Source of the DNA: an archaeon
Lineage (GTDB): Archaea; Iainarchaeota; Iainarchaeia; Iainarchaeales; CSSED10-239
Length of the DNA stretch: 32,000 nt
Direction of reading: 5' to 3'
Assembly: GCA_035400625.1 (NCBI GenBank)
Contig: DAOMZT010000002.1
Span: 60,001 to 92,000, forward strand
Shown: positions 1-32,000 of the stretch, in pieces
Layout: every line of letters begins with the position of its first letter
How positions within the stretch are numbered: the stretch's first letter is position 1
Notes under the pieces: model-generated
Told to the model about the DNA's origin: nothing
Databases searched by the model: none
Seen by the model: the letters and a program-made list of their open reading frames with translations, nothing else
Translations under genes and position numbers: made by a program

Positions 1-461
1 TCTGCGTTATGTATAAATCTGTTGATGATCTTATACAAAGAAATAGAAGTTTGATAGGAAGAACTAAAATTTCCAATTACGCAGACACAAAAAGGAGATA
101 CTTTACTAGATATTGATTTTTTGCCAAAGCGCACTTCTACATAACATTTTCTTTCCCCTTAAAAGAAATCTGAAGATAGAAGAAAACCTTTGCCAAATGA
201 TCTACCCCTAAATGTAAAGAAAAGTCTAAAGAAAAAAAGGAGGCGATAACAAAACATCAAAAAGCGATAAAAAACACAAAAAATAGAAAATTTCTGGTTT
301 TTGGCAAGTTTTAACTAGCCAAAACACCCAAAAACCAAATAAAATAACGGAAAAAAGCACTTTTCTCTAACTATCGGTCGGCTTAATAGCTCTTATACGG
401 AAGATAAGAAAGTTATTAACAAGGAACGCGCCTTTATGTATAAGGTTTTCTTTTATGATAT

Positions 462-1073
462 TTACCTTTGCCTATTAAAATAAATATCTAATATATTTTT
501 ATTTAGTTGCTCTATAAATTGGCCCCCATTAGAATACCCGTAATTTACACGTACTAATTTTCCATTTCTATAATATAAAATAGCAGGAATGCCTTTTAAT
601 GAATTTGGCAAGTCTCTTTTCATAAGATTATATTCGATAAATTCATTAAAATTCGCCTCCCCAAAATATAGATTGTATGTATGCGTATTTTTAATTTTTT
701 GATTTTTAATAAGGTCTAGCCAATTATTAATTGTTTTCTTTGACTGTAAACAAGGAGCACACACTTCTGAACCCACAACAATAATTGAATTAGGATAATC
801 AGTTAAAAATTGGTTTATGTGATCAGATAAAAGCAATTTGTTAATTTTTAGTTTTTTAATATTTTTTTTATTATATTTTTTATCAACTAATTGCACACGT
901 TCTATTTTTGGTTTGGTTTTAGTAATGCGTGCATTAACTTTGCGTTCTGCTTTTGCTTGTAATCCTGAAAATGCAAGGGTTCCACCCAAAACTAAAAGAC
1001 CTGCTTTTTTTGCTATACTTGTTTTTGCTACTCTTGCTTTTTTTGCAACATTAATATTTATTCTGGCCTTCAT
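462..1073 (-). CDS. Membrane-anchored thioredoxin-fold thiol:disulfide oxidoreductase (extracytoplasmic role inferred)
   Basis: ORF 462..1082 opens on GTG. The first ATG at 1073 gives MKARININ. It has a basic N-terminus and one hydrophobic helix (AGLLVLGGTLAFSGL). Thioredoxin hallmarks follow: CxxC in VVGSEVCAPCLQ and a cis-Pro loop-type motif KGIPAILYYRNGKLV. Confidence 0.6.
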   Translation of the reverse strand: MKARININVAKKARVAKTSIAKKAGLLVLGGTLAFSGLQAKAERKVNARITKTKPKIERVQLVDKKYNKKNIKKLKINKLLLSDHINQFLTDYPNSIIVVGSEVCAPCLQSKKTINNWLDLIKNQKIKNTHTYNLYFGEANFNEFIEYNLMKRDLPNSLKGIPAILYYRNGKLVRVNYGYSNGGQFIEQLNKNILDIYFNRQR

Positions 1074-1183
1074 AACACTCACAAATTAAATAAAATAATA
1101 ATTTAAATAGGCCTATTTTTAAAAAAATAAAAAGCGCCTATTTTCAGGCACTATTTTTAGAAATAATTAAATATCAAAGCAAC

Positions 1184-1543
1184 CTATTTTTCTGCAGAAC
1201 ACTTTGGACCTGCACACTCCCAATATTCATAAGGGTCACCGTCTGGATCTACTCCTGATGCGTGATTGCTTGTTTTTACCCCAAAATAACAACAATCGTC
1301 TAGTTGTGGCATCACACCACTTTCGTTGACAACTTTTTCTTTTATTACATGTATTGTTGATTCCCCAAATTCATTTGTCACTTTGAATATTTTTGTTTTT
1401 GTAACTGCCTTATCATTTATTGAAGATAGTGCTCTTTTTGCATTTCCTGAAGTCATTGGGCTAACTAAGAAAGTGCCTATTAACACACCAACCACTAAAG
1501 CCACAAGACCCCAAATAATTAATTTTGTTTGATCTTTTTTCAT
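1184..1543 (-). CDS. Small membrane-anchored or secreted Cys-containing protein, function unknown
   Basis: ATG at 1543 is preceded by an AGGAGA Shine-Dalgarno-like motif (reverse complement of 1553..1558). There is an N-terminal hydrophobic helix LIIWGLVALVVGVLIGTFLV and a C-terminal cysteine cluster DDCCYF...WECAGPKC. Confidence 0.5.
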   Translation of the reverse strand: MKKDQTKLIIWGLVALVVGVLIGTFLVSPMTSGNAKRALSSINDKAVTKTKIFKVTNEFGESTIHVIKEKVVNESGVMPQLDDCCYFGVKTSNHASGVDPDGDPYEYWECAGPKCSAEK

Positions 1544-1737
1544 GTTTTCATCTCTCCTTTATATGTAAACTTTTTTAAGTTAAACAAATATTTCTATTAA
1601 AAAAAGAAGAAGGAAATGTTTATAAATATACATTACATAAAACAAAAAACACCTGTCCAAGTATTTGTGCTAAAATCTTTTTTCAATATCATAATTGGCA
1701 AGAACACACATTGACAAAACACAATTACAGATGTTTG

Positions 1738-2145
1738 TTACTTGCCAGTATATTTGCGTTTAACCTTTAAACCAGCCAAAGGTCTAAGATTAAATGAATA
1801 AACAACAAATAAGTTATTTTCCTTCATTATTTCTACAAGCAATGCCTCATTATAAGCTATTTTTTTGTTTATCATCAAAGAAATAGCCCCCACTATTGCA
1901 TTAGTTGAAGGCACAAGTATTTTGTACACTAATTGAATATCTTCCACTAGGCATTTTAACTCATTAGCTGGTTTTTTCTTAGCCATGTGTGAAATAAAGG
2001 CGATTAAATCAGGTTCTGTTATATAGGCACTATTATTCATACCTTTATCAAGAATCAGAGTCGCCGCTCTCTTGTTTTTATTATTTCCTGAAAATGCAGC
2101 AATTAAAACATCTGCAGAAATTACAAAAGAACTAATTTGTGTCAT
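1738..2145 (-). CDS. PIN-like (VapC-type) toxin candidate, with degenerate acidic residues
   Basis: 135 aa, the size of a PIN domain. It has an N-terminal strand with Asp (FVISADVLIAA) and a mid-protein ITEPDL. It overlaps the upstream RHH gene by 4 bp (ATGA at 2142..2145). The usual third and fourth PIN acidic positions are not obvious (AYNEALL, YSFNL), so activity is uncertain. Confidence 0.4.
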   Translation of the reverse strand: MTQISSFVISADVLIAAFSGNNKNKRAATLILDKGMNNSAYITEPDLIAFISHMAKKKPANELKCLVEDIQLVYKILVPSTNAIVGAISLMINKKIAYNEALLVEIMKENNLFVVYSFNLRPLAGLKVKRKYTGK

Positions 2146-2342
2146 TTTTTACCACCTTTCTTTGGTTTTACCAATTGTGCACGCAACCTATTGATCGCTT
2201 CATCTTTCTTATTCTCTTGAGATTTTAAAGACTCAACAATTGTCTTACTTATCGCGTCTTTTCTAGTCCCATACTTTCTTTTTGCCATTTCCCTTAAAAG
2301 TTTTTCGGATTCTGAATCCATTGATATCGTTATAACCCCCAC
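2142..2342 (-). CDS. Ribbon-helix-helix (CopG/VapB-like) antitoxin candidate
   Basis: 66 aa. It shows the N-terminal beta-strand plus helix pattern typical of RHH proteins (GVITISMDSESEKLLREMAKRKYGTRKDAISKTIVESL). The GTG start at 2342 is needed to keep the beta-strand. It is translationally coupled to the PIN-like gene. Confidence 0.5.
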   Translation of the reverse strand: MGVITISMDSESEKLLREMAKRKYGTRKDAISKTIVESLKSQENKKDEAINRLRAQLVKPKKGGKK

Positions 2343-2425
2343 TATATCACCATTTCATTCCATATAATATTAATTAACTATAAAGAACAAAGAGTTTATA
2401 AATACGAAGGTTTTATTTAATTTAC

Positions 2426-2469
2426 TATTTAAATAATCTATTATTTAAATAATTAATTACTTAAATAAT
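2426..2469. repeat. Three phased 12-nt direct repeats TA(T/C)TTAAATAAT at 16-bp spacing
   Basis: Copies lie at 2426..2437, 2442..2453 and 2458..2469, read directly from the sequence. They sit in the 210-bp spacer upstream of the RHH/PIN pair and could be an operator. They are AT-only, so chance or low complexity cannot be excluded. Confidence 0.35.
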
Positions 2470-2552
2470 GACAAAACACCAAACACCAAAGTTTAACAAA
2501 ATACCAAAAATAAAAAACGCCACTAAAAACAAAAAATTAAATTTACGAAAAA

Positions 2553-5500
2553 TTATTTATAAAATTTACAATAATCTGTAACCTGGCAACAATCTAGTTT
2601 TCTTTTGTAATAAGATATATAATTAGAACTACAATCTACATTACTCATATCGATCAGAGTAATTCTGCCATAGTGGAACGGTAATTTTAAAGCCCCAGAA
2701 TTTAACTTTTCTTCAAGAGTGTTATATGTTACTTTTGCAGGGGCACCAGGACCTGATGCATGAATATATTGATGATTGCCATTTGGTAACTTTTTGTCAT
2801 AAATACCTGCGTGACCAAAATAATATTTAGTGTGTAAAAATAACAAATCTCCTGATTGTAGTTTATCCAAATCTGCTCTAGTTTCTATAGTACCAACAAT
2901 ACCTAAAATGTGTCCTTTACGTAAATCAGAATCTTTTTTCTTAACTGGCTCTATAAAATCAGCAATTGTACAATCATTTTCGAATATTTCTTTACAGGAA
3001 GTAGATCCATCTATGTAACCTAAATCTCTCATTACTACATATAATAACCCCACACAATCAATTCCTTTCTTCAGTTGAAAACCCCCATCTAATTTATATC
3101 CATTTCTGCCACCAAAAATATATTTAGTTCCTAAATTTGCATAATGCCTTGCTCTTTCCGCAATTTTTTGAGAAAACTCATTTTGTTCTAAATATTCTAT
3201 ATCTCCTTCCCCTATATTATTTGGGTCTTCATAATAATCAGTTTTTGATTTTCTGTCTTGTGATATTTTTTCAAGTTGTATTAATTGCGCATTTGTTAGA
3301 TTTATATATGTTTTAGGATATATATCTGGATTTAATATAACATCTTTTATATTTTTTATATTTGTGTTTTTAGGCACATATATTCTTTTTACTCTATTTC
3401 TTATATCCTTAGTTAATATACTTATTTTCTGACCATCCACTGTACTTTCAGCAATTAATGGTAGTCCTGTTATTGTTTTTCCAATATATATTGCTAAATG
3501 AGTATATTCTCTATTTTCATCATTATATTTACTTGTGGGATTATAGATCCCTATTATTGCACCATCAACTAATATATCTATATATTGATAATATGTCTTA
3601 CCATCTTGAACTTCCTTATTTTCTTTACAGCAATTTTTCCCAGTAAATGCATTCTCTTCGCAAACAGATTTTCCTACACAAACATCTGATGCTTCCCAGA
3701 TTAAATTGTAATTGTCTATTGCCCCTTTCTTAGTGTCGAAAGCCCATGCATGAGCGCCTGGATTTAGGTAATTTTGGAATCCATTAACATAGGTGTTTTG
3801 TCCAAAATCCATAACATACTTTACTGGATAATTTGCTTTTGCAGGAACTAATAAAAGTTTATCATAGTTATAATGCCCCAAGTCCTTTTTTAGCATTAAT
3901 TTTATGTTTTTATCTTCCAGAGTTTTAAGATAAACATTCTTTTTAGTGTCCCAGTATTTGTGATCTAGTTTCTCGTAGGCACCTAATTTAGAAGATGAAA
4001 GACCTGTACTTAAATTATATTTTAAAAAATATTGAGGGTCTCTAAAATATTTCCTCTTTATTACAAGATAATTAATTAATACCCTTACCTCTTTTGTGCT
4101 CTTTATATTTGCTCCATCTTTTACAAAAAAAGCAGTTGGCTTAAAAAGATCAGAAAACTTGCCTGCATTATATATTTGCTGAGCATTATCTTTATTAGAC
4201 AAACTTGCTAAAACATAAATTGAATTAATACTGTTTTCATTTTCAAGTACAAAGTCCTCAAAAGAAAATGGATTACTTGATTTTTCACGACTATTTTTTA
4301 TAAGATAATTAAGTTCTTTAATATAATCAGAGGTAAATAAAACTGTAGGACCAAAATCATCTTTATTATTCTTTATAGCATTAATTAAGAACCCAAAGTA
4401 GCCATTGTCGTTATTGATTATGCCATTATATCCTAAATTATAAAATTTGTTTTTGTTGCCATTATATACATTATTAAGCAAATGTGTGTTGATTTCTTTA
4501 AAATCACCTAATGCAAGATACTGGAATTGCTCTTCTTCTGCTAGCTGTAATGGCAAAGTGTTTGAAATTGTGGTTGTCTGCTTTGAAGTTACTTGCTCAA
4601 TATTTATTAAGTTACCAGAATCTCTGCCACTCAAATCTATTTGAGCAAAACCATATAATTTCGGATTTAGATTATTATTACAATTTGAAAGCTCGGAGAT
4701 TAGCGACCATAGTTGAAAAGCCTGCTCTAAAGAGAGGTCATAAGCTTTGGCTACGCGGAAGATTGTGTCGGTATATTCGTCATTGTCTTTGCGAAAACAA
4801 AAATGTTCGCGGGTTAAGGACAAATCAACCAATAATTCTTTAGTGTTTATGTCCTCAAAGGATTGATCTTGAAAATCTGATACTACATTGAAATTATTCA
4901 GAATACTATTTAATACACCATCAATTACAACACTTTCTGAAGATTTTATTTTTTGAATATTAAAGTTATCAATATCTTTTTGAGTAATATAACATTGACC
5001 AGAAATTGTAGGATTCTCACAACCTTTTGGAAGAGCATAAATACTACTTAATTGTATTGGGTCTTTACGAAATAATATCATGAATTTTTGGGTTTCAATT
5101 GGTGATAAAAATTCAGGCTCGAATTTTACTTCAAAATTAAAACCATTACCTATTTCTTCTTTTGTGCCAATCAGTTTTGATTTTAGAACAAATAAAATCG
5201 GAAAAGAATATAAATTTTTATTGTCTTCTAAATCAGCAATACATTTTTCTGGGTTGTGCACATTATTTTTTGAAAGATAAGCCACTAAACTACTTTTGGT
5301 TCTGGGAGCAATTATCTTTTCAATAACATAATTTACATTGTCTAAGTTGATATAATTGACTGCTATTAAATCCTCATTTTTTTTAGAATAGTAGCTTCTA
5401 ATGGCATTAGAACAAGATGAATCAACACCATACTTGGTATTATAAGAATTAAAATATACATTTTCAAAACCTGCAAAAACATCTATATATTTTGCTTTGG

Positions 5501-5771
5501 AATTAATAACATACGGGACTTGTCCAGGATTTGGAATAAATATATTTTTATAAACAATTTCTTTTTTTTCGATTTCATTATTTTTATTAGAAATAATATA
5601 AGATAAAATATTGTCAGATATCGGTCCTTTTTGTTTTGAAATATAATGATTAAATAACTCACGAACATGATTTATCTCAACTAAATCGGAGGGCAACTCA
5701 AAAGAATAAATAGGGCTAAATAATAATATTAAAAATAAAAAAATCATAAAACCTTTAATTTTTGATTGCAT
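2553..5771 (-). CDS. Secreted 1072-aa multidomain cell-wall hydrolase-like protein: SLT-like motif, CHAP-like module lacking the Cys nucleophile, and a C-terminal NlpC/P60 domain with a Cys-rich tail
   Basis: Sec-type signal peptide (GFMIFLFLILLFSPIYS). NlpC/P60 motifs are YIFGGRNGY, GIDCVGLLYVV (Cys906, codon 3054..3056), GDLLFL, FGHAGIY and YIHASG. The mid-protein papain-like module has EYTHLAIYIG (His758) but NYPVKYVMDF where the paralog has NYCARYVKDF. The SLT-like string is AKAYDLSLEQAFQLWSLISELSNCNNNLNPKLYGFAQIDL (Glu360, codon 4692..4694). Confidence 0.75.
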   Translation of the reverse strand: MQSKIKGFMIFLFLILLFSPIYSFELPSDLVEINHVRELFNHYISKQKGPISDNILSYIISNKNNEIEKKEIVYKNIFIPNPGQVPYVINSKAKYIDVFAGFENVYFNSYNTKYGVDSSCSNAIRSYYSKKNEDLIAVNYINLDNVNYVIEKIIAPRTKSSLVAYLSKNNVHNPEKCIADLEDNKNLYSFPILFVLKSKLIGTKEEIGNGFNFEVKFEPEFLSPIETQKFMILFRKDPIQLSSIYALPKGCENPTISGQCYITQKDIDNFNIQKIKSSESVVIDGVLNSILNNFNVVSDFQDQSFEDINTKELLVDLSLTREHFCFRKDNDEYTDTIFRVAKAYDLSLEQAFQLWSLISELSNCNNNLNPKLYGFAQIDLSGRDSGNLINIEQVTSKQTTTISNTLPLQLAEEEQFQYLALGDFKEINTHLLNNVYNGNKNKFYNLGYNGIINNDNGYFGFLINAIKNNKDDFGPTVLFTSDYIKELNYLIKNSREKSSNPFSFEDFVLENENSINSIYVLASLSNKDNAQQIYNAGKFSDLFKPTAFFVKDGANIKSTKEVRVLINYLVIKRKYFRDPQYFLKYNLSTGLSSSKLGAYEKLDHKYWDTKKNVYLKTLEDKNIKLMLKKDLGHYNYDKLLLVPAKANYPVKYVMDFGQNTYVNGFQNYLNPGAHAWAFDTKKGAIDNYNLIWEASDVCVGKSVCEENAFTGKNCCKENKEVQDGKTYYQYIDILVDGAIIGIYNPTSKYNDENREYTHLAIYIGKTITGLPLIAESTVDGQKISILTKDIRNRVKRIYVPKNTNIKNIKDVILNPDIYPKTYINLTNAQLIQLEKISQDRKSKTDYYEDPNNIGEGDIEYLEQNEFSQKIAERARHYANLGTKYIFGGRNGYKLDGGFQLKKGIDCVGLLYVVMRDLGYIDGSTSCKEIFENDCTIADFIEPVKKKDSDLRKGHILGIVGTIETRADLDKLQSGDLLFLHTKYYFGHAGIYDKKLPNGNHQYIHASGPGAPAKVTYNTLEEKLNSGALKLPFHYGRITLIDMSNVDCSSNYISYYKRKLDCCQVTDYCKFYK
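4369..4898. repeat. Copy 1 of a 530-bp dispersed direct repeat (partner at 7001..7530)
   Basis: Base-by-base comparison at offset 2632 shows that 4369..4862 equals 7001..7494 (494 bp, no mismatch). There is one T/C difference at 4863/7495, and identity then continues to 4898/7530. Flanks on the low-coordinate side stay highly similar to about 3880/6510. Flanks on the high-coordinate side diverge abruptly. Confidence 0.95.
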
Positions 5772-5784
5772 AATTTATTTTCCA

Positions 5785-8391
5785 CTATCCACTACCATAA
5801 TCTTCTATTTCTTCAGGACTCTCCTGATTTTCTTCATCAAATTCTCCTGGCAAATAAGGATTTTCATAAAGTGATTCATCTATTCCTGTTGTTCTAAGAT
5901 CAATTAACTGTAACAATTTTTTTGGGCTCATAATGACATATGTTGGCGGGTATTGATTTCTTAAAGAATAAATATCTCTGATGTTTTTAATATTTGTGGT
6001 CTTAGGGACATAAATCCTTTTTATTTTTTTTCTTAATTTATCATTTAATAAAGAAATAGATTGACCATTTGAAATACTCTCGGCAACTAAAGGCACGCCA
6101 ATTACGCTTTTGCCAATAGTTATCACAACATGAGTATATTCTCTATTTCTAGTATTATAACGACTACCGGAATTATAAATGCCAATTATCGCTCCATCAA
6201 TATAAAGCAAAGGATCATTATAAACACTAGATGTTTGTAATTTTTTTGTTTCATAACAACAGTCGCGTTTTGTTGGAACTGAAGAGCATTTATTTTTATT
6301 ATCACAAATGCCTGATGCTTCCCAAATTAAAGTATAATTATTTATTGCTTCAGCCACTGTGTCATACCCCCAAGCATTCGCACCCGAATTAGGATAATTT
6401 TGGAACCCATTTAGATATGCTTTTTGTCCAAAATCCTTGACATAACGAGCACAATAGTTTGGTGTGCCTTTTATAGCATACAAATCATTAAAATTATAAT
6501 GCTTTAAATCTTTTTTTAGCATTAATTTTATGTTTTTATTTTCCAGAGTTTTAAGATAGATATTCTTTTTAGTGTCCCAGTATTTGTGATCTAGTTTCTC
6601 GTAGGCACTTAATTTAGAAGGTGAAAGACCCGTACTTAAATTATATTTTAAAAAATATTGTGGGTCTCTAAAATATTTCCTCTTTATTGCTAGATAATTA
6701 ATTAATACCCTTACCTCTTTTGTGCTCTTTATATAATTACCTTCTTTTTGGAAAAAAGATGTCGAAGCAAATATTTTTGAATGGTTTCCCACACTATATA
6801 TTTTCTCTTTATATTCATTGTTATTATTAGATAAACTTGCTAAAACATAAATAGAATTAATATTTACTGGGCTTTCAATAATAAAGTCTTCAAAAACAAA
6901 TGGTTTTGTAGATTTTTCACGACTGTTTTTTATAAGATAATTAAGTTCTTTAATATAATCTGATGCAAATAAAACAGTAGAACTAAAATCATCTTTGTTC
7001 TTCTTTATAGCATTAATTAAGAACCCAAAGTAGCCATTGTCGTTATTGATTATGCCATTATATCCTAAATTATAAAATTTGTTTTTGTTGCCATTATATA
7101 CATTATTAAGCAAATGTGTGTTGATTTCTTTAAAATCACCTAATGCAAGATACTGGAATTGCTCTTCTTCTGCTAGCTGTAATGGCAAAGTGTTTGAAAT
7201 TGTGGTTGTCTGCTTTGAAGTTACTTGCTCAATATTTATTAAGTTACCAGAATCTCTGCCACTCAAATCTATTTGAGCAAAACCATATAATTTCGGATTT
7301 AGATTATTATTACAATTTGAAAGCTCGGAGATTAGCGACCATAGTTGAAAAGCCTGCTCTAAAGAGAGGTCATAAGCTTTGGCTACGCGGAAGATTGTGT
7401 CGGTATATTCGTCATTGTCTTTGCGAAAACAAAAATGTTCGCGGGTTAAGGACAAATCAACCAATAATTCTTTAGTGTTTATGTCCTCAAAGGACTGATC
7501 TTGAAAATCTGATACTACATTGAAATTATTTAGCAAATCCCTAATTTTATTGTCTCTTGCAATAATTTCTGGAGTAGTATATTCTCCTACATTAAATTGC
7601 AAAACATCTCTTGTTGTTATATAACAAGAATTTAAGTTTGGATTTGTTTTACATTCAGGATCTGGCAGAGAATATTTAGATGTTATTTTTATTGGTTCTT
7701 TTTTAAATAAAATATTTCCTGTTATTGGCTTAACAGGATTTATAAACTCAGGAGTGAATTTTATCTTAAAATTTAGATTCTGTGATAATGTCTCTGTATT
7801 CCCAATAAACTTACAATTTATTTCTAATATCAAAGGATATTCTACCAAAATTTTATTATTTACTAAAATATCAAAAACACCATCTGGATTAGAAACACCT
7901 TTAGAATGCATAAAGTCAATTATCTTTTCTTTAGTGATTGGTAATAATATCTTGTCAAGTAAAATGTCTTTATTGTTAAAATTATCACTGCTTTTAAATG
8001 GCAAAGAATTATAATATTCTCTTAGTTTATTTATAGTATCCTTTTGAGAATTAAGAATGCTTTTTTTTAAAAAATAGACCTTTTTAAATTCTGCAGAAAC
8101 AGCCAAAGACTCTGTATTTGGATTTATAACTTCAGGGGTTAATTCAGCAATATCACCAACAACAACATCTCTATACCTTATATTCTTTGTTATCATTTTT
8201 CCTTGGTCATTAATTGTGTATACAAAATAAACGGATTTAGGAACTTCGCTTTTTTTATAATACCTATTTAATATATCTCTAAATTCAGATTCGCTATAAA
8301 TATCAGTAAATTGAATAGGGCTAGCAAATGTTTGATCTATAATTAATAACACAAACAATAAAAACAAAAAATATTGATATTTATGCTTCAT
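5785..8391 (-). CDS. Secreted 868-aa paralog: SLT-like motif plus a CHAP-like papain-fold module with an intact Cys/His pair, and no NlpC/P60 domain
   Basis: Signal peptide YFLFLLFVLLIIDQTFASP. It is collinear with the 1072-aa protein over most of its length. NYCARYVKDF carries Cys647 (codon 6451..6453) and EYTHVVITIG carries His754 (codon 6130..6132). The C-terminal tail is acidic. Its start overlaps the upstream gene by 4 bp (8388..8391). Confidence 0.7.
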   Translation of the reverse strand: MKHKYQYFLFLLFVLLIIDQTFASPIQFTDIYSESEFRDILNRYYKKSEVPKSVYFVYTINDQGKMITKNIRYRDVVVGDIAELTPEVINPNTESLAVSAEFKKVYFLKKSILNSQKDTINKLREYYNSLPFKSSDNFNNKDILLDKILLPITKEKIIDFMHSKGVSNPDGVFDILVNNKILVEYPLILEINCKFIGNTETLSQNLNFKIKFTPEFINPVKPITGNILFKKEPIKITSKYSLPDPECKTNPNLNSCYITTRDVLQFNVGEYTTPEIIARDNKIRDLLNNFNVVSDFQDQSFEDINTKELLVDLSLTREHFCFRKDNDEYTDTIFRVAKAYDLSLEQAFQLWSLISELSNCNNNLNPKLYGFAQIDLSGRDSGNLINIEQVTSKQTTTISNTLPLQLAEEEQFQYLALGDFKEINTHLLNNVYNGNKNKFYNLGYNGIINNDNGYFGFLINAIKKNKDDFSSTVLFASDYIKELNYLIKNSREKSTKPFVFEDFIIESPVNINSIYVLASLSNNNNEYKEKIYSVGNHSKIFASTSFFQKEGNYIKSTKEVRVLINYLAIKRKYFRDPQYFLKYNLSTGLSPSKLSAYEKLDHKYWDTKKNIYLKTLENKNIKLMLKKDLKHYNFNDLYAIKGTPNYCARYVKDFGQKAYLNGFQNYPNSGANAWGYDTVAEAINNYTLIWEASGICDNKNKCSSVPTKRDCCYETKKLQTSSVYNDPLLYIDGAIIGIYNSGSRYNTRNREYTHVVITIGKSVIGVPLVAESISNGQSISLLNDKLRKKIKRIYVPKTTNIKNIRDIYSLRNQYPPTYVIMSPKKLLQLIDLRTTGIDESLYENPYLPGEFDEENQESPEEIEDYGSG
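7001..7530. repeat. Copy 2 of the 530-bp dispersed direct repeat (partner at 4369..4898)
   Basis: Same comparison as for copy 1. Both copies lie in frame inside the tandem paralogous CDSs and encode the same roughly 176 residues. Confidence 0.95.
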
Positions 8392-9323
8392 CTTTTTTTC
8401 CTGCTTGTCCGTCTATTTTTTTTTGGTTTATTAAAGATTATCATTAGTATAATTAAAACAATTATAATAATTAACATAATTAAAAAAGCATTAATCTTCT
8501 GTGGTTTTTCAGAATCTTCAATTATCGGAACAGAAGAAGGTCGCTCATCTACAGGTGGTTGTTCCTCTATTATTTCACTATCTTCTTCTTGATTTGCATT
8601 TATTTCTTCTTGTCTATTTATTTCTATCAATTGGTTCATTATTCTTCTGTTTTCTTCTTCTGTTATTTCAGATAAAGCAAAATCTATTCTTTGAGTATAT
8701 CTTTTCTCTTTAACTTTATCTAATATTTCTATGGTTAATTTATATCTTTCATACCCAGCGATTGTCGTGTTTAGAATCTTATATGGAAATGTGATGTTGT
8801 TATCTGTTAGAAGCACTATGTTGTCGCTTGTTTTGTCTGTTTCAGTAGTTATATTATATGTAAATTTATCATAGTTTATTTTATCAGAAAAAACAAAAAT
8901 TTCTTCATCAAACCAAAAATCATAATTATCAGGTATAGAATTTTTACAATCTTCTGTATTACATAAATAAAAATCTCCAATATCTGTGTTTTCTGTTATA
9001 TCTATCTGAAATTCTTTTTCTTCTATTAGGCTATCATTAGCACCCATAAACTTATAATTTATTTTTAAATTAGAGGAGATTTGGTTATCAAGATATACAG
9101 GAATTTCAGTTATTTCTTCTATTGTGTAATTATTATCTAAAAGGGTTTCAAAATCTGTATTTATTCTTATATTTATATATTCTATGTTAGGATTACTAAT
9201 ATCAGAAATACCAATATCTATTACTTCCCCATAATAAAACTCATTGTTATAATCTGTATTATAAGCATAGATATTAGAGGCTAAAAATACAAATATACCA
9301 AATAAAAACCACTTATTTTTCAT
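8388..9323 (-). CDS. Surface protein with an N-terminal signal peptide, a C-terminal transmembrane anchor and a basic tail, function unknown
   Basis: The ORF top codon at 9350 is TTG. ATG at 9323 gives MKNKWFLFGIFVFLASNIYA, a signal peptide, and lies about 30-40 nt downstream of a TTTATAAAT box. An acidic, Pro-containing stalk (EEDSEIIEEQPPVDERPSSVPIIEDSEKP) is followed by AFLIMLIIIIVLIILMIIF and then KPKKNRRTSRKKR. Confidence 0.6.
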   Translation of the reverse strand: MKNKWFLFGIFVFLASNIYAYNTDYNNEFYYGEVIDIGISDISNPNIEYINIRINTDFETLLDNNYTIEEITEIPVYLDNQISSNLKINYKFMGANDSLIEEKEFQIDITENTDIGDFYLCNTEDCKNSIPDNYDFWFDEEIFVFSDKINYDKFTYNITTETDKTSDNIVLLTDNNITFPYKILNTTIAGYERYKLTIEILDKVKEKRYTQRIDFALSEITEEENRRIMNQLIEINRQEEINANQEEDSEIIEEQPPVDERPSSVPIIEDSEKPQKINAFLIMLIIIIVLIILMIIFNKPKKNRRTSRKKR

Positions 9324-9352
9324 TTTATCACTGAAATTATTAAAGAACAAAA

Positions 9353-9363
9353 TATTTATAAAT
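9353..9363 (-). promoter_or_regulatory. Archaeal TATA-like box (ATTTATAAAT) upstream of the 8388..9323 gene
   Basis: A near-palindromic TTTATAAAT lies in the 39-nt spacer between the short pilin gene and the anchor-protein gene, about 30-40 nt from the ATG at 9323. The same motif recurs upstream of other genes (1619..1628, 2395..2404, 12505..12513, 16038..16050, 29619..29627). Confidence 0.35.
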
Positions 9364-9842
9364 TATACAATTTCGCAATCTAAAGTAAATACCTTCTTTG
9401 GGCATGTTCCGTTTGTTAAAATTATGTCTGTTATTGTAGCAACATCTATACTTTGATGTTCTACTTCTCCTTTGACATATGTGAAATCTGTAGCTGTTGA
9501 AAGACTTGTTATTTCCCCCGAATCTATGACTTTTTCAAAGGCACCTGAAATAATAGTTTCATTTGCATGTATTGTTAAAACAAGATTAAATATCTTCAGA
9601 TTAGAGTTATTTACAAAAACAAAATTTATTGTTTTTGTATCTGAATCAATATTACAAGAAGTAATTTTAAAGTTAGCATTAATACAAGAAAGATCGCTTG
9701 CTTGCTTTAGTTGGCCAGAAGTAACATCCATTTGCTCTTTAGAATAGTTTTTGCTCCAAGCAAAGAAGATAACAGATAAAATGACCACAACTACAATTAT
9801 TAAAGATGTTACTAATATTGCAGATGCTCCTTTTTGATTCAT
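9363..9842 (-). CDS. Archaeal type IV pilin-like protein (class III signal peptide)
   Basis: The N-terminus MNQKG|ASAILVTSLIIVVVVILSVIFFAW fits the archaeal prepilin pattern of a short basic leader, Gly at -1 and a roughly 20-aa hydrophobic helix. The whole protein aligns with the first ~160 aa of the neighbouring 449-aa protein (shared NNSNLK(I/L)FNL and ILTNGTCPK). Confidence 0.7.
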   Translation of the reverse strand: MNQKGASAILVTSLIIVVVVILSVIFFAWSKNYSKEQMDVTSGQLKQASDLSCINANFKITSCNIDSDTKTINFVFVNNSNLKIFNLVLTIHANETIISGAFEKVIDSGEITSLSTATDFTYVKGEVEHQSIDVATITDIILTNGTCPKKVFTLDCEIV

Positions 9843-9853
9843 TTATTTCTCCA

Positions 9854-11203
9854 TTATTGTTTTGAAATTACTGAAATGTTGTTTGCAGGAATTGTAGCAA
9901 GAACATTACCTTTTCCACCAACTATATCAAAGTGAGAAATATTTGATTTTGAATAATATGTTAAAAATAATTCAGTATCAAATTGTATTGTAGATAATGC
10001 TTTACTATCTAACACATAAGGACTTGGTGCGGCATTGCTCATTTCTGAAGCAGTTGTACTTGGATCTGTTTGTATAAAATATTTTTCATTATTATCATAA
10101 ACTAAAAATTTCATGCCTTCTTCTGTAGTGATATCAGAATTTAAAGTAATTGTAAGTTCTCCACTGATCCTATTATAATCTACAGAATTTCTACTTTCAC
10201 TGCTATCATTTATAGTATACTCAAAAGAAGAAATTGTGCTATCTCCATAACCTGATTTTACACACCTTGCTATCACCCTTTGGGTATTTTCACTTGGAGA
10301 TAATTTTATTGGTCCAGTATAAGGAGTATTAGGAAGGGGTGGCGTTGCTGAGGGACCTTGTGTAACAATATAATAAATATTTGCATCTTCACTAGAGCCT
10401 AATGTAATTTCTGTTGCGCCAGAATATGTTCCTGCTGGTGGTGTTGCAGTTGGAGGATTTAATTTATGTGTAACATTATAGACCCAGGTGTTTACATCGC
10501 TTGCTAAAAAACCCTCTGCACTAGCTATGGCTTTAAGGGTCATTGTTCTGTCTTCTGGAATTGTTATAGCACTAGAATAAACAGAGCTTGCTGTTGTTGG
10601 TGTAGACCCATCTATTGTATAGTAGATTGTTGTGCCATTTTCAGCAGAGAGAGTAACAGATTGTTCAACATAATATGTTCCAGAAGCAACACTTGCAGTT
10701 GGTGGCCAAAATGTATTAACTACAGTACATCCACTAATATCCAAAATCTCTTTTGGGCAGGTGCCATTTGTTAAAGTAATGTTATCTATTGTGTCTATAT
10801 CTATTGCATGAAGTGTGCTTTGGTCTCCTCTTGTAAAATTGAAATCTGTGTCTGTTGATAGAAAAGCCATTTCTCCTGGATTAATATTGTCTTGAAAAAC
10901 ACCTGCTACACTAGTGTCTCCATTTATTGAAAGATTTAGATTAAATAATTTTAAATTAGAATTATTAATTATTGTTAATCTTATAGTTTTTGTTGTATTT
11001 AAGATAGTACAAGAATCAACAAAAAACTCTGCATTCAAACATTCTAAATCACTCGCAGATCTTAATTCTGCACTAATCTCATCCATTTTATTTTTGGAAG
11101 AGTTTTTTGCCCAAGCCAAAAACATTCCTGTCAGAATTACAGTTATAGCTATGATTATGGTAATTGTTATAATTTCAGAAACGCCTTTTCTTGTAAATTT
11201 CAT
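9854..11203 (-). CDS. Archaeal pilin-like protein extended by two chitobiase/hexosaminidase C-terminal-type (CHB_HEX_C-like) domains and a further C-terminal domain; putative adhesive pilin
   Basis: MKFTRKG|VSEIITITIIIAITVILTGMFLAWAKN closely resembles the canonical archaeal KGVSPVIATVLLIAITV pilin N-terminus. Residues ~167-242 (SGTYYVEQSVTLSAENGTTIYYTIDGSTPTTASSVYSSAITI...) match the CHB_HEX_C signature as I remember it. A second, weaker copy covers residues ~249-331 (AGTYSGATEITLGSSEDANIYYIV...PYTGPIKL). Confidence 0.7.
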   Translation of the reverse strand: MKFTRKGVSEIITITIIIAITVILTGMFLAWAKNSSKNKMDEISAELRSASDLECLNAEFFVDSCTILNTTKTIRLTIINNSNLKLFNLNLSINGDTSVAGVFQDNINPGEMAFLSTDTDFNFTRGDQSTLHAIDIDTIDNITLTNGTCPKEILDISGCTVVNTFWPPTASVASGTYYVEQSVTLSAENGTTIYYTIDGSTPTTASSVYSSAITIPEDRTMTLKAIASAEGFLASDVNTWVYNVTHKLNPPTATPPAGTYSGATEITLGSSEDANIYYIVTQGPSATPPLPNTPYTGPIKLSPSENTQRVIARCVKSGYGDSTISSFEYTINDSSESRNSVDYNRISGELTITLNSDITTEEGMKFLVYDNNEKYFIQTDPSTTASEMSNAAPSPYVLDSKALSTIQFDTELFLTYYSKSNISHFDIVGGKGNVLATIPANNISVISKQ

Positions 11204-11207
11204 ATTA

Positions 11208-12446
11208 TTACCTAATTTGATCTCTTTCTTTAAGCTCTCTCTTTAATATACCTTTTACAACTATATACAGATAAATTGTAGTTGTAAGATTTGTAATAAG
11301 TATTACTAAAAAAACAATAGACACAATCTTATTTGATAAAACAGGATCTAGCCCCATAGTTAAAAGACTTGTTGCCAAAACTGCTGCTGCAAGTCCTCTA
11401 GCATGAAGCGAACAAATAATCTTTTGATCATCTTTACTTAGTTGCCTAGAAAATAATAATTTAGTTGTTAAAAATCTTACTAAAAGCAAAACCAAAATAA
11501 TGACTAGAGCAATTAATGTGGTTTCTAAGGTAATTATAGATAAATCAATAATCACACCCATGTACACAAAGAAAAAAGTCTTAATAAGCAAAGAAATTTC
11601 AGTTTGAAAATGTGCCATTGTTTTGTTTATGCTGTAGTCTTTCATATTAAATGCCTTTAATATTGTTGAAGAATTACCCAACACCAAACCAAACACCAAG
11701 GCACAGAAAGAACCATTGCCATTTAGATATTCTGTTGCAACATACAATATAAATAAAAAGGCCAAAGTCAAAAGATAATCAAATTGCTTTGCCTCTGTGT
11801 AATCTCTTAATACCTTTATCCAAATAAACCCACCGACTACCCCGATTACTGTAGCAATAGCAAATGCGGAAAATATCCCTTGTGCAATTTGGGTAGTACT
11901 AATTGTTTGGGTAATAATTAAGCCAGCAATAGTCATGGTAGCAACAACACAAAAAACATCAGTCACTGCAGATTCTAATGTTAATATGATTTGGGTCTTT
12001 GATGTTGCTGTTGATTTGCTTGCAAGTGGAATAACAATTGCAGAACTTGTGCCACCTATTATTGCACCAGTTAAAAAACCATAAAGCCAACTAAACCCAA
12101 AGATATAATGTAAAAGAACACCACTAATTCCTGCTGTTAACAAGAATACAATTAAAGTAAATAAAAACGAATTTTTAATCTCGTTTATTACGCTATTAAA
12201 ATTTAACCATAAACCGCCATCAAATAATAAAATAATCAAAGCAACTGCTGAAAAAATAGGAGTAAAAGATTTCAATAATTCGATAATATTACTTGGTATC
12301 AAATGAAATACAGGCCCAAGAAGCATACCTACTATAATTAATATTAAAATATCAGAAATCTTTGTTTTCTTAAAAAAGATATTTCCAAAAAAGCCAAGAA
12401 GAAATATTCCTGAAATTAATAATAAAAAAAGCAAAGGATTGACCAT
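11208..12446 (-). CDS. Cation:proton antiporter (CPA / Na+-H+ exchanger family), membrane domain only
   Basis: 412 aa with about 11-13 hydrophobic helices. It has a typical CPA N-terminus (LLISGIFLLGFFGNIFFKKTKISDILILIIVGMLLGP). No soluble RCK/TrkA-type C-terminal domain is visible. A GGTGG Shine-Dalgarno-like motif precedes the ATG at 12446. Confidence 0.7.
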   Translation of the reverse strand: MVNPLLFLLLISGIFLLGFFGNIFFKKTKISDILILIIVGMLLGPVFHLIPSNIIELLKSFTPIFSAVALIILLFDGGLWLNFNSVINEIKNSFLFTLIVFLLTAGISGVLLHYIFGFSWLYGFLTGAIIGGTSSAIVIPLASKSTATSKTQIILTLESAVTDVFCVVATMTIAGLIITQTISTTQIAQGIFSAFAIATVIGVVGGFIWIKVLRDYTEAKQFDYLLTLAFLFILYVATEYLNGNGSFCALVFGLVLGNSSTILKAFNMKDYSINKTMAHFQTEISLLIKTFFFVYMGVIIDLSIITLETTLIALVIILVLLLVRFLTTKLLFSRQLSKDDQKIICSLHARGLAAAVLATSLLTMGLDPVLSNKIVSIVFLVILITNLTTTIYLYIVVKGILKRELKERDQIR

Positions 12447-12504
12447 TATTCCACCGAAATATATTAATTTTTAAATTTTTATAAGATATATATTAGTAAA
12501 ATAT

Positions 12505-12513
12505 TTTATAAAC
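12505..12513 (+). promoter_or_regulatory. TATA-like box (TTTATAAAC) upstream of the DAC gene
   Basis: It lies in the 111-bp divergent spacer between the antiporter and DAC genes. A purine-rich GAGGTTGGGAG lies between it and the ATG at 12558. Confidence 0.3.
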
Positions 12514-12557
12514 TTAACTAAAAATATATAATATAGAGGTTGGGAGAAAAATAAAAC

Positions 12558-13268
12558 ATGTTACGCAAAAAAAGAAACGGAAACTTTAACAAAAAGGTCA
12601 TTTCACAAGTTACTCAATTGGTTAATGAAATGGCAAACAAAAAAAAAGGCTCTTTTTTTATAATTACTAAATCAGATATATCAAATAAATATGAACGACT
12701 ATATCCAGATTTATTTTCAAAAAGAAAAATAAGTATTTTTAGAAAAGAAACACAAACTCTTTTGCTTGCTCTTCTGGAACTTGATGGTGCAATCGTTGTT
12801 GATAATTCAGGTATTATTATAGATTATGGAGTAAAGGTTAAAAAAACCAAAATCCTTTTGGGACACGGAACTAGACATTCTGCAGCAAGGGGAATTTCTA
12901 GTGTTCCAAATGTTATGTCAATAATCTCTTCAGAAGAAGATGGCAAAGTAAGAATCTTTAGAAGTGGAGAGATGGTAGCAGAGATAAATCCTAAAAGTGG
13001 GAAATCAAAAATGTTTTTTGAAAGAATAGGAGAACTATTTTCTAAACCTGAACTTCAAGTAGCTACTGCTGGAGGAGTTGCATCTATACTTTTAAAAATA
13101 AGTCCATGGATTGCAGGAATTGTGTTTACTGGCTCTTGGATAGTAACAAAATATGGGATTGTAAGTCTACAGGACTTTTTAAAAACAGGGCATCTTGTTG
13201 TTAAGAAACAAACAAAACAAATTAAAAAGAAAATAAATAAGAAAAAGAAAAAAACAAAAAAGAAATAA
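12558..13268 (+). CDS. Diadenylate cyclase (DAC/DisA_N domain) protein with a C-terminal transmembrane segment and poly-Lys tail
   Basis: DAC signature blocks are KKGSFFIITK, LELDGAIVVDNSGIII (DGA motif) and GHGTRHSAARGISSVPNVMSIISSEEDGKVRIF (the RHR/RHS motif followed by the SEE(D/T)G block). After the domain comes a hydrophobic stretch VATAGGVASILLKISPWIAGIVFTGSWIV. Confidence 0.75.
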   Translation: MLRKKRNGNFNKKVISQVTQLVNEMANKKKGSFFIITKSDISNKYERLYPDLFSKRKISIFRKETQTLLLALLELDGAIVVDNSGIIIDYGVKVKKTKILLGHGTRHSAARGISSVPNVMSIISSEEDGKVRIFRSGEMVAEINPKSGKSKMFFERIGELFSKPELQVATAGGVASILLKISPWIAGIVFTGSWIVTKYGIVSLQDFLKTGHLVVKKQTKQIKKKINKKKKKTKKK

Positions 13269-13269
13269 A

Positions 13270-13695
13270 ATGAACAATACAAAAAAATTAACCAAAGGGA
13301 TGTTTGTTTCTTTTAAAAAAGTTATTAAGAAATTGACTGTTGGCGCTGCAATTTCTTTATTGATTACTCTTTTAATTAGATTTATTGAAATTTCTTTTGG
13401 TTATGCTTGGGAAGAAGGGCTAACTTATCTTTTCTTATCTTATGGTTATCTTGTTGCAACAACTGCACAGTCTGTTTACATGGCTTTTAAAGGATATCTA
13501 AAAGAAGGGATCTTTTATATTATAGGGTGGGCATTAGGTTCTACAATATTATTTAGTTTTGGAGTGATTTCTTCAGAAACATTTTATGATTCTTTAATTA
13601 TTCCATTAGTAGTGGTAATAATTAAGATACTATATATTCTATTGGTTAAAAAAAAGAAAAAAATAAGAGACTATCAAAAAACAAAGCCCTTATAA
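13270..13695 (+). CDS. Small integral membrane protein (about 4 helices), function unknown
   Basis: The ATG lies 1 nt after the DAC stop codon, which suggests coupling. There are several hydrophobic helices. The 3' end overlaps the convergent 751-aa gene by 22 nt. Confidence 0.5.
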   Translation: MNNTKKLTKGMFVSFKKVIKKLTVGAAISLLITLLIRFIEISFGYAWEEGLTYLFLSYGYLVATTAQSVYMAFKGYLKEGIFYIIGWALGSTILFSFGVISSETFYDSLIIPLVVVIIKILYILLVKKKKKIRDYQKTKPL

Positions 13696-15929
13696 TTAAT
13701 TCTTACATATTTTTGTAGTTTTTTTTGATTAATCCCTAATTCTGCTAGTTCATTATAACCATATCCTGCCTTTATAAGTTGATCTGGACTATATCCTGCC
13801 TTATATAATTCTTTTGCAGAAAAGCCAAGTGGTCTTAATTCTCTTGCAGAATATCTAATTACTCTTAGTTGTCTAGCATCTAAACCTAATTTCCATACAT
13901 CTTTTGCAGGATAGCCAGCATAGTAAAGTTCTCTAGGATAAAAGCCAACATCATGTAGCTCTTTTGCAGAATAACCTGCATCTCTTAAAGATGCTGCATC
14001 AAAGCCTGCGCCTCTAAGCTCTTTTGCAGAATATGCTTTTTTTAAGTCATAAGCACTATAACTTGCAGCTCTCATTTCTTTAGCTGTATAGCCAGCTTTA
14101 GCAAACTCTGTTACGTCGATATCAAGATCTGCAAGTTCTTTTGCTAAATATCCTGCATCTTTTATAACCTTTAGATCAAAGCCAGCAAAATAAAGCTCTC
14201 TTGCTGTAAAGCCAAGATTATGGAATTGATCTGCAGAATACCCGACACCAAGAAGCTCTTTAGCATCAAATTCTGCATCTCTTAAATCATACAAACTATA
14301 GCCTGCCAAATGAATCTCCAGAGCAGAAAAACCTGCTTTCTTTAATTCTTTTACTGAACAGCCTTTTGCTATAAATTCGCTTAACTCACAACCACAAATT
14401 TTTACTTCATATAATGGACAGCCAGCATCCATTAATTGTGCACAGGAAAGACCTGCTTGAGATAGTTCTCTAGTTGTAAATCCAGAATAATATAATTCTG
14501 CAGGAGAATAGCCAAACAACAGCAAGTCTTTAGCAGAATAATTAAGATATCTTAATTCTTCTAAACTAAATTCTTCTTTTTTCTCTTTTGCTGTCAAAAG
14601 ATCTCTTAGTTCAAAAATCTCTATTAGTTTATAGCCAGCATCTTTTAGATCTCTTACAGAATAGCCAGCCCTATACATGTCTCTTGCAGAAATTCCCGCC
14701 TCTCTTAATTGCTTTAAGGTTACACCTAATGGCACTAAATCTTTTATTCTAAAACCTTCTCTTAGAAGATCAGTAACTGTTATTCCTTCATCAAATAGAT
14801 CTTGAATATTTATTTTTTCTTTATCTATCAGGTCTAAAAGAGTATAACCAGCAAGTAATAATTCGTTAATGGTGTATGCCTTCTTTAAATCATCAAGAGT
14901 ATAGCCAGCTTCTATTAGTTCTTTAGCATTATAGCCAGCAACTTTTAGTTTCTTGACTGGGACATTTAGTTTATATAGGTCTTTTGCAGGATATTGTGCA
15001 TATGCGACAACATCTTCACTAAATTTGGCTTTTAATAAGTCTTTTGCAGAGTAGCCTATATCCTTTAGTTCTTTTGCTGAATAGCCTGCTCTTTTAAGCT
15101 CAGCCAAAGTGTATTTTGCTTTCTTTAAATCTTGAGCAGAAAAGCCTAAAGTAAAAAGATACTTAGAACTAAATTTCATTTTTTTAAGTCTTGTAGCTGT
15201 ATATTTTGCTTTCTTTAGTCTTGTGTGGTTATAGCCTAATTGTAATAATTTCTTTGCAGACGTTTTTTTACTTAATAACTCAGAAAGCTTTAATGGTTTT
15301 TTCTTTTTCTTAACTATTTTGGATTTTTTAGGTTCTTTCTTTTTTTCTTCTTTAAAACCTAGAGCATTTAGTTCTGCATTAGTAAATCCTGCTTTTTTAA
15401 GATCATTATAAGTATATTTCATTCCTAAAAATATAGTGCGATTAGCTTTTACTTTTTGTAGATCTTTAGCATATCTGTGGATATTTATTTTTCTCTTTTT
15501 TAATAACGATACATCGATTGGTGAAATTATAAATCTTTTTGGAGAATTAAGTTGCTTATCTAGTTTTTCTAGAACTTCTTTTTTGGTTAGGCTTGCTGTT
15601 GCTTTTATTGGTTTGTTTTCTTTAGGTTTTGCTTGTTTTGGTTTTTTTGGCACATTAAGAGTAAAACCTAGTTTTTTTAATTCTGGGTTAGTAAATCCAG
15701 CATTCTTTAAATCTTTTATTGTGTATTTTAAACCTAAGTAAATGGTGTGATTAGCATTTACTTTTTGTAAATCTTTAGCATATCTACTAATGTTTATTTT
15801 TTTCTTCTTTAATAATGATATATCGATTGGTGAAATAATAAATTTAGTTGGAGAATTAAGTTGTTTATTTAGTTTATCAACTACTTCTTTTTTGGTTAAA
15901 CTAACTGTTGCTTTTTTTATTTTTTTCAT
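13674..15929 (-). CDS. 751-aa repeat protein with two ~100-aa N-terminal modules followed by ~50 tandem copies of a 10-residue repeat (consensus about A-G-[YF]-[ST]-A-[KR]-[ED]-L-x-x); no signal peptide
   Basis: The strict 10-aa register can be read directly, for example AGYSAKELKD IGYSAKDLLK ... AGYSAKELHD VGFYPRELYY AGYPAKDVWK LGLDARQLRV IRYSARELRP LGFSAKELYK AGYSPDQLIK. An AGGAG motif precedes the ATG at 15929. Confidence 0.8.
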   Translation of the reverse strand: MKKIKKATVSLTKKEVVDKLNKQLNSPTKFIISPIDISLLKKKKINISRYAKDLQKVNANHTIYLGLKYTIKDLKNAGFTNPELKKLGFTLNVPKKPKQAKPKENKPIKATASLTKKEVLEKLDKQLNSPKRFIISPIDVSLLKKRKINIHRYAKDLQKVKANRTIFLGMKYTYNDLKKAGFTNAELNALGFKEEKKKEPKKSKIVKKKKKPLKLSELLSKKTSAKKLLQLGYNHTRLKKAKYTATRLKKMKFSSKYLFTLGFSAQDLKKAKYTLAELKRAGYSAKELKDIGYSAKDLLKAKFSEDVVAYAQYPAKDLYKLNVPVKKLKVAGYNAKELIEAGYTLDDLKKAYTINELLLAGYTLLDLIDKEKINIQDLFDEGITVTDLLREGFRIKDLVPLGVTLKQLREAGISARDMYRAGYSVRDLKDAGYKLIEIFELRDLLTAKEKKEEFSLEELRYLNYSAKDLLLFGYSPAELYYSGFTTRELSQAGLSCAQLMDAGCPLYEVKICGCELSEFIAKGCSVKELKKAGFSALEIHLAGYSLYDLRDAEFDAKELLGVGYSADQFHNLGFTARELYFAGFDLKVIKDAGYLAKELADLDIDVTEFAKAGYTAKEMRAASYSAYDLKKAYSAKELRGAGFDAASLRDAGYSAKELHDVGFYPRELYYAGYPAKDVWKLGLDARQLRVIRYSARELRPLGFSAKELYKAGYSPDQLIKAGYGYNELAELGINQKKLQKYVRINYKGFVF
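15344..15911 (-). repeat. Internal tandem duplication (about 312-bp period) encoding two copies of a ~100-aa module within the 751-aa gene
   Basis: Residues ~7-104 and ~111-200 are collinear: SLTKKEV(V/L).KL.KQLNSP..FIISPID.SLLKK.KINI.RYAKDLQKV.AN.TI.LG.KYT..DLK.AGFTN.EL. The nucleotide similarity is visible (for example 15469.. versus 15781..) but imperfect. Confidence 0.8.
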
Positions 15930-16098
15930 GTTTTTTAACTCCTAGAATTATTAACTGAATACAGTTATTTGTTATATATGTTATGTATGAAAAGCTTTAT
16001 AATCTTTAGGCAAAAGAAAGCTTTATATACTCTTTTTTTTATAAATATATATAGTGAGCTTAATTTCAGCTCAAACCATTTCTATTACAAAAAAAATT

Positions 16099-16106
16099 AA
16101 GGAGGT
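16099..16106 (+). promoter_or_regulatory. Shine-Dalgarno-like AAGGAGGT, 6 nt upstream of the ATG at 16113
   Basis: Read directly from the sequence. TATA-like TTTATATA (16023..16030) and TTTATAAATATATA (16038..) lie further upstream in the divergent spacer. Confidence 0.5.
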
Positions 16107-16112
16107 ATATAA

Positions 16113-16463
16113 ATGGCGAAAAAGGAAACAAAGATAGGAGCCTATATATTCATTGCAGGAATTGTAATTGCAATAATTTCTGGAATATTAATGAATTTTA
16201 TGGATCCAGTAATAATAACATCTGTGTTAATGATATTGGGTCTTATTGTAGGATTCTTAAATGTAACAGATAAAGAAGTTAAAGACTACTTACTTACAGC
16301 GGTATGTCTTGTAATTGTTACAGCTCTTGGAGGGGCATCAATACAAAATTTAATGATTATTGGGCCATACTTAGCAGGAGTTTTGCATTCAATTATGATA
16401 TTTACCATACCTACTGCAATAGTAGTTGCATTAAAAGAAATAGTTTCTATAGCTAAAAACTAA
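16113..16463 (+). CDS. Small integral membrane protein (3-4 helices), function unknown
   Basis: It has a strong Shine-Dalgarno-like motif and a hydrophobic profile throughout. A T-rich tract follows the stop codon. Confidence 0.55.
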   Translation: MAKKETKIGAYIFIAGIVIAIISGILMNFMDPVIITSVLMILGLIVGFLNVTDKEVKDYLLTAVCLVIVTALGGASIQNLMIIGPYLAGVLHSIMIFTIPTAIVVALKEIVSIAKN

Positions 16464-16573
16464 AGAAATTTTTCTTTTTTCTTCTTTTTCTTCTTATTTT
16501 AAATAGATTTTTGCTATTTTTTTTAATCTACTAAATTTGAAAGAATAGTTAAATTTTGTCTAACAAATAGTAT

Positions 16574-17059
16574 TTATTTTGGGATTATTAATCCGCCAAT
16601 ATATTCTTGTTTAAAAATTTCTTTTTTTTTTAAAAATATTTTTTCTATTCCTGAAAAATCAGTTATATTCCCTTTAATATTATTAGTATATTTATAATTT
16701 TCAAAACTATAGCTCTTTGGTCCCCTATATGGCGCCTTTGTGTTTACTTGAGCCAAAGCCAATTTTAGAAAACCAAATGTTTCTTTTGCAAAGTCAATAT
16801 TTCCGTGATATTTCTTACTCATTCCTCCAGAATAAGCCATGGCCCACACTGGTTGTTTATTAAATCTTACAATCTCTTGACCAGGGGCAAAGAAAAAACC
16901 ACAATAACTATCTCTATATTCCCAATTTCCTCTTTTATATTCTAATTCTTTAAAGTGTGGTCTTTGTGCTTTTACCTCTTTTGCATCAATATTTGCATAT
17001 GTCTTTATTTTTGCCTCAACTAAAAATTCAGCAAGTTCTTTTAATTTTAAATTATTCAT
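16574..17059 (-). CDS. Conserved hypothetical protein, DUF5680-like (assigned from memory of the family pattern)
   Basis: The pattern FLVEAK..TYA...ELEYKRGNWEYRDSYCGFFFAPGQEIV...PVWAMAYSGGM...PYRGP resembles my recollection of DUF5680 family proteins. It lies 9 nt downstream of glmS. Confidence 0.4.
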   Translation of the reverse strand: MNNLKLKELAEFLVEAKIKTYANIDAKEVKAQRPHFKELEYKRGNWEYRDSYCGFFFAPGQEIVRFNKQPVWAMAYSGGMSKKYHGNIDFAKETFGFLKLALAQVNTKAPYRGPKSYSFENYKYTNNIKGNITDFSGIEKIFLKKKEIFKQEYIGGLIIPK

Positions 17060-17068
17060 TTTTCCCTC

Positions 17069-18904
17069 TTATTCTACAGTTACTGATTTTGCAAGATTTC
17101 TTGGTTGATCAATAGGACAATTTTTTAAGTCAGCTATATAATAAGCTAAAAGTTGCATAGGAATAACATTAACAAAAGGCGTTAAATTTGTACAGATTGA
17201 TGGAACAAAGATAACATGATTACATAATTTTTCTATCTCTTCATCTCCTTGAGTAGCTAACGCAATAATTCTTGCACCTCTTGCTTTTGCCTCATGTATG
17301 TTAGATAAAACTTTTTCATAGTTTAAATCACTGTTTGCAATAACCACTACTGGCAAGCCTTCATCAATTAAAGCAATGGGTCCGTGTTTCATCTCTGCTG
17401 CCGGATAGCCTTCTGCATGGATATAAGATATTTCTTTTAGTTTCAAAGCGCCCTCTAGGGCGATAGGGTAATTGATGCCTCGTCCAAGATATAGTGCGTT
17501 TTTACAGGTAAAATATTCTTTTGCAATTTCTTTTATTTTATTTTCATTATCTTTCTTTAACTCCCCTCTTACTATTTGTGGCAATTCCAAAAGGTTATTT
17601 ATCAATTTTTTTGCGACACTGTCATCTATGCTTTCTATTATTCTTCCAATATAAAGTGTTAAAAGATTCAAACACACCAATTGGCTTGTAAATGCTTTTG
17701 TTGAAGCAACCCCTATCTCTGGCCCTGCTCTTATGTAAATTCCGCCATCACATTCTCTAGCAATAGTGGAACCAACAACATTAACAATACCTATTACCTT
17801 TGCTCCTTTTTTCTTTGCTTCCCTAACAGCTGCCAGGGTATCTGCAGTTTCTCCTGATTGGCTTATTGCAATAACCAAAGTATTATTGTCAATTATTGGG
17901 TTTCTGTATCTAAACTCAGAAGCATAATCCACTTCTACTGGTATTCTTAAGAAACCCTCCATAGAAAACTTAGCAACAAGGCCACAATGCCATGATGTGC
18001 CACAAGCAACAATAATTATTCTTTTAATATTTTTTATTTGCTCTGTAGTTAGGTTTATACCACCTAATTTAGCAGTATTATTTTCAAAATCAATTCTTCC
18101 TAATATTGCTTGCTTAATAGTTTCTGGTTGTTCATGTATTTCTTTTAACATAAAATGCTTATAGCCTTGTTTTTCTATCTCTTCTAGATTCATTTCTATC
18201 TCTGTGGTTTCTTTATCCAAAGTTATATTATCAAGAGAAGTAATCTCACAACCTCCATTAATACAAGCAATCTCGTTATCTTCTAAATAGATTACTTTTT
18301 TGGTGTGTTCAATTATTGCAGAAATATCGCTTGCAACAAAATATTCATCTTCTCCAATTCCAATAATTATTGGAGAACCACATCTTGCAACAATTAGTTC
18401 TTTACCTTGTTTATCCATAACCACAAGACCAAAACTTCCAACTACTTTTTTTAAGGTTTTTTGAACTGCTTTTTTTAAGTCTCCAGAATAGAACTTTTCA
18501 ATTAAGTGTGCTAAAACTTCAGTGTCTGTTTCTGACTTGAAAACGTGACCTTCTTTTTCTAAAAATTTCTTTAAAGTTTCAAAGTTTTCAATTATGCCAT
18601 TATGAACTAGAGCGATATTTCCTTTACAATCTGTTTGAGGATGGGCATTTACTACATTGGGCTCTCCATGTGTTGCCCATCTAGTGTGTGCAATTCCTAT
18701 ATTTGCCTGTGGGTTGTTTTTTTTAACTTCTTCTTCTAGATTTATTATCTTTCCTTTGGCTTTAATAATTTTAAGCTCTTTAGTCTTGTTATCAATGACA
18801 GCTAATCCACAAGAATCATAGCCTCTATATTCTAGTCTTTTAATTCCATTAATTAATATAGGAACACAATCTTTTTTTCCAAAATATGCACTTATACCAC
18901 ACAT
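17069..18904 (-). CDS. glmS: Glutamine--fructose-6-phosphate aminotransferase (isomerizing)
   Basis: 611 aa. The N-terminal Ntn nucleophile is MCGI. Class II glutaminase blocks are present (GIAHTRWATHG, HNGIIEN). There are two SIS domains (SQSGETADT). The canonical C-terminus is LAKSVTVE. Confidence 0.95.
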   Translation of the reverse strand: MCGISAYFGKKDCVPILINGIKRLEYRGYDSCGLAVIDNKTKELKIIKAKGKIINLEEEVKKNNPQANIGIAHTRWATHGEPNVVNAHPQTDCKGNIALVHNGIIENFETLKKFLEKEGHVFKSETDTEVLAHLIEKFYSGDLKKAVQKTLKKVVGSFGLVVMDKQGKELIVARCGSPIIIGIGEDEYFVASDISAIIEHTKKVIYLEDNEIACINGGCEITSLDNITLDKETTEIEMNLEEIEKQGYKHFMLKEIHEQPETIKQAILGRIDFENNTAKLGGINLTTEQIKNIKRIIIVACGTSWHCGLVAKFSMEGFLRIPVEVDYASEFRYRNPIIDNNTLVIAISQSGETADTLAAVREAKKKGAKVIGIVNVVGSTIARECDGGIYIRAGPEIGVASTKAFTSQLVCLNLLTLYIGRIIESIDDSVAKKLINNLLELPQIVRGELKKDNENKIKEIAKEYFTCKNALYLGRGINYPIALEGALKLKEISYIHAEGYPAAEMKHGPIALIDEGLPVVVIANSDLNYEKVLSNIHEAKARGARIIALATQGDEEIEKLCNHVIFVPSICTNLTPFVNVIPMQLLAYYIADLKNCPIDQPRNLAKSVTVE

Positions 18905-18947
18905 AATTATAAATTAAACAACGAAACAATTAAAAAGAGAAAAGAAA

Positions 18948-20360
18948 TTAACAATATTTTGTATATTTACAACAACCACTAAAATCTTTAGATACTGAAA
19001 TATAATTTTTACTACAATCTATATTATTTATATCAACACCGGTAATCCTTTGATACTGGAAAGGATACTTGAGTGTTCCTTTACTTAATTTATCTTCTAA
19101 ATAATCATATTTTACTGATCCTGCAATTTTTTTACTACCTGAGGCGTGAATATATTTGTGTTTCCCAGATTCTACCCCAACATATATTGCAGCATGTCCA
19201 AAAATTCCTGCACTTTTTGTATTTAAAGACAAGAAATCTCCTGGTTTTAAATTATCCAAATCAGACTTATTTTTTATATTTCCAACAATCCCTTTTATAT
19301 GTCCTTTGTTATTTTCTAAATAATCTGCAAATGCACAACCGCTACTAAACATCTGCAAACAACTTGCAGAATCATCTAAATATCCTAAATCTCTTAATAC
19401 TACATATTTTAAACCAACACAATCAAAATCAGATTTTAATTTTCCTATTCCTTTAACAGTATATCCATTTCTTCCTTCCCATTTATATTTTCTGCCAAGA
19501 TATTTTTCTGCTTGATTTAAAATTTTTAAACCAATTTGTGAATTTATGGTTGAATGATACATGGTTGGTTTATCTGATTGCTTTTCTTCCGTTATTGGCA
19601 CAGGGTCTTCTTTTATTACTGGCGCTCTTGTGAATTTAATTGCATCAAAATCCCACCTATCTAAACAACTTTTTTGAACATTGCATTTTTTTCCTTTACA
19701 ATAAAAATCAACTATTTTTTTATTTATTTTACATAAATTAAAAATAGAATGTTCTTTGTTATCTAGAACATAAAGATTTACATATGCTAAATTTATTAAT
19801 TGGCTATCATCAGAGAACTGCATAAATATTAAAACAAACAGATTATTTTCTGTGCCTTTTTCTATATTAAATTCAAACAGATTTTGTGTACCAAAAATAA
19901 AATTTATCAAATCCCAATAGTCTATTTTAAAAGTATTATTTATTATATAATTTGATTGATTTGCATAATTTTTAAAAGAATGAGTTTTTGCAGATTCTTT
20001 AATATTGCTAGCAGGATTGTTTAAATAAAAATTATTAATTTCATCTAAAATATCATTTAGTTCAGTATCTATATCATATAGTTTTTCAGGAGTAGTAATT
20101 ATTGCAAATATTGGCTGATCTTTATTAAACCCTGATAAATGAACTTGTATGGTTTTGGTTTTATTCTTGTAATCAATAATGTATGATTCTGGAGAATCTA
20201 TTGTTTTTGCTTTATGCCAGACATTATCTATTTTATAAGATACATCTTTAATTTCTAATAAATTGTAGTTATACTGAGAATAAATAGTTTCGCTGGCATT
20301 AACTTGTTGCAATAAGAATAATAAAGAAAATAAAACAAAAATTATATTTCTTTTATTCAT
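18948..20360 (-). CDS. Secreted 470-aa protein: N-terminal module shared with the 925-aa neighbour, plus a C-terminal NlpC/P60 domain and Cys-rich tail
   Basis: Signal peptide IIFVLFSLLFLLQQVNA. NlpC/P60 motifs are KYKWEGRNGY, FDCVGLKYVV, PGDFLSL, FGHAAIYVG and YIHASG. The tail DCSKNYISVSKDFSGCCKYTKYC parallels the tail of the 1072-aa protein. Confidence 0.75.
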   Translation of the reverse strand: MNKRNIIFVLFSLLFLLQQVNASETIYSQYNYNLLEIKDVSYKIDNVWHKAKTIDSPESYIIDYKNKTKTIQVHLSGFNKDQPIFAIITTPEKLYDIDTELNDILDEINNFYLNNPASNIKESAKTHSFKNYANQSNYIINNTFKIDYWDLINFIFGTQNLFEFNIEKGTENNLFVLIFMQFSDDSQLINLAYVNLYVLDNKEHSIFNLCKINKKIVDFYCKGKKCNVQKSCLDRWDFDAIKFTRAPVIKEDPVPITEEKQSDKPTMYHSTINSQIGLKILNQAEKYLGRKYKWEGRNGYTVKGIGKLKSDFDCVGLKYVVLRDLGYLDDSASCLQMFSSGCAFADYLENNKGHIKGIVGNIKNKSDLDNLKPGDFLSLNTKSAGIFGHAAIYVGVESGKHKYIHASGSKKIAGSVKYDYLEDKLSKGTLKYPFQYQRITGVDINNIDCSKNYISVSKDFSGCCKYTKYC

Positions 20361-20393
20361 ATTTTTTCCTTAAGAGAATGATGGTTTTTTATT

Positions 20394-23171
20394 TTATTTT
20401 CCTGCCCAAACATAGGTATCTGCAAGATATCTTGTTATGCTTGTTACATAACTATCGTGTCCATTCCATGTTTTTGCAACTTGTGCAAATGATTTGTTTT
20501 TATATATGTTTGGACTATTTGTTGTGCCTTTATCTAAATTTAAATAAAATGCCTCTATTCCTTGTTCAAGTGTTGGATAAGAACAATATTTAGAACCCAC
20601 AACTTTTTTACCCCCACATCTACAAACCCTTGTAACTCCAGAAATATCATTATGAGATATCAATGTTTGAGTAACACTTCCTGAATTTTGGTTATATAAA
20701 GATTTTTCTGCTCTGAAAAATGCTAAAGAATATACAGGATCTACATTATATAATAAACCCAAATTGTAAAATGCTGGCGAAGCATCTTTTACTTTTTGTG
20801 GAATATTTAATGACGGTCTATTAAATACATTCTTTATTTGATCAACAGTTAAACTAGGATCATCGTCTGTTCCGTTACTTGTGCCTGGAAAGACAATACT
20901 GCTTTTTGTTCTTTTCCCAGCAAATTGTTGTTTATTAATACCTATTCCACCTTCTTGTCTTATTTTTGCTAATGTTTCTGGATTGGTTGTATAACAACCA
21001 TCTGCTCCTTTTGCTAATGTGGTATCTTGACTTACTGGAGGTGTAGGTGTTGCTGGTGGAGTTTCTAAAGGTGGCTTAGGAGTTGCTGGTGGAGTTTCTA
21101 AAGGTGGCTTAGGCGATGTTGGTGCTACAGGTATTGCATCTACAGGTATTCCTGATACACCATCTAATTTACTTGGATCAAAGTCCCATCTATCTATACA
21201 ACTTCCTGGAACTTTACAATCATATCCTTTACAATAGAAATTTACTATGTTTCTATTTATCTCACATAATTGATATATTGATTGAGCATTATAATCTAAA
21301 TTATATAAATTTGTATATGTTAAATTAATTAATGAACCATCATCTGATAACTGCATAAATATTAAAACAAACTTGTCATTAACATTAGGAGCTATTGAAA
21401 ACTTGAAAGTTTTATCAGAACCCATTGTATACTTCATAGCAGCAGGGCTTGTCGCTAGAGTATTAGAATTTACTGTAAAATTTGTTTGCAAAGTATAGTC
21501 TTTAAATTCTCCTGTTGATTTAATATTTGCCAAATAACCATATATCTTATCAGATTGATCAGGAGTTGCTATAATTGCATAAACAGGTCGAGTATAATTT
21601 AAGCTTGATAGATTTACACTTATTTCTTTTTTGTTATTTCTATAATCTATTAGGTATGCTTCTTGATCATTTACTTTTCTTGCCTTATATTGTGTAGCTG
21701 TAGTTGTGCTATAACTAATATCTGGGATTGAGGAATATACAGTGAAATCCAAGTTGACTTGTTGTGGAGCAACAGGTTCTACTTGCTCTTCTGTCGTATC
21801 CGACCCAACATCACTTGGAGCACTTGGCACATCATTTATGCTTGGTGGTTGTTGACCAATATCATTGCGATTTTTACAAATGTCATTTTTGAATTTTGTT
21901 ATTTCCAACTCATCTATTTTTAAATTCAATAATAATTCTGCTGTATTTAATGGCGCACCATACAATTTTGCTTTTGCTATGCTTATATATATCTCTAATG
22001 CTCTTGTTTTGTTTTTTAGTTCAGAAAAGGTAATTTCCTCTATATTGCCTGTTTCTTTATAACATAACCTATAGGTGTAATCATCTACACAGTAATATAG
22101 AACTTTATTTTCTCCATTATATTTTATTTTTTTAGTTAAAGCAGACCATAATGGATCATAATCAGATTCTACAAAATTATCAGGACATTTATTTATCATT
22201 GAATCTTCATTTTTAATATTTAATGAAGCTACTTTATAACCAGCCTCTATGTTCGGTCCACTAAACATATTATTTTTAGTAAGAGTTAAAGTGACATCTT
22301 CTTTAAACCCATCTACTGTATCTGTTGTAGTATTTACTATTACTTTTCCTGTTGTTATAAGACCATCTAAAGGTAAAAAAGTAATTTTCAAAAATATTCT
22401 TGGAGCACTTGTATGTGAATGAACAGTTTCTTTAACTAAATTTTCAAATCCATTTCTCACAAAGTTCAAACCAGTTTTAAAAAATAAACCTATCTTTTTC
22501 AAAACATTATCATCAACTCTTTCATATCCTGAGTTGTCTGATGACATAGTTTGGGTCGCTTTATTTCCTATCCACCCAGTTTTTGAAGAAAAATTATCTG
22601 TTGAATATTTTGTTATATATAGTGCTACTCTATCATATTTAGACAGATCGTTTATTGATAATTGTGATATAATTCTGTCAGTTGAAATTTTAAAAGAAAT
22701 ATCATCTGATTGTGGTTCAGACAATACACCAAATAATGCAACAGTGTCAGAATCATTAAATAATTTACTGTTTTTACATGAACTTTGTAATGCTGTACTT
22801 CCATAGTTTAATATACAATAAGATTTGTTTTTAATTATGTTTTTAATAGTGCTTTTATCATACATTAAGTCAGACATCTTATTTGTTATTCTATTTTCAC
22901 TATCTGTTTTGCTATTATAAAAAACTATTGCATAATAATGGACATCTTTAGTACATTCCCCTGTAATCCCAGAAATTAGATAATCACTATCTATACTGAG
23001 AGATTTTACCCTTAAACCAACTTCATTTGAATTCAAATTTTCGTAATCAACAACTGTTTTCCACATTTTTTCATTTTCACAAGCAAATAATGGATTAGCA
23101 ATTAAAATTATTAACATTATTATAAGAAAAAATTTAAATCTATTGATATGCATAATATTTTTTGAATTCAT
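20394..23171 (-). CDS. Secreted (possibly lipid-anchored) 925-aa protein with a Pro/Thr-rich linker and a C-terminal lysozyme-like (GH73 / N-acetylglucosaminidase-like) domain
   Basis: The signal peptide ends LFAC, which is lipobox-like. The middle module (~21170..21770) is homologous to the N-terminal part of the 470-aa protein (VLIFMQ(F/L)SDD, FYCKG..C.V..SC(L/I)DRWDFD). The C-terminus has YSLAFFRAEKS (Glu822, codon 20706..20708), ISHNDISGV and YCSYPTLEQGIEAFYLNL. These follow the GH73-type pattern ES...NN.FGI...Y.S..ESI.DY..LL. Confidence 0.6.
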   Translation of the reverse strand: MNSKNIMHINRFKFFLIIMLIILIANPLFACENEKMWKTVVDYENLNSNEVGLRVKSLSIDSDYLISGITGECTKDVHYYAIVFYNSKTDSENRITNKMSDLMYDKSTIKNIIKNKSYCILNYGSTALQSSCKNSKLFNDSDTVALFGVLSEPQSDDISFKISTDRIISQLSINDLSKYDRVALYITKYSTDNFSSKTGWIGNKATQTMSSDNSGYERVDDNVLKKIGLFFKTGLNFVRNGFENLVKETVHSHTSAPRIFLKITFLPLDGLITTGKVIVNTTTDTVDGFKEDVTLTLTKNNMFSGPNIEAGYKVASLNIKNEDSMINKCPDNFVESDYDPLWSALTKKIKYNGENKVLYYCVDDYTYRLCYKETGNIEEITFSELKNKTRALEIYISIAKAKLYGAPLNTAELLLNLKIDELEITKFKNDICKNRNDIGQQPPSINDVPSAPSDVGSDTTEEQVEPVAPQQVNLDFTVYSSIPDISYSTTTATQYKARKVNDQEAYLIDYRNNKKEISVNLSSLNYTRPVYAIIATPDQSDKIYGYLANIKSTGEFKDYTLQTNFTVNSNTLATSPAAMKYTMGSDKTFKFSIAPNVNDKFVLIFMQLSDDGSLINLTYTNLYNLDYNAQSIYQLCEINRNIVNFYCKGYDCKVPGSCIDRWDFDPSKLDGVSGIPVDAIPVAPTSPKPPLETPPATPKPPLETPPATPTPPVSQDTTLAKGADGCYTTNPETLAKIRQEGGIGINKQQFAGKRTKSSIVFPGTSNGTDDDPSLTVDQIKNVFNRPSLNIPQKVKDASPAFYNLGLLYNVDPVYSLAFFRAEKSLYNQNSGSVTQTLISHNDISGVTRVCRCGGKKVVGSKYCSYPTLEQGIEAFYLNLDKGTTNSPNIYKNKSFAQVAKTWNGHDSYVTSITRYLADTYVWAGK
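21049..21114. repeat. Tandem 33-bp repeat, 2 copies, encoding PKPPLETPPAT twice
   Basis: 21049..21081 and 21082..21114 differ only at the last base. The repeat is in frame in the Pro/Thr linker of the 925-aa CDS. Confidence 0.9.
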
Positions 23172-23486
23172 TTTTATTCCTTCTTTTTTTAATTTGATTA
23201 CCTTTTTTGATTTATTCTTTTTTAATTATCTTTTTTGATTTGATTACTTTCTTTTTTATCTAAATTAATTTCTTAACATTAATTGTTGTTATTGTGAGTT
23301 TTTGTAATATATTATAAGAATATAACCTTTATAAATATATCTAAATGGATTCGATAATTTGACTGGTTTTTAAAAGACTCCCTTTTTATTTACTTAAAAA
23401 GGATATTAAAACTTGTCGGTCAATAAATATATTATATCCATATATATGTTTTCTTGTTTTAAAACTTGCTAAGAGGTGAAACTACA

Positions 23487-24449
23487 ATGATTGAAATTCT
23501 AAAATTTTCAGAATCTGGCATTCAAAGACTTAAAAAACCAAAAAAAGATGCATGGATAAATGTAGTTAACCCCGATGCCTACGAAATAAAGTACTTGGCA
23601 GAAATCTGGAAAATCAAAGAAGTAGATTATCAAGAGTTTAAAGATGATATTAATTCCTTACAAGATATGGAAGAAATACCATACATGGAGAAATACAAAC
23701 GAGAATATTTTATAATTACTAGAACACCACACAAACTAAAATCAACAGACCCAGAAAGTAAATATAAATCTGCTGCTGAATATATTACAATACCTTTAGG
23801 AATAATGATTAATAAAGATTACATTATTACTATAAGCTTTAGAGAAAATGAAAATGTGGATATCTTAAAAACAAAGAAATTTAAACATGAAAAGGCAATG
23901 GTTCTTCTTAATCTGCTTTTGGTTTCCTCAAAAACATATATCAAATATCTAAAAGAAATAGATACAAAGATTAAAGCAATTGAAGAAAAGTTTGAAAGCG
24001 TTCAGAGAAACAAAGAAATTTCTGATCTTTTAGATCTTAAAAAATCACTTGTTTATTTTAATACTTCTTTGCAGAGCGATCAAATACTTCTAGAGAAGAT
24101 CGAAAGAAATAAAGATTTTGTTAATTCAGAAGATGATAAAGATGTTATTGATGATGTAATTGATGAAAATAAACAAGCAATTGTAGTTACTGAAATATAT
24201 AATAACATTATTGAAGATGCAACTAATCGTTTTAATTCTGTAATTTCTAATAATCTTAACAAAACCTTAAAATTACTGACTTCTATTACAGTTGTTATTA
24301 CAATACCAACAGTAATTTCAAGCATCTACGGCATGAATGTTAGTTTGCCACTTGAACATCATAAATATGCTTTTATTATTATCATGGGATTAACTGTTAT
24401 TCTTTCAACATTGTGTGTATTGATACTTTGGAAATATGATATGTTCTAA
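23487..24449 (+). CDS. corA: CorA-family magnesium/cobalt transporter
   Basis: The GMN signature appears in SSIYGMNVSLP between two C-terminal transmembrane helices. The ORF top codon is TTG at 23466. The ATG at 23487 is preceded by GAGGTGA (23473..23479), which is the more likely start context. Confidence 0.85.
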   Translation: MIEILKFSESGIQRLKKPKKDAWINVVNPDAYEIKYLAEIWKIKEVDYQEFKDDINSLQDMEEIPYMEKYKREYFIITRTPHKLKSTDPESKYKSAAEYITIPLGIMINKDYIITISFRENENVDILKTKKFKHEKAMVLLNLLLVSSKTYIKYLKEIDTKIKAIEEKFESVQRNKEISDLLDLKKSLVYFNTSLQSDQILLEKIERNKDFVNSEDDKDVIDDVIDENKQAIVVTEIYNNIIEDATNRFNSVISNNLNKTLKLLTSITVVITIPTVISSIYGMNVSLPLEHHKYAFIIIMGLTVILSTLCVLILWKYDMF

Positions 24450-24485
24450 GTAACAAATATCAGATACTAGAAAAAGAAAAAATAT

Positions 24486-24522
24486 TACCCTGTGTTTTTT
24501 GTTTTCTGGTTTTCACAGGGTA
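24486..24522. terminator. Perfect 9-bp stem hairpin (TACCCTGTG ... CACAGGGTA) with a T-rich loop, between convergent genes
   Basis: Stem arms are at 24486..24494 and 24514..24522, with a 19-nt T-rich loop. It is located between the corA stop (24449) and the stop of the minus-strand gene (24533). It is a candidate bidirectional terminator or RNA-stability element. Confidence 0.45.
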
Positions 24523-24532
24523 AAATATAATT

Positions 24533-25021
24533 TTATTGCCCTTTAAAAAGAACAACCATGTCTTTTTGCTTCTGGAATAGGTATATTGATAAGAAAAGAA
24601 TAAACCCATAGAAAGCAAACAGAATTAAAGATATTAATCCTGCAACAGGCGCAGTAAATAAAAGAACAATTGATGGAATCACTCCTGCAATTACAAATAA
24701 TACTGCAAAGATGTATAAAGGAATTAATACCATAATTCTTGCATAATTTTTATATTTTCCAAAACCGTATGCAACTATAAATGAATAAATTGCAAAAACT
24801 AGCATCATAATCCCCACAAAACCCATCGCTGGACCTGCAACGCTATTTGCTTCTCCCATTTCAGAAAACAAAGGGCTTGCTGATGTTAAAGAATTTAGCA
24901 TTGTTGGCGCAATTAAAAATAATAGCCCAAAAATTGCAAAGATTGCTCCTGCCCCCCAATGGGAAAAAGAAACTATTTTTGCAATATATTGACTTAAAGA
25001 TAACTCTCCTAGTTTTTTCAT
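24533..25021 (-). CDS. Integral membrane protein (about 4 helices), function unknown
   Basis: 162 aa and strongly hydrophobic throughout. I recognise no motif. Confidence 0.5.
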   Translation of the reverse strand: MKKLGELSLSQYIAKIVSFSHWGAGAIFAIFGLLFLIAPTMLNSLTSASPLFSEMGEANSVAGPAMGFVGIMMLVFAIYSFIVAYGFGKYKNYARIMVLIPLYIFAVLFVIAGVIPSIVLLFTAPVAGLISLILFAFYGFILFLSIYLFQKQKDMVVLFKGQ

Positions 25022-25069
25022 AAATTTCCCCCTTTTTATAATTTATATTAATTTAATGTAACTTTTAGT

Positions 25070-25840
25070 TTAAATAACTTTCTTTTTTCCAGAAACAAAG
25101 AATATTGTCTTCTTTTCGATTAGATTTGCAATTTCTAGTTTTTCGTTTTTTATGTTTTTGTAGCCAAGTAAAGAAACATTGTTTTCTTTAAACCAGCCTT
25201 TTACTTCTCTTAATGTGTGATAGCTTTCATGTGGCACAGCATAACGATCATAAAGAGTGGATTTTGGTGCTCTTATATTTTTGTTTATCTTGTAAACAAA
25301 ATCAATTATTTTATCAGGGTCCTTGGAAACTAGATGATGAAGCAAAAACCTGTGTAAACGATATTTGGCTCTGGAGTGTTTGTGATATAAACCAATAATG
25401 ATGATGCCGTTTTGCTTTAGCTGTCCAAGAATTAATGCAAATGCTTTTTTTGGATTTTCTGTATGATGAAGCACACCAAGAGAAACAATAATATCAAATT
25501 TTCCAAGATCAGAAAGATTATCTTTTAAAATGTCTTTTTCTTTAAAAACTATGTTTTTAACTTTGTCTTTATTTACCTTTTTTCTTGCCTCTTCAAGCTG
25601 ACCCTTAGAAAAGTCAATAGCAACAACTTCTTTTGCTCCTGCTTTTGCAAAAAAAATAGATTTCTCACCAGTGCCACAACCTGCATCAAGTATTCTCTTG
25701 CCTTTCAGGTCTTTTTCTTTTAAACCAGCAATCCTTAATATACCTAATATTATTTTTTTGTTTGTTCTTTTCTGATTAGAAGTATATTGATTAGCCTTGG
25801 GATATTGGTATTTATTATAGAACTCTTTTATTTCTTGCAT
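25070..25840 (-). CDS. Class I SAM-dependent methyltransferase
   Basis: Motif I in RILDAGCGTGEKSIFFAKAGAKEVVAIDFS. The post-I acidic residue and motif II-like FDIIVSLGVLHH are also present. Confidence 0.8.
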   Translation of the reverse strand: MQEIKEFYNKYQYPKANQYTSNQKRTNKKIILGILRIAGLKEKDLKGKRILDAGCGTGEKSIFFAKAGAKEVVAIDFSKGQLEEARKKVNKDKVKNIVFKEKDILKDNLSDLGKFDIIVSLGVLHHTENPKKAFALILGQLKQNGIIIIGLYHKHSRAKYRLHRFLLHHLVSKDPDKIIDFVYKINKNIRAPKSTLYDRYAVPHESYHTLREVKGWFKENNVSLLGYKNIKNEKLEIANLIEKKTIFFVSGKKKVI

Positions 25841-25877
25841 CTTTTCCCTATATTAAAAGAATAAAATAATTTAGATA

Positions 25878-27026
25878 CTATCTCTTCTTTTTTCTAGCAA
25901 TCTCCAAAATCTTTCTTTTATATAACTCATACTTTGGCTGTAGAGATAACAAATACCAACCAAATCCTAAACTCCCAAAATGCAAAAGAACATTTGTAGC
26001 ATTCACATCAAATTTAGCACCTTTTTCTACATATGGTAAAATATTTGGATTGTGGGTTTCTATACTTTTTGTTAATCTATTTAATCCGTTTACAATTTCA
26101 GGATTATTACCAAATCTAGTAACAAATTCATCAACAGTTAAACGTGACAAAAATCTTAATTTTGCTGAATCGCTTACTTCTTGCATAGCCTTACTAACCT
26201 CTAATGTAAATTTATTATTTGTTCTTAAATTTTTTACTAAGTCTGCATATATTTTGTCAAGTTGTGCTTTTTCAGAAGGTCGTAGGTTTTTATAAACATA
26301 TCTTAATTCCACATTATCGAATTTCTGATTAGAAATTTTCTCTCCATTCCAAAAAAACACCTCTCCAGGTCCAGCAGTTTTATTCAATTCAATTACTTTT
26401 CTTCTAATAACTTCTTCTAATCTTCCATAATTTGCCTTTTGTTTATTTAAAATTATATTTGCTCTTTTCGCATCCATCTCCACATATACAATTTTATTTT
26501 GTTTTTCATCCAAAAAATATACTTTTTTTTTATTATTTTTATTTCCAAAGGTTTTCAATCGTGAATTTTCCCTTGCATTTAACTCTGTAAGTCTTTTACT
26601 AACAGACTTAACTTCAGGGATAGTGTGGTGTTGTGCATTAGACAAATGCTTTTGTGTAAAATGAGGCTCTGTAACAGAACGCACGGTTTTATCTATTGGA
26701 GCTGCTGATGTTGCAAGTGCTCCGATAAATAAAGCTGCTGATGCGCCTTTTTTAATATTGCCTTTTGCTTTGTTAATTTTCCAACGCAAAGCTCTCATTC
26801 TAGCAGCTGTTCTTTTACTACTCATAGTTCCTGTTCTACCTGCAATTGTGCTACTATTTACATTTCCTGTTCTACCTGTCGCTATTCTTCCAGCACCACC
26901 TGTAGAAACTCTATTCATATTTCCTGCTTTGCGTGTAATAATCCCCCTGCCACCCACTACCTTGCCACCCATAGTTATTTTTGTTGGTGATTTTAGTCTA
27001 TATCTTGGCATTGGTTTTGGTGGCAT
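25878..27026 (-). CDS. Unknown double-anchored membrane protein, paralog A (Gly/Arg-rich repetitive N-terminus)
   Basis: I moved the start to the second ATG (MPPKPMPRY) by analogy with paralog B (MPPKYRQR). Both have the same AGGT-N8-ATG context. Organisation is a basic N-terminus, a TM helix (ASAALFIGALATSAAPI), a ~250-aa conserved domain, a C-terminal TM helix and a basic tail. Confidence 0.6.
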   Translation of the reverse strand: MPPKPMPRYRLKSPTKITMGGKVVGGRGIITRKAGNMNRVSTGGAGRIATGRTGNVNSSTIAGRTGTMSSKRTAARMRALRWKINKAKGNIKKGASAALFIGALATSAAPIDKTVRSVTEPHFTQKHLSNAQHHTIPEVKSVSKRLTELNARENSRLKTFGNKNNKKKVYFLDEKQNKIVYVEMDAKRANIILNKQKANYGRLEEVIRRKVIELNKTAGPGEVFFWNGEKISNQKFDNVELRYVYKNLRPSEKAQLDKIYADLVKNLRTNNKFTLEVSKAMQEVSDSAKLRFLSRLTVDEFVTRFGNNPEIVNGLNRLTKSIETHNPNILPYVEKGAKFDVNATNVLLHFGSLGFGWYLLSLQPKYELYKRKILEIARKKKR

Positions 27027-27075
27027 AATCATTTACCTCTTTTTTTGTTTTTATTTTTCTCCTATAATTCTTATA

Positions 27076-28044
27076 TTATTTCTTCTTCCTTCTAGAATAG
27101 GCCTTAATTTGTCCCCACAGAGATAATAAACCTATGGCAGTTACTGAACCTGCACCAACTGCATTTATAGTGCCATCTATTCCAGATTCTCTCTGTACAA
27201 ATTTCAGAACTTCTCTTGAATTTCTTGGGTTTTTTGGGTCTTCTTTATAGATTTCTAAACTTTTTATTACCTCATTTAATCCTCTTATAATTTTAGGATT
27301 ATTACCAAATCTAGTAGCAAATTCTTCAACAGATAAACTAGCTAAATAATTTACTCTGGCAGTATCGTTTAGTTCCCCCATTTTAATAGCAACTTCGCCT
27401 GAAAATTTATCATTTGTTTTAACATCTTTTATAATTTCTTTGTATATACTATCTAGCTTAGCCTTTTCAGATGCATATAGTTTATCATATACATTTCTTA
27501 ATTTTGCAACACCTAAATCAATCTTAGTAATTTCTTTTCCATCCCAAAAAAACACTTCTTCAGGTCTTGCTTTTTTATTTAATTCTGTTACTTTCTTTTC
27601 TACAACACCATCTATTCTTTTAGAATTGGCAATTTGTTTTTTCTCAATTTCCATTGCTTTTTTAGCATCCATTTCTACAACTATAATTTTATTTTGTTTT
27701 TCATCCAAATAATGTAGCTTTCTTTTAATATCTTTATTTTTACTTTTTTGTAATTTTTGTGAATATTCTCTTCTAGCTTTGGCATTTAACTCTCCAATTC
27801 TTTCACTTACTGACTTGATTTCAGTAAGATAATTGCCTTTTGCTAAAATTAAATTTCTATTAATGCTATGCGATCTTACTGCTGATTTCGCAGCCTTACC
27901 TACAAAATAAGGAGTAGTTGCTATTGTTCCGATAAGTGCTGCAGTTGCTACTTTTTTCCCAAATTTTGTGGGTCTCTTTATTTTATTACCTAATTTGGAT
28001 CTTTGTTTTCCCAAATTTATTCTTTGTCTATATTTTGGTGGCAT
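27076..28044 (-). CDS. Unknown double-anchored membrane protein, paralog B
   Basis: It is collinear with paralog A over the central domain (KSVS.R..ELNA, YLDEKQNKI..VEMDAK, EVFFW.G.EI, SEKA.LD.IY, FGNNP.I..GLN). It has the same N-terminal MPPK start and TM/TM architecture. Confidence 0.6.
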   Translation of the reverse strand: MPPKYRQRINLGKQRSKLGNKIKRPTKFGKKVATAALIGTIATTPYFVGKAAKSAVRSHSINRNLILAKGNYLTEIKSVSERIGELNAKARREYSQKLQKSKNKDIKRKLHYLDEKQNKIIVVEMDAKKAMEIEKKQIANSKRIDGVVEKKVTELNKKARPEEVFFWDGKEITKIDLGVAKLRNVYDKLYASEKAKLDSIYKEIIKDVKTNDKFSGEVAIKMGELNDTARVNYLASLSVEEFATRFGNNPKIIRGLNEVIKSLEIYKEDPKNPRNSREVLKFVQRESGIDGTINAVGAGSVTAIGLLSLWGQIKAYSRRKKK

Positions 28045-28129
28045 AATTATCTACCTTTTTTTTAATTTTCTACAATCTAAAAGTAAAAGAACAAAACACT
28101 TTATATTTGTTTTCTTTTTTAATCAGTAT

Positions 28130-29617
28130 ATGACCTTACAAAACAAGCAAGAAAAACTATCTTGGCTTCTTGAAAAATCAATTATAAGTCTTACTAAAGA
28201 CAAATCCAAAAACTACGGTCTACTTTTTAGTGGAGGCATTGATTCTTGTCTTCTTGCTCTTCTTCTAAAAAAACAAAAAGTTAAGTTTACTTGCTTTTTT
28301 GCATATGTAAAAAACAATACTGAGCCTAAAGACTTGGCTTTTGCAAAAAAGGCAGCAAAAGAACTTAAATTAAAGCTTGAAATAGTTTCTATAGACAAAA
28401 AAGAAATACCTAACATTCTTCCAGAGATTATTAACATAACTGATAACACTAGTCCAGTTTCTGTAGGTGTTGCAATACCAATCTATCTCTCATGCAAAAA
28501 AGCCAAAGAGAAAAAAACAGATGTCTTGTTGTCTGGTCTTGGTGCTGATGAGCTATTTGCAGGATACAGCAGATTTACTATACAAAATCAAAAACAGGAA
28601 ACCAAAAAATGCCTTGATAATATTCAAAAGGATAATTTAGATAGAGATAAAGCTATTGCAAAATATTTCAAATTAGCAATTAAACACCCATATCTTGATA
28701 AAGCAGTCATTGATTTTGCTTTGTCTTTGCCATCAAGCCTTTTGATTTCTTCAAAACAAAACAAAATAATTTTACGCGAAATTGCAGAAAGCCTAGGGCT
28801 CTCCAAAGAGCTTGTTAAAAGAAAAAAACTTGCATGCCAATATGGCAGTAATTCTGATAAGATACTAGAAAAGCTAGCAAAAGAAAAAAAATATAAAACA
28901 AAAACAGAATATCTTTCTTCTTTTAGAAAAGAAAAAGTAGGTGTGCTTTTCTCAGGTGGAAAAGACTCTAATCTTTCATTATGGCTTGCACAAAAGGCAG
29001 GAAAAGAAATTTCTTGTCTTCTCTCTATGATCCCTGAAAATGTAGATTCATATATGTTTCAAACACCAGAAGTTAATTTTCTCAAAATGCAGGCTTTTGC
29101 TTTAGATATGCCTCTACTAATTACAAAAACAAAAGGCGAAAAGGAAAAAGAACTTGTTGATCTTAAACAGGCAATTGTCTTTGCTAAAGCAAAGTTTGGA
29201 TTAACAGGAATTGTTGCTGGAACCCTTTATAGTAATTATCAGAAAGACAGAATTGAAAAGATATGTAAAGAATTAGATTTAAATCTGATTACTCCTCTTT
29301 GGCATGTGAAAGAAGAAGAGGAGATAAGATTGCTTTTAGATAATGACTTTATGTTTGTTATATGTAAAATTGCAGCTTTTGGCTTTTCTGAAAAAATGCT
29401 AGGCAAAGTCATTGATTACAAAGATTTAGAGGAGCTTAAAAAACTAAACAAGAAATACCATACAAACATAGCTGGAGAAGGCGGAGAATATGAAACTTTA
29501 GTTCTTGATTCTCCTGTTTTTAAGAAAAGAATTTCAATAATTGAAAGCCAAAAAATAATGAAAAATGAATTTACAGGAAACCTAATAATTAAAAAGATAA
29601 AACTAGAAAAAAAATAA
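28130..29617 (+). CDS. Fusion protein: asparagine-synthetase-type PP-loop domain (no glutaminase domain) plus a diphthine-ammonia ligase (Dph6/MJ0570-type) domain
   Basis: The real start is probably the ATG at 28130 (MTLQNKQ). The upstream part of ORF 27968.. overlaps the divergent gene and starts on a non-ATG codon. The N-terminal half has GLLFSGGIDSCLLALLL and LLSGLGADELFAGYSRF, which are AsnB C-domain motifs. The C-terminal half from ~28931 has VGVLFSGGKDSN, SYMFQTP, GIVAGTLYSNYQKDRIEKICKELDL and AGEGGEYETLVLDSPVF. This is near-collinear with archaeal MJ0570/PH1257-type proteins as I remember them. Confidence 0.75.
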   Translation: MTLQNKQEKLSWLLEKSIISLTKDKSKNYGLLFSGGIDSCLLALLLKKQKVKFTCFFAYVKNNTEPKDLAFAKKAAKELKLKLEIVSIDKKEIPNILPEIINITDNTSPVSVGVAIPIYLSCKKAKEKKTDVLLSGLGADELFAGYSRFTIQNQKQETKKCLDNIQKDNLDRDKAIAKYFKLAIKHPYLDKAVIDFALSLPSSLLISSKQNKIILREIAESLGLSKELVKRKKLACQYGSNSDKILEKLAKEKKYKTKTEYLSSFRKEKVGVLFSGGKDSNLSLWLAQKAGKEISCLLSMIPENVDSYMFQTPEVNFLKMQAFALDMPLLITKTKGEKEKELVDLKQAIVFAKAKFGLTGIVAGTLYSNYQKDRIEKICKELDLNLITPLWHVKEEEEIRLLLDNDFMFVICKIAAFGFSEKMLGKVIDYKDLEELKKLNKKYHTNIAGEGGEYETLVLDSPVFKKRISIIESQKIMKNEFTGNLIIKKIKLEKK

Positions 29618-29618
29618 A

Positions 29619-29627
29619 TTTATAAAC
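29619..29627 (+). promoter_or_regulatory. TATA-like box (TTTATAAAC) about 29 nt upstream of the ATG at 29652
   Basis: The spacing from the box centre to the start codon fits an archaeal leaderless or near-leaderless transcript. No Shine-Dalgarno motif lies in between. Confidence 0.35.
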
Positions 29628-29651
29628 TATTTGAGATTAATTTGATAGAAT

Positions 29652-30461
29652 ATGGCAGCAATTTTAGCACACATGCAATTGGTAAGGGATATTGTTAAAG
29701 AAAATCCAAAACTTTTCTCAAAATCTGATTTGAGATATCTATTACAGGGTGCTACTTATCCAGATGTCTATTATATTACTGGCCTTAGAAGCATAACTAA
29801 AAAACCAAATTTTAGTAAATTTGTGCATGAAACTATGGATGAGGATTATAGTTTTGCAAAATTAGTGCTGGAGAAAGCAAAAAACAAACCAGAAAAACTT
29901 TTTGCCATAGGCTTTATATCTCATTTTATTCTTGATAAACATATTCATGATTATATTAATAGTACTGAACTAGGGAATAATGTAAAACATCTGGTTTCAG
30001 AATATTATCTAGACACTAAATTTAAAAATCAAAAAATACCTACCCCAAGATATCCTTTAAAGCTGATTAGAACTTGTGTTAAAAAATATTATCCAAAAGA
30101 TTATGATACATTTAAAAAAAGAATTAAATTATCAATAAACAGCTTAATTTTCTATGATTTAGTAAATAGATTTATAATTAAGAAAATAGTAAATGCTAGA
30201 TACAGAAAAGAAAAATATAAAACAAAGCTATCTATTCTTAATGTTCCTTTTAAAATTGCAAGGCTATCTAAACATCAAAAATTAGGGTATGATTATAAAG
30301 CACTATTAAACCCTGATATTTCTATTAAAAAGAAACATACAGAAAAAATGTATAAAATATATCTAAAAGCAAAAGAAGAGTTTATAGATTTTGTAATTGA
30401 TTATGAGCTTCATATCTCTGACTATACTTCTAAGCAAAAGAAAATTGTAGATTTCAAATAA
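29652..30461 (+). CDS. Hypothetical protein, possibly of the zinc-dependent phospholipase C-like family
   Basis: His/Asp pattern near the N-terminus (ILAHMQL), then GATYPDVYY and GFISHFILDKHIHDY. This resembles proteins usually annotated as zinc-dependent phospholipase C family. The assignment is from memory only. Confidence 0.35.
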   Translation: MAAILAHMQLVRDIVKENPKLFSKSDLRYLLQGATYPDVYYITGLRSITKKPNFSKFVHETMDEDYSFAKLVLEKAKNKPEKLFAIGFISHFILDKHIHDYINSTELGNNVKHLVSEYYLDTKFKNQKIPTPRYPLKLIRTCVKKYYPKDYDTFKKRIKLSINSLIFYDLVNRFIIKKIVNARYRKEKYKTKLSILNVPFKIARLSKHQKLGYDYKALLNPDISIKKKHTEKMYKIYLKAKEEFIDFVIDYELHISDYTSKQKKIVDFK

Positions 30462-30479
30462 GGAAAATGATTTTTTAGA

Positions 30480-30830
30480 TTAGATGACTTTTATTGTAAC
30501 AATTGTTTCTGTTTTATCATCTATGACATTATAATCGTTATTATGTTCTCCAACTCTTATTTTTATTTTTTTGGTTCCTGGGTATGTGCCTGCCACAGGA
30601 AAAATATGATATCTTAGTTCTTTTACTTGCCCTGGACCAAACTCTCCAATTCTTTTGTAGTCTGTATTTACAGGTTTAACAGAATTAAAACTTATGTCTT
30701 CATCTATAACTATATCAATACTTAGCAGTCTTTTATTCTGGCCATTTGTCAATTTTATATAAAATTCTAAAGGCTCTTTACTTTTAGAATCTAATCTATA
30801 CGGGAAAGTTCTAGTATTTATTCCAATCAT
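30480..30830 (-). CDS. Hypothetical 116-aa protein (beta-rich by composition)
   Basis: A clean ORF with an ATG start. I recognise no motif. Confidence 0.4.
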   Translation of the reverse strand: MIGINTRTFPYRLDSKSKEPLEFYIKLTNGQNKRLLSIDIVIDEDISFNSVKPVNTDYKRIGEFGPGQVKELRYHIFPVAGTYPGTKKIKIRVGEHNNDYNVIDDKTETIVTIKVI

Positions 30831-30892
30831 CTTTTTAAATCACCATTTATAATAATACAATAGACAAAAGAAATTATAAATGTTATCTTAAA

Positions 30893-31177
30893 TTATTTTC
30901 TTTTATAAACATTATCTCTATGTTCAAAATCAAGAAATATAATGTGATTCTTTTCTTTTTTTACAGAAAATAACAGAACAAAATTGTTTCTTATATGCAC
31001 TCTTTTTTTATCTGAATAATCATATTTTAAATTTTTATAATGTTCTATATTAATTTCATCAGAATTGATTATTTCTCTAATCTTTCTATATAACTCTTCT
31101 GCTAGCTTTTTATCTTTTTTATTAAGCTTTGCAATAATTTTCTTTAAATTGTCTGTAAATTCGAATGTAAATGTCAT
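30893..31177 (-). CDS. RelE/ParE-family type II toxin candidate
   Basis: The ORF top codon (31186) is TTG, and the ATG at 31177 gives MTFTFEFTDNLKKIIAKLNKKDKKLAEELYRKIREI. The rest follows the family layout (KNLKY....KRVHIRNNFVLLFSVKKEKNHIIFLDFEHRDNVY), about 94 aa in total. Confidence 0.55.
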   Translation of the reverse strand: MTFTFEFTDNLKKIIAKLNKKDKKLAEELYRKIREIINSDEINIEHYKNLKYDYSDKKRVHIRNNFVLLFSVKKEKNHIIFLDFEHRDNVYKRK

Positions 31178-31242
31178 AAAATTCAATAGAATTATGAATT
31201 TACTACTTTATATGCTTTTTGAGGGTAGATGTCCAGTGCGAA

Positions 31243-31524
31243 TTATTTATTAAAAAGCTTATCTAGTTCTTTTTTGCTCATTTTCTTTAGACCATATTTC
31301 TTTAGATGATCTGATTCTAGTTTGCTTATCTTTTCTAGATATTTTGAATCAATCTCTGGCTCAACTTCTGAAACACCATAGATTTCTACAAACTTATTTA
31401 GAGCTTCGCTTTTATCAGTTAAATTATATTTTGCCTTAATCACACCAAGCACTCTATTTGTATAATCTGTTAATTTCACTCTTGCGTGAATAAAATTATC
31501 TTGTGTATTTCGTGTGTATTCCAT
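31243..31524 (-). CDS. Small putative antitoxin or DNA-binding protein upstream of the RelE-like gene
   Basis: 93 aa, ending 65 nt upstream of the RelE-like start on the same strand. The N-terminal half (ARVKLTDYTNRVLGVIKAKYNLTDKSEALNKFVE) looks like a small DNA-binding or antitoxin fold. The family is not confidently recognised. Confidence 0.35.
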   Translation of the reverse strand: MEYTRNTQDNFIHARVKLTDYTNRVLGVIKAKYNLTDKSEALNKFVEIYGVSEVEPEIDSKYLEKISKLESDHLKKYGLKKMSKKELDKLFNK

Positions 31525-31543
31525 ATGTATATTATATACACAT

Positions 31544-32000
31544 CTATTTATATATCTTTTTATTTATTTGTTTGCTTTTGAATTGTTTGCTTATCTTTTC
31601 ATATTCTAAATACCTTTTAATAAGTTCTATTTTTTTAAGATGTTTTTCTTTTTTATATTTATTATATGCAAATTTATAGCATTCTAGTAGGGCTAACAAA
31701 GAACTGATATTTACTTTGTGATTTTGTATTTTTATAGTGTCATAATCTTTATTTTTCAAAAATAAATAGGATTCTTTATTATATATTGGACTAATTCCTA
31801 CAAATTCAACATCTGTTTCTGAAATAATTAAATTTAAATAATTTTTTTCTTTTTTTTCAGAAGGCACAATATATTCTGCAAATATTTTTTTTAATTTTGT
31901 AAAGTCTTTGTAATTTACAAAAAAATCAACATCTTTTGTTTCTTTAATAATTCCTTTAAGTAAAAGGGCAGTTCCGCCAGTTATAAAATAATCAATCTGA
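31544..32000 (-). CDS. Nucleotidyltransferase-fold (Pol-beta superfamily) protein, 5'-truncated by the window edge
   Basis: The listed ORF start (31867) is GTG. The frame stays open upstream to position 32000 and reads ..QIDYFITGGTALLLKGIIKETKDVDFFVNYKDF.., which contains the G-G/S-x(9-13)-D-x-D minimal nucleotidyltransferase motif. Confidence 0.5.
   Translation of the reverse strand, partial: QIDYFITGGTALLLKGIIKETKDVDFFVNYKDFTKLKKIFAEYIVPSEKKEKNYLNLIISETDVEFVGISPIYNKESYLFLKNKDYDTIKIQNHKVNISSLLALLECYKFAYNKYKKEKHLKKIELIKRYLEYEKISKQFKSKQINKKIYK

Follow-up and report, generated by a model that had tools for sequence, protein, structure and literature searches.

A candidate surface module of pilin-like proteins, an anchored protein and giant peptidase-like proteins in an Iainarchaeota-type archaeon

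Wall hydrolases directed at bacteria are known from DPANN and other archaea. Examples are the large GH23 lytic transglycosylases of Woesearchaeota and the modular peptidoglycan hydrolases (PGHs) of Nanoarchaeota and Halobacteria, which have been interpreted as antibacterial tools (PMC9723730, PMC10936187, PMC12352652). The idea that DPANN wall hydrolases act on other cells is already published. Attachment has been described separately: the episymbiosis of Saccharibacteria is T4P-driven, and ultrasmall episymbionts bind their hosts by T4P (PMC9894109, PMC12206443). Among single components, the NlpC/P60 endopeptidases (PF00877) include E. coli MepS/Spr and the phage tail-associated lysins of PHROG 329, and the bimodular pilins of Streptococcus sanguinis join a pilin module to extra domains. 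In Sulfolobales, SlaA and SlaB form a stalk-and-canopy surface pair.

Here we describe a locus within a 32-kb stretch of archaeal DNA (the window) that recalls each of these systems. Like DPANN and halobacterial PGHs, its giant proteins are exported and wall-hydrolase-like, and an archaeon should not need them for itself; unlike published archaeal PGHs (GH23, M23), they have cysteine peptidases as their recognizable catalytic domains. They contain no known wall-binding domain, and a published screen requiring one would therefore miss them. Coupling to a cognate membrane anchor and pilins is not described in the reports on archaeal hydrolases (PMC9723730, PMC10936187, PMC12352652). The larger pilin-like protein, p449, resembles the S. 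sanguinis proteins in adding domains to a pilin module; unlike the T4P of S. sanguinis and Saccharibacteria, p449 and its shorter neighbor p159 are archaeal class III-type, are putative filament proteins and have no assembly genes nearby. To our knowledge, the genetic link of pilins to hydrolases has no counterpart in either of those T4P systems. As with SlaA/SlaB, the gene for a signal-peptide protein whose only transmembrane helix is C-terminal lies beside that for a large anchorless secreted protein; unlike SlaA/SlaB, there are several different pairs in a genome, enzyme domains form part of the large partner, and there is neither sequence similarity to the Sulfolobales pair nor any indication of a lattice.

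Gene array and its conservation

The array comprises six genes:

2553..5771, minus strand: g1072, 1072-aa giant, paralog of g868 (Pfam NLPC_P60, triad alignment, blastp)
5785..8391, minus strand: g868, 868-aa giant secreted protein (family alignment, triad pattern, hhalign)
8388..9323, minus strand: s311, type I membrane protein (transmembrane scan, 11-member alignment; alternative TTG start at 9350)
9363..9842, minus strand: p159, short pilin-like protein (blastp, NCBIfam, orthologs)
9854..11203, minus strand: p449, modular type IV pilin-like protein (Pfam, family alignment, hydropathy)
11208..12446, minus strand: CPA-type cation/proton antiporter (PF00999, 145.9 bits, cutoff 26.2, E = 1.9e-42)

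An ORF check of the window, with coordinates and gaps recomputed, agreed with the preliminary description that these co-oriented genes are tightly packed. The gaps are 13, -4, 12, 11, and 4 nt, with the 12-nt gap becoming 39 nt if s311 begins at the ATG at 9323, a start backed by orthologs. A TATA-like box at 9353..9363, proposed to divide the array into two transcription units, is indistinguishable from chance in DNA of 29% GC. The archaeal, DPANN-type host stood: relatives are found in MAGs labeled 'Candidatus (I)ainarchaeum sp.' and 'uncultured archaeon', and a diphthamide synthase is encoded in the window. The flanks encode AdoMet_Synthase (PF01941), and RuBisCO also lies in the flank of one relative; we take both to be archaeal-type.

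When the gene neighborhood was checked in relatives, the pilin–giant link was kept in every related locus examined. Pilin, anchored protein and giant(s) occur together in L001–L009 and L017, and the pilins of L018 lie ~3 kb from a giant. The conserved core, which recurs in every independent related locus examined, is made up of one or more pilins, an anchored protein of ~300 aa and at least one giant. This core is multiplied in L017, where four anchor-plus-giant or anchor-plus-hydrolase pairs are encoded, three of them with genes overlapping by 4–11 nt. The relatives, which include Candidatus Iainarchaeum-type MAGs, are fairly close to the window genome, and a ~15-kb region running from glmS through DAC to the pilins is collinear among them; part of the synteny may therefore reflect inheritance rather than selection.

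The identity of the antiporter as a Na+/H+ exchanger (PF00999) was confirmed. Its gene is co-oriented with p449 at a distance of 4 nt and is present in the window, L001, L002, and L008. In L003, L004, and L017 no antiporter gene lies between DAC and the pilin, and we accordingly rejected the antiporter as a conserved part of the module. A pilus assembly ATPase, platform protein and prepilin peptidase, already reported as missing from the window, were found neither in its 32 kb nor in any related locus examined.

Pilin-like proteins and the anchored protein

The N-termini of p159 (MNQKG|ASAILVTSLIIVVVVIL) and p449 (MKFTRKG|VSEIITITIIIAITVIL, coded at 11063..11203) share a basic start, KG|[AV]S, and then a ~20-aa hydrophobic segment; no other protein in the 32-kb window has such a class III-type N-terminus. 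The K, the G and four Cys are invariant across the eight-member alignment of the pilin family. Pfam Pilin_N (PF07790) matches six of these eight members at E<=1 (best E = 2.7e-05). In the window, p449 scores 19.4 bits against a gathering score of 25.2, and p159 has no match. The earlier assignment of two class III pilins thus holds at the family level, through the N-terminal motif and Pilin_N, whereas both window proteins fall under the Pfam gathering score. At that level, p449 and p159 are predicted to be archaeal class III-type pilins that may form filaments.

Beyond its N-terminus, p449 has a ~130-aa pilin head (with the four conserved Cys), two CHB_HEX_C_1/Fn3_assoc Ig-like domains (the first at 10490..10687) and an additional C-terminal domain without assigned function. 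The CHB_HEX_C domains ascribed to the longer pilin were recovered as two stretches above the Pfam cutoff (CHB_HEX_C_1, PF13290, 75.6 bits, cutoff 22, E = 3e-21; Fn3_assoc, E = 1.2e-17). Large pilins encoded in L002 and L004 have such domains too, and DUF5018-type domains matching Bacteroides glycan-utilization surface proteins occur in large pilins of relatives. The shorter p159 is 46% identical to the first 160 aa of p449 (blastp) and matches NCBIfam UpsA under the cutoff (E = 5.2e-05). With orthologs directly upstream of anchor or giant genes in L001–L006, L008, and L017, p159 is the pilin most constantly present in the module.

In the 311-aa s311, an N-terminal signal-peptide leader is followed by a ~210-aa ectodomain (YYGEVIDIG motif, two conserved Cys), then by an acidic linker, a single transmembrane helix at the C-terminal end (residues 282–312 of the TTG ORF) and a basic tail. 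The hydrophobic stretch of the leader is slightly under the scan threshold and was read from the sequence, where it is conserved in the 11-member alignment. The whole architecture is kept across this alignment, in keeping with the C-terminally anchored surface protein that had been proposed, and s311 has no Pfam match and no PDB match. Its gene and the start of g868 share 4 nt. Across loci an s311-type gene lies directly upstream of a giant or hydrolase, but the giant/anchor order is swapped in L005. P0018 and P0019 are natural anchor–giant fusions, and their predicted topology puts both ectodomains outside the cell. Because such overlapping pairs recur and natural fusions exist, the anchored protein appears to be a specific partner of the giants; we read s311 as their membrane stalk or partner.

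Domain composition of the giants

The giant body is a tiny lineage-specific family, represented by 18 proteins out of 1.84 billion and comprising 14 clusters. The two window members are 58% identical over 848 aa (blastp), and both have N-terminal hydrophobic leaders from which export is predicted. Giants are composed of exchangeable modules: an N-domain, a central domain, an internal papain-like domain and an optional C-terminal add-on. The add-on is either a canonical NlpC/P60 domain or, as in P0006, P0007, P0015, and P0016, a second copy of the central domain, an autonomous module (hhalign 95.9%); in P0021 and P0024, the N-domain is fused straight to NlpC/P60. Mean identity within the family is 37% for the N-domain and 66% for the central domain. 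The features of the two window proteins are as follows:

7672..8304, minus strand: g868 variable N-domain
6892..7524, minus strand: g868 conserved central domain (invariant FCFR, SE.S.C, G..Q)
5842..6504, minus strand: g868 papain-like domain
6439..6459, minus strand: g868 Cys647 motif (NYC647ARYV), predicted triad
6130..6141, minus strand: g868 His754 motif (EYTH754), predicted triad
6076..6087, minus strand: g868 Glu771 motif (AE771S), predicted triad
3813..3833, minus strand: g1072 Pro at the triad Cys site
2748..3131, minus strand: g1072 C-terminal NlpC/P60 domain (aa 881–1008; Pfam NLPC_P60, 36.8 bits, cutoff 23)
3045..3059, minus strand: g1072 Cys906 (DC906VGL), aligned with the MepS Cys
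2799..2816, minus strand: g1072 His987 (GH987AGIY), aligned with a MepS His
2754..2768, minus strand: g1072 His1004 (YIH1004AS), aligned with a MepS His
7001..7494, minus strand: identical block, g868 copy (494 nt, exact match to the g1072 copy)
4369..4862, minus strand: identical block, g1072 copy (494 nt, exact match to the g868 copy)

Both giants had been credited with a three-enzyme arsenal of SLT-like, CHAP-like and NlpC/P60 domains. SLT and CHAP proved unsupported, and each of the two proteins has a different papain-like domain intact. The NlpC/P60 (PF00877) assignment stands for g1072, where the match is above threshold and the triad intact, and fails for g868, which has zero Pfam matches. 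The Cys/His/His triad of g1072 is in register with E. coli MepS and YafL and is kept in eight family members, and a PHROG 329 minor tail protein matches the domain at E = 4e-08. At least one canonical NlpC/P60 domain, predicted to be active, is thus supported.

A second locus (18948..23171), adjoined by glmS, encodes another such domain:

18948..20360, minus strand: nlpc470, second secreted NlpC/P60 protein (Pfam NLPC_P60, 31.8 bits, cutoff 23)
20394..23171, minus strand: g925, large secreted protein without a family match

The C-terminal domain of nlpc470 is 50% identical to that of g1072, with the C/H/H triad intact (blastp, alignment). Its N-terminal domain recurs in g925 (39% identity to residues 470–691), where a linker rich in Pro and Thr and a C-terminal domain without assigned function are also present; hhalign comparisons of g925 to GH73, SLT and central domains were all negative. 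In Pfam match and triad, g1072 and nlpc470 are like the known NlpC/P60 endopeptidases. Unlike in MepS and the PHROG 329 lysins, the domain here ends archaeal secreted proteins of ~470–1460 aa with otherwise unknown modules, and it differs from MepS in a ~30-residue Cys-to-His insertion, a Cys-rich tail and a host without known murein. Phage and plasmid collections contained no detectable close relatives. The NlpC/P60 fold is also used by acyltransferases and by enzymes acting on non-wall amides, a versatility that counts against a wall-cutting reading.

The region described as 'CHAP-like' has a conserved Cys/His/(Glu or His) pattern, intact in g868, with the Cys replaced by Pro in g1072. CHAP (PF05257) gave no Pfam match in 15 family members at E<=10, nor for the isolated domain, and hhalign to the E. 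coli Gss amidase (CHAP) domain gave P = 0.54, leaving CHAP membership unsupported; for the internal domain, not one Pfam family comes up even at E<=10. The best remote signals come from Peptidase_C92 YaeF/YiiX (P = 9e-4, probability 23%) and the NlpC/P60 proteins MepS/YafL (P = 2e-3, 14%), compared with P = 0.2–0.7 for controls. In both alignments the catalytic His is in register, and the Cys/His/acid-or-His pattern is alike. From this weak but specific signal, we predict a divergent papain-like (NlpC/P60-superfamily) domain. Compared with the permuted or divergent papain-like amidases (Peptidase_C92 YaeF/YiiX; CHAP, PF05257), it runs Cys before His, in non-permuted order, and it differs from them further in a ~100-residue Cys-rich insertion between the two. 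The equivalent region of g1072 has an AF2 pLDDT of ~80. Foldseek found no significant match for the giant models, yet CHAP, NlpC/P60 and lysin proteins are frequent among the top BFVD fold matches, themselves not significant. One subclass is without all three triad residues at once (Pro/Gln/Gln); since these positions are lost jointly, they are argued to work as a unit. Presence of the Cys goes with absence of an add-on in 10 of 11 proteins, and all 10 Cys-less proteins have Pro at the site and carry an add-on.

The invariant motifs of the central domain read SELSNC and GFAQ in the window proteins, and SE.S.C and G..Q, together with a common YNxGYxG, resemble the SLT motifs ES, GLMQ and AYNxG. 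Every sequence test of the SLT assignment failed: with Pfam (PF01464, GH23) all 15 family members stayed without a match at E<=10, the 'SLT-like' region had no PDB profile match at E<=10, and hhalign to a Slt/MltC/MltD/MltE/MltF alignment returned a probability of 0.1%. Fold models are poor here, and fold searches are uninformative because pLDDT is <50 in both AF2 models.

The identical block spans the conserved central domain and sits within a ~540-nt stretch of >=99% identity. Sliding identity between g868 and g1072 is 1.00 in the block and 0.50–0.56 on its N-terminal side. Either recent gene conversion of tandem paralogs or an assembly-prone repeat would account for it. A JGI contig begins inside g868 at about residue 370, in the part common to both giants, and a sister assembly has one chimeric giant only (P0002).

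Possible functions of the module

We tentatively favor, at a little short of even chances, a lineage-specific surface module of an Iainarchaeota-type DPANN archaeon in which an anchored peptidase complex and adhesive pilins are directed against a foreign wall; we infer the foreign target and the contact dependence. After export the giants would stay at the cell surface by way of the anchored protein, like a canopy on its stalk, and their variable N-domains may recognize the target. The cysteine-peptidase domains, internal in g868 and C-terminal in g1072, could cut peptide or isopeptide bonds in bacterial murein stem peptides or methanogen pseudomurein. Where the internal domain is without its nucleophile, the added C-terminal catalytic domain would take over. 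The pilins may adhere to the same target cell, their assembly machinery presumably being encoded elsewhere.

The export leaders and peptidase domains would also suit nutrient scavenging, in which surface-held or released peptidases digest wall debris and peptides for C and N with no specific partner cell and the pilins serve general adhesion to surfaces or particles. Secreted glycan-processing proteins commonly have CHB_HEX_C/Fn3-type domains, and the DUF5018-type matches of relatives' large pilins point the same way. Iainarchaeota have moreover been proposed as free-living (PMC10936187), which fits scavenging and weakens any argument from host dependence. We nevertheless judge scavenging unlikely: tethering by a dedicated membrane anchor, natural fusions included, is more readily explained by activity at the cell's own surface than by digestion in bulk, the rapid divergence of the N-domain and the expansion of paralogs resemble adaptation to targets that vary, and the cluster is without muropeptide transporter or catabolic genes. 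Action at the cell's own surface might instead mean that the anchor-plus-giant pairs build or remodel the archaeon's surface layer, with the peptidase domains processing its own surface proteins or an endogenous polymer. The SlaB/SlaA-like gene arrangement, the highly conserved central domain and the glmS gene at the second locus speak for this. As many as four different pairs share one locus, however, and gene content varies among close relatives, which would be unusual for a structural coat; catalytic sites are repeatedly lost and replaced, and searches found no similarity to known S-layer families. We consider this quite improbable, and give no more weight to a coincidental neighborhood, in which pilins and giants are unrelated, adjacent by kinship, and the giants work as free lysins against bacteria, in the bacteriocin-like manner of Halogranum. 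Killing of bacteria by secreted archaeal PGHs is documented (PMC12352652), pilus machinery is absent nearby, and the wider region (glmS, a decapeptide-repeat protein, DAC) is collinear as well. Yet the adjacency outlasts gain or loss of the antiporter and the large pilin and the swapped order in L005, the L009/L018 lineage keeps pilin genes within ~3 kb of a giant beside RuBisCO and pyrBI, and the anchor–giant fusions speak against freely diffusing lysins.

A bolder form of the foreign-wall reading, which we think improbable, is a hitherto undescribed archaeal contact apparatus in which modular pilins fetch the target, stalk-anchored giants breach its wall, and the central domain is a new wall-cleaving fold. 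If so, recognition domains would diversify while gene conversion keeps the catalytic core uniform, the fold marked by FCFR, SE.S.C and G..Q would be unrelated to known lysozyme or transglycosylase families, and Iainarchaeota would have a way, predatory or parasitic, of entering cells walled with murein or pseudomurein.

The candidate gene-conversion block between the giants, the second hydrolase locus and the anchor–giant pairing are additions to the preliminary description, from which all were absent.

Conserved gene neighborhood and surface components

The array comprises six minus-strand ORFs at the positions claimed for them in the preliminary description, within a window of uniformly AT-rich base composition (~29% GC).

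11208..12446, minus strand, CPA-type cation/proton antiporter (PF00999, E 1.9e-42)
9854..11203, minus strand, p449, large pilin-like protein
9363..9842, minus strand, p159, short pilin-like protein
8388..9323, minus strand, anchored surface protein (311 aa; alternative TTG start at 9350)
5785..8391, minus strand, g868, giant exported protein
2553..5771, minus strand, g1072, giant exported protein

In order of rising coordinate (from g1072 to the antiporter), the spacers between these ORFs are 13, -4, 12, 11 and 4 nt; the third is 39 nt when the anchored protein starts at ATG 9323, the start used by its orthologs. No tRNA or Rfam RNA was found in the window. TATA-like motifs, whose count in the window is at chance level, were set aside, as was a scan for sigma-70 promoters and terminators, which gave no enrichment and uses a model not applicable to archaea. 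The contig is archaeal rather than bacterial, judging from the MAG labels of relatives and from its gene content. Relatives are located in one 'Candidatus ainarchaeum sp.' MAG and one 'uncultured archaeon' MAG, Candidatus Iainarchaeum being a member of the DPANN phylum Iainarchaeota. The window encodes a diphthamide synthase, and the flanks hold a gene for AdoMet_Synthase (PF01941), joined in one relative by RuBisCO; we take all three to be archaeal-type.

Pilin(s), the anchored protein and giant(s) recur together throughout the independent related loci.

Gene orders in the independent related loci (DAC, diadenylate cyclase)
L001: antiporter, large pilin, short pilin, anchor, one giant
L002: antiporter, large pilin, short pilin, anchor, two giants
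L003: DAC, then short pilin, anchor, giant
L004: DAC, then large pilin, short pilin, anchor, giant
L005 to L007: large pilin, short pilin, giant, anchor, giant
L008: antiporter, short pilin, anchor, giant
L017: DAC, short pilin, four anchor-plus-giant or anchor-plus-hydrolase units, one a fusion
L018 and L009: two pilins ~3 kb from a fusion giant; anchor-giant pair adjoining RuBisCO

The antiporter, initially counted as a member of the module, varies among these loci and is dispensable, given its presence in L001, L002 and L008 and its absence from L003, L004 and L017. The module's core consists of the pilin(s), the anchor and the giant(s).

The two pilin-like proteins are paralogs (46% identity across the first ~160 residues by blastp) whose N-termini consist of a short basic stretch, KG followed by [AV]S, and a ~20-residue hydrophobic segment; a pattern scan of the window found no further pilin-type N-terminus. 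By the Pfam Pilin_N model, p449 scores 19.4 bits, below the curated threshold of 25.2, and p159 has no match. The same model matches six of eight family members (best E 2.7e-05), and the K and G, together with four Cys in a ~130-residue head domain, are invariant in an alignment of p449, p159 and six relatives. Owing to this family-level evidence, we accept both as archaeal type IV pilin-like proteins, with putative filament formation. The CHB_HEX_C assignment for p449 was borne out by two CHB_HEX_C_1/Fn3_assoc domains (E 3e-21), which make it a pilin bearing additional Ig-like modules.

The C-terminal anchoring claimed for the surface protein likewise holds: a leader is followed by a ~210-residue ectodomain, an acidic linker, a single transmembrane helix near the C-terminus and a basic tail. 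This architecture is common to eleven aligned relatives, and two Cys are conserved in the ectodomain; no family was matched in Pfam or the PDB. The related proteins P0018 and P0019 are single chains in which an anchor protein and its transmembrane helix lead, through a short basic loop, into the leader and then the rest of a giant, a topology that from sequence would place both ectodomains outside the cell. We considered and rejected a toxin-immunity pairing of anchor and giant: natural fusions fit an anchor, not an inhibitor, and an organism that lacks the target polymer has no need for an immunity protein.

Predicted catalytic and accessory domains of the giants

The paralogs g1072 and g868 share 58% identity across 848 residues (blastp). 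Their common body of ~865 residues defines a very small family: it falls in 14 clusters of a 5.8-billion-sequence index, and when 1.84 billion proteins were searched exhaustively by profile, 18 representatives emerged; a second, word-indexed search with the family profile added zero members, and the profile retrieved nothing among PDB sequences at E<=10. The whole-chain AlphaFold 2 (AF2) model of g1072 has a mean pLDDT of 55 and no Foldseek match in the PDB at E<=0.001. Using this model and the family alignment (A1), we divided the body into four parts:

Leader
Alpha/beta N-domain, aa ~30-240, AF2 pLDDT about 80
Helical central region, aa ~290-630, AF2 pLDDT below 50
Mixed alpha/beta domain, aa ~630-850, AF2 pLDDT about 80

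Mean identity across the family is lowest in the N-domain (37%; 29% between g1072 and g868) and highest in the central domain (66%).

The preliminary description ascribed NlpC/P60, SLT-like and CHAP-like motifs to both giants. The first of these stands for g1072, which has NlpC/P60 at its C-terminus (aa 881-1008; 36.8 bits versus a Pfam cutoff of 23), its Cys906, His987 and His1004 lying in register with the E. coli MepS catalytic triad; g868 has no Pfam match at all. The Cys/His/His triad is kept in all eight family members examined, and in P0021 and P0024 the giants' N-domain is fused straight onto NlpC/P60. Searched on its own for homologs, the NlpC/P60 domain gave no matches. Its tblastn comparison with phages and plasmids was likewise empty and leaves a recent phage or plasmid origin of this domain unsupported.

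The CHAP-like claim survives as a comparative Cys/His pattern. In g868 and ten relatives, the mixed alpha/beta region contains CA[RKQA][YF][VI] (g868 Cys647) and E[YF][TS]H (His754), followed ~17 residues after the His by A-E-S, A-H-S or I-H-M (Glu771). In g1072 and nine relatives the Cys position is occupied by Pro, and in one subclass all three positions are lost jointly, becoming Pro, Gln and Gln. An extra C-terminal domain is present in all proteins whose Cys site is Pro, whereas 10 of the 11 retaining Cys have none. No CHAP or other papain-like Pfam model matched any giant-family member, even at E<=10. Local profile-profile comparison (hhalign) with E. coli reference alignments gave weak but specific signals for the C92 proteins YaeF and YiiX (P=9e-4) and for MepS and YafL (P=2e-3), compared with P of 0.2-0.7 in controls and no signal for the CHAP domain of Gss; EYTHvaiYIGK aligned opposite HVGIYIGN, and A-E-S opposite the third catalytic residue. 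The best BFVD fold matches, although non-significant, were mostly CHAP, NlpC/P60 and lysin proteins. We read the internal domain as a papain-like cysteine peptidase of divergent sequence (NlpC/P60 superfamily) and not as a demonstrable CHAP domain; it is predicted to be active in g868 and inactive in g1072. In our reading, the canonical C-terminal NlpC/P60 domain of g1072 would substitute for its inactive internal one.

The SLT-like claim found no support beyond residue-level likeness. The central region, with its invariant core (FCFR, SE.S.C and G..Q; SELSNC and GFAQ in the window proteins), resembles SLT at a few residues: a Glu-x-Ser ending a helix, G..Q 12-15 residues on and YNxGYxG further along. 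Pfam found no SLT domain in the giants, the PDB profile search was negative, and hhalign against the SLT domains of Slt, MltC, MltD, MltE and MltF from E. coli K-12 gave a probability of 0.1%. Modeled alone from a 16-sequence alignment, the central domain reached a pLDDT of only 46.9, rendering the Foldseek outcome for that model meaningless. In P0006, P0007, P0015 and P0016, the C-terminal add-on is a diverged second copy of the central domain (hhalign 95.9%, E 6e-9), which on sequence grounds can be said to be an autonomous, movable module. That copy sits where NlpC/P60 is found in other members, a placement suggestive of an effector role. Seven relatives (P0003-P0007, P0014, P0016) carry a ~90-residue Cys-rich, zinc-ribbon-like insertion with several CxxC pairs directly after G..Q (A1 columns ~420-510), where the window giants have only a short Thr-rich linker.

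A second pair of exported proteins lies elsewhere in the window:

18948..20360, minus strand, nlpc470, secreted NlpC/P60 protein with intact triad
20394..23171, minus strand, g925, 925-aa secreted protein matching no family

The two share the N-terminal domain of nlpc470 (~220 aa) and, with g868 and g1072, bring the modular set to four exported proteins in 32 kb. We dropped a motif-based reading of the g925 C-terminus as a GH73 glucosaminidase (hhalign to FlgJ 0.1%, nothing in Pfam) and a proposed kinship of its N-terminus with the giants' N-domain (hhalign probability 0.5%). The pair adjoins glmS (17069..18904), and an nlpc470-like gene precedes glmS in L004 too.

Proposed function and alternatives

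The best-supported reading is a stalk-anchored surface peptidase complex that, with adhesive pilins, would act on the wall of another cell. Domain content, export signals, intact or degenerate catalytic sites, recurrent pairing and fusions are shown here. The anchor would tether the giants at the surface, the N-domain may recognize the target, the peptidases would cleave a wall of murein or pseudomurein, and the giants may cooperate with the pilus. Alternatively, pilins and giants may be unrelated neighbors and the giants free lysins. Collinearity of the wider region in several genomes means that part of the synteny reflects relatedness, not selection; the anchor-giant fusions, for their part, speak against freely diffusing lysins. 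The exported proteins may instead scavenge wall debris or have a role in the archaeon's own envelope.

The surface-complex reading has partial precedents. Large GH23 transglycosylases occur in Woesearchaeota (PMC9723730) and wall hydrolases in marine DPANN MAGs (PMC10936187), and killing by modular archaeal PGHs has been shown experimentally (PMC12352652); such hydrolases of DPANN and other archaea are probably aimed at bacteria (PMC9723730, PMC10936187, PMC12352652). In the Saccharibacteria, ultrasmall episymbionts, type IV pili serve host attachment (PMC9894109, PMC12206443). Published genome surveys list isolated hydrolase genes only; here enzyme modules that can be exchanged occur together with a cognate anchor and pilins. 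The giant family appears undescribed, as do the combination of cysteine peptidases with no known wall-binding domain, the membrane anchor cognate to it, the constant presence of pilins alongside and the matching of catalytic-site loss by an added domain. Lacking known wall-binding domains, the family would be missed by domain-based screens for archaeal peptidoglycan hydrolases.

The molecular basis of DPANN attachment to, and resource extraction from, other cells is largely unknown. The locus supplies well-defined parts that are conserved and open to testing, with comparative signatures indicating residues and domains worth mutating or expressing. Activity on murein or pseudomurein, if shown, would reveal what type of partner an uncultured lineage has and provide new lytic enzyme scaffolds.

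Probable gene conversion between the giants, and adjoining genes

The tandem giants share 494 exactly identical nucleotides (4369-4862 in g1072; 7001-7494 in g868) within ~540 nt at 99-100% identity, beside an N-terminal-side flank at 50-56%. This juxtaposition is, on sequence, the signature of recent gene conversion between g868 and g1072. The repeat disturbs assemblies: a 286-kb JGI contig (L020) holding an identical g1072 begins inside g868, at about residue 370, within the region common to both. A sister assembly (L001) has a single chimeric giant, P0002, with a g868-type front and g1072-type back, explicable by a genuine deletion or by collapse during assembly.

Several adjoining genes also recur. 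A DAC-domain gene (12558-13268), divergent from the array, is the constant upstream neighbor of the pilin genes in L001, L003, L004 and L017, and L008 has an ORF of matching size and orientation at that position; the 111 nt between this gene and the array (12447-12557) would contain both promoters. Directly downstream of the last giant, L002, L003, L004 and L017 have a small gene and then a PIN-domain gene, and the window has a 135-aa ORF at the corresponding position (1738-2145). In L018, the most divergent lineage, the pilin upstream of the anchor-giant pair is replaced by a Cys-rich secreted protein of 108 aa (9711-10037) and a non-pilin protein of 166 aa; its pilins lie ~9 kb upstream, beside the fusion giant.

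Decapeptide repeats make up nearly all of a 751-aa protein at 13674-15929 (11 stretches matching Pfam Decapeptide, E 3e-128), which is similar to the DotG/IcmE repeat region; L001, L003, L004 and L008 encode a similar-sized protein at its position, the family scan covering the window copy only. The N-termini of two adjacent paralogs at 25878-28044 (384 and 322 aa; 43% identity) are very basic, and neither protein matches a family. The second gene overlaps by 77 nt the GTG start of an opposite-strand gene (27968..29617), a single ORF combining an asparagine-synthase/PP-loop domain with a diphthamide synthase (Diphthami_syn_2) domain.

Follow-up and report, generated by a model that had tools for sequence, protein, structure and literature searches.

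A variable gene slot beside glmS in a DPANN-type archaeon holds a pair of predicted secreted peptidoglycan-hydrolase-type proteins, probably transcribed apart from glmS

In the present study, a block of four minus-strand genes was analysed within a 32-kb stretch of archaeal DNA, which as a whole is called the window here. From upstream to downstream, the block encodes a 925-aa protein, a 470-aa protein, glmS and a DUF5680 protein, with spacers of 33, 43 and 9 nt. An earlier annotation, made from the DNA alone (the sequence-only reading), had given the same coordinates, strand and spacers, and these were confirmed. The features of the block are collected in Table 1. The first gene carries a GAAGG SD-like motif 8 nt before its ATG, and a ATTTATAAAGGTTATATTC block lies about 150 nt upstream of this ATG. 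The block is kept in five related loci (L008, L009, L010, L011 and L012) and may be the promoter of the gene.

Table 1. Features of the hydrolase and glmS genes, positions counted in the window
Feature	Position	Strand	Basis or remark
Divergent intergenic region, CorA gene (+) versus 925-aa gene (-)	23172..23486	.	putative promoter region
925-aa protein gene	20394..23171	-	ORF
Signal peptide of 925-aa protein, residues 1-30	23082..23171	-	predicted, read from translation; lipobox-like PLFA/C, Cys31
N-terminal region of 925-aa protein, residues 31-469	21765..23081	-	replaceable between strains
Module copy 1, residues 470-672 of 925-aa protein	21156..21764	-	BLASTP to copy 2; AF2 model
Pro/Thr-rich linker of 925-aa protein, PKPPLETPPATP repeated	21027..21155	-	translation
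GH73-like domain, residues 716-925 of 925-aa protein	20397..21026	-	profile, PDB and structure searches
33-nt spacer between 925-aa and 470-aa genes	20361..20393	-	AAGGA SD-like motif; without T-run
470-aa protein gene	18948..20360	-	ORF
Signal peptide of 470-aa protein, residues 1-23	20292..20360	-	predicted Sec-type from translation, …LLQQVNA/SE; kept in homologues
Module copy 2, residues 24-245 of 470-aa protein	19626..20291	-	BLASTP to copy 1
NlpC/P60 domain and Cys-rich C-terminal tail, residues 279-470 of 470-aa protein	18951..19526	-	PF00877
43-nt spacer between 470-aa gene and glmS	18905..18947	-	T-runs TTTCTTTTCTCTTTTT, then TATA-like TTTTTAAT
glmS, 611 aa	17069..18904	-	ORF; N-terminal MCGI, C-terminal KSVTVE
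DUF5680 gene, 161 aa	16574..17059	-	ORF; PF18931 E 4e-27 (Pfam)

The glmS product scored 807.9 bits against the TIGR01135 equivalog (cut-off 418) and contains Pfam SIS in two stretches together with GATase, the nucleophile Cys standing in the N-terminal MCGI. By its sequence it is a canonical glutamine--fructose-6-phosphate transaminase in which all GlmS features were found, and both this annotation and that of the DUF5680 gene agree with the sequence-only reading. The window contains a diphthamide synthase gene and archaeal pilin-like genes, which together with the NCBI name "archaeon" support an archaeal origin of the locus; at NCBI, a close relative carries the label Ca. Diapherotrites (DPANN). 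The host is an uncultured small-genome archaeon of the DPANN type. A pilin-like protein nearby carries chitobiase/hexosaminidase C-terminal domains. Recognisable hydrolase domains in the window were confined to the 925-, 470- and 1072-aa proteins. The earlier estimate that proteins of this kind take up about a third of the window was only partly borne out; the 868- and 320-aa proteins gave no family match.

The 925-aa protein consists of a signal peptide with a lipobox-like Cys, an exchangeable N-terminal region, an Ig-like module, a linker and a GH73-like domain. Homologues of N-terminal type B likewise have a Cys following the hydrophobic stretch (VFAAC, VFASC), whereas P0005 lacks it. Residues 31-469 had no Pfam match, and the length of the linker differs among homologues. 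The C-terminal domain matched no Pfam family even at E<=10 and no NCBIfam model, and in the close homologue P0004 the PF01832 score stayed at 20.0 bits (cut-off 30.2, E 1.1e-3). Thus, the GH73-like C-terminus claimed earlier found no support in Pfam and was upheld by profile, PDB and structure searches. An exhaustive HMMER search among 1.8 billion representative proteins recovered 35 relatives of the domain; PF01832 was detected in 23 of the 32 that were scanned (best E 1e-11), and the remote relatives are bacterial-type proteins fused to PG_binding_1, Amidase_3, VanY, M23 and CHAP. The domain profile matched solved GH73 chains (Auto 3fi7, FlgJ, Acp and a phage hydrolase) at E 2e-5 to 3e-3.

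The AlphaFold2 model of the domain (pLDDT 89.6, pTM 0.89) agreed with these searches, as the best 18 PDB fold matches by Foldseek were all GH73 enzymes, among them LytB, AtlE, Acp, Auto, SagB and AtlA, with SLT enzymes ranked far below. The first of them, LytB 7pj3, is a moderate and not a strong match (E 3.4e-3, prob 1.00, TM 0.47-0.53). The lysozyme-like fold expected for this C-terminus was in this way borne out by the model. In an alignment of 27 sequences, E822, Y808 and F819 are invariant. Glu822, at domain position 107 in the motif FFRAEKS, aligns to the Glu of 'AALES' (Auto 3fi7) and of 'LHET' (Acp 5wqw). This ALES/HET motif contains the catalytic Glu of the solved GH73 enzymes, and Glu822 is a candidate catalytic residue. 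Overall, residues 716-925 do not reach the PF01832 gathering threshold but show a lysozyme-like fold, a conserved Glu and transitive homology to GH73, and the profile, PDB and structure searches agree on a GH73-like glucosaminidase fold that is very divergent. Since the curated HMMs all fail and the fold match is modest, GH73-like activity and bond specificity are predictions.

Residues 279-423 of the 470-aa protein matched PF00877 above its cut-off (31.8 bits versus 23, E 1.5e-7, profile positions 1-98 of 105), so that by family criteria the protein is an NlpC/P60 cysteine endopeptidase, as had been proposed. Motif comparison, used here instead of structural superposition, gives a candidate catalytic triad of Cys314 (DFDCVG), His389 (FGHA) and His405 (YIHASG). 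The Cys and the first His are kept in all homologues with the domain; the third position may be H, N or D, two homologues having N or D in place of His405. About 70 residues are inserted between the Cys and His motifs, and the similarity to solved structures is very weak (3pvq, E 0.076). The domain also matched phrog_329, 'minor tail protein' (tail lysin), at E 5.6e-10, and the C-terminal part shares 50% identity with that of the 1072-aa protein (2553..5771). In the alleles P0007, P0008 and P0012 of the NlpC/P60 gene there is an extra insert of about 290 aa with 'AESGC...GIGQ', which is reminiscent of SLT and had no Pfam support for SLT.

A module of about 200 aa is shared by the two proteins (residues 470-691 of the 925-aa protein versus 18-267 of the 470-aa protein, 39% identity, E 2e-46 by BLASTP). 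The ranges given for it in the sequence-only reading, equal to residues 468-668 and 24-244, agree with the module, and its motif strings were recovered: VLIFMQ at residues 602 and 176, and FYCKG..C.....C.DRWDFD at residues 645 and 219, respectively. The AlphaFold2 model of copy 1 (pLDDT 87.1) shows an Ig-like beta-sandwich, two long helices and a tail containing four invariant Cys (C636, C647, C652 and C658). The module belongs to no Pfam or NCBIfam family, Foldseek returned generic beta-sandwich matches and nothing specific, and similarity to any known wall-binding domain was not detectable. It is confined to about 27 proteins, all of this clade, and is 95-100% identical between strains. Because of this near-invariance, a role on the producer side, such as surface tethering or assembly of both enzymes, seems more likely for the module.

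The arrangement of the locus was then compared among relatives. A collinear backbone runs from the diphthamide synthase gene to CorA, is interrupted by a slot with the hydrolases, and continues with glmS, the DUF5680 gene and onward to DAC; these are close relatives, with glmS 83-91% identical. The hydrolases adjoin glmS in L008, L009, L010 and L013-L015, and the expected conservation of the linkage was observed, although it carries little functional weight because the whole backbone around it is collinear. L012 has a related NlpC/P60 gene next to CorA, and what comes after this gene is another secreted protein and not glmS. In L009 the DUF5680 gene is missing, and in L010 two inserted genes stand between it and glmS; the region downstream of glmS also varies.

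The content of the slot varies strongly. In L008 and L009 the housekeeping neighbours are 84-91% identical, whereas the hydrolases are only 57-70% identical and differ in domain content; judged from these identities, the hydrolases evolve fast relative to their neighbours. Among near-identical strains there are four unrelated N-terminal types (16-26% identity), against 95-100% for the module. The N-terminal region of the 925-aa protein found no blastn match in L013-L015, though the flanks are 95-99% identical, and the GH73-like C-terminal types have been recombined between strains with equally similar flanks. These comparisons mark the slot between CorA and glmS as a hotspot, reported here as new, and the position of glmS looks like that of a conserved backbone gene next to a variable slot and not like metabolic coupling.

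The spacers were inspected for transcription signals. Since the spacer between the two hydrolase genes has an SD-like motif and lacks a T-run, these genes are probably co-transcribed; their homologues overlap by 20 nt in L008 and lie 21 nt apart in L009. The spacer before glmS reads TTTCTTTTCTCTTTTTAATTG..., that is, oligo-T runs, an archaeal termination signal, followed by the TATA-like TTTTTAAT, whose centre lies some 28 nt ahead of the glmS ATG. Both elements are kept in L008, L009, L010 and L011, whichever hydrolase gene is upstream. Furthermore, glmS lacks the SD-like G-cluster found before the 925-aa, 470-aa and DUF5680 genes and fits the pattern of the other SD-less genes of the window, which have a TATA-like hexamer at -30..-33. 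This spacer may therefore combine a candidate terminator with a glmS promoter giving a leaderless mRNA. The DUF5680 gene, preceded by GAGGG, is probably co-transcribed with glmS. In a genome of 29% G+C, TATA-like and T-rich strings are common by chance, so the promoter and terminator calls are weak, and read-through into glmS is possible.

The best reading of the pair is a variant of the archaeal peptidoglycan hydrolases already described, which it resembles in architecture. Such enzymes are most prominent and diverse in Nanoarchaeota (DPANN), with a patchy, arms-race-like distribution, and two haloarchaeal ones kill a bacterium (PMC12352652). Strock et al. 2025 defined the class by one or more recognised catalytic domains together with a recognised cell-wall-binding domain, as in Woldo (M23+PG_binding_1) and Danwoldo (PF01832+PG_binding_1) of Halogranum salarium (PMC12352652). 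Like these hydrolases, the present proteins are secreted (here by prediction), join a domain of murein-lytic type to a non-catalytic module, can occur more than once per genome and show domain shuffling and a patchy, arms-race-like pattern. In contrast, their non-catalytic module is no known wall-binding domain, their glycosidase domain stays below the Pfam threshold, their N-terminal half is swapped between strains, and their genes occupy a fixed slot in a conserved chromosomal backbone and not a plasmid or small contig. With a PF00877 catalytic domain and no recognised binding domain, the pair falls outside that class definition, and a survey based on it would presumably miss both proteins, because the module is unrecognised and the glycosidase sub-threshold.

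Large extracellular murein-lytic proteins are also described by Castelle et al. 2021 (PMC8204110; lytic transglycosylases of Pacearchaeota and Woesearchaeota) and, for putatively predatory Woesearchaeota, by Vigneron et al. 2022 (PMC9723730). These too are small-genome DPANN archaea, and their murein-degrading domains have been interpreted as a means of attaching to bacteria or attacking them, but their proteins are of the GH23/SLT type and reach about 3,000 aa, unlike the GH73-like and NlpC/P60 proteins here. The 925-aa protein shares the predicted fold and the invariant Glu at the ALES/HET position with GH73 N-acetylglucosaminidases (LytB, AtlE, Auto/Lmo1076, Acp, FlgJ), and the partnership with an endopeptidase recalls bacterial autolysin and endolysin sets. 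It differs from GH73 enzymes in its archaeal host, in a similarity detectable only via intermediate sequences, in a clade-specific N-terminal extension (residues 716-775, GADGCYTTNPETLAKIR...GTDDDPS) and in a clade-specific CxCGG...YC insertion. The 470-aa protein resembles NlpC/P60 gamma-D-glutamyl-diamino-acid endopeptidases (e.g. dipeptidyl-peptidase VI, 3pvq) in its above-threshold HMM match and Cys/His/His motifs, and differs from them in the Cys-His insertion and in the Cys-rich tail common to the 1072-aa protein.

The sequence-only reading had joined all four genes in one transcription unit, in which degradation of foreign walls would be co-regulated with the archaeon's own amino-sugar synthesis, for example by balancing scavenged GlcNAc/MurNAc against de novo GlcN-6-P. 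The common strand, the short spacers and the kept hydrolase-glmS adjacency agree with it, and archaeal T-run terminators are often leaky. However, conserved terminator-like and promoter-like motifs lie inside the proposed unit directly before glmS, glmS lacks the SD-like motif of its neighbours, the adjacency belongs to a collinear backbone of close relatives and is not seen for the L012 NlpC/P60 gene, and among the window ORFs scanned against Pfam there was no gene for amino-sugar salvage (nagA, nagB, nagK, murQ, transporters). We consider both the single operon and this example unlikely, and the metabolic link to the hexosamine economy is pure speculation. The idea that the proteins are autolysins remodelling a murein-like or glycopeptide envelope of the archaeon itself, with glmS nearby for envelope biogenesis, would suit the classical combination of glycosidase and endopeptidase, the supply of envelope amino sugars by glmS and the lipobox-like Cys31, which would hold the 925-aa enzyme on the producer's surface. 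It is distinctly unlikely, since archaea normally lack murein (PMC12352652, PMC8204110), mur genes were absent from the window and from the flanks examined, and whole-domain swaps are unexpected for housekeeping autolysins of strains 95-99% identical.

The target may also be something other than murein, either an archaeal host wall (pseudomurein, as in methanogens of the Methanobacteriales type) or a different GlcNAc polymer, for example chitin; in that case a change of bond specificity would lie behind the divergence of the GH73-like domain. Counting against this reading, the enzymes known to cleave pseudomurein are endoisopeptidases, and no glycosidase for the beta-1,3 GlcNAc-NAcTalNA bond is known. 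The rarity of the domain, its distance from all curated models and the pilin-like neighbour with chitobiase/hexosaminidase domains would be in line with such a target, as would the statement that cultivated DPANN archaea all have archaeal hosts (PMC11291902). With its remote relatives being bacterial-type murein hydrolases, we regard a non-murein target, and with it a changed bond specificity, as quite improbable. It is hardly credible that the pair is a remnant of a virus or mobile element (an endolysin or tail-lysin cassette) inserted beside glmS. The phrog_329 match and the variability of the slot and of the region downstream of glmS would fit, but no other viral, integrase or transposase gene was found in the window or related loci, each protein begins with a predicted signal peptide, no relative examined has an empty slot, and G+C is uniform across the window.

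We believe that the locus is probably a cassette of two genes for modular, secreted enzymes of the peptidoglycan-hydrolase type, with glmS and the DUF5680 gene as a separate unit and an adjacency that does not reflect metabolic coupling. Of the sequence-only reading, a glycan-type and a peptide-type hydrolase, both with signal peptides and directly upstream of glmS, is retained in the form of GH73-like and NlpC/P60 domains, and the single transcription unit is not. On this proposal, the two hydrolase genes would form a transcription unit of their own, and the second unit would start at the promoter in the 43-nt spacer. Both enzymes would be exported, the 925-aa enzyme cutting the glycan backbone of bacterial murein and the 470-aa enzyme its stem peptide, and the paired cleavage may give the archaeon a way to breach bacterial cells, to attach to them or to feed on them. 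Since the N-terminal region is exchanged wholesale between strains, it would be a better candidate for target recognition. The best reading is that of peptidoglycan-attacking or attachment enzymes under diversifying selection.

A further step, which we put forward tentatively and as rather unlikely, is that the slot between CorA and glmS is a strain-specific range determinant of a DPANN archaeon living on bacteria, a cross-domain episymbiont or predator; in a bolder version, the highly divergent GH73-like domain would have shifted to a non-murein wall such as pseudomurein. If the range determinant is real, exchanging N-terminal regions and recombining the two GH73-like types around the invariant private Ig-like module would redirect a wall-breaching device of two enzymes towards the walls of different bacteria; phages trade receptor-binding and lysin modules in a comparable way.

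In the present study, the four minus-strand genes that had been noticed from the sequence alone, with spacers of 33, 43 and 9 nt along the order 925-aa gene, 470-aa gene, glmS and DUF5680 gene, were reproduced exactly by a six-frame ORF list, far above chance. The NlpC/P60 assignment of the 470-aa protein was confirmed by its PF00877 match, which lies above the Pfam cut-off (31.8 bits against 23). The 611-aa protein was identified unambiguously as GlmS (TIGR01135, 808 bits against a cut-off of 418), and a literature look-up for DUF5680 gave nothing useful. The G+C content is 24-34% all along the window, in which a fused diphthamide-synthase gene and genes for archaeal pilin-like proteins are present. 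The NCBI records of the four proteins (HPV66304-HPV66307) are entitled 'MAG TPA ... [archaeon]', and the DUF5680 protein clusters at 90% with one labelled Candidatus Diapherotrites archaeon. The source is thus taken to be an archaeon of DPANN type with a small genome. The identical 470-aa protein was found in 42 blocks of a public assembly collection, on contigs of up to 813 kb. When the GTDB species genomes were scanned with an alignment of the module common to both hydrolases, a single locus was obtained (L007, 'archaeon isolate AMR_MDS_2622').

Coordinates of the hydrolase cluster, its counterparts in related loci and other features discussed
Feature	Sequence	Coordinates	Strand	Basis
925-aa gene	window	20394..23171	-	six-frame ORF list
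470-aa gene	window	18948..20360	-	six-frame ORF list; Pfam NlpC/P60
glmS, 611 aa	window	17069..18904	-	six-frame ORF list; Pfam SIS + glutamine amidotransferase; TIGR01135
DUF5680 gene, 161 aa	window	16574..17059	-	six-frame ORF list; Pfam DUF5680
Region of 925-aa gene past signal peptide	window	21765..23081	-	blastn
Counterpart with replaced N-terminal region	L013	8001-10520		blastn
Counterpart with replaced N-terminal region	L014	8001-10799		blastn
Counterpart with replaced N-terminal region	L015	8001-10505		blastn
Long NlpC/P60 alleles (P0007, P0008, P0012)	L013; L014; L009	10626-12920; 10919-13213; 3020-5284		
DUF3368/UPF0175 pair	L010	12694-13578		
Site lacking DUF5680 gene	L009	7162-7216		
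ATTTATAAA block	window	23300..23345	-	
1072-aa protein	window	2553..5771	-	
868-aa protein	window	5785..8391	-	
Shorter pilin-like protein	window	9363..9842	-	
Longer pilin-like protein	window	9854..11203	-	
751-aa decapeptide-repeat protein	window	13674..15929	-	PF25296
Paralogue pair, first gene	window	25878..27032	-	
Paralogue pair, second gene (322 aa)	window	27076..28044	-	
549-aa ORF, GTG start	window	27968..29617	+	mechanical ORF
Gene without SD-like cluster (495-aa product)	window	28130..29617		public gene calls
Gene without SD-like cluster	window	29652..30461		

The sequence-only reading had described the C-terminus of the 925-aa protein as GH73-like. This description was borne out by four independent lines of evidence, but not by the direct PF01832 check. 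The domain had no Pfam match even at E<=10 and none in NCBIfam, it did not reach the curated sequence threshold of PF01832, and searches of PHROGs, Pfam and NCBIfam with the whole protein and its pieces matched neither the N-terminal region nor the module nor the GH73-like domain. The homologue P0004, which is 49% identical, matches PF01832 at E 1.1e-3 over profile positions 10-119 of 123. When 1.84 billion representative proteins were scanned exhaustively by HMMER with a four-sequence profile of close homologues, only 35 were found; PF01832 was present in 23 of the 32 that were scanned, and these relatives also bear bacterial wall domains (PG_binding_1, Amidase_3, VanY, M23 and CHAP). A phmmer search of the domain against PDB sequences gave no match, and success came only with a profile made from remote homologues: the 27-domain profile matches solved GH73 enzymes, namely Auto/Lmo1076, Acp, FlgJ and the cell wall hydrolase of a phage, with E-values from 2e-5 to 3e-3. 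Glu822, within the motif FFRAEKS, is invariant and is aligned with the E of the GH73 ALES/HET motif. The AlphaFold2 model built on the 27-domain alignment (pLDDT 89.6, pTM 0.89) is closest to GH73 structures, which make up all of its best 18 PDB fold matches (top match LytB, E 3.4e-3, probability 1.0, TM 0.47-0.53), with the lytic transglycosylases ranked far below. On these profiles and this model, the predicted C-terminal domain is a very divergent member or an offshoot of the GH73 fold.

The two hydrolases have in common a module of ~200 aa, as had been proposed. BLASTP between them gave one strong local match (residues 470-691 of the 925-aa protein against 18-267 of the 470-aa protein, 39% identity, E 2e-46), and the nucleotide ranges originally read for the module, which translate to residues 468-668 and 24-244, fit this match. 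A profile search of the collected homologues located the module in every protein with a GH73-like domain or with the clade's NlpC/P60 domain (about 27), and did not find it in the 1072-aa and 868-aa proteins of the window. Word-indexed searches for homologues yielded no more than 5, 8 and 2 proteins, which points to a very narrow family, and large-database searches added just two further fragments. In its AlphaFold2 model (pLDDT 87.1), the module folds as a beta-sandwich that also has two long helices, and its unstructured tail is held by four invariant cysteines. Foldseek against the PDB and viral models gave nothing at E <=1e-3, and the matches are generic Ig-like ones (RhoGDI, PmoD, CARDB and LPMO), so that a function could not be assigned. 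Ig-like sandwiches are frequent binders; the suggestion of a binding domain thus holds in the loose sense of an Ig-like sandwich, but not as a specific function.

The hydrolase site between CorA and glmS was found to vary much more than its surroundings. In the species-level relatives L008 and L009, identity to the window is 84-91% for the housekeeping proteins on either side and only 57-70% for the two hydrolases, which also differ in length and domain content. In the more distant locus L010, where glmS is 83% identical, the site is occupied by a single gene of the module and GH73-like type without an NlpC/P60 gene. Among the near-identical strains L013, L014 and L015, both flanks have 95-99% nucleotide identity to the window strain, and blastn found no match for the first ~430 codons (~1,300 nt) of the 925-aa gene that come after its signal peptide. 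Four N-terminal types, unrelated at the protein level (16-26% mutual identity), were distinguished; the GH73-like domain occurs in two types of 46-48% mutual identity, and the module is 95-100% identical between strains. Since N-terminal type B is paired with either C-terminal type, the parts recombine. The NlpC/P60 gene also has two forms, of 470 aa and of 754-764 aa, the long one with an insert of ~290 aa between module and catalytic domain. This variation therefore makes the site a hotspot of domain exchange within a conserved backbone.

Other variable features were seen at this locus. Type B proteins (P0002 in L015 and P0004 in L013) contain at residues ~250-310 a long segment that is hydrophobic and rich in Gly and Ala, GVWSMAASGAAVGATAGGIAGS...GGAIGGGIADIAG, and which by analogy with glycine-zipper membrane-inserting segments may be a membrane-active part in some alleles. 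The string 'LWSKLAAESGC...GDGIGQV' of the ~290-aa insert resembles lytic-transglycosylase motifs. The downstream side of glmS is variable too: a toxin-antitoxin-like DUF3368/UPF0175 pair lies between glmS and the DUF5680 gene in L010, and the DUF5680 gene is missing in L009.

Elsewhere in the window, the 1072-aa and 868-aa proteins are paralogues (58% identity over 848 aa), of which the former alone carries an added NlpC/P60 domain at its C-terminus; this domain shares 50% identity with its equivalent in the 470-aa protein, and both have the Cys-rich tail. No meaningful Pfam match was obtained for the insert of the long alleles P0007, P0008 and P0012, a 320-aa protein, the 868-aa protein or the central part of the 1072-aa protein, and thus these are not callable as hydrolases. 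The two pilin-like proteins resemble each other in their hydrophobic N-termini, with 47% identity over 159 aa. The longer one, with a weak archaeal Pilin_N match and two CHB_HEX_C_1 (chitobiase/hexosaminidase C-terminal) stretches, could be a subunit of a surface filament that binds glycans, adjoining the first hydrolase array. The 751-aa protein carries 11 stretches of PF25296, 'Decapeptide repeat region' (E 3e-128), and is 72-89% identical in relatives. Two adjacent paralogues (43% identity over ~297 aa, no family match) are another fast-evolving pair, as identity to L008 drops to 40% for the first, against 84-90% for its neighbours.

In the sequence-only reading, the hydrolase genes were apparently part of one transcription unit with glmS. 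The spacer between the 925-aa and 470-aa genes contains AAGGA but lacks a T-run, their counterparts in L008 overlap, and these two genes probably form one unit. The spacer before glmS reads TTTCTTTTCTCTTTTTAATTGTTTCGTTGTTTAATTTATAATT-ATG; its initial 24 nt are kept in L008 and L009, and a near variant, TTTTTCTTTCCTATTTTTAAATTT, lies behind a GH73-type gene in L010 and L011. Intrinsic termination in archaea is signalled by T-runs. Centred ~28 nt 5' of the glmS ATG is a TTTTTAA(A)T box, at the site expected of a TATA box for a leaderless mRNA. Most window genes have an SD-like G-cluster 9-15 nt before the start, and glmS has none; the other two genes without it (28130..29617 and 29652..30461) both have a TATA-like hexamer at -30..-33, which suggests leaderless mRNAs for these few genes. 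The DUF5680 gene starts 9 nt past glmS and is preceded by GAGGG. From these motifs in an AT-rich genome, where read-through may occur, we infer two probable units, 925-470 and glmS-DUF5680, and the T-run, the TATA-like box and the missing G-cluster before glmS speak against a single one. A glmS ribozyme was excluded, as Rfam gave no RNA family in 16000-24000. A conserved ATTTATAAA(G/T)(G/A)TT... block lies 90-160 nt 5' of the first hydrolase gene and at equivalent sites in L008-L012, the distant L012 included; it could be a cassette promoter followed by a long leader, or else be shared with the divergent CorA. The mechanical 549-aa ORF overlaps the divergent 322-aa gene, and the public gene call there, from 28130, suits initiation on a leaderless mRNA, with TTTATA at -30.

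The tempting story of an operon metabolically coupled to glmS was left without support. Adjacency to glmS is kept in all relatives with a long enough contig (L008, L009, L010 and L013-L015), but this conservation, which the sequence-only reading had offered as a check, is uninformative, as the entire order from the diphthamide-synthase to the diadenylate-cyclase gene is conserved likewise; in L012, the gene after a divergent NlpC/P60 gene beside CorA codes for a further protein with a signal peptide and is not glmS. The window yielded no genes for amino-sugar salvage or transport, and the spacer analysis weakens the coupling further, which we consider unlikely. That the enzymes are autolysins for the archaeon's own wall is quite improbable, being weakened by the domain swapping between strains, and we give little credence to targets other than murein, such as pseudomurein or chitin. 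A viral origin of the hydrolase genes is hardly credible, since no mobile-element genes were found in the window or the related loci. Overall, the original observation was real and its domain calls were essentially right, and its operon and metabolic interpretation is unsupported.

Most likely, the pair would be exported and cut bacterial murein at two bond types. Both signal peptides were read straight from the sequence, and Cys31 in a lipobox-like PLFAC could anchor the 925-aa enzyme. Because the module is near-invariant and the N-terminal region is swapped, the former may have a producer-side role in tethering or assembly and the latter may serve target recognition. This mechanism agrees with published work, in which peptidoglycan hydrolases of archaea show shuffling and a patchy distribution, have their greatest prominence and diversity in Nanoarchaeota, and in two tested haloarchaeal cases kill a bacterium (PMC12352652), and with the view that such genes point to predation on bacteria (PMC9723730).

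Peptidoglycan hydrolases of archaea, especially DPANN, are known, and the present pair adds to them; noteworthy are the glycosidase domain unseen by curated models, the clade-private Ig-like module in both enzymes and the strain-level cassette exchange. Domain-based surveys would probably overlook this predicted two-enzyme murein-hydrolase set, since its glycosidase domain scores below curated cut-offs and the accessory module belongs to no known family. The hydrolases might also yield new antibacterial lysins. To our knowledge, the hosts of most DPANN archaea are still to be found, and documentation of archaea attacking or attaching to bacteria is just starting; the locus would be a concrete, widely sampled case of bacteria-directed DPANN archaea. 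Cassette exchange amid 95-99% identity is the pattern expected of arms-race molecules, which makes these proteins good candidates for finding the partner organism.
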